NCBI GenBank assembly: GCA_025963725.1
Contig: JAOQAE010000004.1
Span: 243,616-307,615 of the forward strand
DNA length: 64,000 nt
Source: Bacteroidota bacterium
GTDB taxonomy: Bacteria > Bacteroidota > Bacteroidia > 2-12-FULL-35-15
Direction: 5' to 3'
The notes under the pieces were generated by a model. The model did not search any database, was not told the origin of the DNA, and worked only from the letters and a program-made list of their open reading frames with translations. Shown in pieces: positions 1-64,000 of the stretch; the first letter of the stretch is position 1, and the number at the start of each line of letters is the position of its first letter. The translations under genes were made by a program, and so were the position numbers.

Positions 1-313
1 GCATCGGAGATATCGTCGATGGCCGATTTGTAGCTCTGCATGCTCATTTTGCACATTGCCCTTGCCATGTATGCGTTGGCGATGCGGTAATCGTTTTTAG
101 CGGTCTTCCGGTTCTTGAGTGCGCTGCTGAAGTCATCCGCGGCAGCGCTGTAATTCCCTTTCGAATATTTTTCCTGTCCCTGGTTGAAATAATAATTGAA
201 ATCATTTTGCGCCGCAACAAATGTGCTGATGCTGAAAAATAAGATGAATGCGCTTAATATCCTGGCAGCTTTCCGTCCCGGAGTGCTGGCTGTTCCTGTA
301 ATTTCCTGGTTCA
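1..313 (-). CDS. TPR-like repeat protein, N-terminal part only (gene continues beyond window start)
   Basis: Open frame running to the window edge on the minus strand; ATG is the complement of 311-313. Translation starts MNQEITGTASTPGRKAARILSAFILFFSISTFVAAQ (signal-like), followed by TPR-like A/Y/G-spaced helices. Confidence 0.45.
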
Positions 314-397
314 TAGTAAAGTAGTTTATACAAAGAAACTAAATATTTTCCGGTGTATTGCGGCAGGGCTTTAAATTTTTATGATTCAGCGCAGTCA

Positions 398-775
398 CCA
401 CCCCTAACCCCTCCTGGGAGGAGGGGAACGCATAGTGCAAGCGAGAGCATATTGGTAAAGAATAATGACATAGTACAGCAGTATCTGCTCCCTCCTTTAA
501 GGAGGGCTGGGGTGGTACAGAAGCGGCCACCCCTTTCCTCTCCTGTGGAGGGGAAAGCATCGTGCAAGCGAGAACATATTGGTAAAGCATAATGGTATAG
601 TATAGCAGGATCAGCTCCCTCCTTAAGGAGGGCCGGGGTGGTATAGCGACGATCACCCCTTGCCCCTCCTGGGAAGAGGGGAATGCATTGTGCAACAGAA
701 AGGCATATCGAAAAAAATAATGATAGTGTATCGCAGTATCAGCTCCCTCCTCTTAGGAGGGCCGGGGTGGTACTT
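398..775. repeat. Three tandem copies (periods 129/126/~123 bp, roughly 80% identical) of a structured unit. Each unit carries three GC-rich perfect hairpins: CCCCTCC-N5-GGAGGGG; CCCTCC-TTTAA-GGAGGG; GGGGTGG-N11-CCACCCC.
   Basis: Direct reading: the 8-mer ccacccct recurs at 398, 527 and 653, and the internal blocks (agtgcaagcgaga..attggtaaag..cagctccctcc..aggagggc.ggggtggta) align across the three units. The array sits in the divergent intergenic region between the TPR gene and the alpha-2-macroglobulin gene. Confidence 0.8.
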
Positions 776-903
776 ATCCGGAATTACCAAACACAAATAA
801 TCGGGTTTTGACCACACTTAATAAAGGAAGTGCCGCATCCTATAAAAGCATCCCTTAAATGGCTTTTAATGCAGGCATCTTTGTGCTGTAAACTAAAAAT
901 CAC

Positions 904-3900
904 ATGAAAAGCCACATCACCCGCCGCCCCTTTCTTTCCATTCTTTTTATCGCAGGCCTCCTGTTCGCAAGCGCCTGCTTCAATGCAAAGCCCCGGATCA
1001 ACAAGCCCGATCCGGCCTATGCAAAATACATCTCCGGCTACACATCCGGGATGGTGTCCAGAAAGTCATCTATACGCATCGAGCTTGCGAACAGCGTTAG
1101 CCAGGCGACAGTGGCGCTGCCTCCCTCCGGATCGGCGGCCATCGATTCCACTACTGCATACCGGGCTTCCCAGTTGCCCGATTCCGCCCTGCTGGAAGAT
1201 GCCTTTTCCTTCGAGCCCCAGATCAAAGGGCGTGCAGTATGGCTGAGCGACCGCGTGATCGAGTTCATACCGGCGGAGCCATTAACGCCGGGGCAATTCT
1301 ACAATGCGGAATTCAGCCTGAAGAATGTTACACAGGTAGACGAGGGACATGAAACATTCAATTTCCAGCTCTCCGCTTATCCGCAGAATTTATTTGTGGC
1401 GCTCGACGGGCTGCGCAGCTATGACGATTATAACATTGAATGGCAGAAGCTCACCGGGAAGATCACCACTTCCGATTTTGAAGATACCACATCCATCCGC
1501 AAGGTGATCACCGTTACGCAAAACGGGAAGACGATGCCGGTAAGGCTCAGCAACAGCTATAACGGCAATGAGTTCTATTTTTATGTGGACAGCATCAAGC
1601 GCGGGGAAAAAGCAGGGAAGGTGATCGTAAGCTGGAACGGCGAGCCGATCAAAAGCACGAGCAATGGCAGCCAGGCTGTGGATGTGCCTGCCATGGGTGA
1701 TTTTTCCGTAACGGAGGCGCATGTGGTGGATGATGGCGATCAGTATGTGGACCTCACGTTCAGCGACCCGATCCAGTTCAACCAGAATTTAAAAGGGATC
1801 ATCACGATAGCAGGAATGAATGAGCTCACCTATGGAATAGAAGGAAACCACGTAAAAGTGTTCCTTGCAAACCGCCTCGAAGGCGATAAGCTGCTCACTG
1901 TGACCACCGGCGTTAAAAATTTCAAAGGCTACAAGATGAATGTCGCCTATACGGATAACCTTGTATTTGCAGAGCCGAATCCTTTGGTGCGCTTGAGCGG
2001 CAGCGGTTGCATTCTGCCCAACTCCAACGGGCTGATCTTTCCCTTCGAAGCCATCAGCTTAAAAGCGGTGGATGTGCGGATCACCAAAATATTCGAGAAC
2101 AATGTGCACCAGTTCCTGCAGGTGAACAGCCTCGACGGGGGCGATGGCTTAACGCGTGTAGGTAAGGTGATCGCAGAGAAAAAGATCGCGCTCGACTATG
2201 ATAAGAAGAAAAATTTAAAGCAATGGAATACGTTCGTGATCGATCTTGGAAAGCTCATAACGCCTGATCCCGGCGCTATTTACAGGGTGAGCATTAAGTT
2301 CTCGAAACCATATACGCTTTGCGATTGCGCTCCAACGGAAGAAACTGCCGCAGAAACAGGAGAAAAACCAGAGGAGGACGACTGGAACGAAAACGACTGG
2401 GACCGCTACAGCTACGATGATTATTATGACCACTGGGATTATTACAACGACAGGTACACACCCTGTGATGATGACTATTATTACGGCAAAGGCGTGAGCA
2501 GGAATATCCTCGCTTCCGACCTGGGGCTGATCTATAAGCTCGATGATAATAAGATGTCGCACGCCTTCGTGAGCAACCTTGTTACTGCGAAGCCCGTTGC
2601 CGGCGCATCGGTTGAATATTACGATTACGTGAAGCAGGTGATCGCTACCGGCATGACCGATGCCAACGGGATGCTGGATGTTCAGCTGAAGCGGAAGCCT
2701 TTCCTGATGCTTGCGAAATACGGCAAACAGCGCGGCTATTTGAAGCTGCTGGATGGCAATGCCAATTCCATGAGCAAGTTCGATATTGAAGGAGAAGTTG
2801 TTCAGAAAGGCGTGAAAGGATTTATTTACGGTGAGCGCGGAGTATGGCGCCCGGGAGATTCGCTGTACATCAATTTTATAATGGAAGACAAGGAAAAGCG
2901 CCTGCCGCCGAACCATCCTGTAAAGTTCGAGTTGCAGGACCCTAACGGACAGGTGATCTACCAGGTAACGAAAACAAAGAACGTGAATGGCAATTATGAT
3001 TTCCGCACGGCAACAAGCCCCGAAGCGCCTACCGGGAATTATACCGCAGTGGCAAAGGTTGGTAACCGCACGTTCACACAGTATTTCAAGATAGAAACAG
3101 TGAAGCCGAACCGCCTGAAGATCTATCTTGATTTTGATACCGACAAGATCAACGACAGCACCGCGAAGTTTTCTGTTAAATGGCTGCATGGCGCTATCGC
3201 AAAGAACCTGCACGCCATTGTGAATGTAAGCGTAAACCAGTCGAAAACTTCCTTCCCGAAATATGGCGACTATGAATTCGATTCGCCGATCAGGAGCTAC
3301 AGTTCTAATACCGAAACAGTGTTCGATGGCAACCTCGATGAAAAAGGAGAAACTGTGCTGAAAACATCGCTGAACGTTGGCCGCACGGCGCCGGGAATGC
3401 TGCGCAGCACTTATATTTCAAAGGTGTTCGAGGAAGGCGGCGATTTCAGCATCGACAGGTACAGCGTTCCGTATTCACCGTATAAAACATACGTGGGGCT
3501 GCATACACCATCAGCAAAGAATTATGATAATACGCTGGAAACCGGCAACACATACAGGTTTGATGTGGTAGCGGTAAATGCCAAAGGCGAATTGGTGACC
3601 GCGAACAAGCTGCAGGTGAAGATCTACAAGATCCAGTGGCGCTGGTGGTACGAGAAGGACCAGGATAATATTGCCGATTACATTTCAAGAACGGGAACCA
3701 TCGTGATGAAGGATACCATGATCAAAGCGACGGATGGAAGAGGCGCCTTTAAATTCAGGATCAGCTATCCCGAATACGGCCGCTACCTTGTTACAGTTAC
3801 CGATCCGGTTGGCGGGCACCAAACGGGCAAGGTGATCTACATCGACTGGCCATACTGGAGCAGGGGAAACAGGAGCTCGAATGAAAATGCGAACATGCTC

Positions 3901-6537
3901 AATTTTGCCTGCAACAAGGAGAAATATACAACCGGCGAGAGCATCAAGCTTTCCTTTCCTTCACCCTCCGATGGAATGGCGCTCGTAAGCGTTGAAACAG
4001 GAACGAAGGTGGTGAAGAAGTTCTGGATCCAGACAAAGAAGGGCGAGACCACTTATGAATTTCCCGCAACTGCAGAGATGACGCCGAACGCGTATGTGCA
4101 TGTAACGCTGATCCAGCCGCATGCAAGCACGAAGAACGACTTGCCGATCCGCATGTATGGCGTTGTTCCGATCCTCGTGGATGAGCCGGCGACGCACCTG
4201 TATCCTGAAATAAAAATGGCGGATGTGCTGAAGCCGGAATCCATCGCAGCGATAAAGGTGAAGGAAAAGAACGGCAGGAAAATGACGTATACCCTTGCTA
4301 TCGTAGATGAAGGATTACTGGACCTTACACGCTTTAAAACGCCGCAGCCATGGAATACATTTTATGCAAGGGAAGCGCTTGGCGTGAAAACATGGGATAT
4401 GTACGATGATGTGATCGGCGCCTATGCAGGAAAGCTGAACAAGCTGCTGAGCATCGGCGGAGATGGCGACGGCAATGGTGGAAAAGGGCTGAAGGCAAAC
4501 CGCTTTAAGCCGATGGTGAAATATATCGGTCCGTTCACGCTGGAGGCCGGGCAGGAAAAAGCGCACTCCATCCAGATCCCGAATTATGTGGGTTCGGTGA
4601 GGGTAATGGTGATTGCTGAAAACAATGGGGCTTACGGCAATGCAGAAAAAACGGTGGCGGTGAGAAAGCCACTGATGATCCTTGCCACGCTGCCCCGTGT
4701 GCTTGGCCCCGGTGAAAGCGTTGCATTGCCAGTGGATGTATTTGCAATGGAAAAGCAGGTGAAGGATGTGAAGATCGATATCGAGGTGAATGATTTCCTG
4801 GTGATAGATGGAAGCAAGCAGCAAACGATGCATTTCACCCAGACAGGTGATGAGGTGATCAACTTTAAATTGAATGTCGCCCAGAAAGTGGGAATTGCAA
4901 AAGTGAAGATCACCGCGGTGAGCGGGAAGGAAAAAGCCGTGCAGGAGATAGAGCTGGATGTGCGCACACCAAACCCGGAAGTGGTGGAAGGTGTGGAGAT
5001 AGCGCTGGAGCCGGGCAAGTCCTGGGAAACGGATCTGACCTTCAAAGGCATTACAGGAACGAACAAGGCAACTGTAGAGCTTTCTACCATTCCTTCCCTC
5101 GGGCTTGAAAAAAGGCTGGACTATTTAATTCAATATCCGCATGGCTGTATCGAGCAAACAACATCGTCGGTATTTCCACAGCTGTATGTATCCAATCTTG
5201 TTGAAATGAAGGATGCGCAGAAGAATAAAATTTCGCAGAACGTGAAAGCAGGATTAAAGCGCTTGCAGCTGTTCCAGACCTCCAATGGCGGATTCTCATA
5301 CTGGCCGGGAGAAAGCAGCGACAGCGAATGGGGAAGCAATTATGCGGGTCACTTCTTCATTGAAGCGGAGAAACAGGGATACAGCCTGCCGGGCAATTTA
5401 AAGGCAAGGTGGCTGAAGTATCAGCAGCAGCAGGCAAGGAACTGGTCGTCAACGAGCGGCGTGTATACTCATCCGCACGGCTATGAAAGCAACCAGGTGA
5501 TCCAGGCGTACCGCTTATTTGTGCTGGCGCTGAGCGGCAATGCAGAGCTCGGTGCAATGAACAGGCTGAGGGAAGAGAACAATCTTTCGTCAGAGGCAAA
5601 ATGGAGGTTGGCTGCAGCATACAGGCTTGTGGGACAGAATGAGGTGGCAGCCAGTCTTATCAAAGGCTTGTCCGTAAGCGTTGCACCTTACAAAGAATTA
5701 TCCTACAGCTATGGCTCCGATACGCGCGATGAAGCAATGATCCTTGAAACGCTCAGCATGCTGGGTGAACGCGCAAAAGCATTGCCGCTGGCGCAAAAAG
5801 TGGCGAAGTCGCTTGCTTCGGAATCGTGGATGAGCACGCAGGAAACGGCATACAGCCTCCTCGCATTGTGCGGCTACATCGGTGCAAAGGGAAACAATGC
5901 CGAGCTGAGCTGCTTCTATGCACTGAATGAGGGCGCCGCTAAAATGCTGAGCAGCAAAAAAACAATGGCGCAGGTGAAATACACCGAAAGCGATTTTGAA
6001 AAAAATGCGAAGGTGTCGCTGAAGAATACCGGCAAGTCCACGCTGTTTGTAAAAGTGCTTGTACGGGGCATTCCGCTGATCGGTGATAAAACGGCAGCAT
6101 CCAACAACCTGGTGATGGAAGTTAAATACAAGGACATGAATGGGAAGGAGATCCAGCCCGACAAGCTGGTGCAGGGCACCGATTTTGTTGCGGAAATTAA
6201 GATCATGAATCCCGGCACAAAAGGCTTTTTAAAAGAGATGGCGCTGAACCAGATCTTCCCGGGCGGATGGGAGATCCACAATACGCGCATGGATGAGAGC
6301 GGCGCTGCGAATGCGGCACGCTACCAGGATATCCGCGATGACAGGGTGTACAGCTATTACGATCTTACGGCGAACAGCAGCAAGACCTTTGTGATCCAGC
6401 TGAATGCAACTTACCTGGGAAGGTTCTACCTGCCTACGGTTTACACCGAAGCAATGTACGATCAAACGATCAATGCGCGTGTACCGGGGCGCTGGGTGGA
6501 AGTTGTGAAGGAGATGCCGGCGGTAGCCGTCAAGTAA
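904..6537 (+). CDS. Bacterial alpha-2-macroglobulin family lipoprotein (thioester-containing, YfhM/ECAM-like), 1877 aa
   Basis: Lipoprotein signal with lipobox (LLFASAC). Thioester motif YPHGCIEQTT (a CxEQ variant of GCGEQ) sits at the expected C-proximal position. Size and architecture are typical of bacterial A2M, and a PBP1C gene lies nearby. Confidence 0.85.
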   Translation: MKSHITRRPFLSILFIAGLLFASACFNAKPRINKPDPAYAKYISGYTSGMVSRKSSIRIELANSVSQATVALPPSGSAAIDSTTAYRASQLPDSALLEDAFSFEPQIKGRAVWLSDRVIEFIPAEPLTPGQFYNAEFSLKNVTQVDEGHETFNFQLSAYPQNLFVALDGLRSYDDYNIEWQKLTGKITTSDFEDTTSIRKVITVTQNGKTMPVRLSNSYNGNEFYFYVDSIKRGEKAGKVIVSWNGEPIKSTSNGSQAVDVPAMGDFSVTEAHVVDDGDQYVDLTFSDPIQFNQNLKGIITIAGMNELTYGIEGNHVKVFLANRLEGDKLLTVTTGVKNFKGYKMNVAYTDNLVFAEPNPLVRLSGSGCILPNSNGLIFPFEAISLKAVDVRITKIFENNVHQFLQVNSLDGGDGLTRVGKVIAEKKIALDYDKKKNLKQWNTFVIDLGKLITPDPGAIYRVSIKFSKPYTLCDCAPTEETAAETGEKPEEDDWNENDWDRYSYDDYYDHWDYYNDRYTPCDDDYYYGKGVSRNILASDLGLIYKLDDNKMSHAFVSNLVTAKPVAGASVEYYDYVKQVIATGMTDANGMLDVQLKRKPFLMLAKYGKQRGYLKLLDGNANSMSKFDIEGEVVQKGVKGFIYGERGVWRPGDSLYINFIMEDKEKRLPPNHPVKFELQDPNGQVIYQVTKTKNVNGNYDFRTATSPEAPTGNYTAVAKVGNRTFTQYFKIETVKPNRLKIYLDFDTDKINDSTAKFSVKWLHGAIAKNLHAIVNVSVNQSKTSFPKYGDYEFDSPIRSYSSNTETVFDGNLDEKGETVLKTSLNVGRTAPGMLRSTYISKVFEEGGDFSIDRYSVPYSPYKTYVGLHTPSAKNYDNTLETGNTYRFDVVAVNAKGELVTANKLQVKIYKIQWRWWYEKDQDNIADYISRTGTIVMKDTMIKATDGRGAFKFRISYPEYGRYLVTVTDPVGGHQTGKVIYIDWPYWSRGNRSSNENANMLNFACNKEKYTTGESIKLSFPSPSDGMALVSVETGTKVVKKFWIQTKKGETTYEFPATAEMTPNAYVHVTLIQPHASTKNDLPIRMYGVVPILVDEPATHLYPEIKMADVLKPESIAAIKVKEKNGRKMTYTLAIVDEGLLDLTRFKTPQPWNTFYAREALGVKTWDMYDDVIGAYAGKLNKLLSIGGDGDGNGGKGLKANRFKPMVKYIGPFTLEAGQEKAHSIQIPNYVGSVRVMVIAENNGAYGNAEKTVAVRKPLMILATLPRVLGPGESVALPVDVFAMEKQVKDVKIDIEVNDFLVIDGSKQQTMHFTQTGDEVINFKLNVAQKVGIAKVKITAVSGKEKAVQEIELDVRTPNPEVVEGVEIALEPGKSWETDLTFKGITGTNKATVELSTIPSLGLEKRLDYLIQYPHGCIEQTTSSVFPQLYVSNLVEMKDAQKNKISQNVKAGLKRLQLFQTSNGGFSYWPGESSDSEWGSNYAGHFFIEAEKQGYSLPGNLKARWLKYQQQQARNWSSTSGVYTHPHGYESNQVIQAYRLFVLALSGNAELGAMNRLREENNLSSEAKWRLAAAYRLVGQNEVAASLIKGLSVSVAPYKELSYSYGSDTRDEAMILETLSMLGERAKALPLAQKVAKSLASESWMSTQETAYSLLALCGYIGAKGNNAELSCFYALNEGAAKMLSSKKTMAQVKYTESDFEKNAKVSLKNTGKSTLFVKVLVRGIPLIGDKTAASNNLVMEVKYKDMNGKEIQPDKLVQGTDFVAEIKIMNPGTKGFLKEMALNQIFPGGWEIHNTRMDESGAANAARYQDIRDDRVYSYYDLTANSSKTFVIQLNATYLGRFYLPTVYTEAMYDQTINARVPGRWVEVVKEMPAVAVK

Positions 6538-6576
6538 AGAAGAATGGATTTTGAAATAAAATTGTTTGTGATTTTT

Positions 6577-6607
6577 CCGGGCGCGCAGAGGCGCCCGGTT
6601 TTTTTTT
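6577..6607 (+). terminator. Rho-independent terminator (CCGGGCGC-GCAGAG-GCGCCCGG + T9) after the alpha-2-macroglobulin gene
   Basis: Perfect 8-bp GC stem followed by a run of 9 T, located 40 bp after the stop codon. Confidence 0.85.
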
Positions 6608-6657
6608 GGTCATTGCGAGGAGGTACGACGAAGCAATCTCAAAACCAGAACAAAACC

Positions 6658-7401
6658 TCACAGCTCCTCCAGCATCTTAATAACCTCCGGCCGTTTCCTC
6701 GTAGAAACAGGAACATTGCAGCCATCGGTCATCAGCAGGTAGCCACCGTCGGTTTTGATGAACTCCTTAATATATTTCGTATTGACGAGGTGCGACTGAT
6801 GAACGCGGTAAAATCCCTGGTCGGCAAGAAGGTCTTCAAAGTCTTTCAGCGTTTTTGTCACCAGCAGCTTTTTGCCGTTTGAAAAATGGAACTCCGTATA
6901 GTTGATGCTGCTCTCGCAGCGGATGATGTCATTGATGTTCACGATGTGGATCTTATCCTGCGTATGTAATGCCAGCCGCTCATGCGGGCGCTGGTTGTTT
7001 TTCAGTGAATCATTCAGCAGCCTGTATTTGTCGTTCTCGTTGAATTTTTCTTCGCGGAACCTTGCAAGTGCTGTGATCAGCTCATCCGGGTCAACCGGCT
7101 TCAGCAGGTAATCGATGGCGGCATAGCGGAATGCCTTGATCGCATGAGCATCCGAAGCTGTAATGAAAATTATTTTGAAAGGAATGTCCTTCAGGATGTC
7201 GAGCAGGTCGAAGCCGCTTCCATCCTGCATCTGGATGTCGAGGAAAAGTACATCGGGCTGCATGTTGCGCAGGAGCTTTGCGCCTTCCACCACGCCGTTC
7301 GCTTCTCCTATCACGGTCACATCCTTTGCATACACCTGCAGGTCTTTTTTCAGCGTGATGCGCGCCTGCTCGATGTCGTCTATAATGATTGCTTTTATCA
7401 T
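6658..7401 (-). CDS. LytTR-family two-component response regulator (REC + LytTR DNA-binding domain)
   Basis: N-terminal receiver (IIDDIEQARITL...VLFLDIQMQDGSGFDLL) and C-terminal LytTR-type domain (IHIVNINDIIRCESSINYTEFHF). It is 23 bp downstream of the kinase gene. Confidence 0.85.
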   Translation of the reverse strand: MIKAIIIDDIEQARITLKKDLQVYAKDVTVIGEANGVVEGAKLLRNMQPDVLFLDIQMQDGSGFDLLDILKDIPFKIIFITASDAHAIKAFRYAAIDYLLKPVDPDELITALARFREEKFNENDKYRLLNDSLKNNQRPHERLALHTQDKIHIVNINDIIRCESSINYTEFHFSNGKKLLVTKTLKDFEDLLADQGFYRVHQSHLVNTKYIKEFIKTDGGYLLMTDGCNVPVSTRKRPEVIKMLEEL

Positions 7402-7424
7402 GGTATTGCTAATATACTGTTTTG

Positions 7425-10400
7425 CTACGAAAGCGGGATCCTCAGGATCACCTTCGTTCCGCTTGCATTGCCGGTTGTATCATACAGGTCGATGATCTCC
7501 AGAGACTGTACATCTTCAGCTTCCTGCAGCAGGCCGAGGCGCTCCTGCGTCACCAGCAGCGCCGTTGATTTATGATAGGTTTCCTTGCTGATCCTGTTCA
7601 GCTCTTCCGACTTTTCACGGCCGATGCCATTGTCCTGCACAGAGCATTCGAGCAGGCCGTTCTTCTCCCTGAATTCCACCTCTATCATCCCGCGCTTTCC
7701 TTCAATGTATTTCAGTCCGTGCTTGATCGCATTCTCCACAAAGGGCTGCAGCAGCATCGGTGGGATCTTGATATAGTCTTTTTCTATCGCAGGGTCAACG
7801 CTGATCTTATAATCGAAGCGGTCGCCGTTACAGAACTTTTCAATGAGGAGATAATTTTCGAGCGTGTTCACTTCCTCTTCCAGCGTGATCACGGTGTTTC
7901 TTGAGTTGTCGAGGATCTGCCGCATCAGGCGGGAGAATTTCGCAAGGTAATAGCGCGCTGCCTGCTCGTTGTCGGTGCCTATCTGCGACTGGATGGAGTT
8001 CAGCGCATTGAAAATAAAATGTGGGTTCATCTGCAGGCGCAGCGCTTTTTGCTCGAGCTCCACCACATCCTTCTCCAGCTGTAATTTTCGCTGCCGCTCT
8101 TCCGCCTTTGCCCGGATGCGGTTCTCACGCCATTTAAAAATAAAGAACACAATGCTGATGATAATGATCACTGCAAGCGCAATGAACCACCAGCGCAGCC
8201 ATACAGGAGGGGAAATGTGAAAGTGAAGCATCACAGGCTCTTTGTTCCACACGCCATCCTCATTGCAGGCTTTCACCATAAATGTGTAATCGCCGGCATT
8301 CAGATTGGAGTAGAGGATGCTGTGATTCTTCGAAACAGGCGACCAGTCCTTGTCGAAGCCTTCCAGCTTCCATTGATACTTAACGGCATCGGGATTGCTG
8401 AAATTGATGGCGAAGAAATCGAATGTAAGGTGGTTCTGGTCATAGGGCAGGTTCATCGAAGTGATCGTATTCCAGTCGCCTGCAAAGTTTTTATACGGTG
8501 TGTTGGAGATGCTTTCATAAAATAACTTAATGTCTGTAATGCTGGTCACCGGCTCATTCTCATTCTTCACGAGGTTGGCGGGATTGTATTTCGAGAGGCC
8601 GTTGATGGTGCCGAACCAGATGGTGCCGTCTGCATCCCGGAACACGGAGTTCTGGCAGGTTTCAATGCCGGTGAATCCTTCGCCCTTGCTGTAATGCTTA
8701 ATTTCAGATGGCTTGCGTGCTTTGTCGAGGTAGATGTAATCCAGGCCTGTTTCGGTTCCCACAAATAAATTGTTGTTCCTGTCGGCAGTGATGAGGTAGA
8801 TGTTGGAAGAGGTGAGGCGGAGATGTGCCGTGTGATCATAAGCCTGCACCTTCATGTCTCCCTGGTACAGGGGCACAGATGCAATTCCTTCGCCGGTGCC
8901 GATCCAGAGGTAACCGCTTTCATCCTCGGCAAGGCAGCGGATCGTATTCGATTGCAGCCCGTCTTTTTTACTGATGGATCCTTTCTGTGCCACATCGTTC
9001 ATCAAATACCCGATGCCATTGCTTTCCGTTCCGTACCAGAGCTTTCCTTCCTTGTCGTAATGCAGGCAGGTAACGCGGTCGTGAAGAAGTCCGTCGCTGG
9101 CCCGGAAATTTTCCAGCTTCGGCTTTGGCTCTCCCGGACTGAGCTTGTAAATGCCTGTTCCGGCAGTAGCAATGTACAGGCTGCCTGATTTATCCTTTAC
9201 AATGCTTCGCACGTATTTTCTTGTCAACCCTTCGCAAGGCTTGAAGTCTGTGCCGTTGTAGATGTACACGCCGTCGCCCTCCGTGCCGAGGTATATGTTC
9301 CCTGCTGCATCCTCATTGATCGCTTTTACTTTCACATCCGCAAAGCCATTGCCTGCGTTGAAGCTGGAGAACCTTGCGCTGTCGAAGATGCTTACGCCTT
9401 TGTCGGAAGTACCGATCCACAGTCGGTTCCGGCTGTCGCGGAAAATGCTGTAAATAAAATTGCCGCCGAGCCCGGCCGATTTATCGTAATTGGTGAACTG
9501 CTTCCCGAAATAATTGCAGACCCCGCCGCCGGAAGTGCCGAACCAGTAATTCCCGCTTTTATCCTCGAGGATGCTCAGCACATGGTTGTTGCTGAGGCCT
9601 TCGTTCTCGGTGAGCCAGCTGAATGTTTTAGCGATGGTATTGTACTGTGCAACGCCATTGTTCAGCGTGGCGAGCCATACATTATCGCGGTGGTCGAAGT
9701 AAATATCGATAACTGTTTTTTTGTAAAGCTCGAGATGGAAATCGATGCGTGAAAATGTCTTTCCGTCGTACACATAAACGCCGTCGCCGTAAGTCCCGAT
9801 CCAGATATTCCCTTTCGCATCCTGCTTCAGGCTGGTGATCGAATTGTTCATGAAGCCCTGCTCTTTGCCGTAGCGCATGCAGGAAAATGAATTTCCCGTT
9901 TCTGTGATCTTAAACAAACCATCCCCGCCGCCGTACCAAACACCACCGTCCTTGTCAACCATGATCGCATTCACCACCGCGCGTTTCTGTTTCAGAAGGT
10001 CGTGTACATTCGTGAACGTGTTGCGGTCGTCGAGAAACCACACGCCGGAATAAGTGGCCAGCCATTTCCTGTTCCTGCTGCCGAAATCGAGGTCGAGCAC
10101 CTGCAGCTGGCTTGAATCTTTTGGATAATAATTAGTGAAAGCAATGCCGTTGTACATGGACAGCCCGCCGTTGGTGCCGAGCCAGAGGTTGTGCTTCTGG
10201 TCTTCGCGGACGCAGAAAACATTGTTGTTAAAAAGCCCGTCGTTCACCGTATAGGTTTTAAAGCTCATGCCATCGAAGCGGCAGAGGCCGCCGCCGTGCG
10301 TACCCATCCAGAGATAGCCGCGGCTGTCCTGCAGGAGGCTGTAGATCTGCGATTGCGCAACACCGTCCTTCACCGAATAATTGTGAAAGTTATACTGCTG

Positions 10401-10469
10401 CGAGAAAGCCGGCAAAAGGCAGAACAGGAAACAGAGGATGGAGAGCGTTTTTTTCAGGGGCGGTTTCAC
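7425..10469 (-). CDS. Sensor histidine kinase, LytS/YehU type (His_kinase PF06580-like) with N-terminal two-component-regulator beta-propeller repeats and a Y_Y_Y region; GTG start
   Basis: Signal peptide, many propeller-like repeats (WIGT..GL..YD), one TM segment (WWFIALAVIIIISIVFFIF), then LQMNPHFIFNALNSIQ and a HATPase region. Complement of 10467-10469 is GTG. Confidence 0.8.
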   Translation of the reverse strand: MKPPLKKTLSILCFLFCLLPAFSQQYNFHNYSVKDGVAQSQIYSLLQDSRGYLWMGTHGGGLCRFDGMSFKTYTVNDGLFNNNVFCVREDQKHNLWLGTNGGLSMYNGIAFTNYYPKDSSQLQVLDLDFGSRNRKWLATYSGVWFLDDRNTFTNVHDLLKQKRAVVNAIMVDKDGGVWYGGGDGLFKITETGNSFSCMRYGKEQGFMNNSITSLKQDAKGNIWIGTYGDGVYVYDGKTFSRIDFHLELYKKTVIDIYFDHRDNVWLATLNNGVAQYNTIAKTFSWLTENEGLSNNHVLSILEDKSGNYWFGTSGGGVCNYFGKQFTNYDKSAGLGGNFIYSIFRDSRNRLWIGTSDKGVSIFDSARFSSFNAGNGFADVKVKAINEDAAGNIYLGTEGDGVYIYNGTDFKPCEGLTRKYVRSIVKDKSGSLYIATAGTGIYKLSPGEPKPKLENFRASDGLLHDRVTCLHYDKEGKLWYGTESNGIGYLMNDVAQKGSISKKDGLQSNTIRCLAEDESGYLWIGTGEGIASVPLYQGDMKVQAYDHTAHLRLTSSNIYLITADRNNNLFVGTETGLDYIYLDKARKPSEIKHYSKGEGFTGIETCQNSVFRDADGTIWFGTINGLSKYNPANLVKNENEPVTSITDIKLFYESISNTPYKNFAGDWNTITSMNLPYDQNHLTFDFFAINFSNPDAVKYQWKLEGFDKDWSPVSKNHSILYSNLNAGDYTFMVKACNEDGVWNKEPVMLHFHISPPVWLRWWFIALAVIIIISIVFFIFKWRENRIRAKAEERQRKLQLEKDVVELEQKALRLQMNPHFIFNALNSIQSQIGTDNEQAARYYLAKFSRLMRQILDNSRNTVITLEEEVNTLENYLLIEKFCNGDRFDYKISVDPAIEKDYIKIPPMLLQPFVENAIKHGLKYIEGKRGMIEVEFREKNGLLECSVQDNGIGREKSEELNRISKETYHKSTALLVTQERLGLLQEAEDVQSLEIIDLYDTTGNASGTKVILRIPLS

Positions 10470-10559
10470 TTAATCAAAGATAAAAAACACTTCCGATTAA
10501 AAGGGCCGCGAATAATAAAAGCTCAAAAATACCCGGTGCCGCTGCCTTAATTTTGAGGC

Positions 10560-12914
10560 ATGAAAAGGATCAGGATCAATAAGCCGCTGTTAAAAGGGAT
10601 TTCAAGGGATGTTGCATTCATCGGCTTTTGCCTGTTCATCACCTGGTACCTGCGCTGCATCCCGGAAAAGCTGTTCAACGATCCAACCTCCACCGTTCTG
10701 CTCGACAGGAACGGCGTATTGCTTGGGGCGAAGATCGCCGGCGACGGGCAATGGCGGTTCAGCCCGGCCGGCAGCATCCCTTCCAAATTTGAAAAATGCA
10801 TCATCGAGTTCGAGGACCGCAATTTTTACGGGCATTACGGGATCAGCATCAACGGGATCGGCAGGGCGGTGGTGCAGAATGTAAAGCACAAGCGGGTAGT
10901 GAGCGGCGGAAGCACCATTACCATGCAGCTGGCGCGGATCATGAGGAAGAACCCGCCGCGCACGGTCCCGGAAAAAGTGATCGAGATGCTGATGGCGACA
11001 AGGCTGGAGATGCGATTCAGCAAGAAAGACATCCTGAACTATTATGCTTCAAACGCACCTTTCGGGAACAACGTGGTAGGGCTGGAAGCCGCTTCATGGC
11101 GGTATTACGGGCGGCCTCCGGAAACGCTCAGCTGGGCTGAAAGCGCTACGCTGGCGGTGTTGCCAAATGCGCCCGGACTTATTTATCCTGGCAAAAACCA
11201 TCAGCGGCTGCTCGAAAAGCGGAACCGCTTGTTGAAGCGTTTGTATGAGATGCTTGCAATTGATGAAACTACCTATCAGCTGGCGCTTTCAGAACCGTTG
11301 CCCGACAAGCCTTTACGCCTCCCGCAGTCGGCGCCGCACCTGCTTGCAAAGTTCATGAAGGAAGGCGGCCGGGGAAAAACGATCAGCAGCACGATCGATC
11401 AATCGCTGCAGGCAAAGGCGATGCAGCAATTACAGGCGCACAGTGAATTGCTGCAGGAGAACAAGATCTACAACGGCGCCATCATGATCACTTCTGTAAA
11501 GACAGGTGAGGTGCTTGCATACGTGGGTAATACGCAGGCAACCGATGCGGAGCACAGCGGCGATGTGGACTGCATTGTTGCCCCGCGAAGCACGGGAAGC
11601 ATCCTGAAGCCGCTGCTGTATGCCAAAAGCCTCGAGGACGGACTGATCACACCAGCAATGCTGCTGCCCGATGTGCCGACACAGTTCGGGAGCTTTTCCC
11701 CAAAGAACTTTTCACTGCAGTTCGATGGGGCAGTGTCCGCAAATGAAGCATTGTCGAGAAGCCTGAACATCCCGATGGTTCGACTGCTCAATGATTACGG
11801 CCTGGAAAAATTTTACCGCGACCTGAAAAATTACGGGATGACAACGCTTGCGAAGCCTGCACAGCATTACGGCTTATCGCTGATCCTCGGCGGCGCGGAG
11901 GCAAAGCTCTACGATCTCAACCGCGTGTATACGCAAATGGCGCAGGAGCTGCAAAACGGGAAGGCATTGCCATTACGGTTTCAGCCGAAGGAAGCGCCGG
12001 CCAAAAAAGAGAAGGGGAGATGGGCAACGAAAACGAACAAGGCTGCAATCTTCAGCACCTTTGAAGCAATGGTGGAAGTGAACCGGCCTGATGACGACGG
12101 CAACTGGAAAGCTTTTGCCTCCGCGCAGAAGATCGCCTGGAAAACAGGCACCAGCTTCGGGTTCCGCGATGCATGGGCCATTGGCATCACGCCTGATTAC
12201 GTGGTTTCTGTTTGGGTGGGCAATGCCGACGGTGAAGGAAGGCCGGGATTAACGGGGATCAAAGCTGCGGCGCCGCTGCTGTTCGATGTGTTTGCGCAGC
12301 TTCCGCGCTCAGCGGCATGGTTCAGGGCGCCGCGGGAAGAGCAATGCAAAGTAATGATCTGCAAAGAGAGCGGGCAGCGCGCTTCCGATCTTTGCGAACA
12401 CAAGGTTTCGGTATGGATGCCGAAGACCTGCCTGAACACAACCGCCTGTCCGTATCATGTGATGGTGCATTTAACGAAGGATGGCAAGCAGCGTGTGGAC
12501 AGCGATTGCGAATCGGTGTACAACATGAAGAATACCGCATGGTTTGTGCTGCCCCCGCTGATCGAGCGCTATTACAAGTTCAATCATCCCAATTACCGCA
12601 TCCTTCCCGATTTTAAAGCGGAATGCCTGGCAAAGATCTCCGACAGGGCCATCGCGGTATTGTACCCGAAGCCCAACAGCAGGATCTATGTGCCCGTGGA
12701 GATCGATGGAAAAATGGGAAGGACGGTTTTTGAAGCGACACACCGGAACATCAATACAAAAATCTATTGGCACCTCGATGATGAATACCTTGGTGAAACA
12801 AAAGAAATCCACCAGCTTTCGCTGAACCCCTCGCCGGGTAAGCACAAGCTGATGCTCATTGATGAGAATGGCATTGCCGTGTCAGTGAAGTTTGAAGTGA
12901 TGGGGAAGGAGTGA
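10560..12914 (+). CDS. pbpC: Penicillin-binding protein 1C (bifunctional transglycosylase/transpeptidase)
   Basis: N-terminal TM anchor; GT51 motif EDRNFYGHYGISINGIGRA; transpeptidase SxxK (STGSILK), SxN (SLN) and KTG (WKTGTS) motifs. 784 aa with a C-terminal PBP1C-type extension. Confidence 0.85.
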   Translation: MKRIRINKPLLKGISRDVAFIGFCLFITWYLRCIPEKLFNDPTSTVLLDRNGVLLGAKIAGDGQWRFSPAGSIPSKFEKCIIEFEDRNFYGHYGISINGIGRAVVQNVKHKRVVSGGSTITMQLARIMRKNPPRTVPEKVIEMLMATRLEMRFSKKDILNYYASNAPFGNNVVGLEAASWRYYGRPPETLSWAESATLAVLPNAPGLIYPGKNHQRLLEKRNRLLKRLYEMLAIDETTYQLALSEPLPDKPLRLPQSAPHLLAKFMKEGGRGKTISSTIDQSLQAKAMQQLQAHSELLQENKIYNGAIMITSVKTGEVLAYVGNTQATDAEHSGDVDCIVAPRSTGSILKPLLYAKSLEDGLITPAMLLPDVPTQFGSFSPKNFSLQFDGAVSANEALSRSLNIPMVRLLNDYGLEKFYRDLKNYGMTTLAKPAQHYGLSLILGGAEAKLYDLNRVYTQMAQELQNGKALPLRFQPKEAPAKKEKGRWATKTNKAAIFSTFEAMVEVNRPDDDGNWKAFASAQKIAWKTGTSFGFRDAWAIGITPDYVVSVWVGNADGEGRPGLTGIKAAAPLLFDVFAQLPRSAAWFRAPREEQCKVMICKESGQRASDLCEHKVSVWMPKTCLNTTACPYHVMVHLTKDGKQRVDSDCESVYNMKNTAWFVLPPLIERYYKFNHPNYRILPDFKAECLAKISDRAIAVLYPKPNSRIYVPVEIDGKMGRTVFEATHRNINTKIYWHLDDEYLGETKEIHQLSLNPSPGKHKLMLIDENGIAVSVKFEVMGKE

Positions 12915-13078
12915 GCATGAGCTCAATCCCTTTTCTAACGTCATTCCGGGCCTGACCCGGAATCTCTACGCAGTTATGAGGCGTGCAGACTCCCCTCACA
13001 TGATGATTATAGAGAGATGCCGTGTCGCAGCACGGCATGACTTAACAAGTAGAGTCCAATTTAACGGACAGCTTAATC

Positions 13079-15043
13079 TTACGCCTTCTCCAATATCAAT
13101 ACCACTTTATTAAAATCCGCAGATGCATTGATCACCGCCCTGAACTGGTCGTAATTTTCCTTCGGGTAAACAATTGCTTCGTAGTCCTCGTAGATCTTGA
13201 TCTTCAATACATCGCCTTCGATCGTATAGCTGGAAACGAAGCTGGAAAGCACTTTTCCGCCAACTGTATATTCTTTCCTGATGTTGATGTCGTCCGGGTT
13301 CTTGATCTTATAGCCCTGCGGGATCTTGATCTCGATGTTCCTTCCGAAGCTGTGTGTGTAGGTGATCTCGCCGTCCGACTGGCGCGCTTTGTCCTGGTAC
13401 AATTCTTCCTGCGGCCCGATGAGGGCGCCAACCTTGAAGAGGTATTTGTTGCCTGCATTCTCGATCAGCTGTGGTGTTTCAACTACGCTTTCAACAACGA
13501 AAGGCTTGTTGAGAATATCGTTCTTTTCAGTCCCGGAGATCTTGTTCGATTTCACGATCGTTTCTTTCCCGATGAACTTTGAAAGATTATCCATGAGCTC
13601 GGTCTTCTGCGCAGCTTCCATGTAAAACACGGCAGGCTGGATGTAATAGGCCGGGTAGCCCATGTATTCCTGCTTGATGTTGATCGTAGGCGTAAAGGTC
13701 TCTGAATTGAACACAACAGATTCCGTAAGGTTGTTGTACGAGTTGGTATACACCGGCGCTTCAATGGTCTTGATCTTGGAGATCCCCGTTTTAATATCGC
13801 CCAGCTCTGTTTCCTTGATGAACAGGCCCTTGTTATTGGTCAGCTCGGGAGGCGGAAAGCCGAGGCGGCTCGAATAATTGGAGCAGGAAAGGTATTTATC
13901 GATGGCGGGGTAATACACTAAATATTCGCGCAGGTTGTTCCAGGAAGGGAAGCTGCTGTCGAACTTGCGGTTGGTGCGGTCGGTGGTAAGCACCACTTCC
14001 ACAGGCATTCCCAGTGCTTTTGCAACTCCCACATAAAGGCGCTGCATTGCAAAATCATCGCCGTATTTCACATCCAGCATTTTATCGATAGGCACATTTT
14101 CGCCCGTCATGTTGATGTTGGTTTTCATAAACACTTCCAGTGCGCGGATCTTGTCCTCATCTGTTTTCATGCTGTTCAGTCCGAGCTTGGAGATCAGCTT
14201 GTCCATCGCCTTGAGCTCGCCTTTCTGGTAATTGAAGATCGCGGCATACAGGTCGGTGCCGCAGTATTCCCAAGAGTACAGGCGGGCCTTTCCTTTTGCT
14301 GTGTTATAGGTCAGCTGGAAATCGAAGCGCATTTTATTGGCATCATAGGTGGAATATTTCTCTTCTGTCATTCCATCGATGAAAGGGATAGAGGCGTAGA
14401 TGTGGTTCTTCCCGGTAATGCTTGTGTCCTTTGTAAATTGCGGGAAACCGTTATATCCTTTGCCTTCGTAAACAAGATTTTCGGGTGAGTAAATATCAAC
14501 GCTCACATCCTTGTGGATGATCTCGTTCTGAAGTGTCCACGAGGAGTTGGTGTTAGCCGTTTTTTTATTGGTGTACATGTATTCGATCTCGCTGCCCTTG
14601 TCAATGCCTTCCATTGCGAAGATCAGGAAGGAGCCGGCGTTCTCGATGTTGTCCACTTTCTTTACGGAGCTTTTGCTCAAAGGAATGATCTTACCTTCCG
14701 AGGTGATCGTCCTTCCTTTGAGGTCCATCTCCTCGAGGATGTTGGTATAGGAAACGTAGATCTTGTTCATTTCCTCGATCCCTTTTTCATTGTTGAAATG
14801 GATGATGGTGTGGCGGGTTGAATATTCCACCAGCTGCCCGGATGATTCATACGCGAACTCGATGAGGATCTTGTCTTTCAGGATCACATAATTGCCTTCC
14901 TTTTCCTTGTCGGTAAGCTGGTGCAGCTTCGGGTTCGGGTCCCAGGTTGCTTTTTTATATGCAAAGTCGGTAGTTACCTGTGCCTGCGTTGCCGCTGCAC
15001 AAATGAGTCCTGCAATTACTGTTAGTTTCGTTCTTAAACGCAT
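13079..15043 (-). CDS. DUF3857 / transglutaminase-like domain protein (secreted; Cys apparently absent, so probably inactive)
   Basis: Signal peptide; paired 3 bp downstream of the 646-aa paralog. Contains a transglutaminase-like helix AKALGMPVEVV with no catalytic Cys upstream. Confidence 0.45.
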   Translation of the reverse strand: MRLRTKLTVIAGLICAAATQAQVTTDFAYKKATWDPNPKLHQLTDKEKEGNYVILKDKILIEFAYESSGQLVEYSTRHTIIHFNNEKGIEEMNKIYVSYTNILEEMDLKGRTITSEGKIIPLSKSSVKKVDNIENAGSFLIFAMEGIDKGSEIEYMYTNKKTANTNSSWTLQNEIIHKDVSVDIYSPENLVYEGKGYNGFPQFTKDTSITGKNHIYASIPFIDGMTEEKYSTYDANKMRFDFQLTYNTAKGKARLYSWEYCGTDLYAAIFNYQKGELKAMDKLISKLGLNSMKTDEDKIRALEVFMKTNINMTGENVPIDKMLDVKYGDDFAMQRLYVGVAKALGMPVEVVLTTDRTNRKFDSSFPSWNNLREYLVYYPAIDKYLSCSNYSSRLGFPPPELTNNKGLFIKETELGDIKTGISKIKTIEAPVYTNSYNNLTESVVFNSETFTPTINIKQEYMGYPAYYIQPAVFYMEAAQKTELMDNLSKFIGKETIVKSNKISGTEKNDILNKPFVVESVVETPQLIENAGNKYLFKVGALIGPQEELYQDKARQSDGEITYTHSFGRNIEIKIPQGYKIKNPDDINIRKEYTVGGKVLSSFVSSYTIEGDVLKIKIYEDYEAIVYPKENYDQFRAVINASADFNKVVLILEKA

Positions 15044-15045
15044 GG

Positions 15046-16986
15046 TTATGATTTTATTAATGATACGGCCTGTTTGTTTGCTTTGATCTGCTCGGTGAGC
15101 ACCTTGTTGTACTTCGCAAAATCCGATACCTGCAGGATCAGCGTGTTGATATAAAAATCGCTTATGTGAATGATCTTGTTGCCTTTTAAAATGTAGGAGC
15201 TCGTGAAGCCTGCCACATTGTTGCCGAAGCTTACGCTCTGCGGAATGAACTCGGCCTTGTATCCTGCTGGAATGTTCAGCGTTGTAACGAGGCGCTTCTT
15301 TGTATTGTGCTTGAAGTTCAAAGGCACCTTCCGTGTTTCCGGCACCTGTTCAAGGTCCCAGCCGCCGTCCATGTTCAGGTTGATGTACATTTCATCCTGG
15401 TTTTTCCGCGCATAATCAGGCAGGGTGAAATTGTAGGTGATCTGCACGGGAGCTTCACGGTTCGAGCTGGTTGCTTCCGCAATATCAGTAAAGCTCACCT
15501 TGTTGTTTCCCTTCGAGAAATAGCTTTTGAAAAAGTCGAGGCGCTCTTCCTTATTCAGGGTTTCCACGTTGTACACATAATCGAGCTGGTCATAGCCTGT
15601 CAGCTTTACTTTTCCCTTGCCCACCACAACGTTGTCCTTAATATCGATGGTGATCGAGTCGATCGTCTGGCTTACGCTTGTATCTTTTATTGGAACAGTT
15701 ACCAGCTTAAAGCTGTCGGGCGTAATGCTGATGAGCGCTTCTTTGCCCTGTATGAAGGAAGTGTAAAGCTCCTGCGGTGCGTGCTTGCCGGTGCCGTCGA
15801 GGAAATTCCAGTTCCCCTGCTCATCGAGGTAAGAGGTGATCATGTGATTGTCTACCGCAGGTGTAGGAACATCGCTGTACCTGTATGGGATGTCGCGCGA
15901 GCCGATCCATGTAAGATATGCCTTAACGCCTGCCATGCGGAGCATCTCGTGAATGATGCTGGCCATGTCCTTGCAGTCGCCGAACTTCCGCGTGCAAACA
16001 AGGCCTGCATCACGCGGCACGAAACCGCCAAGGCCGTCTTCAAATGCTACGTAAGAAATATTGTCCTGCACCCAGTAGAACACCCGCTTCACTTTTTCAA
16101 GCTCGGTGGTGGCGCCGGCGACAAGGCTGTCGGTGATATGCTTCAGCCTGCTGTCTTCCGTTTTATTGATGTTCTTCTGCAGGTCGGTGTACCAGGTGTA
16201 CAGCTCTTTCGGCGTTCCGAGCAGGGGCTTTACTTTTCCGTCGACCATGTAATCGGTTACGTAAAAGATCATGTGCGGCTCGAAATACCTGAAATTGGGC
16301 GCATCGGAGTACATGGTGCCTGTCGACACATTTTTCATTTTCCAGCGGTAAACTGTTTCGCCTTTTTTGTCCTCCTTGGTGAACACAATATTGGACGAAT
16401 CGCAATTGAACAGCTTGTAGGCGATGTTGATGTTCTTCTGAACGGAGATCACCAGCTCGCTTTCCATGCAGGGCGCATAATCGATCCAGTAATAGCTTCC
16501 CATGAAGCGGGGCTCGATGTATTTATGCTGGTAGGAAAGGTCGAGCACAGCGCCGGGCTGCACCGAAGGAAATACAATATTATAGGAGCGCTGGTCGTCG
16601 TAAAAGGAATTCCGTCCCGGGTTATCCTTCAGCTCGATGTTCTGCACTTCCTTCTTCTCGTATTTCTTGCCTTTCGGCACCAGCGTATATCCTTTTACAT
16701 TGGCTGCTTCCACGAACTTGCTTGTGGACACGGAGCGGGTCTGGTATCCCAATCCCGATTCCTTGTTGATCAGGATCTGCTCATGCACGGTGGAAACCCC
16801 GAACAGGTTGCCATTCTCCACGTAAATTTTGTATTCATGCTGCTTACTGAGGTATACTGCGCTTGCATCCGGGTAGGCCGCGCGCGCCTGGTCAACCGCA
16901 GGCTGCTGCGCAAAGGATGCCGCTGCGGCAAACATTGCAAGAAGAATGGAAGCGGGCTTCCTGTAATCCGTTTTATTGTTTTTCAT
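15046..16986 (-). CDS. DUF3857 + transglutaminase-like cysteine protease-fold protein (secreted)
   Basis: Signal peptide; FGDCKDMASIIHEMLRMAGVKAYL matches the transglutaminase-like core (Cys followed by an R..G[IV].A. helix). Confidence 0.5.
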   Translation of the reverse strand: MKNNKTDYRKPASILLAMFAAAASFAQQPAVDQARAAYPDASAVYLSKQHEYKIYVENGNLFGVSTVHEQILINKESGLGYQTRSVSTSKFVEAANVKGYTLVPKGKKYEKKEVQNIELKDNPGRNSFYDDQRSYNIVFPSVQPGAVLDLSYQHKYIEPRFMGSYYWIDYAPCMESELVISVQKNINIAYKLFNCDSSNIVFTKEDKKGETVYRWKMKNVSTGTMYSDAPNFRYFEPHMIFYVTDYMVDGKVKPLLGTPKELYTWYTDLQKNINKTEDSRLKHITDSLVAGATTELEKVKRVFYWVQDNISYVAFEDGLGGFVPRDAGLVCTRKFGDCKDMASIIHEMLRMAGVKAYLTWIGSRDIPYRYSDVPTPAVDNHMITSYLDEQGNWNFLDGTGKHAPQELYTSFIQGKEALISITPDSFKLVTVPIKDTSVSQTIDSITIDIKDNVVVGKGKVKLTGYDQLDYVYNVETLNKEERLDFFKSYFSKGNNKVSFTDIAEATSSNREAPVQITYNFTLPDYARKNQDEMYINLNMDGGWDLEQVPETRKVPLNFKHNTKKRLVTTLNIPAGYKAEFIPQSVSFGNNVAGFTSSYILKGNKIIHISDFYINTLILQVSDFAKYNKVLTEQIKANKQAVSLIKS

Positions 16987-19900
16987 CGATCAGCTCATCA
17001 TTATAATATACATACGTTTTTGTGAGCTTGCCGGTTGCATCATAATATTTGAAAGTTCCGTGCTGCTTGCCTTCCACGTAATACTCCTCGCTTTTCACTT
17101 TTCCGTTCTCGTAGTAATAGGTGCATTTTCCGTTCTTGTCGTCGGCATTGTAATTCTCTTCCGCCTTCAGCTTGCCGGATGCATAATAATACTTGCAGGT
17201 TCCTGTGAGCTCGTTCGCAACATAATTTTCATCCTCCTGCACTTTGCCGTTTGCAAAATACATGGTGCGCTTGCCTTCGAGGTCGCCGTTCTTGAGTGAA
17301 TACTCGAGGGCGGGCGTTCCTGTTTTGTAGTAGGTCTTAATGTTGCCTGTTTCATTCTTCACTGCGATAGGCGGCACCATTGCGCCGGTCTTGTCCATGT
17401 AGCTGTACGAAAGAAGGTATCCGCCTTTGTAGTAGCGCTCGATGGCCAGCTCGCCGGTTTCGGTGTAAATGGTCGCTTTTCCGTTGATGTCGTTGTTCTT
17501 GTAATCGTACTCGCGCTCCAGCTGTTTGTTCGGATAGTAGAAGAAGGTTTTTCCATCCTGGCGTCCGTAAGCATAATTGTTCTCACGAAGCACATTGCCG
17601 TCCTCATAATATTGAATATGCTTGCCGTGCTTGTCGCCATCGAGGTACATTCTCGACCATTCCGTTTTTCCGTCAGGATAGAAGAATTTGATCTCGCCTT
17701 CAGCCTGGTCGTTCACAAAATTCTTTGTGCTCAAGGGCTTTCCGTCAGGATAGAATGCATTGGAAGCTCCCTGCAGCATGTTGTCCTTGTAGGTGGATTT
17801 CAATTTTGTTTTGCCATTTTTATATTTTGTTTCCAGATCACCGGAACCTTTGTTGAACACGATCTCCTGCGCAACTTTGCCTGTGGTATCATAGAACACG
17901 CGCTTCTTCACATAGCCGAGCTCGTAAAACTCATCGTAATCAGGCTTGCCATTGATGGCAAAGTATTCCTGCCAGCCATCCTGCTTGCCATCGATGTAGA
18001 AATTCACAGCTTCCACCTTCCCGTTGATATAATAGGTTTTCCATACATCGATCTCTTTATCCATGATGTAAGCGCCTTCCATGCGAAGCTTGCCGTTCTT
18101 GAAGTATTCGCGGTAGTAGCCGTTTGTTTCGCCTTCGGAATAATCGGTCTCCGCTTTTATTTTTCCGTTCTCATGGTAAGTAACCGATTTGCCGTCTTTC
18201 TTTCCGCTTGCATAATTATCCTCGGAGGTGATAAAGCCGTTCATGTTGTAATCTTTCCACACGCCGGTAAGCTTTCCGCCCTGCACGCGGCCTTCACGCT
18301 TCTTGTTCGCATTTGAATAATACAGCTGCGCGTCGTAATTGTTCTTGCCGTCTTTCTTGTTCTGGTAAACGATCTTGCCTGTAGGGTCATAAGCTTTGTA
18401 TTCCTGGAGAATGTCGTTCTTGTAAATGTATTCTTCGATCAGCTTTCCGGCATCATCATAATATTTTGAAGAGCCATCCCATTTTCCATCGGAAAAGCTT
18501 TCTTCCGATTGTACGTTGCCGTTGTCGTAGAACTCTTTCCAGATACCGTCCTTACTGCCGTCCTTCTTGTAAATGCCGGTCTCGTCGAGCTTGCCGTTCC
18601 TGTAATAGCTTTTGAATTCGCCCACAGCAATTCCTTTTTCATAGGTTGCTTCCGATTTCAGGGCTTTTTCAGGATAGTTATAATAGCTTTCGTATTTGCC
18701 GCTGCGGTTGTTCTCCTTGAAGTTGGATTTATCCATGATGTGGCCATTGTTGTAATACTGGATAAAAGGCCCTTCGTATTTTCCATTGGTCATGGTGATC
18801 TCATACTTCAGCTTGCCATCCTTGTAATAGCTGCTCTCTTTGCCTTCCTGCTTGCCTGCCTTGTATTCGTAGGTGGTTTCTTTTCCGCCTGTGGAGTAGT
18901 ATACCGACTGCAGTCCATCCAGCTGTCCGTTCACATATTTTTTCTGTGTTTCAATGCTTCCATTAGTGAAATAACCTTCAACAATCCCTTCCACTTCGCC
19001 GTTCTTGTAATTCTCAAGGTCTTTGATAAGCCCGGAAGGATAATAGAACTTCCATACGCCCTCGCGCTTGCTGCTCTCGTTGAATGCGCCCTCGGAACGG
19101 AGGATGCCGTTGGAATAATAAAAGTTCCAGTAGCCTACATTATTCCCGGATGAGTTCTGATTTCCTACTGCAAGGATCTTGCTGTCGGAATACCAGTGGC
19201 GTGCCTTCACCATTTTTCCGCCCAGCATTGTTTCGTAGGTTGAAAAATTATCTCCCAGATAAGCGATGAACCATTTGGAGAATTCCTGCGAATCATCCTT
19301 GTGCTTTTTCATCCAGGAATCAACCTTATCGTTGCCCATGCCTGCGAGGATGTTGTACGCGAATGGCTCGAAATAGCCTTTTTTATTAACCTGTTCGAAG
19401 ATCGGCGCATAGAATTCCATGTAAAATCCTTTATCGCTTTTGTCGGGATGGATCTTTTCAAAGATCAGCTGCAGCTGTTTGGTGATATTGAATGTTACAT
19501 CCAGCTTCGACTTGTATTTGTCGCTCAGCGCCACTTTGGAGCGGAGCAGCGCTTCCATCTCGGAGAAATCGTCCTGCTCGCTCAGGCCTTCTACCTTCAC
19601 CACATCCTTGAACTCGTATTCGTTCTTTGCCATTTTTTCGAGCTCGCCTACAATTGCCCTTGCCCTTTCGGAAGAGTTGTCAACGAGCAGGTAAAACTGC
19701 CATGCAAGCATTGCCGGGATCAGCTTGCCCTGCTTCAGCGCAAGGTTGGCCATCTGGTGATGGCTTGCCGCATGGTATGGATTGCATTTGATGGATTGGA
19801 TGAACAGGTCGTTCGCCTCCTTGTATTTTTCCTGGCGGTATTTTAAAACACCAAGCTCGTAATAAAATGAATTGTTCAATGGGTATTTCTGGATGCCTTC

Positions 19901-20263
19901 CTGGTACAGCTTGATCGCTTCATCGCTGCGCTTCATGTTGTCGAGGGCATTGGCCTTGTACAGCAGAATGGTTGGCGCAAAGGAGGAAGGCAGGATGGAT
20001 GCCGCATCGCAAACCTGTATTGCGAGTGAATCCTGTCCGTTCGCAATGTATGTATTGGTAAGCTCGAGGCAGGCGAGCACGAAGTTGGTGTCGTTCTTAT
20101 TCACCTTTTTGAACTCATTGATCGCTTCGAGGTATTTTTCGCTGTCGTGCAGCTCAACGCCTTTTTGTATGATCTTTTTTGAATCGACCTCAGGCTTGTT
20201 CTGAGCGAACGAAAATGATAATGCAGAGCATAAGATGCCCGTGTAAAGAATGGCTTTGTTCAT
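16973..20263 (-). CDS. Large secreted TPR-repeat + MORN/YwqK-repeat protein (1096 aa)
   Basis: Signal peptide, N-terminal TPR block, then more than 20 ~23-aa repeats of the form G.W..YY.NGK...E..Y..GK.DG (MORN-variant/YwqK-like). Confidence 0.65.
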   Translation of the reverse strand: MNKAILYTGILCSALSFSFAQNKPEVDSKKIIQKGVELHDSEKYLEAINEFKKVNKNDTNFVLACLELTNTYIANGQDSLAIQVCDAASILPSSFAPTILLYKANALDNMKRSDEAIKLYQEGIQKYPLNNSFYYELGVLKYRQEKYKEANDLFIQSIKCNPYHAASHHQMANLALKQGKLIPAMLAWQFYLLVDNSSERARAIVGELEKMAKNEYEFKDVVKVEGLSEQDDFSEMEALLRSKVALSDKYKSKLDVTFNITKQLQLIFEKIHPDKSDKGFYMEFYAPIFEQVNKKGYFEPFAYNILAGMGNDKVDSWMKKHKDDSQEFSKWFIAYLGDNFSTYETMLGGKMVKARHWYSDSKILAVGNQNSSGNNVGYWNFYYSNGILRSEGAFNESSKREGVWKFYYPSGLIKDLENYKNGEVEGIVEGYFTNGSIETQKKYVNGQLDGLQSVYYSTGGKETTYEYKAGKQEGKESSYYKDGKLKYEITMTNGKYEGPFIQYYNNGHIMDKSNFKENNRSGKYESYYNYPEKALKSEATYEKGIAVGEFKSYYRNGKLDETGIYKKDGSKDGIWKEFYDNGNVQSEESFSDGKWDGSSKYYDDAGKLIEEYIYKNDILQEYKAYDPTGKIVYQNKKDGKNNYDAQLYYSNANKKREGRVQGGKLTGVWKDYNMNGFITSEDNYASGKKDGKSVTYHENGKIKAETDYSEGETNGYYREYFKNGKLRMEGAYIMDKEIDVWKTYYINGKVEAVNFYIDGKQDGWQEYFAINGKPDYDEFYELGYVKKRVFYDTTGKVAQEIVFNKGSGDLETKYKNGKTKLKSTYKDNMLQGASNAFYPDGKPLSTKNFVNDQAEGEIKFFYPDGKTEWSRMYLDGDKHGKHIQYYEDGNVLRENNYAYGRQDGKTFFYYPNKQLEREYDYKNNDINGKATIYTETGELAIERYYKGGYLLSYSYMDKTGAMVPPIAVKNETGNIKTYYKTGTPALEYSLKNGDLEGKRTMYFANGKVQEDENYVANELTGTCKYYYASGKLKAEENYNADDKNGKCTYYYENGKVKSEEYYVEGKQHGTFKYYDATGKLTKTYVYYNDELIDEKQ

Positions 20264-20430
20264 GTGAAGAAATGTTTAGAATTTGAAGATAGTGAAAAAA
20301 TCAAAATGGGGAGTTTTTTCCTCTTTTTTTATGGGCTGAACGGTCGGTTTATCTATCCTGCGGTTAGCGGGAATCAAAGAATGCTTTTGAAGGGATTCCC
20401 TTCAAAAGCATTGCCCGCTTGCCCAACAGC

Positions 20431-23283
20431 TTAATGTGAAACGGTTTTTCCATCGGGGTCGAGCTCTGTAAGCTCATAGCCCAGGGCCTGCAGCTTTGCA
20501 TATACCGAGCGGTCGCCCACCACGAGGATCACCATGTTATTATAGGCCAGGTATTTCTTTGCAAGCGCGTCCGTTTCAGCCTTGTGGAGGCCGGCCAGGA
20601 TCTCCTGCCGCTTTTTCATGTAATTCTTATCGAGGTTGTAATACTGCAGGCGCCAGAGCAGGTCGGCCTTCTGATCCGGGCTTTCATAGCTCAGCGCTTC
20701 GTTGAGCACAAAGGATTTCTTAGTCTGCTCCAGCTCATTTTCGGTTACGCCCTTATCGGCATACAGCTTAATTTCTTTCATCAGCTCCACAATGGCGCTG
20801 TCGGTCTGGCCCGATTTCACAGAGGATTTTGCGACAAAGCGGCCCATGTATTTGGTAGCTGAAAAATAGGAATGCGCTCCGTACGAATACCCGTTCTCCT
20901 CGCGGAGGTTCTGATTGATCCTGCAGCTGAAGCCTTCGCCAAGCGGCCCGTTCATGATCATGCATTTGTACTGCTCGCCCACAGGGTTGTATGACGGCGC
21001 GGCGCAGCCGATGCGGATCTCGCTCTGCGCGGCATTTTCCTTGTTCACGAAATAAATGCGCGTTTTATCGATCACCGCGGGAACGATAGGCTTTGCTTCC
21101 TTCTTCAGCTCTCCTGCTTCCCAATCTTTCAGGAAATCCAGCTTCGGCAGCAGCTCCTCCATCCTGATATCTCCAACTACCATCAGCCTTGCATTGTTCG
21201 GCAGGAAATTGCTTTTATAATATTTCTTTACATCGCGCAGGGAAATGTCGCGGATGCTTGCCGTGGTTCCGATAACGGGCGTTCCGGCAATGCTGTTGTT
21301 CTCATAGATCAATTTCAGGAACATGTTATCGGCCAGCACCGATGAGGTTTTCACCTGTGATGCGATCCTGTCGAGCAGGCGGTTCTTCTCCCAGTCGAAC
21401 TCATCATCCACGAACTTGAGGGAGAACAATTTTTCCTGGAGCAGGAGCAGCGTGGCGCTGAGGTTTGCCTTCGTAGAAGTGAGGGTCACAAGGAGGTCGT
21501 CCACGCGGGGCTCGATGTAGATCTCGCTTCCCAGCTTTTTTAATTCGGTGCTGTAATAAACGCCGCGGTGAAACTCGGTGGATTCATTGAACATCCTTGC
21601 CACCAAAGTAGCCACGCCGGCATTGTCGCGCGTTTCATTGGTATGCCCCGCATCTATTGAAATATGAAGCGTTACACAAGGGATCTCATTGTTGTAGATC
21701 CCCATTAATTTCATCCCGTTCGCAAATTCCTGCTGCCAGATCTCCGGCACCTTCACTTCCGGATCGGGGCCAACTACAGGCCTTTTAGAGCGGTCGAAAT
21801 TATCGGTTGATTTTGTATACACCAGGTTCCTGTATTCCGATTCCTCCGGCACAAGCTCCGTACGTTTCGGGATAAGGTAGTTGTCTTTCTTTGCAATGAT
21901 CTTTGACTTTCCTTTCGGGTAAACGCTGAGGATCACTGCGGGCTGGTCCTTGATGTATTTCTCATACACATACAGCACATCCGCTTTCTTTACGTTCATG
22001 TAGCGCTCGTATTCCGACTGGAACATATTCGGATTGCCGTGCAGCCATTCGAAATAGCCGAGCCGCTCTGCCTTGCCCTTGATGGTGGTCATGCGGTCGA
22101 AGAACTGGGTCATGTGATCCGCTTTGAACTTCACCATGTCTTCATCGGTCACTCCGCGCGCCTCAAAATCGGTAAGCACCTTGCGCACATTTTTCTCAAT
22201 ATCAGCAAGGTCTTCGCCGGGAAGGGCGGTGATGGTGATCTCGAACCTGCCTGTTGCTTCGTAGCAGGGATGCGAGGCATCGATGCTGCTGGCCGTGGGT
22301 TCCTGGGCGCCTACAAATTTCCTGTAGAGCAGGTTGGTGCCCGCGCCGCCAAGGATATCGGCAAGCATGTCGAGGGCAGCCTCATCGGGGTGATGCGTGG
22401 GAATGGTAGGGAACACCATTTCAAGCATGGGGTTACGGATGTTATCCTCGTAGGAAACATACCTGTTGCCTTCCAGCTTTACCGGCTCCACTTTCAGCTT
22501 TGGAATGGGCGGGCCGGAAACAATGGAGCCGAAATATTTTTCTGTGAGCGCAACAACCGTTTTCGGATCTACATCGCCTGCAACGATCAGTGTTGCATTG
22601 TTAGGGCCATACCAGCGAAGGAAAAAGCGCTTCAGCTCATTGATGTCGGCACGGTTGAGGTCTTCGATGTAGCCGATAGTAGGCGTGAAGTACGGGTTGG
22701 TAACGGGATAAAGCGCCGCGAACACTTTTTCATCCACGAGGCCATAAGGCTTGTTGTCGTAATTCTGCCCGCGCTCATTCTTAACGATGGCGCGCTGCAG
22801 CTCGAACTTTTTTGCAGTGACGGCATCGAGGAAAAAGCCCATGCGGTCGGACTCCAGCCACAATGCCGTTTCAAGATAATTTGCAGGAACGGTTTCAAAA
22901 TATACGGTGCGGTCAACAGTAGTGTTTCCGTTATTGGTGCCCCCGGCATCGCCGATGATCTTGTGCAGCTCGCCTGCGGCAACGTGATCGGAGCCTTCAA
23001 ACATCATGTGCTCAAAGAAGTGCGCAAAGCCCGAGCGCCCCGCTTCATCACGCGTGGAGCCTACATGATAGATCACTTCCACATGCACCATCGGATCGGA
23101 ATGATCTTCCTGGATGAGCAGCGTTAAGCCGTTATCGAGCTTGTATTTTTCATAGGGAACTACGAGCTTGCCTTCCTGGTTTTCCACTTTTTCAATAAAG
23201 GTGGCTTTGCCTTTCGGGGTTTGAGCAGTAAGGGAGGTGATGAACAATAAAGAGGCAATGCCTGTAAAAATACCGTGTTTCAT
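20431..23283 (-). CDS. M16 (pitrilysin/insulinase) family zinc peptidase, two-unit (secreted)
   Basis: Inverted zincin motif HFFEHMMFEGS (HxxEH). The length gives two M16 halves. I chose the ATG at 23283 (MKHGIFTGIASLLFITSLTAQ signal peptide) over the longer ORF to 23406. Confidence 0.8.
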   Translation of the reverse strand: MKHGIFTGIASLLFITSLTAQTPKGKATFIEKVENQEGKLVVPYEKYKLDNGLTLLIQEDHSDPMVHVEVIYHVGSTRDEAGRSGFAHFFEHMMFEGSDHVAAGELHKIIGDAGGTNNGNTTVDRTVYFETVPANYLETALWLESDRMGFFLDAVTAKKFELQRAIVKNERGQNYDNKPYGLVDEKVFAALYPVTNPYFTPTIGYIEDLNRADINELKRFFLRWYGPNNATLIVAGDVDPKTVVALTEKYFGSIVSGPPIPKLKVEPVKLEGNRYVSYEDNIRNPMLEMVFPTIPTHHPDEAALDMLADILGGAGTNLLYRKFVGAQEPTASSIDASHPCYEATGRFEITITALPGEDLADIEKNVRKVLTDFEARGVTDEDMVKFKADHMTQFFDRMTTIKGKAERLGYFEWLHGNPNMFQSEYERYMNVKKADVLYVYEKYIKDQPAVILSVYPKGKSKIIAKKDNYLIPKRTELVPEESEYRNLVYTKSTDNFDRSKRPVVGPDPEVKVPEIWQQEFANGMKLMGIYNNEIPCVTLHISIDAGHTNETRDNAGVATLVARMFNESTEFHRGVYYSTELKKLGSEIYIEPRVDDLLVTLTSTKANLSATLLLLQEKLFSLKFVDDEFDWEKNRLLDRIASQVKTSSVLADNMFLKLIYENNSIAGTPVIGTTASIRDISLRDVKKYYKSNFLPNNARLMVVGDIRMEELLPKLDFLKDWEAGELKKEAKPIVPAVIDKTRIYFVNKENAAQSEIRIGCAAPSYNPVGEQYKCMIMNGPLGEGFSCRINQNLREENGYSYGAHSYFSATKYMGRFVAKSSVKSGQTDSAIVELMKEIKLYADKGVTENELEQTKKSFVLNEALSYESPDQKADLLWRLQYYNLDKNYMKKRQEILAGLHKAETDALAKKYLAYNNMVILVVGDRSVYAKLQALGYELTELDPDGKTVSH

Positions 23284-23460
23284 GGAATTTCGGGGGATAA
23301 AAGATGGAGCAGGTTCTGTTGTACTGCAAAAATAACAATTTTGAAGATTCGTGACACCGGCCCTGAGAATTAATCCTGCAAGAAAGCGCTTTTTGATATA
23401 TGTCAAATCCCATGAATGGCGGCCTGCCTAATTTTGTATCATAATCAAAAACAAAAAATT

Positions 23461-23871
23461 ATGAAAAAGCCATCAAATGCATTTATTGCTGCCTCCTGGG
23501 TAGCGCTGTTCACGGGAGCTATCGCCTTCAACATCGGTTTGTGGAATGCCGACATGCAGCTGAATGAAAAGGGATATTACTTCACTGTTTTAATGTACGG
23601 GCTGTTCTCCGCTGTTTCGCTGCAAAAGGCGGTGCGTGACCAGCTCGAAGGGATTCCGGTAACAATGATCTATTACGGCATCAGCTGGATCTCCACGATT
23701 CTTTCCATCCTGCTGCTGGTGGTCGGCCTCTGGAATGCAACTTTATTAAGAAGTGAGAAAGGGTTTTACGGAATGTCGTTCACGCTCGCGCTTTTTGCCG
23801 CTGTTGCGGTTCAGAAGAACATCCGCGATATGCACATTGCGGATCGTGTGAAAGAGGATAAGGTTGAGTAG
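23461..23871 (+). CDS. YiaA/YiaB-family inner membrane protein (two tandem 2-TM repeats)
   Basis: Two homologous halves with paired TM helices ([18 protein letters not shown]... / [18 protein letters not shown]...). I chose the ATG at 23461 (MKKPS). Confidence 0.55.
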
Positions 23872-23927
23872 GTGGGAGTAGGAGGTAGGAGGTTGGAGGT
23901 TGGAGAGCTGAGGTTGGAGGCGGCAGA
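23872..23927. repeat. G-rich imperfect heptamer tandem repeat (GTTGGAG-like, 8 units) immediately after the stop codon
   Basis: gtgggag taggag gtaggag gttggag gttggag agctgag gttggag gcggcag, read directly. Confidence 0.7.
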
Positions 23928-23996
23928 TCGCGGGGATGTCTTAGAACTGTCATTCTGAGCGTAATGAAATGAAGCGAAGAATCTTGTTGAATAGTA

Positions 23997-24026
23997 CCGC
24001 CAGGGCAAATCCTGGCGGTTTTTTAT
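23997..24026 (+). terminator. Rho-independent terminator (CCGCCAGG-GCAAAT-CCTGGCGG + TTTTTT)
   Basis: 8-bp perfect stem plus a T-run. It lies between convergent genes (yiaAB-like on + and the ceramidase-like gene on -). Confidence 0.8.
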
Positions 24027-24030
24027 TTGT

Positions 24031-24775
24031 TTACTTCCTCATCCCATAAAGAAAAATAAACGGCGCCAGCGCTGCGAAGAAATGCTTTAATGTATGCCCG
24101 CTGAGAAAAGGTGTGAAGTCAAAAATAAGCCGGTCGGAGCTTTCAAAGAATTTAGACAATGCATAGGCGAGCAGCATCAGCCATATATACGACGCATTGG
24201 GCGGTGCCGGCCTGAACAGCAGCATGATCATCGGAATGAGAAGCATCGGGAGAAACTGTACAAGAATGTATAAGCGCAGGTCGCCATGCCCCTGCAGCTC
24301 CGTGTAATGCCAGTAAAGCACAGAACTGATCCCGAGAAGTATCAAAGGTAAGAGCAGTATTTTCCCTTTTCTCTGACTGATGTATTCTGAAATAATAATT
24401 GAAAAGAACGACATGAAGGAAATGGCCATCGGCAGCCTGTCCCATACAAGAGAAGTGTTATCAGGATGAAGATGATACCATCCCGAGCCGATCCCGGTAA
24501 AGGTGATCCCAAGGAAGAACATAAGATAAGCAGGATGTTTTGATACTGAATAGTTATCCCGGAACAGCAGGTAAAGAATGCCGAGCATTCCGGCAACGAG
24601 GAATGGAAGGTTGGAAATAACATTCCAGAAATTCGGAATGCCGAAGCAGCTGCGCGCATCTGCAAATGAGTGATAAGCCGGATCCTGCGCAAGCGGATGC
24701 ATGAAGGTGATGCCAATGCAGGCAATAAAGATAAGAGAGATGACGATCCTTGCTTTTTCGTTTTTGTTGTTCATG
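24031..24775 (-). CDS. Ceramidase-like (alkaline ceramidase/PF05875-like) multi-pass membrane protein
   Basis: Seven hydrophobic segments; the N-terminal region YHSFADARSCFGIPNFWNVISNLPF resembles the ceramidase family. Start chosen at MNNKNEKARI (24775) rather than the longer ORF. Confidence 0.4.
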
Positions 24776-25000
24776 TGAGAGTGTTTTTTGTTGAAGCAAA
24801 GGTCATGCGCTGTACGCGGATCGCCTTTGACAATTATCAAAAAAACAGGTTTGAAAAATGTTCAGTCCGTTTTGCCTCGATCATCTCGCAGTAGTACTGT
24901 GCGCCGTCAGTTCGAGTGCCCTTCCTTTTTCAGGAAGGGTGTATCGAGAACGCGCGGAGGCTGAACTACATAATTTTAGTACTTTTAAAAAAAATTCCCG

Positions 25001-26530
25001 ATGAAAAATCCTGCTCTTCTCTTTGCTTTATTTTTATTGGCAGCCTGCTCTGCGGAAGCTCCGAAAGAAGAGGCTGCAATACCCGATTTTTGCTCTTCCA
25101 TACATCCCGCTGCCCACGATGGGCTTAGCAGGCGATTGGATTCGCTTGCAGGAATAATGGAGCATAAAACCGGCGTGTATGTGCTGGAAGACGGCGACGG
25201 CTCCATGGTATCACGCGCATGGCTTTGCGAGAATGCGGAAAAGAGCATCGACATCCAATACTTTATTTTCTCTACCGACAATGTAGGTTTGATCGCTGCG
25301 GATTACCTGGTGCGCGCTGCCGACAGAGGGATTAAAGTGCGAATCCTCGTGGATGATGTGATGGTGGAAGCGGATGATAAAAAGCTGCTGACGCTCGATT
25401 CGCATGAGAACATCAGCATAAAGATTTACAACCCTTCCGCCAACGTGGGAAAAAATATTGCAGAGAAGCTGAACAGCATGAAACTGAATTTTGCGGGCTT
25501 CAACCAGCGGATGCACAATAAGACCTTTACAGTGGATGGCAAGGTGGTGATCACGGGCGGACGAAACATCGCGGATGAATATTTCGATTACGATCATGAA
25601 TATAACTTCCGCGATCGCGATGTATTGCTGATCGGCGGAGTGGTAAAGGATGTGCAGCGCTCATTTGATGAATTCTGGAACAGCCCCCTGAGCGTTGATG
25701 TAACGAGGCTGGTGGATACTGCCGGCTTTGATTTTAACGCAGCGGGCAAGTTCGATCAGCTGCACCTGTATGCCTGCGATTCAGCTAATTTCTGGCCGCA
25801 GGTACGGGAAAAGATAAAGAATGTTCCTCTTGCATTTGATGAGATCAGCAGGTCGGGAAAGCTGCGGTGGGTTGACAGCGTGGTGTTCGTAAGCGACATC
25901 CCGGGAAAGAACGATGGCTCCAAAGGGCTTGCCGGAGGCGGCATTTCAACCGATGCGCTCATCAGCCTTGTGAAAAATGCAAAGCGCTCCATCCTGATCC
26001 AGTCGCCCTACCTCATTACCACCGCCCTTGGCAAAACGCTGTTTGCAGATGCGGTGAAAAGAGGTGTGGAAGTAAGGATCATGACCAACAGCCTCGCTTC
26101 AACGGATAACCTGGAAGCTTTCAGCGGCTACCAGCGCGACCGTACGGAGCTGCTGCTTACGGGAGCCCGCATCTTCGAGTTCCGGCCCGATGCAGCAGTG
26201 CGCTATAAAATAATGACGGCGGCATTGCAACGAAAAATAAATTACACGCCGGTGTTTGGCCTGCATGCAAAGTCGATGGTGATCGATGGAAAGATCACGG
26301 TGATCGGCACCTTTAACCTTGATCCGCGCAGCGCCAACCTCAACACGGAATGCGTTACGGTGATCTATTCCGAAGCGATCACGAAGGAAGTGCAGAAAGG
26401 CATGGAGGAGGAGCTGAAGCCGGAGAACTCCTGGGAAACGACCTTGAAATTTAATCCCGATGCGGAAGCCGGGCTGAAAAAGCGATTGAAGTTACAGCCG
26501 ATGAAGCTGATCCCCAAGGATATTTTGTAA
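25001..26530 (+). CDS. Phospholipase D-family lipoprotein (two HKD motifs; cardiolipin-synthase-like fold)
   Basis: Lipobox LLAACSA. HKD-1 is HNKTFTVDGKVVITGGRNIADEY and HKD-2 is HAKSMVIDGKITVIGTFNLDPRS. Confidence 0.85.
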   Translation: MKNPALLFALFLLAACSAEAPKEEAAIPDFCSSIHPAAHDGLSRRLDSLAGIMEHKTGVYVLEDGDGSMVSRAWLCENAEKSIDIQYFIFSTDNVGLIAADYLVRAADRGIKVRILVDDVMVEADDKKLLTLDSHENISIKIYNPSANVGKNIAEKLNSMKLNFAGFNQRMHNKTFTVDGKVVITGGRNIADEYFDYDHEYNFRDRDVLLIGGVVKDVQRSFDEFWNSPLSVDVTRLVDTAGFDFNAAGKFDQLHLYACDSANFWPQVREKIKNVPLAFDEISRSGKLRWVDSVVFVSDIPGKNDGSKGLAGGGISTDALISLVKNAKRSILIQSPYLITTALGKTLFADAVKRGVEVRIMTNSLASTDNLEAFSGYQRDRTELLLTGARIFEFRPDAAVRYKIMTAALQRKINYTPVFGLHAKSMVIDGKITVIGTFNLDPRSANLNTECVTVIYSEAITKEVQKGMEEELKPENSWETTLKFNPDAEAGLKKRLKLQPMKLIPKDIL

Positions 26531-26593
26531 GCGCTGTTTTATTTGCGGAATTTCAGTTACCTTCATCTCCTCTAAGCAGAACAGGCGAATTCA

Positions 26594-28696
26594 ATGATCC
26601 CGCATTTCATACATAAAGCAGTAATACTCTCTCTTTTCATTTCTCTTTTTTCGGTACAGGCAATGGCGCAGGAGCGCATCATCGATTCCCTGGAGCGTGA
26701 GCTCGGAAAGCTCGATCAGGCTTCTCAGGGAATCAGCGCCGACACGTCCCGGATCAAGCTTTATTATGCGCTTGCTGAAAAATTCTACAGCGAAACAGAC
26801 CAGGCCAATGAGCAGCTGCATACCGATAAGGCTTTGGGGCTTATCGATTCACTGCTTGAAAGCGATCCCGCTAAGGAGATCAAAGACTGGCTCCTGCACC
26901 AGCAGGCCATCGGCTTTGGAAATAAAGGCAATTATTTCAGCGATATCGGTGACCTTCCGAAGGCGCTCGATTATTATTTCAGGGCGTTAAGAATTGATGA
27001 GAGCCTCGGGCACCTTGCCGGGATGGAACGGCACCTGTGTAACATCGCTATTGTGTACGATGATCTCGGCGACCATACAAAATCACTGAATTATTATTTC
27101 AGGGCGCTGAAATATGCAAAGGCGATGGAGGGAAAAAGTGCTGAGGCCGATCTCTACGGAAATATTGCCACCGCATACATGGACATACATGATAACAAGC
27201 GTGCATTGAGCTATTGCGCACGCGCGCTCAAAATTTACGAAGAGCTGAAAGATACTTCCGGGATCGCCTTTGTATTCGGGAACATCGGGCTGATCTATAG
27301 AGACATTGCGCTTCAGCAGAAGGATAAGGGCAAGGCGCCTGCAGAGATCGCCGAGTTCTTTACGGCTGTTACCTATTTCAAAAAAGCGCTGGCATACATC
27401 GGTGAGGACGGTGAGAGATCAACAAGGCTGATCAACCTCGGCAGCCTTGGATCCGTGTATATTGATATGCAGAAGTATGACGAGGCAGAGAAATACCTGT
27501 TGCAGTCGCTGAAGCTTTCAAAGGAGATCAGCGATATATATGGTGTGATGTCGACCTCGGAGCACCTGAGCGACCTGTATGCTGGAATGGCTAAGCAGAA
27601 AGGGATCACGCCGCAGCAAAAGATCGCTTACCTGGAGCAGTCGTATGAGCGCCTGCTGGATCACAAGGAGGCTAAGGACTCGATCTTCAACCAGGACAAA
27701 ACAAGCGACATCACCCGCAAGGAGATGAGCTATGAATATGAAAAGAAGGAGGCCATCGCGAAAGCGACAGCTGCCGCTGAAAAGCGCACACAGCACATCA
27801 TCATCGGGTCGGTGATCGGCGGACTGCTGCTATCGCTTGTTTTCCTCGTGTTTATTTTCCGTTCCCTCCGCATCACGCGAAAGCAGAACCTGATGATCGA
27901 GCAGCAGAAGCAGGAGGTGGAAGAGCACAGGAAAGGCATCATCGATTCGATCACGTATGCGCGGCGCATCCAGGAAGCATTGCTGAAATCGGAAGACCAC
28001 ATTACCGCGCACCTGCCGGAACATTTTGTTTTGTACAAGCCAAAAGATATTGTTTCCGGTGATTTTTACTGGAGCAGCGAGAAAAGGGGCTATTGGTATC
28101 TCTGTGTGGCCGATTGCACGGGACATGGTGTTCCGGGCGCATTCATGAGCATGCTTGGGATCGCTTACCTTAACGAGATCACCGCGTCGGAGCAGCTGCT
28201 TACGCCTGCGGAGATCCTCAACAGGCTGCGTGAAAAGATCGTAAAGGAATTGAAGCAAACGGGTGAGGCTGGCGAAAGCCAGGACGGGATGGATCTTTCC
28301 ATGATGCGCTACAACCTGCAGAGCGGTGAAATGACGTGGTGCGGCGCCAACAATGCCTTGTGGATCTCATCACAGGAGAACGGCGCCTCAGTGATAAAAG
28401 TGGTAGAGCCCGATAAGCAGCCGATCGGGTATACGATCAACGCGGTGCCTTTCACCGACCATGAAATAAAGCTGAAAAAGAATGATACGGTGTATTTATT
28501 CAGTGATGGCTATGCCGACCAGTTCGGTGGCCCGAAAGGAAAGAAGTTCAAGAGCAAGCACCTGCAGGAGAAATTAATTTCCATCAGCGCACTTCCTGTG
28601 AGCAAACAAAAAGATGAGCTGGATGCCACGTTCGAAGCCTGGAGGGGAAGCCTCGAGCAGCTGGACGATGTAGCGATCATTGGCATCAGGATCTAA
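26594..28696 (+). CDS. TPR-repeat sensor with a C-terminal PP2C/SpoIIE-type serine phosphatase domain
   Basis: Signal peptide, TPR repeats (YYFRALRIDESLG..., YYFRALKYAKAMEG...), a TM segment (IIIGSVIGGLLLSLVFLVFIF), then PP2C/SpoIIE motifs DFYW...CVADCTGHGVPGAFMSML...LFSDGYADQFG. Confidence 0.75.
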   Translation: MIPHFIHKAVILSLFISLFSVQAMAQERIIDSLERELGKLDQASQGISADTSRIKLYYALAEKFYSETDQANEQLHTDKALGLIDSLLESDPAKEIKDWLLHQQAIGFGNKGNYFSDIGDLPKALDYYFRALRIDESLGHLAGMERHLCNIAIVYDDLGDHTKSLNYYFRALKYAKAMEGKSAEADLYGNIATAYMDIHDNKRALSYCARALKIYEELKDTSGIAFVFGNIGLIYRDIALQQKDKGKAPAEIAEFFTAVTYFKKALAYIGEDGERSTRLINLGSLGSVYIDMQKYDEAEKYLLQSLKLSKEISDIYGVMSTSEHLSDLYAGMAKQKGITPQQKIAYLEQSYERLLDHKEAKDSIFNQDKTSDITRKEMSYEYEKKEAIAKATAAAEKRTQHIIIGSVIGGLLLSLVFLVFIFRSLRITRKQNLMIEQQKQEVEEHRKGIIDSITYARRIQEALLKSEDHITAHLPEHFVLYKPKDIVSGDFYWSSEKRGYWYLCVADCTGHGVPGAFMSMLGIAYLNEITASEQLLTPAEILNRLREKIVKELKQTGEAGESQDGMDLSMMRYNLQSGEMTWCGANNALWISSQENGASVIKVVEPDKQPIGYTINAVPFTDHEIKLKKNDTVYLFSDGYADQFGGPKGKKFKSKHLQEKLISISALPVSKQKDELDATFEAWRGSLEQLDDVAIIGIRI

Positions 28697-28713
28697 CCCG
28701 ATGAGCCCGCATG

Positions 28714-29103
28714 CTAATTGTCCTTATCCTCTTTTTTCTTGAAAAATCCGGCCAGTTTCAGGGCGGCTGATTGGATGCCATCCTGGTTTTTTGCAACGAA
28801 GTGTGTTACGCTCATTTGCAGCAATGTGCCTAAAATATTCTTGATGGGATTTAATCCGCCTCCCGTAACGATCCTTTTCGAAATATAGCCTGCAGCAACG
28901 CTCAGGCCAGTGCCGAGAAGGTCGTCCTTGATCCCGGGTTCCCTCATTATGTTCTTTAAAGCGTTCTTCACCAGGTTAGCCGGCTTGAGGCTTTCATAGG
29001 TGCTGGCGAACTGTTCCTTGAGCAGCAGGCCTTCCTCTGCCTGTCTTATTTCGAGCAGGAGGATCGAGGCTTTCAGTTCCTGTGATGTTGTGATCTTTTG
29101 CAT
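28714..29103 (-). CDS. Hypothetical protein (129 aa), third member of the YtxH / holin-X cluster
   Basis: ORF with an ATG start, tightly packed (5 bp) with the holin-like gene. No motif recognised. Confidence 0.45.
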   Translation of the reverse strand: MQKITTSQELKASILLLEIRQAEEGLLLKEQFASTYESLKPANLVKNALKNIMREPGIKDDLLGTGLSVAAGYISKRIVTGGGLNPIKNILGTLLQMSVTHFVAKNQDGIQSAALKLAGFFKKKEDKDN

Positions 29104-29108
29104 GTGGC

Positions 29109-29450
29109 TTAGCTAAGCAGTTGTGAAATGATGGAATTACTGATGTAGTTCTTGATCCGCTTATGCATGAAGAAATATAAAATACCCCCGACAATGCCGT
29201 AAAAGGCCGATACACAAAAGAATCCGAGATATGTTTTTCCGAGCAGCTCTCCGAGCCACAGCGCTATTCCAATATTCGCAACCACGGTGAACATGGAAAG
29301 GAAAAGAATGGCGAGGCCCCGCGAGGCTAAGCTGGAGGTGAGGCTTGCTGTCCTGTCAACTGTTTTCAGCTTGAGGAGCTCGTAGCTCGTTCTTCCGTAT
29401 GCTTCAGCCCTTTCAACAAGGGGCTCGATAAATTTGATCGGATCTTCCAT
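29109..29450 (-). CDS. Phage holin family protein (Holin-X / holin superfamily III-like membrane protein)
   Basis: 113 aa with two TM helices (LAILFLSMFTVVANIGIALWL / FFCVSAFYGIVGGILYFFM); the pattern matches the putative Holin-X family, which is commonly paired with YtxH in Bacteroidota. Confidence 0.55.
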   Translation of the reverse strand: MEDPIKFIEPLVERAEAYGRTSYELLKLKTVDRTASLTSSLASRGLAILFLSMFTVVANIGIALWLGELLGKTYLGFFCVSAFYGIVGGILYFFMHKRIKNYISNSIISQLLS

Positions 29451-29486
29451 AAGTTTTATTTTTTTACCGGGGGTATTTATTATTTG

Positions 29487-29765
29487 TTAGCTGATCGCGT
29501 CTTTAACGTCTCTTTTGATTCCCTCTGCCTTTGCCTTACCTTGTTCGTAAAGGCCCGCAGCTTCTTCTTTGGCCGCTTCCAGCTTTTGTGACAGGCCGGC
29601 AAGCAGCTCATCAAATTTTTCTTTCAGCTCATCCGTTGTTTCGGAACCTTTTGTTACGATCTTTTTTCTTGTTTCCGAGCCTTTGTCGGGTGCGAATAAA
29701 ATTCCCAGCACTGCACCTACGGCAACGCCCGCCAATACGCCTAATACTACTTTTCCTGAATTCAT
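29487..29765 (-). CDS. YtxH domain-containing general stress protein
   Basis: N-terminal TM (VVLGVLAGVAVGAVLGILFAPDKGSETRKKI) followed by an Ala/Lys/Glu-rich coiled region, typical of YtxH. Confidence 0.7.
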   Translation of the reverse strand: MNSGKVVLGVLAGVAVGAVLGILFAPDKGSETRKKIVTKGSETTDELKEKFDELLAGLSQKLEAAKEEAAGLYEQGKAKAEGIKRDVKDAIS

Positions 29766-29797
29766 GTTGTTGGTTTTAGAATGATTAATAATGTGGA

Positions 29798-29950
29798 TTA
29801 AAGCCTGTTGCCGCTGATGACCCTGAACAGCACGGCGATTATCGCAATCACAAGAAGGATGTGAATAATGCCGCCTGCGCTGTAGCCGATAAAGCCAATG
29901 GCCCAGATGATAACAAGTATTACTGCGATGGTGTATAGTAGGTTTCCCAT
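29798..29950 (-). CDS. lmo0937-family small membrane protein (51 aa); not in the supplied ORF track
   Basis: Manual translation of the complement of 29798-29950: MGNLLYTIAVILVIIWAIGFIGYSAGGIIHILLVIAIIAVLFRVISGNRL*. This is the characteristic two-helix ~50-aa family. Confidence 0.65.
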   Translation of the reverse strand: MGNLLYTIAVILVIIWAIGFIGYSAGGIIHILLVIAIIAVLFRVISGNRL

Positions 29951-29976
29951 TGTTTGTTTGTTTGTTTGTTTGTTTT
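29951..29976. repeat. (TGTT)6 tetranucleotide repeat, i.e. (AACA)6 on the mRNA, abutting the start codon of the lmo0937-family gene
   Basis: tgtttgtttgtttgtttgtttgtt read directly; it begins at the base after the ATG complement. Confidence 0.9.
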
Positions 29977-30002
29977 GTGTTTATTTTATGAGTGATTGAT
30001 CT

Positions 30003-30572
30003 CTAAAAGTGCAGTGCAAGCCCGAACGTAGACACACCGGTTGAGAGGTCGAGGAATAATCCTGCCTTTTGAGTCATGTGATATTCGGCTCCAACATGCG
30101 CATCAAGATATAATGGGCTTGAAGTCTGGTAAACGTGCTTGTCGCCGTAATATTCGCTTTCCCACACTACATTCCTGTATACAAAGCCCACTGAGCCTGC
30201 TGCATAGAAATCCCATTTAGGCCCTGCACGAAACAGCTCATCAAAATAATAGGTTGCTTTTACTCCCACAGGCACTGCAATTACGCGGTACGAATAAGAG
30301 CGGTAATATGGATCGCCATGATTCGGGTTGTTCCAGTAGTAATAATTGCGGTAAGAATAGATGCCTACAAATGGCGCAAGTGTGAAATTCCTTACCACAT
30401 CAAATTCGTAGTTCAGCGTTCCAACAGGCAGTGTATGGCCAACGTAGCCATAGTAGCCGATGCCTGCACCAAGGTTAAGCGTGTTTCCGAATTTTTCCCT
30501 GTCGGGCTTGTCCTGGGCATTCATTGCAAATGATGTGATCAGTGCAATGGAAATCATAATGTACTTTTTCAT
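30003..30572 (-). CDS. Outer-membrane beta-barrel protein (small porin-like, 189 aa)
   Basis: Signal peptide MKKYIMISIALITSFAMNAQ, alternating amphipathic beta-strands rich in Y/G, and a C-terminal aromatic residue (F). Confidence 0.55.
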   Translation of the reverse strand: MKKYIMISIALITSFAMNAQDKPDREKFGNTLNLGAGIGYYGYVGHTLPVGTLNYEFDVVRNFTLAPFVGIYSYRNYYYWNNPNHGDPYYRSYSYRVIAVPVGVKATYYFDELFRAGPKWDFYAAGSVGFVYRNVVWESEYYGDKHVYQTSSPLYLDAHVGAEYHMTQKAGLFLDLSTGVSTFGLALHF

Positions 30573-30576
30573 AATC

Positions 30577-30617
30577 TTTAGTTTAGTTTAGTTTAGTTTA
30601 GTTGGTCTTTAGTTTAG
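30577..30617. repeat. (TTTAG)5+2 pentanucleotide repeat, i.e. (CTAAA)n on the mRNA, filling the spacer between two co-oriented OMP genes
   Basis: tttagtttagtttagtttagtttag ttggtc tttagtttag read directly. It spans from the stop codon of the upstream OMP gene to 4 nt before the ATG of the downstream one. Confidence 0.9.
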
Positions 30618-31270
30618 TTTCCTTGTTTGTAAAATTTATATCCCAGTGTGCCCTGGAACCAGGCATTTTTGTAGCGTGGTGTTGTGGATGACCCGTCGCC
30701 GTTGTTGTTCTGAACATCGCAGCCAACTCTTGCGCCTAACACGATATGCCTTAAGTTAATGTCGAGGCCGCCACCGAAACCGAATACATTCTTACGCACG
30801 TTGTCGTTCTGGAACTGCTGCTCCTGAACATAGCTGGTGGATGAATTGGAGAACACATCACGCTTGTTCAGCAGGTACGAGTACTGACCTCCGAGAGCAA
30901 GTGTGATGAACTCGCTTGGCTTCAGCTGGAACTCCAGGGGAACGTCGAGGTAGGTGGTGGTCCTTGTGAAAGTATACGTGCTTCCCAGCATCATCCCGGT
31001 GGCCCTGAAGCCTTTCTGGGAGATCTGTACTCCGGGGGCTATGCCCAAATACTTTCCGAAAGGAATTTCCATGAATGCACCGGCAGCCAGGCCGAACTTA
31101 GGGCTTGCTTTAAATTCTTCTCCTTTTTCATCGTACACATTGGAATAGTTCAGGCCGGCTTTGAGTCCGAACTGGAACTTTTCACGGTTGTCGGTATCGT
31201 GTGTGTCCTGTGCATTAACTGCGCCTGTATATGACAGGAATGCTGCTGCTATTATGATTAATTTTTTCAT
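30614..31270 (-). CDS. Porin-family outer-membrane beta-barrel protein (218 aa)
   Basis: Signal peptide MKKLIIIAAAFLSYTGAVNAQ, beta-strand periodicity, C-terminal ...GYKFYKQGN. Confidence 0.55.
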   Translation of the reverse strand: MKKLIIIAAAFLSYTGAVNAQDTHDTDNREKFQFGLKAGLNYSNVYDEKGEEFKASPKFGLAAGAFMEIPFGKYLGIAPGVQISQKGFRATGMMLGSTYTFTRTTTYLDVPLEFQLKPSEFITLALGGQYSYLLNKRDVFSNSSTSYVQEQQFQNDNVRKNVFGFGGGLDINLRHIVLGARVGCDVQNNNGDGSSTTPRYKNAWFQGTLGYKFYKQGN

Positions 31271-31300
31271 GGTCTTATGGGGTTTGTTTTTTTGTTTTTT

Positions 31301-31507
31301 TTAAACTGCTTTGTTATTATCTGTTCCGAGGATAACGGAGTGGATCTCTTCTTTTGTTTTGCCGAGCTTTACCTGCAGGCGGTCCATCATTTCATTTGTC
31401 TTGCTTTCTTCAGGTTGTATCTCATTATCTGTTAGCATGGAAAATTGCTGCTTCAGCTTCTCTTTAGTTGCGTTCCAGCTTTCTTTGGTTTCTTCGTGAT
31501 CGTTCAT
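31301..31507 (-). CDS. CsbD-family general stress protein (68 aa from the ATG at 31507; the track ORF begins at a TTG at 31540)
   Basis: MNDHEETKESWNATKEKLKQQFSMLTDNEI...MMDRLQVKLGKTKEEI matches the CsbD pattern (W..LKGK.KE.WG.LTDDDL). The track's upstream start codon is TTG. Confidence 0.6.
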   Translation of the reverse strand: MNDHEETKESWNATKEKLKQQFSMLTDNEIQPEESKTNEMMDRLQVKLGKTKEEIHSVILGTDNNKAV

Positions 31508-31537
31508 TTTGCTTGGTGTGTGGTTGTTTTTCTCTGA

Positions 31538-31605
31538 CAAAGGTGCGGTATGGGGAGCCGTTATGTGTTACAGAACTTTGAGGATATGTTACATGATTCA
31601 CACAT
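31538..31605 (-). promoter_or_regulatory. Composite promoter copy A (csbD): distal GTTACATGATTCACACA (31588-31604), proximal GTTACA (31567-31572), putative -7 box CACCTTTG (complement of 31538-31545)
   Basis: One of six occurrences with conserved spacing (half-sites 21 bp apart; proximal site to -7 box 21 nt). Confidence 0.6.
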
Positions 31606-31683
31606 AACGTAATTGGTTTTTTACTCTAAAAAAAAGCCTCCGTTACGAGTTCATCATAACGGAGGCCTTGTGTATAAAGCATT

Positions 31684-33288
31684 TTATTGTTGTGAGATCA
31701 GCTTTCCTGACTGGATAACTTTGTTCTCAGCAATAACCTTGTAAAAATAAACTCCTGAAGGCAGATTGCTTGTTGAAACTGTTGTAGTTTGCTCACTTAA
31801 CACTCTGTCCATAACAACATCACCAAGGACATTGAAAATCTGTAATTCAGAGATGCTTAATTTATCATCCATCTTAACAGTTAATGATGTTGAGAATGGA
31901 TTAGGATATACAGCTAATGCACTGTTAGCCTTAGGCTCATTTATCCCTGTTGGCGTACAGATAGTCTGAACAGTTACAGTCACAGCTTCAGTAGTCACTG
32001 TTCCTGTAGTAGACATGATTCGTCCGTTGATTACTACACCTGTTGAAACATCAACAGCTCCGTTGTTTGCGATGAATGTACCTGACAATACAGAATAATC
32101 ACTGATGTCAATTGCACCGTCTACTTTCCAGTAAACATTGTTTGCCTGCGCACCGTTGATCAATTTAACTTTAGCATACGTGCTTGTAGAAAGTGCACCA
32201 TTGATCTTGATAACAAAAATTGCATTTGTATTTCCTTGCGCATCAAGATACAATGTATCAGTAAATACACATGCTGCATTCATAAGGTATGTATGTGGTG
32301 TAAGAACCAGATCCGCACCGAATTGCGCAGGATATAATAATTCAATATCTGTCGGCAATGTATTCAGGTAATTATAAACATTCAAAAGGTCTGAAGCACA
32401 AGCAGCAGTTGAACCATCAGGGATAGGGTGAATGTTTCCTGTAACGTTAAGAGCAGTAAATCCAGTAGTTAAACCTACGTTTGTTCCGATATCACCGGTA
32501 GCGTAAGAAACACCAGCGTTTGTAACTGCACCGTCAGAAGAGAAGATTGCATAACACTCAGTTGAAGCCAGATCAGGAGCAGCAGGACCTGTTAATGTAG
32601 GGCTTCCGCATCCGATAGGTGTGTAAACAACAACACCATCAACTGTTACAGCACCTGCAGTGGTAAGCGCACGGCCTTCAAGTGTATCATTTGTATTCAT
32701 TTCGATCGCAGCATTATTTGCAATGATCGTTCCTTTCATTGTACAGGCAGCAGCGATACTTACAAGGCCTTCAGCCTTCCAGTACACATTACATGCCTTT
32801 GCATTATTGATCAGTTTGATCTTTGTATTTGCATTTGCAGATAAAGATCCCGCGATCTGGAAAATAAATACTGAATTAGGGTTTCCCTGTGCATTCAGAT
32901 ACAGGTTAAGATTCAATACAGTAGCACCCGACACAGCATAAACTCCCGGAGTAAGTGTATCACCGTTTCCTAATAATGGAGCAAGGAAAAAGGTAGGTAC
33001 TGCGCTGTTAAGCTGATTATATGCTATCAAAAGATCTGCAGAAGCCTGAGCACTTACAAGATCCTGATCATGCATCTGTCCGTTTACGTTTCCAAAACCT
33101 GTGCTTGATCCGCTGTTAGCTCCAACGTTTCCTGTTACGTGGGTAATGCCCGAGTTAACAATAGCTCCGCTGGTTGTGAAAAGCGCAAAATTTGCCGCTG
33201 TTCCTAAAGTAATTGACTGGCCGAAATTAATTGCGGGTATCAAAAGTAGCATTCCTGCTGATAATGTTTTAAGTAATTTAGTTCTCAT
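31684..33288 (-). CDS. DUF3494 (ice-binding-like) family protein with two tandem DUF3494 domains and a T9SS C-terminal sorting domain
   Basis: Signal peptide. LGTAANFALFTTSGAIVNSGITHVTGNVGANSG and a second LGADLVLT.../AIFSSDGAVTNAGVSYATGDIGTNVGLTTG block. C-terminal VYPNPFSTSLTVKM...GVYFYKVIAENKVIQSGKLI matches the T9SS CTD pattern. Confidence 0.7.
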   Translation of the reverse strand: MRTKLLKTLSAGMLLLIPAINFGQSITLGTAANFALFTTSGAIVNSGITHVTGNVGANSGSSTGFGNVNGQMHDQDLVSAQASADLLIAYNQLNSAVPTFFLAPLLGNGDTLTPGVYAVSGATVLNLNLYLNAQGNPNSVFIFQIAGSLSANANTKIKLINNAKACNVYWKAEGLVSIAAACTMKGTIIANNAAIEMNTNDTLEGRALTTAGAVTVDGVVVYTPIGCGSPTLTGPAAPDLASTECYAIFSSDGAVTNAGVSYATGDIGTNVGLTTGFTALNVTGNIHPIPDGSTAACASDLLNVYNYLNTLPTDIELLYPAQFGADLVLTPHTYLMNAACVFTDTLYLDAQGNTNAIFVIKINGALSTSTYAKVKLINGAQANNVYWKVDGAIDISDYSVLSGTFIANNGAVDVSTGVVINGRIMSTTGTVTTEAVTVTVQTICTPTGINEPKANSALAVYPNPFSTSLTVKMDDKLSISELQIFNVLGDVVMDRVLSEQTTTVSTSNLPSGVYFYKVIAENKVIQSGKLISQQ

Positions 33289-33320
33289 GTTTTTTATTTT
33301 TAAGTGAATTAATTTTCACG

Positions 33321-33391
33321 GTGCAAAGATGGGGCTCTTCGATAGCGGATGTGTTACACAACCTTGTGAATAAGTTACATGATTCACACAT
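33321..33391 (-). promoter_or_regulatory. Composite promoter copy B (DUF3494 gene 31684-33288): GTTACA 33353-33358; GTTACATGATTCACACA 33374-33390; -7 box CATCTTTG (complement of 33324-33331)
   Basis: Same architecture and spacing as copy A. The proximal site also shows the palindrome-like TGTGAAT-N10-ATTCACA. Confidence 0.6.
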
Positions 33392-33459
33392 GGGGCAGGA
33401 TTTACCCAAACAAAAAGTGCTGTCTTTTAAGGGACAGCACTCTTCAATATATGGTTGGC

Positions 33460-34215
33460 TTAGTTTACTGTGATGGCATTCCCTGCCATTACCACAGCGC
33501 CTGTGCGGGCCAGTGCCCTGCCGTTAAGCGTTGCGCCTGTATTAAAGGTGATCGATTGCATGGCAAGGATGGTTCCTTTAAAAACGGAAGTGGTCCCGAA
33601 TGTTGCAGATGTGCCTACCTGCCAGTAGATATTAGCTGCTGATGCACCGTTTGTAAGGAAAACCTTGCGTCCGGCAGTAGTAGTCAGCGTAGATGCGATC
33701 TGGATAATAAAGATCGAATTTGAATTTCCTTTTCCGTCAAAGGTTACGTCTCCTGAGGAAACCGCCAGTGATGATGTGGATTTATACAAGCCCGGGGTTA
33801 AGGTCATGCCGCCGATGTTTCCCGATAAGGTTACAATATCAGTGGCAGTTCTGCCGGCTGCATCATTGTATGCTGCTGTAAGGTCGAGCTTGGCCTGGGT
33901 GGCGATCGCATCATTGATATGCTGTGTTCCTACAAGGATCCCCGGAGGAAATCCACCTATCGATGTTCCGGGGCTTAATCCCATATCGCCCGTAATACGT
34001 GTTGCACCTGTATTGCTGATGGCGGAACCCGCAAGGATGGCAAGGGTTGAGTTTGCTCCCATTGCCACAGGGGCTTGTGAGGTCGTCTGCAGTGGCACTG
34101 TTTGTGCGCTTGCAGAAGGGTTCGACGGCTGCGGCTCATCCGTGTCTTTTTTACAGCCTACAATAAAGATGATCGATACAATTGCTAAAGCGGTTATTAT
34201 TTTTTTACGTTTCAT
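33460..34215 (-). CDS. DUF3494 (ice-binding-like) family lipoprotein, single domain
   Basis: Lipobox IVGC; LAILAGSAISNTGATRITGDMGLSPGTSIGGFP; ends in repetitive T/G/A-rich beta-solenoid-like sequence. Confidence 0.65.
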   Translation of the reverse strand: MKRKKIITALAIVSIIFIVGCKKDTDEPQPSNPSASAQTVPLQTTSQAPVAMGANSTLAILAGSAISNTGATRITGDMGLSPGTSIGGFPPGILVGTQHINDAIATQAKLDLTAAYNDAAGRTATDIVTLSGNIGGMTLTPGLYKSTSSLAVSSGDVTFDGKGNSNSIFIIQIASTLTTTAGRKVFLTNGASAANIYWQVGTSATFGTTSVFKGTILAMQSITFNTGATLNGRALARTGAVVMAGNAITVN

Positions 34216-34267
34216 TTTTTTGTTTTTAAGGTTACGCTACTGGCGAACAGGTGTGATAAATTTCACG

Positions 34268-34337
34268 TTGCAAAGTTGTTAAGATTCTCCTTAGCGGGTG
34301 TTACATAACTTTATCAATAAGTTACAAGATTCACATA
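34268..34337 (-). promoter_or_regulatory. Composite promoter copy C (DUF3494 lipoprotein): GTTACA 34299-34304; GTTACAAGATTCACATA 34321-34337; -7 box CAACTTTG (complement of 34271-34278)
   Basis: Same architecture; the spacer region TTTCACG.TGCAAAG is shared with copy B. Confidence 0.55.
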
Positions 34338-34361
34338 TCGGATCTGTGATGAAGCCCGGTG

Positions 34362-36377
34362 TTAGTTGATCTGCGTGATCTTCAGCTCTACTCTCCTGTT
34401 GAGCTGCCTGCCTTCGGGGTTATCCGTACCATTGGCTTTTTTATTGCCCGATACCGGCATCGATTTTCCATAACCTTTGGCCTGCATCCTGCCTGCATCA
34501 ATCCCGCTTACTGCAAGGCTGTTTACAACAGCCTGGGCGCGCTCTTCAGAAAGCTTTTGATTGTACTCCGCATCGCCTTTGCTGTCGGTATGGCCGGAGA
34601 TCTCCACCTTCAGGTTCGGGTTGCTTTTCAGGAGCATCACAAGATTCCTGAGCTCCACGTTGGAAAGTGTGCGTAAGGTCGACTTGTCGAAATCGAAGAA
34701 AATGTTGTTGAGGATGATCTTTGATCCGACTACGATAGGGATCAGCGATACTGACCTGTCGATCTCGTAATAGTTTGATTTCTTCGGGATCTCCATGTTT
34801 TCCGAATAGAACAGGTGGTTTTCGGCCTGGTAGGTGATGTTGTAATTTTTTCCCGGTGTAAGGATGAAGAGAAATTTCCCGGTTTTTTTGTTTGTATGAT
34901 ACACTCCGACCACATGGCCTGTTTCATTATCCGTTACCGTAATAATAACTTTACCCGCCGGCTTGCCCGATTCATTATTTACAACACCTTTCATCAGTGT
35001 AAGAGGGGTTATTTTCCGGTCGGGGAAGGTAGCCATGTAATTGTCCTTTTCGCCGAACCCGTCTGCGCGGAAAGAAGAGAAATAAGCTGTGCGGTTATCG
35101 GGGCTTACCACATAAAATATGTCGTCATACGTTGTATTAAGCGGGTAGCCTGCATTTACTGGCTCTGACCAGATCCCTTCTTCGGAAAGAAGGCTGGTGA
35201 AAATGTCGAATCCACCCATTGTGTTGTGGCCGTTTGAGCTGAACGACAGCGTAACGCCATCGGGGTGGATGAATGGTGCGTCTTCGTCATAAGGCGTATT
35301 GATGTTCGGCCCCATGTTCACTGCTTTTCCCCAGTCTCCCTCTGTTGTAAGGGTGCTCATATACAGATCGCTTCCGCCAAGCCCCTCGGGCCTGTCGCTT
35401 GTAAAATAAAGTGTGTTTCCATCGGCAGAGATGAATGCGCTCGGCTCCCAGTATTTGGTGTTGATGTTCTCATTCAGCTTTACAGGTGTGCTCCATACAT
35501 CGCCGTCGAGCGAGGTGCTGTAAATATTCCCGTCTCCCATGTCATCCTTATAAACGAGAATGGTCTGGCCGTCGGGGGAAATGCCTACAGTGGCCTCATG
35601 CCATTCCGTATTCACCGGCGTTCCAATATTTGTTGCCTTCGACCAGCCTGATTTTGTCCTGTTGGCGGTATAAATATCCTCCATGTTGTTGCCTTCTTCA
35701 TCCTTCTGAATGCCTGTAGTTTCCGGCCTGCGCGATGTAAAGAAGATGGTATTCTGATCGGCAGAAAGCACCGGGGAGTAATCGGCATTGCCCGAATTAA
35801 CAGCAGTGCCGAGGTTTTGGATCTTCATGCGCACCGGTGTGGCCATCAGGATCTGCCCGCTTTTACACATTTCGATCTTACGGTTGGTTTCGCTGATGGA
35901 TTTTTTGTCTGCTTTATTTTGCGACATCAGCGCTTTATAGCTTTCATAAGCGGTGATCGCTTTGTCAAATTCATAATTTAAATGGCATGCATCGCCTAAA
36001 AGCTTATAGGCAACAAGCGGTGCTTTTGTTTCCTTGTAGGAACCGCCGTTGTAATTATCCGTAGTGGAAGTAATGGCCTTGTTAAGATATGGGATCGATT
36101 TGGCGCGCTCGCTTTTAGAGCCAAGATAGCATACGCCTATCTTAAAGGCAAGGTTCATGTTTTCCGGGTTTTGCTTATACAGCTCAAGGAAAATGGGAAG
36201 CGCTGCCGAATAGCCTCCTTTGGAATGGATCAGCGATTCGTCCTTGCCGTCCTGGTAAACTTTCGAGAATGTTTCTTCGGCGTGGTTAAAGCTTCTCTCA
36301 AAGCTTTCCTGGCTGTTTTGTGCGCTAAGGCAGAAATTGAATAATAAGGTAAGTGTAAAGATGGTAAAGAATTTCAT
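34362..36377 (-). CDS. OmpA-family protein with an N-terminal TPR region, TolB-like beta-propeller repeats and a C-terminal OmpA/MotB peptidoglycan-binding domain
   Basis: Signal peptide; repeated ...Y.S..G...YF.S.R... WD40/TolB-like blades; C-terminal NIFFDFDKSTL...LKVEISGHTDSKGDAEYNQKLSEERAQAV (OmpA_C). Confidence 0.8.
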   Translation of the reverse strand: MKFFTIFTLTLLFNFCLSAQNSQESFERSFNHAEETFSKVYQDGKDESLIHSKGGYSAALPIFLELYKQNPENMNLAFKIGVCYLGSKSERAKSIPYLNKAITSTTDNYNGGSYKETKAPLVAYKLLGDACHLNYEFDKAITAYESYKALMSQNKADKKSISETNRKIEMCKSGQILMATPVRMKIQNLGTAVNSGNADYSPVLSADQNTIFFTSRRPETTGIQKDEEGNNMEDIYTANRTKSGWSKATNIGTPVNTEWHEATVGISPDGQTILVYKDDMGDGNIYSTSLDGDVWSTPVKLNENINTKYWEPSAFISADGNTLYFTSDRPEGLGGSDLYMSTLTTEGDWGKAVNMGPNINTPYDEDAPFIHPDGVTLSFSSNGHNTMGGFDIFTSLLSEEGIWSEPVNAGYPLNTTYDDIFYVVSPDNRTAYFSSFRADGFGEKDNYMATFPDRKITPLTLMKGVVNNESGKPAGKVIITVTDNETGHVVGVYHTNKKTGKFLFILTPGKNYNITYQAENHLFYSENMEIPKKSNYYEIDRSVSLIPIVVGSKIILNNIFFDFDKSTLRTLSNVELRNLVMLLKSNPNLKVEISGHTDSKGDAEYNQKLSEERAQAVVNSLAVSGIDAGRMQAKGYGKSMPVSGNKKANGTDNPEGRQLNRRVELKITQIN

Positions 36378-36421
36378 AGGTGTCTGACTGTTTGAATGTA
36401 CCGGAATGGCCCGGTTTAACA

Positions 36422-36491
36422 GCGCAAAGGTGAAGCTCTTTGACTCAGGAAAGCTTACATAACTTTATAAAGAAGTTACATGATTCACATA
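36422..36491 (-). promoter_or_regulatory. Composite promoter copy D (OmpA-family gene): CTTACA 36455-36460; GTTACATGATTCACATA 36475-36491; -7 box CACCTTTG (complement of 36425-36432)
   Basis: Same architecture (half-sites 20 bp apart; 22 nt to the -7 box). Confidence 0.55.
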
Positions 36492-36515
36492 TTACTTTTC
36501 GGGAGGCTTATGATT

Positions 36516-36911
36516 TTATCGTTTTTTGCTGTTCACAAGACTATCGGTGAACAGGATCAGGTCTTTCGTAAACAGGTCGAGCCTGGAAATGGATTGAGTC
36601 AGATAGCCGGATACCGTTCTCAGCTCTTCCTGTGAAAGCTCCTGCTCTTCCAGCATGCTCGATATTCCTAAAATATTTGTGATGGGTTGTCTTAGCTGGT
36701 GTGTGGTGAAGAACATGATCTGCTGAAGGCCACGGACGTAGTCCTGAAGATCTGCCTTTATTTCCACGAGCTCTGCAGAATCTGCGCAGGGCTCAGCCGG
36801 TCTGCTTTCGTGTGCAGGCGTATGTGGAAATCTTGTCTCCACCGGCTTAACAAGGGGGTGGGAAAATATAATAGCGGAGGGTTCCCTGAAAAATGGGCTT
36901 TTATTTATCAT
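36516..36911 (-). CDS. HisKA (dimerisation/phospho-acceptor) domain-only protein; no ATPase domain; true start probably internal
   Basis: FFTTHQLRQPITNILGISSMLEE matches the H-box (hEL+TPL..I.G....L). The ORF ends about 60 aa after it with no HATPase_c. The promoter copy E -7 box lies at ORF residues ~9-12, so the ATG at 36911 is unlikely and translation may begin at a downstream Met. Confidence 0.4.
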   Translation of the reverse strand: MINKSPFFREPSAIIFSHPLVKPVETRFPHTPAHESRPAEPCADSAELVEIKADLQDYVRGLQQIMFFTTHQLRQPITNILGISSMLEEQELSQEELRTVSGYLTQSISRLDLFTKDLILFTDSLVNSKKR

Positions 36912-36935
36912 CGCAAAGTGTTTAAATGTTCTGAG

Positions 36936-37002
36936 GCTAAATTACTGAACTGCCAACAGGCAGCAGTTACAAAATACCTTCAAAAACTTACATTATTCAC
37001 AC
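36936..37002 (-). promoter_or_regulatory. Composite promoter copy E (HisKA-only gene): GTTACA 36965-36970; CTTACATTATTCACACC 36986-37002; -7 box TAATTTAG (complement of 36938-36945)
   Basis: Variant half-sites with conserved 21-bp spacing; 19 nt to a TAnnTTTG-like box. Confidence 0.45.
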
Positions 37003-37020
37003 CTTGCGATTTGTTACCTC

Positions 37021-37458
37021 TTACATGCGCTCCATGTACCAGCTCAGCTCTTTTTCCATTTTCTGGTAATGGAGAATGGTTGTAATGATCTTCTGCAGGC
37101 GCATAAAAGCGGTTTCGCTCTTCACAATATAATCGAAGGCCTTGTGGTGCATACAGTTGATGGCAACATCGATCTTATCCTGGGAAGACAGCATCACCAC
37201 CGGAATAGATGGGTTTAATGCCTTGATCTTGTCAAGCGTTTCCATTCCGTTCATTGCATTTTTATCGATGCCGTCGAGATGGTAATCGAGAATAATAACA
37301 TCGGGCTTGTCTTCCGGCAGGTGCTGCATGCAAAGCTCGCCCGTTGCAAATGTTTTCACGATAAAGTTATCCTGCTGCATAAATTCGATCTCCATCATTC
37401 TTAAGAATATGGCATCATCATCAACCAGGAAAATTTTTATTTTGTTTTCAGTGTTCAT
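37021..37458 (-). CDS. Stand-alone CheY-like response regulator receiver protein
   Basis: KIFLVDDDAIFLRMMEIEF...DVIILDYHLDG...VVMLSS...K: a receiver fold with no output domain (145 aa). Confidence 0.8.
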   Translation of the reverse strand: MNTENKIKIFLVDDDAIFLRMMEIEFMQQDNFIVKTFATGELCMQHLPEDKPDVIILDYHLDGIDKNAMNGMETLDKIKALNPSIPVVMLSSQDKIDVAINCMHHKAFDYIVKSETAFMRLQKIITTILHYQKMEKELSWYMERM

Positions 37459-37463
37459 CTTAA

Positions 37464-39809
37464 TTACTTTTTGATCAGATTAATTTCCATTTCGAGCTCT
37501 GTGTATACTTGTGTGCAAACCTCTTCCAGCTCGGAAACGAGGGCGCCTATTTTTTCTGTGTTTTGCTTTGTGCCGGCATATTCCTGGATCTGCCTGGCTT
37601 TGTTCTCAAAATGTCCGCTTATGCCCATGATCGAGAATGAGGGGATCATTTTATGAACAGCTGCCTGCAGTGTCGGCCAGTCTTCAGTTACAAGGCACTG
37701 CTTCATTTCACTGATCAGGGACGGTGTTTGCTCCAGGTAAAGCGAGATCATTTCATTGATCAAGCTTTGGTTATTCCGTGTATGCTTTTTTATATAGTCG
37801 AGGTTCGTGTATTTTTCCTGTGCCGGCAGCTCTGCCCTTTCTTTATGTCCGGTTTCCCTGCCATCACCTTTTTTCAGGTATTTGATGATCTTGCTGTACA
37901 GGAGCTTGTCGTCGATCGGCTTGGAGATATAGTCATTCATTCCTACGGCCTTGCATTTTTCAACGTCAACCGTGGTCACATCTGCCGTAAGCGCGATGAT
38001 GGGCACTTGAGAGTCCATGTTGCGGCGGATATACTCAGTGGCCTCGAAGCCGTTCATTTCGGGCATCTGGAGGTCCATCAGGATAATGTCATACGAGGTC
38101 GTCTTCATTTTTTCAATAGCGATCTTTCCATTGCCGGCGATCTCCATTTCGAAGCCGAATTCTTCAAGCAGCGTTTTCATGAGCAGCTGATTCAGCGCAA
38201 TGTCTTCCACCACAAGGATCTTCACATTCTTTATTCCTGTTTCCAGCTCTATTCCCATATCAGCTTCTGTTTCCACGCTGGCGTTTGTTTTCAGGAAGCT
38301 CAGGCAAAATGCGAAAGTAGAGCCCTGGCCCAGCTTGCTTTTTACGGTGATGCTTCCGCCCTGGGACTCCACAAGCTGCTTCACAATGGCAAGCCCGAGC
38401 CCCGTGCCTCCGTACAACCTGGAAGTGCCGCTGGTAGCCTGCTGGAAATCATCAAAGATGTTTCCGAGCTTGTTTTCCGGGATGCCGATACCTGTGTCTG
38501 TAATGGCGAATTCGATGGTAACGACCTCCGAAGTTTCTTCGAGAAGGCGCACGCAAACAGTGATCTTTCCTTCGGAAGTGAATTTTACCGCGTTGCCCAC
38601 CAGGTTCAGTATGATCTGGTGAAGACGCACAGGATCGCCCAGTAAAATTTCAGGGATCGCCGGATCATACTCTTTGATCAGCTCCAGGTTCTTTTCATGG
38701 ATCTTGGTTTCAAATAAATGGAGCATGGCGGAAATGGAGGAGGAGAGCTTGAAAGGGACATGTGCAAATGTCATTTTTCCTGCGTCCACCTTTGCAAGGT
38801 CAAGTATATCATTGATCAGTACGATGAGTGCATCGCCCGATATTTTTATCGCATTTAAATATTCCTGCTGCTTTTTGCTCAGCTCTGTTTTCAGCACCAC
38901 TTTTGTAAAGCCGATGATCGCATTCATCGGCGTCCTGATCTCATGGCTCATGTTCGAAAGGAACTGCTGCTTCGATTTTACGGCAGCTTCTGCAATTTGC
39001 GTTGCGCTTTCAGCCTTGCTTTTTGCCTGCTCTGCAATTTCGGTTGCAAGCTCTGCAAATACTTTGGCTTCGGTAAGCTCAGTAGCAATGCGTTTCTGCT
39101 CGGTAACATCCCGTGCAACGATCACTACGCCGAGTACATTTCCCCTGTCGTCCTTATAAACAGAACCGTTGAAGCGCACATCCGTAAGCTTTCCATTCTT
39201 GTGGCGAAGCGTAAGCGGGGAATCGGCAACGGAGCCTTTTGCAAACACTTCCTCGTATACTTCGCGTGCTTTCTGGGGCTCGGTAAAATAGTCGAAGAAG
39301 TCGGTGCCTTTCAGGTTCTCGCGTGTAATGCCAGTAATATTGACAGTTGCCTGGTTCATATCTGTGATCTTTCCTTCGGTGCTGATGGTAACCAAAGGAT
39401 CGAGGCTGGCTTCGATGAGGCTGAGTGAATAATTGAAAAGAAGCTTTTGCGCAGTTACATCCCTCGCTACGATCACTACACCAAGCGCATTGCCTGCATC
39501 ATCCCTGTAAACTGAGCCATTGAATAATACATCGGTAAGCTTGCCGTTCCTGTGGCGCAGTGTTAGCGGGGAATCCGTCACTGAGCCGTTTGCAAAAACC
39601 TCGCGGTATACTTCACGTGCTTTTTGCGGGTCGGTGAAATAATCGAAGAAATCGGTTCCCGTGAGCTTTTCGCGGGTAATGCCGGTTATATTCGCCAGCG
39701 CCTCATTCATGTCGGTGATCTTGCCTTCGATGCTGATGGTGATCAGCGGGTCGAGGCTGGCTTCGATCAGCCTTCTTGCGTAATGTGATTCTTGTCTTCT
39801 TGTTTCCAT
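37464..39809 (-). CDS. Hybrid sensor histidine kinase: PAS-PAS-HisKA-HATPase_c-REC-HPt
   Basis: Two near-identical PAS modules; H-box SHEIRTPMNAIIGF; G-boxes DTGIGIPENKLGNIFDDFQQ...GGTGLGLAIVKQLV; receiver KILVVEDIALNQLL...LMDLQMPEMNGFE; C-terminal HPt-like HKMIPSFSIMGI. Confidence 0.85.
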   Translation of the reverse strand: METRRQESHYARRLIEASLDPLITISIEGKITDMNEALANITGITREKLTGTDFFDYFTDPQKAREVYREVFANGSVTDSPLTLRHRNGKLTDVLFNGSVYRDDAGNALGVVIVARDVTAQKLLFNYSLSLIEASLDPLVTISTEGKITDMNQATVNITGITRENLKGTDFFDYFTEPQKAREVYEEVFAKGSVADSPLTLRHKNGKLTDVRFNGSVYKDDRGNVLGVVIVARDVTEQKRIATELTEAKVFAELATEIAEQAKSKAESATQIAEAAVKSKQQFLSNMSHEIRTPMNAIIGFTKVVLKTELSKKQQEYLNAIKISGDALIVLINDILDLAKVDAGKMTFAHVPFKLSSSISAMLHLFETKIHEKNLELIKEYDPAIPEILLGDPVRLHQIILNLVGNAVKFTSEGKITVCVRLLEETSEVVTIEFAITDTGIGIPENKLGNIFDDFQQATSGTSRLYGGTGLGLAIVKQLVESQGGSITVKSKLGQGSTFAFCLSFLKTNASVETEADMGIELETGIKNVKILVVEDIALNQLLMKTLLEEFGFEMEIAGNGKIAIEKMKTTSYDIILMDLQMPEMNGFEATEYIRRNMDSQVPIIALTADVTTVDVEKCKAVGMNDYISKPIDDKLLYSKIIKYLKKGDGRETGHKERAELPAQEKYTNLDYIKKHTRNNQSLINEMISLYLEQTPSLISEMKQCLVTEDWPTLQAAVHKMIPSFSIMGISGHFENKARQIQEYAGTKQNTEKIGALVSELEEVCTQVYTELEMEINLIKK
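39102..39770. repeat. Recent tandem duplication (~350 bp x2, roughly 80% nt identity) encoding the two PAS domains of the hybrid kinase
   Basis: Protein residues 14-130 and 131-~236 align nearly residue-for-residue (LIEASLDPLITISIEGKITDMNEALANITGITREKLTGTDFFDYFTDPQKAREVY... vs LIEASLDPLVTISTEGKITDMNQATVNITGITRENLKGTDFFDYFTEPQKAREVY...). The DNA blocks ggtgatcagcgggtcgaggctggcttcgat / ggtaaccaaaggatcgaggctggcttcgat also align. Confidence 0.85.
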
Positions 39810-39817
39810 GTGTATGC

Positions 39818-40393
39818 TTAGCTATTTGGGTTCCCGATCTCTTCGATGGGGACGCGCCGCTGCGTCTTTAGCTTTTTGAAGTGTGAAGGGGAGAGGCCGG
39901 TCATTTTTTTGAACTGGTTGGATAAGTGGGCTACGCTGCTGTAGTTCATTTTCCAGGCAATTTCGGTAATGTTCAGTTCATCGTAAATGATGAGCTCCTT
40001 GATGCGCTCTATTTTATGGGAGATAATGAATTGCTCGATGGTGGTACCCTGCACCTCTGAAAAGAGGTTGGCGAGATACGTATAATCGTGGTTCATCTTT
40101 TCACTCAGGAAGTCGGAGAAATTCACTTTGATCATTTCATCCGTATGATGCACCATTTCGATGATCACATTTTTTATTTTTTCGATAAGCATGGATCTTT
40201 TGTCGTCCATAAGCTCCAGCCCGGAAGAAAGCAAAGATGCTTTCAGCTCTGCCCGCTGGGCAATGGAGATGTTTTCCATGATCTCCACTTCCCCAAGGTC
40301 GACCACAATGAAGTGCAGGCCAAGTTTCTTCAGGTCTTCCTTCACCGCTAATTTACAGCGGTTGCTTACCATGTATTTTATGTATAATTTCAA
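39818..40393 (-). CDS. Small AraC/XylS-family transcriptional regulator #1 (about 190 aa; C-terminal HTH_18); the start at 40393 is TTG, alternative ATG at 40372
   Basis: C-terminal ITEIAWKMNYSSVAHLSNQFKKMTGLSPSHFKK (AraC HTH signature region). The N-terminus KLYIKYMVSNRCK is conserved with paralog #2, where it follows an ATG. Confidence 0.7.
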   Translation of the reverse strand: MKLYIKYMVSNRCKLAVKEDLKKLGLHFIVVDLGEVEIMENISIAQRAELKASLLSSGLELMDDKRSMLIEKIKNVIIEMVHHTDEMIKVNFSDFLSEKMNHDYTYLANLFSEVQGTTIEQFIISHKIERIKELIIYDELNITEIAWKMNYSSVAHLSNQFKKMTGLSPSHFKKLKTQRRVPIEEIGNPNS

Positions 40394-40416
40394 ATTTACG
40401 CTCCGTGCTTTGTTTC

Positions 40417-40485
40417 CTCAAAGGTGAGGGGATCTGTGACGCAAAGTGTTATACAATTTTTGGGAAAAGTTATATAAATCACACA
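40417..40485 (-). promoter_or_regulatory. Composite promoter copy F (AraC #1): GTTATA 40447-40452; GTTATATAAATCACACA 40469-40485; -7 box CACCTTTG (complement of 40419-40426)
   Basis: Divergent half-site sequence (GTTATA) but identical geometry (22 bp between half-sites; 20 nt to the -7 box). Confidence 0.45.
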
Positions 40486-40501
40486 TTTTTGGCCGGCGGG
40501 C

Positions 40502-41062
40502 TTATATGTTTTCGAGGTTGCCCTTGCGCTTTTGTTTCAGTTGCTTGTAGAAGGAAGGGGAGAGCCCGGTCACTTTTTTGAACTGCTTGGATAAGTGCGC
40601 CACGCTGCTGTAGTGCAGCTTGTAGGAGATCTCGGTAAGGTTCAGCTCATCATACAGGAGCAGCTCTTTCACGCGTTCGATCTTATGAATGATGATGAAC
40701 TGCTGGATGGTGATACCCTTTACCTCGGAAAAAATGTTGGACAGGTAGGTATAGTCGTAATTCAACTTTTCGGCGATGTGATTGGAATAATTGATCTTGG
40801 GCAGCTCATCCGAATAATGGATCATTTCGGTGATCACATTCTTGATCTTCTCGATCAGGATGCTTTTTTTGTCATCCAGCAGCTCAAGGCCCGATTTCAG
40901 CAGATTGGCTTTCAGCAGGTCGCGCTGTTCCTTTGTAAGATCCTCCAGCACATCCACCAGTCCGAGGTCAACCATCACATACCTTAAGCCCAGCTTTTTC
41001 AGTTCTGTTTTTACGATCATTTTGCAGCGGAGGCTGACCATGTATTTAATGTAGAGCTTCAT
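40502..41062 (-). CDS. Small AraC/XylS-family transcriptional regulator #2 (paralog of #1)
   Basis: MKLYIKYMVSLRCKMIVK... C-terminal LTEISYKLHYSSVAHLSKQFKKVTGLSPSFYKQ; about 60% identical to #1. ATG at 41062 chosen over the longer ORF to 41131. Confidence 0.7.
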   Translation of the reverse strand: MKLYIKYMVSLRCKMIVKTELKKLGLRYVMVDLGLVDVLEDLTKEQRDLLKANLLKSGLELLDDKKSILIEKIKNVITEMIHYSDELPKINYSNHIAEKLNYDYTYLSNIFSEVKGITIQQFIIIHKIERVKELLLYDELNLTEISYKLHYSSVAHLSKQFKKVTGLSPSFYKQLKQKRKGNLENI

Positions 41063-41211
41063 TAAGAGTAATTGATAGTTGATCTGCCTGGCGAAAAAAG
41101 AGAGCTGAAAAGCCCTCTCGCCGTGTATCAAATATACGTATAAATGCTGAAATCAACTGTTATTTTGCTCCAGCAGGGTCAGGTTTCAAATGCCGGTTCC
41201 CGGCTTTTGGG

Positions 41212-42282
41212 TTAGTGTTTTCTTTTCGCCCGCTCATATTGCAGCGGCCATTGAGGATCTGTGCCCAGCTCGGTGGCAGCCCTTCTCGGGAAATAGGGGT
41301 CGCGCAGGAATTCACGGGCGAGGAATACGAGGTCGGCCCTGCCTTCTTCAATAATTTCGTTTGCTTCTTTGGAGGTGGTGATCAGCCCTACGGCGCCCGT
41401 CATGATCCCGCCGGCTTTCCTGATGTTCTCCGCAAAGCTTACCTGGTACAGCGGCTTTACAGGGATCTTTACATCCGGCGCATTTCCGCCTGTGGAGCAG
41501 TCGATCAGGTCGATCGTTTTTGTTTTCAGAAGTGTTGCCAGCTTTATTGAATCATCTTCATTCCATCCGCCTTCTTTCCAGTCGGTGGCGGAGATCCTTA
41601 CAAACATCGGAAATTCTTCCGGCCAAACGGTTCTTACGCTTTCAATGACCTCCAGCAAAAAACGGCATCGGTTGTTGAAAGAGCCGCCGTATTCGTCGCT
41701 GCGCCTATTGCTCAATGGCGAAAGAAATTCGTTGAGGAGGTATCCGTGTGCGGCATGCAGCTCAATTACTTTGAACCCGGCTTTTTTCGCCCTTCCGGCA
41801 GCATCCCGGAAATCGCTGATCACTTTCTTTATTTCCTGGATGCTTAATTCCTTTGGCACAGCGTCGCCTTCCTTAAATGCAAGGGCGCTTGGGGCGCAGG
41901 TTTGCCAGCCGCCCGCTTCTTTCGGTAATTCTTTGCTGCCTTCCCATGGCGGCAGCTGGCTCGATTTCCTTCCTGCATGTGCGATCTGGATGCCGGGTAC
42001 GGAGCCTTGCTTTTCTATAAATGAAGTAATGCGCCGTAAAAACGGGATGTGCTCGTCCTTCCAGATGCCAAGGTCTCCCGGCGAGATCCTGCCTTCCGGT
42101 GAAACGGCAGTGGCTTCCGTGAATATAAGCCCGGCACCGCCAACAGCCCTGCTGCCGAGATGAACAAGGTGCCAGTCGCCGGCGAAGCCATCCTCGCTCG
42201 AGTACTGGCACATGGGCGATACAACAATGCGGTTCTTCAGCTGTATGTTTTTAATGGTAAGAGGAGAGAATAATGTGGGCAT
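41212..42282 (-). CDS. NADH:flavin oxidoreductase / Old Yellow Enzyme family (NamA-like)
   Basis: LFSPLTIKNIQLKNRIVVSPMCQYSS...HAAHGYLLNEFLSPLSNRRSDEYGGS...GNAPDVKIPV; TIM-barrel OYE signature residues. Start MPTLF (42282) chosen. Confidence 0.8.
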   Translation of the reverse strand: MPTLFSPLTIKNIQLKNRIVVSPMCQYSSEDGFAGDWHLVHLGSRAVGGAGLIFTEATAVSPEGRISPGDLGIWKDEHIPFLRRITSFIEKQGSVPGIQIAHAGRKSSQLPPWEGSKELPKEAGGWQTCAPSALAFKEGDAVPKELSIQEIKKVISDFRDAAGRAKKAGFKVIELHAAHGYLLNEFLSPLSNRRSDEYGGSFNNRCRFLLEVIESVRTVWPEEFPMFVRISATDWKEGGWNEDDSIKLATLLKTKTIDLIDCSTGGNAPDVKIPVKPLYQVSFAENIRKAGGIMTGAVGLITTSKEANEIIEEGRADLVFLAREFLRDPYFPRRAATELGTDPQWPLQYERAKRKH

Positions 42283-42646
42283 ATCCGGGGTGCGTTTTAT
42301 GTACAATTGATATAAAAAAAGATGCCGCTTCGGGCATATTATTTTATATCAAAAGTAACTAAAACAGGAGAAGGGATTTGTATTTAATTTGAATTCCCGG
42401 ATATGCAGGATTCCCGGAAAAATAGTTCAAGGCCTGTGAAAAAATGTTACCTGCCTTCATTGAAATGCCATTTATTATTTGTAATTTCATGCTACAGTGT
42501 TCATTCTCCACTACTCCGGAGAAGATACTGTGTAACAAAATAAATTCCCTGTAAATTTTCAAAGGGCTTAATGGGCCGCAGGAATCTTCAGATCGAAGCC
42601 GGCGCCAAACAATTGCTCTGCCATTAATCTTAACCAAAACAACACC

Positions 42647-44647
42647 ATGAAAAAAACATCAGCTCTTTATTCCTTATTTTTATTCACGTTCTTAATGATC
42701 ATCGGCTCTGCTAAAAGCCAGGTGATCTATACTATTGCCGGTACCGGCATGGCCGGTTATAACGGCGACGGGATCTCATCGGCATCGGCCCAGTTATCAT
42801 ATCCTACAGCAGTTGCGGTGGATACAGCCGGAGCTGTTTATATAGCCGATCAAACCAATTTCCGCATCAGGAAGATCAGTCCGTCCGGTATGATCACCAC
42901 CATTGCCGGTAATGGCATTGCCGGTTACGGCGGTGATGGCGGGCCTGCTGTCAGCGCTTACATACAGGGAGCGTATGATGTGTGGGTCGACCGTTTGGGA
43001 AATGTATATTTCGCCGACAATGCGAATAACATGATCCGGAAAGTGTCACCTTCAGGGATCATTACACGCGTGGCAGGTACTGGCGCTTCGGGCTTCAGTG
43101 GCGACGGCGGATTGGCAACGGCTGCCAAATTAAAAAGCCCCGCGGGTGTCGCGGTAGATTCTGCAGGCAATATTTACATCGGGGATGGCGGAAATAACCG
43201 CATCCGGGTTGTGAATACGGCAGGGATCATCGCCACCTATGCAGGTACCGGCGTGGCGGGCGCGCTTGGCGATGGCGGGCCTGCGGGTGCCGCGCAGTTT
43301 TACAGCAATGGTAAAATGGCATTTGATAAATACGGAAATATGTATGTTGCAGATAATGGCAACCGGAAGGTGCGTAAGATCACGCCTGTGGGTATCATTA
43401 CCACGGTGGCGGGAAATGGTTCGGGCGGTTACAGTGGAGACGGGGGCCCGGCTACCAGCGCTTCTTTTAGTTATCCCTTTGGAATTTCAGTAGATACTAC
43501 CGGAAATATTTATATTGATGACTATACGAACAGGCGTGTACGGCTCGTGAACGTAGGAGGCATTATCTCTACGTATGCGGGGAACGGAGGCACAGGCTAC
43601 ACAGGCGATGGCGGCCCTGCTACAAGTGCACAGGTATCGCCGCAGGGATCAACCAGTGATAAATATGGAAACCTCCTCATCGCAGACATTACGAATCACT
43701 GTATCAGGAAAGTGGTTCCGGTTTGCGTTGCCCCGGGGCCGCCGGCCAGCACCACACCACCTTCCGCGCTGAGCAAATGCTCCGGACAAAGTACAACATT
43801 AAGCGTTATGGACCCAGGTGCCATCAAATGGTATGCAAGCGCGAGCGGTGGCGTCAGCCTTGGTACCGGCTTTAATTTCACCACGCCTACTTTGTATGCG
43901 GATACGGTATTTTATGCGGAAACAAAAACCTGTGCAGTGAGCACATCACGAACTGCTTTTATGATCAGCGTTCATCCGTATCCGGTAGTAACAGCTACGG
44001 CCGACACCACCGTGTGTAACGGCTCTTCCATTGTGCTGAACGGAAGCGGCGCTTCTGCCTATAGCTGGACAGGAGGGATCACAAACGGAGTTGCATTTTC
44101 CGCTACTTCTACGATGAGCTACACGGTAACAGGAACGGATACCAACGGATGTGCGTCCACGGCCAGTACCGTGGTTACTGTAAATACACCTGATGCTTCG
44201 TTCACAGCTTCAGGTGCCACCTTAACGGCCAATGCCACAAGTGCGGCCTATCAATGGTACGATTGCAATGCCGCAACATCCATTCCGGGCGAAACAAGCC
44301 AGAGCTATACAAGCACTACAGGAGGCAGCTATGCCTTGATCATAAACCAGGGCGGTTGTGTGGATACCTCCTCATGTTATGTGATCTCTTTTGCAGGCAT
44401 TGATCATGCGGTAAGTAATGAGATGTTCACGGTATCCCCGAACCCTGCCGATGATGAAATTATGATTAGCTTTTCATTGAATAAGGACGCAGCCATGCAA
44501 ATTTTGAATCCGCTTGGACAAATAGTATACAATGCGATCATAGCAAAAGAGCAGCCGGTGATTTCTGTTGATGTGAGTGGATTCCCGGCGGGAGTTTATT
44601 ATCTGAAGCTGAATGATGGCAGCGTACTGAAATTAATTGTGCGGTAG
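42647..44647 (+). CDS. NHL-repeat beta-propeller protein with Ig-like region and T9SS C-terminal sorting domain
   Basis: Signal peptide; six or more NHL-type repeats (IAG.G..GY.GDGGPA..A.L..P.GVAVD..GN.YIAD..N..IRK); C-terminal TVSPNPADDEIMISFSL...GVYYLKLNDGSVLKLIVR. Confidence 0.75.
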   Translation: MKKTSALYSLFLFTFLMIIGSAKSQVIYTIAGTGMAGYNGDGISSASAQLSYPTAVAVDTAGAVYIADQTNFRIRKISPSGMITTIAGNGIAGYGGDGGPAVSAYIQGAYDVWVDRLGNVYFADNANNMIRKVSPSGIITRVAGTGASGFSGDGGLATAAKLKSPAGVAVDSAGNIYIGDGGNNRIRVVNTAGIIATYAGTGVAGALGDGGPAGAAQFYSNGKMAFDKYGNMYVADNGNRKVRKITPVGIITTVAGNGSGGYSGDGGPATSASFSYPFGISVDTTGNIYIDDYTNRRVRLVNVGGIISTYAGNGGTGYTGDGGPATSAQVSPQGSTSDKYGNLLIADITNHCIRKVVPVCVAPGPPASTTPPSALSKCSGQSTTLSVMDPGAIKWYASASGGVSLGTGFNFTTPTLYADTVFYAETKTCAVSTSRTAFMISVHPYPVVTATADTTVCNGSSIVLNGSGASAYSWTGGITNGVAFSATSTMSYTVTGTDTNGCASTASTVVTVNTPDASFTASGATLTANATSAAYQWYDCNAATSIPGETSQSYTSTTGGSYALIINQGGCVDTSSCYVISFAGIDHAVSNEMFTVSPNPADDEIMISFSLNKDAAMQILNPLGQIVYNAIIAKEQPVISVDVSGFPAGVYYLKLNDGSVLKLIVR

Positions 44648-44656
44648 TTAGGATAC

Positions 44657-44683
44657 GGCCTCTTCTTCGGAAGAGGCCTTTGC
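44657..44683 (+). terminator. Hairpin terminator GGCCTCTTC-TTCG-GAAGAGGCC + TTTGC
   Basis: Perfect 9-bp stem 10 bp after the stop codon; short T-run. Confidence 0.6.
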
Positions 44684-45016
44684 TTATCAGCTACGAATGA
44701 CTATATAAATAGTATTAAATCAATATCACATACTACCTTATTTATAGTTTATCAAAAATATTTCATGTCAAAAGACACTTTTCATTGGTTTGTAATAAAG
44801 CCAGTGGAAATTAATGTGTTACACTTCTGGCTTTGATTTAGCGTGAAATAGCTGCTCTTCAAAACAGGTATTTTTACCTATTGCTTTTCTTTAAAAGAAT
44901 CCTTCCCTTTACAATATTCAGGTTTAATAAAGCGTTTTTTTGTTCCGTCCGAATTAATATTAAAATTCCTGGTATCTAAATCACGGAAGCCCGTTATATC
45001 ATTTAAATAAATAATT

Positions 45017-47107
45017 ATGGCTGATAAAATATATTTCTATACCGATCTTGACGCAATAAAGGCGCAGGCACCGAACGATGGTAGGCCTTATGGCTTATTG
45101 GATAGCCTTGACGTAGAATATGAGGCTTTAAATGAGCAGTTCAGCCTTACAAATATTCATACGTTAAATCCGGGCAAGGTCGCAAATGCTTATGCGGTGT
45201 GTAAAGGAACTGTTTTAGCACAGGAAGTTGCTGGCAGTGGAGGGTCCAGGCTGAATGTTTTTTTAAAGCCTGACCCCGAATTTAATTTTGGTGAGCTAAG
45301 TCCTAAAATCCGTTTTTTTGTTTACAGGAATATAAAAGCGTCCACCCTGGTTTCCGGCAGTTTAGTAGCATCCAATCTCAATACCCTGACCTATAAGGTC
45401 CACGAGGATCACTATAAAGAAACTAATAATCATAACCCGGATAAAAAAATCTTAGGGCTTGGGCTTACGCTGGTCAATGGTTATGCAGATGATTATAATA
45501 TTGAGAAAGCGTTTAATGCACCAAAATCCGGCTATGCTTTGCCCGCTATTGATGCCGGGGACTCAATGGGTGAATTTGACGGCTCTGTACAATTTGAGAT
45601 CATTATAGATACGTTCCTGTTTCAACCTGATTTAACTTTTGCCAGGAAGGCATATCACTTGCTGGACCTTGCACCGGCAGGTTCATCCGCGGAAAACGTT
45701 TTAAAGAGGAAAATTGAGAAGGAACAGATATTAGCCTTCCTTGATCCGGCAGCCTTTTTCGGCAGCTTTTACAATTCCAAAATAACTGTTTACGGAAGAA
45801 ATTCAACTGATACTGTAACATCTGCATTTAAGTATACCCACAGTTCAAAAAATATCTTCACGGAAATTCTCTCAACCTTTAAAAATAAGAGTACCGTATA
45901 TTTTGATGTTAGGAATGACTTTAATTATTCGTTTAATACTTTTTCGGATTATACGGAAGAAATTTTAATAGATACGACTAATAACCAAACTGCACCACCT
46001 GCAACTTTCCAGGACTATTATGCAAAAGCCAATAACCAGAATTGGCCTATACTTATCTTAAATGAAACGAATATTACTACCACAGCAACCGATCAGGTTG
46101 TCCGCTTCCAGTTTCCAGTCGGGGATAATTTTATTCCTTTATTATACCTTTCAATAGGGGAATGGTATCAGAATAACAGGGATAAAGCCCAGGGAAAAAA
46201 TAAACGGTTTTACCTCCCTAAAACAGATCGGTCAAATTTTTATATGCTTGACTGGGTAACGATAAAATATAAAGTATATCACAATACAACTTTAAGTACA
46301 TATGTTCCTATTGCTGGATACAACAAGATCTATATATACAGACGGCTGGATGCATCCAATCTTTATATTACGGATAAAAATGCTTCGCCGCGACAGAATA
46401 GCTTTTTAGATAAGGTATTTCAACCCGATAAATTAATTATTCCCTATGCCACTCTCACTAGCGTTAAGATAAAAACTTATGACGATGACTTTTATTTTGA
46501 TACAGCTGAGTTCTTCGGGGTGGACTTTGTCGGGAAAATAGGCATTGCAGAAGATCTGCACAATATCTCCTTATTTGCGTTCGCAACAGACATCAGAGTG
46601 AAAAGCAATAAGCTGAAAAAAGCTCATATGGAATCTATTGTCAGTGAAGAAAAACGCGTAGATAAACACTTTCTGCATTTGATAGACGAAGAATATACAA
46701 ATGATAAAGTTAATTTGACCTCAGAGCAGGTCGATACCGGAACCAGCACGCCGGAGATGGTTGACTTATATAAGTTCGTGAGGGTAAAAAGAAGAAGCAG
46801 ATTAAAAGAGGCTGAATTTGATCACGAATTTATTTCCGTTGAGATAAATCCAACCGTGTATACTTCAATCGTAAATAATTACAGCACATACATCCAGGGA
46901 CTGCCATATTTTCTTGACCTGAAATACCCGCGATCCGAATTTGGCCGGGAGGTAACAACCTCTATGATCGATGGAAAAAGTGTAACTCAGTTTAATATTA
47001 CTACTTCTGGATTTTCTTCGGCATCCGGATCGTTTAAGCTGGCAAGCAACAGCAGTGGAAGTGTTTATGGTTACAAAGTAAAAGATGTAATAGTAGAAAC
47101 CGAATAA
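45017..47107 (+). CDS. Giant-operon gene 1: hypothetical protein, 696 aa, no signal peptide, no recognisable motif
   Basis: Long ORF with ATG; AT-rich codon usage unlike the flanks; 333-bp AT-rich leader upstream; 12-nt gap to gene 2. Confidence 0.6.
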   Translation: MADKIYFYTDLDAIKAQAPNDGRPYGLLDSLDVEYEALNEQFSLTNIHTLNPGKVANAYAVCKGTVLAQEVAGSGGSRLNVFLKPDPEFNFGELSPKIRFFVYRNIKASTLVSGSLVASNLNTLTYKVHEDHYKETNNHNPDKKILGLGLTLVNGYADDYNIEKAFNAPKSGYALPAIDAGDSMGEFDGSVQFEIIIDTFLFQPDLTFARKAYHLLDLAPAGSSAENVLKRKIEKEQILAFLDPAAFFGSFYNSKITVYGRNSTDTVTSAFKYTHSSKNIFTEILSTFKNKSTVYFDVRNDFNYSFNTFSDYTEEILIDTTNNQTAPPATFQDYYAKANNQNWPILILNETNITTTATDQVVRFQFPVGDNFIPLLYLSIGEWYQNNRDKAQGKNKRFYLPKTDRSNFYMLDWVTIKYKVYHNTTLSTYVPIAGYNKIYIYRRLDASNLYITDKNASPRQNSFLDKVFQPDKLIIPYATLTSVKIKTYDDDFYFDTAEFFGVDFVGKIGIAEDLHNISLFAFATDIRVKSNKLKKAHMESIVSEEKRVDKHFLHLIDEEYTNDKVNLTSEQVDTGTSTPEMVDLYKFVRVKRRSRLKEAEFDHEFISVEINPTVYTSIVNNYSTYIQGLPYFLDLKYPRSEFGREVTTSMIDGKSVTQFNITTSGFSSASGSFKLASNSSGSVYGYKVKDVIVETE

Positions 47108-47119
47108 ATATATTTTTTT

Positions 47120-49750
47120 ATGCCGATATATACTGAAAAAACTGCGAATTCGATTCCGGTTCCAGCACCGCCTTCGCCAGCTCCTACCTTCATTTGTGAT
47201 TATACAATCGGGTCGGATAAATATGAAAGGTTAAGGGAGTTCATATTGCTTATTTATAATAACAAAGGTAAAACGGCACTTGATAAAAACGATCCTGTGG
47301 ATCCTGATGATAATGAAACATTCACTTTTCCTCACTCGAATTTATGGGACGATTTTTTCAGGCACATTGTTGTTACAAGTGGAGGGATTCCTACCCTGGA
47401 CACTAACGGATTGCCGTTACTGCTTCCTTTGCCTTTAAGCGACAGTGTTTTAATTAATATACCCAATAATTATGCAAGTGAGGCTGCCACTATCTTTGCC
47501 TACTTCTATTGCACGCTTAATCTTGCATTGGATACCCAATGGGAATTGAATCAAAATACTCCCGGATTGAAATATTATCAAACCTTTGATTATTCAACAG
47601 CCTTTCAAAACCCTTCTGAAGTGTCTTATGACCCGCTTAAAGTGAATATAGTGAGGCCTCTGGATACAACAGCAAAGCTAGAAGCTAAAGCAAACGATCC
47701 CAATAAGTCCTATATCTTTAAGTTGCTTAGAACAAAAATTTCAGAATACGGTATTATGGATAACAGTTCATTGCCGGTAGACAATAAAGTGTTGGTGAAT
47801 AGTTTGTTGAATCCGGTTGCTTCAATCCTGCACTTGCAGGCCGATATTAACCATTTGGATACTTTAAATAAATATGATACAGGTTTTCAGACTTCTTTTT
47901 ATAAAGAAGAAACGGGTTATAATACAAAATACAAGACTCATTTTTTTACTTTATTCCACGCTTTAATTAATCCAGATCATCATAAGGGTGTGAGTGCGCA
48001 GTTTGTTTTAAATACTGGTATTATGGATGAGATGTATTTCAATGATGCGGTAAACACCTTGTTTCGCTTGGTTTTAAGCAGAAATGACGATCTTGATCCG
48101 GAAAAAATTAAGTCGCCCGAATTTAAAATACGCACGGCTTTTTACATAGCTGAACATCTTTACAAATCGTTATCTGATATTATAAATAAATATATTGATG
48201 ACGAAATTGATTGCTTTTTCAAGGGCGTTATGAATACGACAAAAAAACCTGAAGCTCGAATTATTGCTACAGGTGATGGCTCGTCTTCAAAAGGAATTTT
48301 GGGATTAGAGTTATTTGGGGTATTACTTTTTAATTATTCTTTCTATAGTTATGAATTCGGGAAGGTTCTGCCTACGAACGAAATATTTGACTTAAAACAA
48401 GATAAAAAATCGGTAGTTCATTTTAAAATATTTGGTTTGGACGCCGCTGTCCCATCAAAAGTTGTTATTACAAGTCCTACTGATCCGAATGAAACATTTA
48501 CATTAACAGCAAATGTTTCTTCTCCCGATTTGGTATTATCAACATCAGGTACTTCAATAGAATTTGTGGGAAATCTGATTAAGCGCATTAATAATGATGG
48601 CTCTAAAACCCCGTTGGCAATTTTCGATAGTGTTAAACAAAACCTTAAGTACCTTACTGATGAGCCGAAACGATTTAATATTAAATTGGAATCTGCACAG
48701 AGTTTGGTGTTTAATGCATTTGAAGAGGTTCAATTATTGGTTTCTGTTGTCGAAGAATTTAACTCCATCCAGATTTTAAGTTCGCCTATGTCGATTGAGG
48801 TGCAGGATAAATATTCAGACGATAAATTTGAACTTGAAAAAGCGGAGATAGATAAATTATTAACCACAAGTCAGGATATATCCACTTTAAAGCATCTTGT
48901 GGAGTTATTAAAAACAACAACTCCTCCGGCTTTTAATTATACATTATCCGGGCAATTCGTTGGGAAATTGTCAGGAGAAACTGACTCAAAAGTAAAGGCC
49001 GATCCTGACTATATCCCCGATAACTCAACGACTAATATTGAAGCTGGTATAGCCGGGCCGGATTATGAGAAGTTCCGATATTCTTTCGGGACATTGCAGA
49101 TTGCTGCAAATGGGAGTTCCGTAAGTATTGTAATAGATTCATGGGTTAGCCCTCTTCGGTCGAGACTGGACGACAGATTTACGAAAAACACAGCGCAGCC
49201 TCATAATGATGGTACTGATTATGACTGGGATTACAGGAATGATGTTCCACCAGTTCCGCCACCGTTTCATACGGGTGATCCCTCCTTACCCGGCGGGTCT
49301 GCTCCAAGCATGACCCTACTCAATTCTTTCACACTCCCGGGATATAATTTGGCAATTACGGTATCTTCTGTGACTTACTACATTAAAAGCTATAATCAGG
49401 CCTTGGCCTGTTTGAGATCTCTTGGTACTCTCGAAGCTGTGTTTTACAGATTATATGACGTTTGGATAGGGGCACATCCTTCGGAAGCAACTCTTGCCGC
49501 GACAACGTTGAAAGCGATACTGAACAGTACATCAACTGTGGTGGAATCTTATGATAAAACGGGAACGGTAAGAGGATTTTCGGGGCAGTATGAGTTAAGC
49601 TCTCCCATAACATATGCAGACTTTAAGGCCTTGAAATGGTACCGACTTTTTAAAACAACTTATAAAGCCGGGACGAACCAGGTGGAGGTACATAATGATC
49701 CCGTTAACGACAATTATGAACATTTCCTTTACAGACATGAGTTGGATTAA
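47120..49750 (+). CDS. Giant-operon gene 2: hypothetical protein, 876 aa, Pro-rich N-terminus (PVPAPPSPAPT), no signal peptide
   Basis: Long ORF; overlaps gene 3 by 14 nt. Confidence 0.6.
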   Translation: MPIYTEKTANSIPVPAPPSPAPTFICDYTIGSDKYERLREFILLIYNNKGKTALDKNDPVDPDDNETFTFPHSNLWDDFFRHIVVTSGGIPTLDTNGLPLLLPLPLSDSVLINIPNNYASEAATIFAYFYCTLNLALDTQWELNQNTPGLKYYQTFDYSTAFQNPSEVSYDPLKVNIVRPLDTTAKLEAKANDPNKSYIFKLLRTKISEYGIMDNSSLPVDNKVLVNSLLNPVASILHLQADINHLDTLNKYDTGFQTSFYKEETGYNTKYKTHFFTLFHALINPDHHKGVSAQFVLNTGIMDEMYFNDAVNTLFRLVLSRNDDLDPEKIKSPEFKIRTAFYIAEHLYKSLSDIINKYIDDEIDCFFKGVMNTTKKPEARIIATGDGSSSKGILGLELFGVLLFNYSFYSYEFGKVLPTNEIFDLKQDKKSVVHFKIFGLDAAVPSKVVITSPTDPNETFTLTANVSSPDLVLSTSGTSIEFVGNLIKRINNDGSKTPLAIFDSVKQNLKYLTDEPKRFNIKLESAQSLVFNAFEEVQLLVSVVEEFNSIQILSSPMSIEVQDKYSDDKFELEKAEIDKLLTTSQDISTLKHLVELLKTTTPPAFNYTLSGQFVGKLSGETDSKVKADPDYIPDNSTTNIEAGIAGPDYEKFRYSFGTLQIAANGSSVSIVIDSWVSPLRSRLDDRFTKNTAQPHNDGTDYDWDYRNDVPPVPPPFHTGDPSLPGGSAPSMTLLNSFTLPGYNLAITVSSVTYYIKSYNQALACLRSLGTLEAVFYRLYDVWIGAHPSEATLAATTLKAILNSTSTVVESYDKTGTVRGFSGQYELSSPITYADFKALKWYRLFKTTYKAGTNQVEVHNDPVNDNYEHFLYRHELD

Positions 49751-51050
49751 GAAATTAAATATATTGGTCTTTTCAGGATTGGCATTTGGTATAAATACTA
49801 CAGCCCAGGAAAAACTATTGCCGCTTTCGAAACTGGCTAATTGTAAAGTATATGACATTCCAGCTCAGGATTCTTTGAAGACCTGTGATGCTTATAAGCA
49901 CCCGGAAAGAGTATATGCAATTAGCTATACTTTCAATTTTGGACGGTCCAAAAAGGAAAACTGGGATGAGTTGCCATTCACCGCTAAGGACTTCCCCAAC
50001 CTGCAGTTCCTGATTTTGAACAATTTTTATCCATTGCCTTTAAATATATGTGAGTTTCGAAAACTTCAAGTACTTTTTTCTAATAATAGTGATGATAGTC
50101 GTAACAGCGATACTTATGCTGAGAGATTAGCAAGCCGCCCTAAATATATTTCTCCGGAATTTTATTCATTGGGGAATCTTAAAATATTTTATACTAATTC
50201 CCTGGCTCCCAACAGTTATAACGGATTTCCACTGACGGCATTTTATTTTGATGTTAAAAAACTCGAAGGTATGAAAAGCCTCCAGTTAATGGATCTTCCC
50301 GATGGCTTAATGGATGATAAAATTATACCGGCTTTTTTTACTACACATTTAAGGGTAGTTGTTAACTCAAATAATGGATGTTTATTTATGGACTCCTTTA
50401 ATCAGGCTGTCCAGAATCTGGAAAAACAAAAGTTAGATCCTAAAATATCTGAAGGAGTAATTCGATTCAATAAGTTAAGTCAGGATATCCTTTTCGTGAA
50501 CGCAGAAACTCATGGTGAGGGTTATTTCGAAGGAAAAGATAAAATTGATTTAAATACACCTGTTTCTAATAAAAGCCTACTGAAAAAATATATCACATAT
50601 TTAAATCAGCAGAGTGGTATTAAGAATAAAACTTCCGTTAAGAAAGAATACAATATTTATAATTCCGATTATTTTGGCTATTCGGTCAACCTCATAGAGC
50701 TTCAGGACAATGAACTGCCAGTATTGGATACGGTTGCATTCAGGAAAAATGATTTATACGAAAGGCATATAGGTTTTGTAAAATATAAAGTGGAGCAAAA
50801 AACTACCATGTATTATTATCCTAGAACAGGTTCATATATCTTAAAAACAACTTATTACAACGGTTTGGAAAGTTATAGGGTTGATGTAAAATGGTATTCT
50901 GTGATGCAGGGAAATAAAGTACAGGTAAAGTGGATTGAGGAGACAGATGAAAATTACGAGTATTATGACTATAAAAAATCGGATCAAAAAATAAAAGGGC
51001 ATAATTACAAGCTTGAAGAGAAATTCAATAGGGAAATCACATTAAAATAA
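49737..51050 (+). CDS. Giant-operon gene 3: secreted protein (signal peptide MSWIKKLNILVFSGLAFGINTTAQ) with leucine-rich-repeat-like segments, 437 aa
   Basis: ATG at 49737 in the same frame as the track ORF (49695). Hydrophobic h-region and AQ cleavage-like site. LRR-like LxxLxxLxLxxN stretches (FPNLQFLILNNFYPLPLNICEFRKLQVLFSNNS; LGNLKIFYTNSL). Confidence 0.55.
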   Translation: MSWIKKLNILVFSGLAFGINTTAQEKLLPLSKLANCKVYDIPAQDSLKTCDAYKHPERVYAISYTFNFGRSKKENWDELPFTAKDFPNLQFLILNNFYPLPLNICEFRKLQVLFSNNSDDSRNSDTYAERLASRPKYISPEFYSLGNLKIFYTNSLAPNSYNGFPLTAFYFDVKKLEGMKSLQLMDLPDGLMDDKIIPAFFTTHLRVVVNSNNGCLFMDSFNQAVQNLEKQKLDPKISEGVIRFNKLSQDILFVNAETHGEGYFEGKDKIDLNTPVSNKSLLKKYITYLNQQSGIKNKTSVKKEYNIYNSDYFGYSVNLIELQDNELPVLDTVAFRKNDLYERHIGFVKYKVEQKTTMYYYPRTGSYILKTTYYNGLESYRVDVKWYSVMQGNKVQVKWIEETDENYEYYDYKKSDQKIKGHNYKLEEKFNREITLK

Positions 51051-51056
51051 TAGCTT

Positions 51057-54000
51057 ATGTATCCATCCATTATAAGGTTAGTAGACAAAGATATCCTTGA
51101 AAAGGTATTGGGAGATAACTTTTCGTTCGACAATACTCTTTTGGCAAAAATATTCTATGGGAACCATGTGTTTGATAAAAGCCGGTATGGCGACGAGGTT
51201 ACACATTCCCTTGACCTGATCTTTGGAGACTCTCTTGGTATTGAAATACCTGGCTTGAACGGGACTAAATTATTACTCAACCCCAGTGCCACAGGTGGAA
51301 CACAGGTGCCTCTGAGCTTTAATTATAATTTAGTTGCACTGAAGTACTTAAAGACCCTTAGTATAGAGTCGATAACTGAAGATCCAAGAGTTATACTTGA
51401 ATTTTTATCAGACTTATTTGATGTTTCCTACGAGGAGCTGATAACGAAGTGTATCACTATATTAGTAGATGATCCGAATCCGGTACAGAAATTCATTTCG
51501 GATTTTAATGCTAAGTATAGTCCTGCTGTCCCGCTGGTTTATAATGCTTCGGATCCTTATCCTTATTTGACAATAGCTGAAAAGGCGCTCGACAACAATA
51601 TCAATCCCCTTGATGCGATTCACGATCTTTATATTGCGGGAAATGATTTTGACACTATCTTAAAGAATATAAAGGCTTTACTTTCTTCTTATGTAGATCA
51701 GCTGACATTGAACGATATAAAGGAATTGCTAATTCCCAAATTCTCACTTTCTATTGATGAAATTGAAGCAGCCCTGGAATTCCCCCGGGATTTATTCGTT
51801 CCGATCGCAACCCCGACTTACAATTCAATACCGCCTACGACACTGGGAGAACCTCTGCCCGAGCCTTATAAGACGAGGTTGACATTTGACATCGGGTCAA
51901 TGGGCTATTCGAGTGAAACGGGATTTAGTTTCGAGCCGGGAGGCACGTTTGGATTCCAAAAGTCATTTATTCTGGGAACTAAATTTTCATTAGAGGTTAT
52001 CGGTTTAAAGTTAGACCTGAGCAGGACTAAAAACATTCCGGAAGCGACAGCAGACGGGCGGCCAAATGATTTTATCGGGGTGTATATAACTGATGCGACC
52101 ATTGGCTTTCCTGCCGACTGGAATCATAACTCCACAGGTTCAACGGCCGAATTATATGTTCATAATTTATTAGCGGGTACTGGCGGCATTTCCGGTAAAA
52201 TTGGGTTGAGGGCAATCACTGCCGGCACTTTATCTCCTGTAATAAAAATCACATTCGGCAGCGGCTTCAGCGCCGAGCTCGATGCATTTGACCTCACCTT
52301 TCAGCAGAATCAGATCATCGGCTCCAACATAAAAGGTGCAATGACCATTCCCGGCTTTAAGGATAATGTTACCGGGGACGATGCTAAAATATTTATTGAT
52401 ATCCACATCGGGCAGGACGGCGAATTTAATGTTGTGGCCTCTCTTGAGCATCCGATGCCTGCCATCAAAATACCCGATGTATTCGCATTTGATATAAAAA
52501 GCGTTTTTATCGGAAAGAAGGATGGCCGCTTTTATATCGGCGTTTCAGGTGATATTGATTTCTTATTGCAGGACCCGATCGGGAAGTTCCTGCCTGATAA
52601 GATCGATATAAAGAAGCTGATCATATACGACGATGGAAAATTTGAAATTGAAGGCGGCTCAATATACCTGCCGAAGGCATTTGAATTAAAGCTGGGGCCT
52701 GCTAAGATCGGGATTACAGCAATCCATTTAGGTTCATACGAGAAAGAGGGCCGTCAGTATAAATATTTCGGTTTCGACGGTGGAGTGAATGTGAATCCGG
52801 GAGGGGTTGACGCACGCGGAAAAGGAATTAAATATTATTATACCGTTGATGGCGACCCGTTTAAATGGTTCATCAGGCTTGAAAGCCTGGCGATCGATAT
52901 CATTATTCCGGGCAGCGCTAAAAAAGAAGATGCCGCAGTAATTATCAAAGGCTTCCTGTCTATCAAAGATCCTAAAATAGATCCTTTAACACCCGAGCCC
53001 TTAAAAACAACTCTTAAAAACTCAACCGAGTATGCCGGTGGCGTATATGTTTCCATCCCCAAATTCAAGGGCCTGGAAGCGAGCGCCTCCATGAAGTTCA
53101 CGCCACAGGTTCCCGCGTTCATCATAGACCTTGGCATCGAGATCTCAACTCCGATCTTATTAGGAACTACAGGCCTTGGGATCTATGGTTTCAGGGCGAT
53201 ATTCGGCAAGCGCTATGTTGCAACGAAGATGGCTGCTGAAATACCTGAGGATGGAGAATGGTGGCAATATTATAAAGCCAAGATCGATCCGGACTATAAG
53301 GAAGGCATACAGGTTTCTAAATTCTCTATCAAAGAAGGTTTCAGCATCGGTGCCGGAGTATCCTTAGCAACGTCGAGCGATTCGGGTAAGACCTTCTCCT
53401 CCAAATTATTTTTCCTGCTTTCATTGCCGGATGTATTCCTCTTCCAGGGGCAAGCACAGTTCCTGAAAGGAAGGATCAGCCTTGACTCGGTTCCCGATCC
53501 GCCGTTCTTTGCGCTTATTGCCATTACGAAGCATTCAATTGAAGCGGGATTTGGGATCAATTACAAAATGCCTGAAGAAACAGGAAGGCTGGTTACCGTT
53601 GATGGCGTTACAGAACTCGGGTTCTTTTTCGGCGATTCAGCAGCATGGTACTTTAATATTGGAAGAGAGTCGCCGGACTCTATGAGAATACAGGCAAGGG
53701 TTTTTGATATCCTTAACATGTATTTCTACTTTATGATCTCCAATAGCGGGATCCGCGCCGGCGCCGGCGTGAGCTTCGAGCTGAAGAAATCATTCGGCCC
53801 GCTCAGCGCCGAGCTGAAAGCATACATCGATACCAAAGGAAAGATCAGCTTCAGGCCTAAGCAAATTGGCGGCGCCATCCAGATGGGTGGTACCGTGGCT
53901 TTAAAATGCTGCGGTTTCGGGTTCAGCGTTTCCGGTGGAGCCACCCTTGCAGCTGAAGCGCCGAGGCCTCACATTATTACGGGTGAGTTCGAAGTATGTG

Positions 54001-57000
54001 TAAAAGTGCTTAAGAAGCAGCGCTGCGCTCATTTCGAATTTACATGGAATTTTGAGCATGAATTAAATAAGGCAAGGAATGGAGTGTTAGCCGAAGCCAG
54101 GACCGATGGCAGTGGTCTTTCCGATCTGAATGATCTAAACAAGGTTGCGAAGGCGAATCACATGGTTACCGGAGAAACATTGAACCTTGCCTATAAAGTT
54201 TTAAATGACGGACAGGGAACTTCTTCAATAGCTATTCCACATCCCGATGCCTGGATAAACGGCTATGGCCCCGATGATTTCAGAGTGCCTGTAGATACGT
54301 TTATAGATATAGAATTTAAGAAGGGCCTGAACGTATCGCCTTCTTCCAGCCTCGTTAACAACCTCAATAAGATCGGTGGGATTTCATCTCCCTGTCAGTT
54401 CGTGGAATTTGTTCCGCCTCAAAGAGGAAAATCGGATCGGGTTCGTCATGAATATTATTTTGAGGATATTGAAATAAAGTATTGGGATGAAAATTCAAAT
54501 ACCTGGGAGAATTATAACTTTTACGATGCAATGATCCCAATGTTCCCGGGAACAGAACAAGTGGGTGCATTGATCGATCCTGCCGTGCTCGCTAATATGA
54601 AATGGGGCTACTGGCAGCAGCAAAGGCCGGGGTTCAATAATAAGTTAAGGATCCTTGCAACTACCCCTTTATCATACATTGCCAAAACGGGAAGCCTGCC
54701 AATTGAGGATCTTGGTATTACCGGCAGCACTATTTTATGTCCGGGGGAACCTGTTCCTGAAACTTGTATAAAATTCGGAAAAGGCCAGGTGAATAAAAGC
54801 TATCCGGCGAATGTGCTGAATACCTTTAAGGGGATTCTTATAAAGATCACCACGCAGGACGGACTTGTTTTATACCTGCCGTATCTGGGCATCGATAATG
54901 GCCTGATGATCCAGCCGGGAAATACAATTGAATTGTTCTTTAATGAACCAATGAGATTTGTTAACCTCACAATTAACTCCGGGGCACCATATATAACAGT
55001 TGAGTATTATCAGCGTGTTACCGTTGTTGATGGTGCAGGGGAAGAAATTTTATCGGGAGGATTACCTGTTTTTCAATACGAGCTGATCGAATCGGTAAAT
55101 TATTATGATACTGACTGGGCGGATGAAATTCATTATGAGCATTCGGATAAAAATATTGATTATGTGAAGATCACATCGGTCAGCTGTTATGAAGAAGAGA
55201 AGGGCGGGGGAAAGGAAGAAAAAGAAGAAAAAGAAGAGGAAGAGAGCACCATCACCTGCCTGAAAGCGGATGAGTCAATCGGAACAAGGCTGAGTGAGCT
55301 GGAAGGTTTTATCGGGGCCCTCATTGAAAACGGGCATTTTACGGCCGGCTTTGTTGAGCTCTACCCTGAGAACAATGATATTTATAATGGTACATATATA
55401 GGGACAAGCTTATATCCGAATATAGCTACCCGGACACTGATAATAAACCTGACCCAGGGCTATATTTCTTCAACCACATTATTATTTACGGTTTCTGATA
55501 ATTTAGGGTTCAACTGTAATTACTCTTTTGAGCTCCTAAAACCGGTGGAAGGTTTCAGCTTTAATAAAATTGAATCCGTTGTAAGTATTGTGCCTTATAC
55601 CACGGGAGCAACAGCCGGAATAAATTATACGTTTCTGCTTACAGTAACAATAGAAATAGACGGTGAAGTGGTGGAGGTTCAGATCATCGGCAAAACCTGC
55701 ATGCCAACGGCTTATTGCTTTGATAAGTGCAGCACAGGTTTATACCGGATCTGCTATTTATCGTATGCCGATTATTTATTGAACCAGACCATCCCGGACG
55801 GTTCTGAACAGGAAGCGAACAATGATGCGCTCCTCGAGGGGATCAATAAAACACTGCAGCCGATCTGGAGGCCTAATACAACTTTTGCGATCAGGATAAA
55901 AACATCCGACTGCCTTTCGCGGGAAGGAGAAAGTTCATTATTAGTGCCGAAGTTCAATCTTGATATAGTTTATGGATTTAAAACCGCCGGGCCTGTTGGC
56001 CATTACCACAATTATGCTGTAGATAATTCGCCTCCGGCCCAGGTGCTCCGCCAGGATTATCAGCTGTTAGACGATGCCGACAGGCAGGATGACTTTAAAT
56101 TATTGTCATTAAAATATTATATCGATTTTAATAAATGCTACCCGAACGCCGATGGCGATATAATCAATGCCAAGCCGTTATTTTATGTGAATGCCGAATT
56201 GCGCCTGTTCTACCTTTACAATTATGTTTATGAGTTCTTTAATGATTGGGTGGATACAAACACTTCTGCAGCGAATCCTTATGTTGCACAATCATCATTA
56301 GAAGTACTGGTAAGGGATCCTGAAGATTCGTCTATTCCCGAGATGAATGCCGAATCGGGCTTTGTAGGCAGCAGCATTTCACATGCTAACCCGGGAGGAA
56401 CGGGCCTGCCGCCGGTCAATATCAACAGCATTAATAACGATATAAGCACGCTTAATAACATCCTTCTGAATGGAAACCCCTGCGCAGGTTATACTCCTTT
56501 GGCGCCAATAGATATCTCCACTAAAAAAACGCTGGACCTCAAGCCATTAAAGCTATACACTGCTCAGTTCATCGCGAAATACAATCCTCTGATAGATGAT
56601 CAGTATGCTTCAAGTCCGTATGAGTCGCTCGTGCATTCCTATTCCTTCCAGACATCGCGATACAGCAGCTTTGAAGAGCAGGTGGAAAGCTATATTCTGA
56701 AAACGGATGGCGTGGGCGCTATTTTAAAGGCGGCGGTATTTACGCTTAGCGCGGAAACGGTTAATTCTATCCTTGATCTTGGATTGGCAACGGATGTGAT
56801 CACTAATAATACAGCGTCCATACCCGATGATATTAAGCTGCAATACGCTGATCAGTTCGACCGGTTAATAAATGGCGTTCTGCATATCGATTACAATAAA
56901 TTACATGCTGCTGTCACAACAGAGTTTAATCTCATCACACATCCGGATACACCGGAAACAGTGATCGGGATCCTAATCCGGAACCCGGAGCCATTCAATG

Positions 57001-64000: not shown

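Follow-up and report, generated by a model that had tools for sequence, protein, structure and literature searches.

The closest described systems are the AraC/XylS-type activators which bind direct repeats overlapping the -35 element, such as AraC at I1-I2 of araBAD, XylS at Pm and ToxT at its toxboxes. These regulators combine a two-HTH AraC domain with an N-terminal domain; their repeats have a period of 21 bp, the proximal repeat replaces the upstream core promoter element, and the regulator is autoregulated. MarA, SoxS and Rob of the Enterobacteria are AraC-family activators of a dispersed stress regulon with asymmetric boxes of about 20 bp, some of them class II. MarA and SoxS act as monomers, have no further domain and recognise one box, and their control is exerted through their own synthesis. 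Alternative sigma factors drive the general stress response in other bacteria, namely sigma-B in Bacillus, sigma-S in E. coli and PhyR-NepR-EcfG in the Alphaproteobacteria; in the latter, histidine kinases and single-domain receivers act upstream and the regulator operon belongs to its own regulon. Direct repeats with a 21-bp period are also found at LytTR sites (AgrA, ComE, AlgR), upstream of autoregulated operons which contain a kinase gene. To our knowledge, gene regulation in Bacteroidota is poorly mapped beyond polysaccharide use and a few ECF sigma factors. A limited literature search, which does not prove absence, gave no description of a general or master stress regulator for this phylum.

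The window, i.e. the whole 64-kb stretch of DNA analysed here, contains a gene cluster with six composite promoters and two small AraC-family proteins, AraC1 and AraC2 (Table 1). The cluster shares with the AraC/XylS direct-repeat activators the domain arrangement of the regulator, the repeat period, the position of the proximal repeat and the apparent autoregulation. However, the N-terminal domain is an HMA-like ferredoxin fold of about 62 residues according to the model and not a cupin or jelly-roll sugar/effector domain, the promoter resembles the Bacteroidota sigma-A type (-7 element TAnnTTTG), and there are two paralogues. The proposed regulator moreover shares its operon with genes for a hybrid kinase and a stand-alone receiver, and motif and protein alike hardly vary between orders. 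In contrast to MarA and SoxS, the system has two repeats, and the proposed regulator carries an N-terminal domain and is linked to a phosphorelay. The targets overlap with those of sigma-B (CsbD, YtxH) and of sigma-S (OsmY-like BON, YciE/F-like DUF892 and ferritin-like proteins), and histidine kinase, single-domain receiver and a regulator operon with its own site recall the EcfG system, but a -7 box of the housekeeping kind is kept here, with an apparent dependence on an activator instead of an alternative sigma factor. Unlike in the LytTR systems, the surroundings of the sites contain no gene for a LytTR protein, the receiver is devoid of a DNA-binding domain, and the repeat sequence is unrelated. 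We consider it probable (about 0.65) that the sites are activator-dependent Bacteroidota sigma-A promoters which are activated by the small AraC proteins and belong to a phylum-wide, stress-like regulon.

No gap is needed to align the six minus-strand intergenic sites over about 70 nt, between the start of the distal element and the end of the CAnCTTTG box; the consensus is AATG-TGTGAATnATGTAAC-N10-ARTTRTGTAAC-N21-nAnCTTTG. The distal 17-mer TGTGTGAATCATGTAAC has six matches with up to three mismatches in the 64 kb, all on the minus strand; shuffled windows contain 0.11 matches on average, and six were reached in none of 100 shuffles. With a position weight matrix (PWM) built from the six sites these score 61-83 bits and the next best window position -3.3, and a PWM built only from sites of other genomes gives 38.7-51.8 bits for the same six and -1.7 for the next best position. 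The PWM scans revealed no seventh copy, not even a weaker one, in the 64 kb, including the regions upstream of ytxH, araC2 and the PP2C gene. A preliminary description had proposed a shared promoter geometry at these six places, which the 17-mer scan, the alignment and the PWM bear out. Its spacings have to be corrected in all six sites: the TGTAAC hexamers are exactly 21 bp apart (15-nt spacer) and not 20-22 bp, and the gap between proximal hexamer and box is exactly 21 nt and not 19-22 nt. The GTTATA at the AraC1 promoter (TATAAC on the coding strand) was taken there for a divergent copy, but it is a common variant, with A for G in 20-26% of the sites elsewhere. That promoter reads AATG-TGTGATTTATATAAC-N10-AATTGTATAAC-N21-CACCTTTG. 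The weakest -7 box of the six, TAATTTAG, is found at the HisKA-only site.

Table 1. Features of the cluster in the window. T1 is the T of TGTGAAT, from which motif positions are numbered; bit scores were obtained with the PWM built from other genomes.
Feature	Position	Strand	Description	T1	-7 box	Predicted +1	Score (bits)
CsbD-like protein	31301..31510	-	69 aa, ATG 31510, motif-preceded target				
Composite promoter 1	31538..31606	-	upstream of CsbD-like gene	31602	31538-31545	~31533	46.4
Intrinsic-terminator-like hairpin	31633..31669	-	16 pairs followed by T run, between IBP1 and csbD promoter				
IBP1	31684..33288	-	534 aa, double DUF3494, T9SS sorting domain at tail, motif-preceded target				
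GTGAAAATTAATTCAC hairpin	33304..33319	-	begins at predicted +1 of IBP1 transcript				
Composite promoter 2	33324..33392	-	upstream of IBP1	33388	33324-33331	~33319	51.8
IBP2	33460..34215	-	251 aa, DUF3494 ice-binding-like lipoprotein, motif-preceded target				
IBP2 leader	34235..34266	-	GTGA-N6-TCAC hairpin at predicted +1, then ACCTG, then CGCCAGTAGCG hairpin				
Composite promoter 3	34271..34339	-	upstream of IBP2	34335	34271-34278	~34266	47.0
TPR-PD40-OmpA envelope protein	34362..36377	-	motif-preceded target				
Composite promoter 4	36425..36493	-	upstream of TPR-PD40-OmpA gene	36489	36425-36432	~36420	42.7
HisKA-only protein	36516..36911	-	131 aa, motif-preceded target				
Composite promoter 5	36937..37005	-	upstream of HisKA-only gene	37001	36937-36944	~36932	38.7
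Stand-alone receiver	37021..37458	-	145 aa, last gene of conserved araC1-HK-REC unit				
Hybrid histidine kinase	37464..39809	-	PAS-PAS-HisKA-HATPase-REC and probable Hpt				
araC1	39818..40393	-	191 aa, proposed activator, own motif upstream				
Composite promoter 6	40419..40487	-	upstream of araC1 (TTG start 40393)	40483	40419-40426	~40414	45.0
araC2	40502..41065	-	small AraC-family paralogue, 65% identical to AraC1, without upstream motif				

The 36-bp site consists of two 11-bp direct repeats, ARTnRTGTAAC, at motif positions 5-15 and 26-36, and their 21-bp period corresponds to two helical turns; the distal repeat has an additional AATGTGTG extension. AA at -3/-2, A9, T16, T19, A26, A37 and the box at 58-65 are conserved although the search pattern did not constrain them. 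Among 141 sites, the second box position is A in 122, the TTT bases are present in 114-140 and the G in 87. The first base is T in 48 and C in 55 of them, and since T is found in only about one third of the sites the match to TAnnTTTG is partial. In a set of 168 sites, which were collected with a PWM ending at position 38 and therefore independently of the box, A..TTT is found at the identical register in 128 (76%) and one nt closer in 24, the background being 0.4% per position.

The -7 box of Bacteroidota has been placed at -12 to -5 (PMC9723704), and the predicted transcription start derived from it is motif position 70. The proximal repeat would accordingly span about -39 to -34, with the distal repeat at about -65 to -55. 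Across the sites no TTG is conserved 17-23 nt upstream of the box, where the -33 TTG of a Bacteroidota sigma-A promoter (some 19 nt before the box) would be expected; positions 36-38 read CAC, and the proximal repeat occupies the place of that element. An activator-type repeat which abuts or overlaps the -33 region, as judged from the predicted start, is thus combined with a missing upstream core element, as in class II promoters. The direct repeats with their 21-bp period, the predicted position of the proximal repeat and the lack of a -33 TTG fit a class II activator of the AraC/XylS type which acts on a sigma-A promoter. Both the composite promoter with a sigma-A -7-like box and the replacement of the -33 element by the proximal half-site, as proposed in the preliminary description, stand.

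Start codons follow at a restricted distance: 272 of the 396 sites with a downstream ORF have a start 80-130 nt after T1, with a peak at 100-110. With a predicted +1 at about 31533, the longer ORF of the CsbD-like gene, which has a TTG start (31540), falls upstream of the predicted transcript. A scan for E. coli-type sigma-70 promoters revealed no enrichment (22 found, 19.7 expected), which is as expected for the phylum Bacteroidota. Rfam gave chance-level matches only for 28000-42000 at E values up to 1 (mir-465, and BSnc120 with 27.7 bits where the gathering score is 114); the motif is no described RNA family.

The gene calls made earlier for the six downstream genes and the regulators agree with Pfam, with the CsbD-like protein below the cut-off (E 0.007). 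Its counterparts at such sites in other genomes are clear CsbD proteins (58 bits, cut-off 40). Downstream of csbD an OMP_b-brl_2 gene (30614-31270) and an unknown ORF (30003-30572) are encoded, both without a motif of their own, which may be co-transcribed with it. The hybrid kinase gene begins 9 nt past the end of araC1. Its Hpt call is weak (19.5 bits, under the Pfam cut-off), and no hydrophobic N-terminal segment is visible on direct reading of the sequence.

With the degenerate pattern TGTGAWTNWTRTAAS-N12-TTNTRTAAS at least 142 sites in at least 120 loci were found in 596 Gb of sequence, for which about four matches are expected by chance (our own arithmetic, equal base frequencies). The record titles of 116 of the loci listed name Bacteroidota lineages, among them the orders Bacteroidales, Flavobacteriales, Chitinophagales, Cytophagales and Saprospirales. 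Among the loci listed, no title points to a different phylum except that of one Ignavibacteriae MAG; one title names an FCB-group MAG, and four are uninformative. Cultured carriers are Flavobacterium gawalongense, F. sandaracinum, F. xinjiangense, F. urumqiense, Carboxylicivirga and Labilibaculum. Among the loci listed, a gene typically begins about 90-125 nt downstream of the site. The genes which recur behind the motif encode CsbD, YtxH, BON, DUF892, ferritin, OmpA-like and DUF3494 ice-binding-like proteins, furthermore MlaE, a 61-aa membrane peptide, REC-only proteins and the small AraC protein itself. These families recur across orders and their assignments are supported by Pfam, whereas homologues of the HisKA-only protein are found in only three of the at least 120 loci listed, which indicates a lineage-specific target. 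One promoter signature is thus shared by many unlinked stress-protective genes, as in a general stress regulon. The stress label is taken from the names of protein families, and we call the regulon general-stress-like. A cold signal, as suspected in the preliminary description, is not indicated, because DUF3494 is one target class among many. In a limited literature search we found nothing on the motif, the regulon or the small AraC subfamily; csbD is named in PMC11109978, only within an unrelated yjbJ motif.

A small AraC gene was detected by tblastn in 26 of the at least 120 motif loci listed, in each case within 8 kb. The other 94 have no AraC gene within that distance, which is expected of a dispersed regulon and adds no support. 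The earlier picture of a compact, local regulon has to be replaced accordingly by a dispersed, phylum-wide one. When all 1807 ORFs of the loci listed were clustered in an unbiased way, the AraC family was found in 23 loci, the hybrid kinase in 27 and REC-only proteins in 20, and the top clusters contain no other DNA-binding family. In the reverse test, 77 loci were picked by similarity to the AraC1 protein alone, and 52 of them have a same-strand site within 250 nt upstream of the AraC1 orthologue, mostly about 90 nt from the start. The sites in these AraC1 loci score 14.8-52.6 bits, compared to a maximum of 11.1 in shuffled sequence, and 53 of the 57 same-strand sites within 250 nt upstream exceed 20 bits. 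Many of the 25 loci without a site directly upstream have one about 0.9-1.1 kb upstream, before an intervening gene. In the first kilobase upstream of araC1 there are 1.09 sites per kb, and within the operon there are none.

A second arrangement concerns the AraC2 group. AraC2-like genes in six loci (L007, L033, L045, L053, L089, L106) end with GAA AAT GTG TGA, which places the stop codon inside the motif, and in L028 and L105 the motif starts in the last codons of the AraC2-like gene. In the window the stop codon of araC2 is located 16 nt before the AATG which opens the araC1 promoter site. Between orders, AraC1 retains 80-88% identity, in keeping with a DNA motif which hardly varies. The proposed link to the AraC proteins thereby gains independent comparative support, i.e. 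the only enriched DNA-binding family, the sites upstream of AraC1 orthologues and the fused stop codon. For AraC1 and AraC2 as putative binders this is an association, as membership in the regulon and adjacency to sites are no proof.

Both proteins belong to the AraC/XylS family, whose mark is a pair of helix-turn-helix motifs in about 100 C-terminal residues (HTH_18 or HTH_AraC in Pfam), according to their HTH_18 matches (61 and 63 bits, cut-off 33.6), while NCBIfam gave sub-threshold matches to generic AraC models only. Their DNA-binding domains line up closely when read side by side. An AlphaFold2 model of AraC1 reached a pLDDT of 86.8 with an alignment of 50 sequences, compared to 41 for the single sequence. 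It comprises an N-terminal beta-alpha-beta-beta-alpha-beta domain, a linker helix and a two-HTH AraC DNA-binding domain, with seven helices in residues 92-179. Foldseek matched the DNA-binding domain to AraT, AdpA, MarA, SoxS, Rob and AraC (E 6e-6 to 9e-3); the modelled domain superposes on those of MarA, SoxS and Rob. The N-terminal domain (strands 2-6, 28-32, 35-38 and 60-61, helices 11-23 and 44-56) shows the order of the HMA fold in the model and is matched to Atx1, GolB and TTHA1718 with TM scores of 0.64-0.71 on the target and probabilities of 0.96-0.99, at E values of only 0.16-0.4. Pfam HMA does not match AraC1, and the metal-binding M-x-C-x-x-C is absent from the domain, which has M-x-S-x-R-C with a single cysteine; M8, S10, R12 and C13 are invariant.

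It is unlikely that a different regulator encoded elsewhere, of LytTR or CRP/FNR type, binds the sites and that the araC1-HK-REC operon is merely one of its targets. A 21-bp period of direct repeats is an established LytTR signature as well, the distal element opens with the CRP half-site TGTGA, and regulators need not be linked to their sites, in line with the 94 listed loci without a nearby AraC gene. Yet LytTR, CRP and other DNA-binding families are missing from the enriched ORF clusters and from the cluster in the window, so that the sites have the LytTR-type period without a linked LytTR-domain protein. The proximal repeat has no TGTGA and no TCACA partner is found at N6, and each of two separate groups of AraC paralogues has its own fixed arrangement with the motif. 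The AraC proteins could also bind and repress, or act as mutual anti-activators, with the -33 repeat blocking the polymerase. We regard this as somewhat less probable still, although the site extends into the core promoter, two paralogues much alike in their DNA-binding domains (65% identity overall) could compete for it, and some members of the family are known repressors. Without a conserved -33 TTG the promoters look too weak to function unaided, the repeats keep a fixed register to the -7 box in hundreds of sites, as expected if contact to the polymerase matters, and AraC/XylS proteins with a site abutting -35 are mostly known as activators.

GTAAC could in principle be the -35 element of an ECF-type promoter, since such elements contain AAC like TGTAAC does, and general stress regulons elsewhere are known to run on alternative sigma factors. 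We think this very improbable: no CGT-type -10 element is conserved 16-17 nt past either TGTAAC (positions 41-57 hold at most 0.31 bit each), the conserved downstream element is a sigma-A-like box at 21 nt, and sigma/anti-sigma genes are not enriched near the sites. Hardly any weight can be given to the possibility that segmental duplication or a mobile repeat left the six copies behind and that they have no regulatory role. All six do fall into 9 kb, and DUF3494 paralogues follow two of them, but flanks and downstream genes are unrelated beyond the motif, which precedes dozens of unrelated families in many orders at constant orientation and distance to the start codon. A duplicated segment carried along with its genes, named in the preliminary description as an alternative, is thus at odds with the unrelated genes behind the motif in at least 120 loci. 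The ECF, LytTR, CRP and duplication readings of the motif were considered and rejected on this evidence.

In the AraC-activated promoter model, each of the six sites would be a Bacteroidota-type sigma-A promoter which depends on an activator, with the bound protein at the usual position of the -33 element in class II style. The small AraC-family proteins encoded beside the cluster would bind there, most likely as two protomers arranged head-to-tail on one face of the DNA which recruit the sigma-A RNA polymerase. AraC1 would be autoregulated and head the conserved araC1-hybrid HK-REC operon; as this operon has its own site, the circuit would feed back positively. More speculative is the connection to the phosphorelay, which is suggested by the conserved operon structure. 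Phosphate could pass from the cytoplasmic PAS-PAS hybrid kinase via its own REC and probable Hpt to the stand-alone REC, and since the latter has no output domain, it would control the activity of AraC by protein contact, possibly via the HMA-like domain. The output would be a dispersed, phylum-wide, general-stress-like regulon with CsbD, YtxH, BON, DUF892, ferritin, OmpA-like and other envelope proteins, MlaE and the 61-aa membrane peptide, to which DUF3494 ice-binding-like proteins would be added in some lineages including this one.

The phylum-wide occurrence of the signature before stress genes and its tie to a highly conserved AraC protein probably indicate an undescribed general stress regulon. 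We would give even chances to the wider proposal, built on sequence comparison, that the motif is the general stress response signature of environmental Bacteroidota. A near-invariant pair of HMA-like AraC proteins at sigma-A promoters would then replace the alternative sigma factor, under the control of a cytoplasmic PAS hybrid kinase and a single-domain receiver, with positive feedback and a conserved 5'-terminal hairpin on a subset of the transcripts. The 36-bp site and the proposed regulator, nearly unchanged across several orders, offer a ready handle, as a single PWM suffices to find the regulon in any genome. If the reading is true, it would explain the co-regulation of DUF3494 ice-binding-like proteins, CsbD, YtxH and numerous small proteins without known function in soils, fresh waters and cold environments, and it would provide a tight inducible promoter for Bacteroidota genetics.

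Hairpins are also found in the cluster itself. The putative terminator downstream of IBP1 separates the transcription units of IBP1 and csbD. The GTGAAAATTAATTCAC hairpin of IBP1 is a member of a conserved class of 5'-terminal hairpins, and the two-hairpin leader of IBP2 is the same in six other loci.

In the 64-kb window the distal 17-mer of the composite element occurs six times at up to three mismatches, always on the minus strand, where shuffled sequences lead to an expectation of 0.11 copies. These are the six copies of the preliminary description, all of which were recovered by this search. An ungapped alignment of about 70 nt covers all six upstream regions, and the spacings, which had been described as ranges, are constant in the aligned sites (15 nt and 21 nt). 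Numbered from T1, the T of TGTGAAT, the consensus reads AATG(-3..0)-TGTGAATnATGTAAC(1-15)-N10-ARTTRTGTAAC(26-36)-N21-nAnCTTTG(58-65). The unit ARTnRTGTAAC is found at 5-15 and 26-36, with a period of 21 bp. A PWM built from the six sites scores them at 61-83 bits and the rest of the 64 kb at -3.3 or below. If the PWM is built only from sites of other genomes, the six window sites reach 38.7-51.8 bits and the next best position -1.7.

A degenerate pattern which fits all six window sites, TGTGAWTNWTRTAAS-N12-TTNTRTAAS, was scanned against one genome per species (185,579 species). It matched at least 120 loci, while about 4 are expected by chance (arithmetic with equal base frequencies). Among the matches listed, 116 of 120 record titles name lineages of the Bacteroidota; one MAG each is titled "FCB group" and "Ignavibacteriae", and four titles are uninformative. 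The carriers among these matches belong to the Bacteroidales (including Paludibacter, Prolixibacteraceae, Lentimicrobiaceae and Carboxylicivirga), Flavobacteriales (including Flavobacterium, Lutibacter, Aequorivita and Yeosuana), Chitinophagales (including Ferruginibacter and Puia), Cytophagales (including Emticicia and Arcicella) as well as Saprospirales and Lewinellaceae. Cultured carriers are, for example, Flavobacterium gawalongense GSP16, F. sandaracinum LB-D12, F. xinjiangense and Carboxylicivirga. Where the flank was long enough (141 sites), several positions are conserved although the pattern leaves them free, namely A at -3/-2, A9, T16, T19, A26, A37 and the box at 58-65. Judged by these matches, the distribution of the motif is phylum-wide in Bacteroidota and is not confined to the local cluster proposed earlier. 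A contig assigned to an Ignavibacteriae bin (L060, PLYO01000047.1) carries one complete motif with -7 box; either this contig is misbinned or the system reaches beyond the Bacteroidota.

The PWM used for finding further sites ends at position 38, so that the box serves as an independent test. In the metagenome loci A..TTT is present at the same register in 128 of 168 sites and one nucleotide closer in 24, with a background of 0.4% per position. The start codons of the downstream ORFs lie 80-130 nt past T1 in 272 of 396 sites. As far as this architecture tells, the motif is a promoter, and the assignment of a sigma-A-like -7 box is supported by the fixed register of the box in sites that were found without using it. 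The sigma-A box of Flavobacterium psychrophilum, TAnnTTTG, occupies -12 to -5 (PMC9723704). Because this placement was applied here, the predicted +1 falls on position 70, and given this start the proximal repeat would span roughly -39 to -34, the distal one roughly -65 to -55. No conserved TTG was found 17-23 nt upstream of the box in the alignment of 141 sites. A -10 element of the ECF type was excluded, because the stretch from repeat to box is nearly devoid of information.

Of the 120 motif loci listed, which span at most 8 kb each, 26 encode a small AraC protein. For the reverse test 80 metagenome loci were picked solely by their similarity to AraC1 (78-86% identity), 77 of them with at least 150 nt upstream. 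In 52 of these 77 a site on the same strand is found within 250 nt upstream of the AraC1 homologue, mostly about 90 nt from its start as in the window. The scores range from 14.8 to 52.6 bits compared to a shuffled maximum of 11.1, and 53 of the 57 same-strand sites within 250 nt upstream score above 20. Site density peaks just upstream of araC1 (1.09 per kb) and is zero within the unit formed by araC1, the hybrid kinase gene and the REC-only gene.

The AraC2 paralogues, including the one from the window, are 62-70% identical to AraC1. The motif is never located upstream of their genes; it follows them downstream. Since the AraC2-like genes of six loci (L007, L033, L045, L053, L089 and L106) end with GAA AAT GTG TGA (...L-E-N-V-stop), their stop and last codons constitute the 5' portion of the activator site that belongs to the following gene. 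L028 and L105 have a different reading frame, yet the motif begins within the last AraC2-like codons. The window araC2 ends with LENI-TAA and the site follows 16 nt beyond; the order araC2, site, araC1, hybrid kinase, REC is the same in the window and L106. AraC1 proteins from Flavobacterium, Labilibaculum, Paludibacter, Prolixibacteraceae and the window MAG (P0063, P0072, P0013, P0093) are 80-88% identical. Such identity between orders (Flavobacteriales, Bacteroidales sensu lato and that of the window MAG) is unusually high for a transcription factor and parallels the nearly invariant DNA site. Direct reading of the sequences shows a close correspondence between the AraC1 and AraC2 DNA-binding domains (for example DYTYLANLFSEVQG versus DYTYLSNIFSEVKG and YSSVAHLSNQFKK versus YSSVAHLSKQFKK).

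The AlphaFold2 model of AraC1 (pLDDT 86.8) consists of a beta-alpha-beta-beta-alpha-beta domain (residues 1-62), a linker helix and the AraC DNA-binding domain. In Foldseek the latter matches MarA, SoxS, AdpA, Rob and AraC, and the N-terminal domain weakly matches the HMA proteins Atx1 and GolB. The HMA metal motif is not retained in AraC1; the invariant residues are M-x-S-x-R-C, with S10, R12 and C13 invariant in the HMA-like domain. The lone conserved cysteine might serve to sense redox state or a ligand.

Association and architecture point to the small AraC proteins as regulators of the sites, with binding being predicted. The proposed mechanism matches class II activation of the AraC/XylS type at direct repeats; that the AraC proteins act as repressors instead is improbable. 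Somewhat more weight, although it is still unlikely, is given to a different, unlinked regulator binding the motif. An unbiased clustering of all 1807 ORFs in the 120 motif loci listed yielded as the widest clusters the hybrid kinase (27 loci), small AraC (23), OmpA-type (22), CsbD (20) and REC-only proteins (20), and no DNA-binding family other than small AraC was enriched among them. An alternative sigma factor is very improbable next to a box of the sigma-A type, and the chance that the six copies are duplication debris is negligible.

How the AraC proteins would be controlled is suggested by the linked genes. The hybrid kinase combines two PAS domains with HisKA, HATPase and REC; its C-terminal region can be aligned to the Hpt segment of the ArcB, BarA and TorS models (Pfam Hpt 19.5 bits, under the cut-off). 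No membrane segment is apparent on direct reading of its sequence. The last gene of the unit encodes a receiver without output domain. In the simplest reading, which is speculative and to which we give slightly less than even odds, a phosphorelay from the kinase would end on this stand-alone receiver, which in turn would modulate the AraC proteins through contact. Positive feedback would result because the operon bears its own site.

Selected features of the window
Feature	Position	Strand	Remark
TPR-membrane-SpoIIE (PP2C) phosphatase	26594-28696	+	stress-cluster edge
YtxH, Phage_holin_3_6-like membrane protein, 129-aa unknown protein	28714-29765	-	triad
Strong terminator-like hairpin	31633-31669		between IBP1 and csbD unit
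+1 hairpin	33304-33319	-	IBP1
Second leader hairpin	34235-34245	-	IBP2
+1 hairpin, shorter form	34253-34266	-	IBP2
araC1	39818-40393	-	own site upstream
End of araC2	40502-40520	-	LENI-TAA
Low G+C region	44000-52000
Large ORF without Pfam match	45017-47107		696 aa

For the window cluster Pfam agrees with the gene content described before: araC2, the single unit of araC1, PAS-PAS hybrid kinase and REC-only gene, a HisKA-only gene, a TPR-PD40-OmpA gene, two DUF3494 genes (IBP1 and IBP2, ice-binding-like) and a CsbD-like gene, whose assignment is weak. By prediction, IBP1 and the csbD unit are set apart by the terminator-like hairpin. Over 425 sites the recurring downstream genes supported by Pfam encode CsbD (58 bits), YtxH, a triple-BON protein, DUF892 (YciE/F-like), ferritin, OmpA proteins of coiled-coil and glycine-zipper types, OMP beta-barrels, MlaE, DUF6600, DUF6629, DUF4382, M48 peptidase, alpha/beta hydrolase, a B12-binding radical SAM protein with DUF4070 and REC-only proteins. 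DUF3494 proteins, present in 15 of the 120 loci listed, recur too. So do several small proteins without family, among them a membrane peptide of 61 aa and a lipoprotein of 111 aa. The sigma-B and sigma-S regulons have family names in common with these genes, and from such names we infer a stress function of the set. Cold, which the preliminary description had put forward, is not singled out among the families. The radical SAM/DUF4070 enzyme is unexpected for a stress regulon; its gene directly follows an AraC2-like gene and the motif in L007 (1370-2860), L028 and L057.

YtxH genes appear to be motif-driven at nine other sites. The window ytxH has no motif of its own and a gap of 237 nt upstream; its triad recalls the sigma-S-dependent yqjD-yqjE-yqjK group of E. 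coli. The phosphatase on the opposite strand has an RsbU-like architecture and is not enriched in motif loci of other genomes.

In function the regulon would correspond to the MarA/SoxS/Rob regulons and to the general stress regulons under sigma-B, sigma-S and EcfG. What sets it apart from known AraC and stress systems is the HMA-like N-domain of small size, the pairing of two paralogues, the linkage to a hybrid kinase and a single-domain receiver, and the Bacteroidota -7 promoter together with the extreme conservation of site and protein. The motif has no counterpart in Rfam, and we did not find the motif, the regulon or this AraC subfamily described in the literature searched. Should the motif indeed mark the master stress regulon of environmental Bacteroidota, it would be of high biological interest.

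In about 10% of the motif promoters a hairpin GTGAA-N6-TTCAC begins exactly at the predicted +1, including many other loci than the window (e.g. L017, L023, L043, L055, L078, L085). There are 27 perfect copies at this register compared to 0-13 at the other start/loop combinations tested; the next-highest counts, 13 and 7, are the same hairpin read one nucleotide slid. In sequences chosen by the 5'-side GTG only, 93% of cells pair versus 22-55% for slid partners. Fourteen double changes were counted, a number reached in 0 of 500 shuffles, with compensatory variants such as GTGAT..ATCAC, GTGGA..TCCAC and ATGAA..TTCAT and several G-U pairs. Pairing, double changes and G-U pairs favour a sense-strand RNA hairpin over a palindromic protein operator; it is probably a 5'-terminal mRNA hairpin acting on stability or translation. 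A second hairpin, CGCCAGnnGCG, which has no Rfam match, follows the first one and an ACCTG-like stretch in seven leaders (IBP2, L014, L051, L066, L077, L091 and L094). The genes behind it differ and encode a DUF3494 lipoprotein, CsbD, a His-rich protein and others.

Finally, one region of the window has a G+C content of 0.36-0.41 versus 0.43-0.54 elsewhere and contains large ORFs without Pfam match; by its composition it may be an acquired island.
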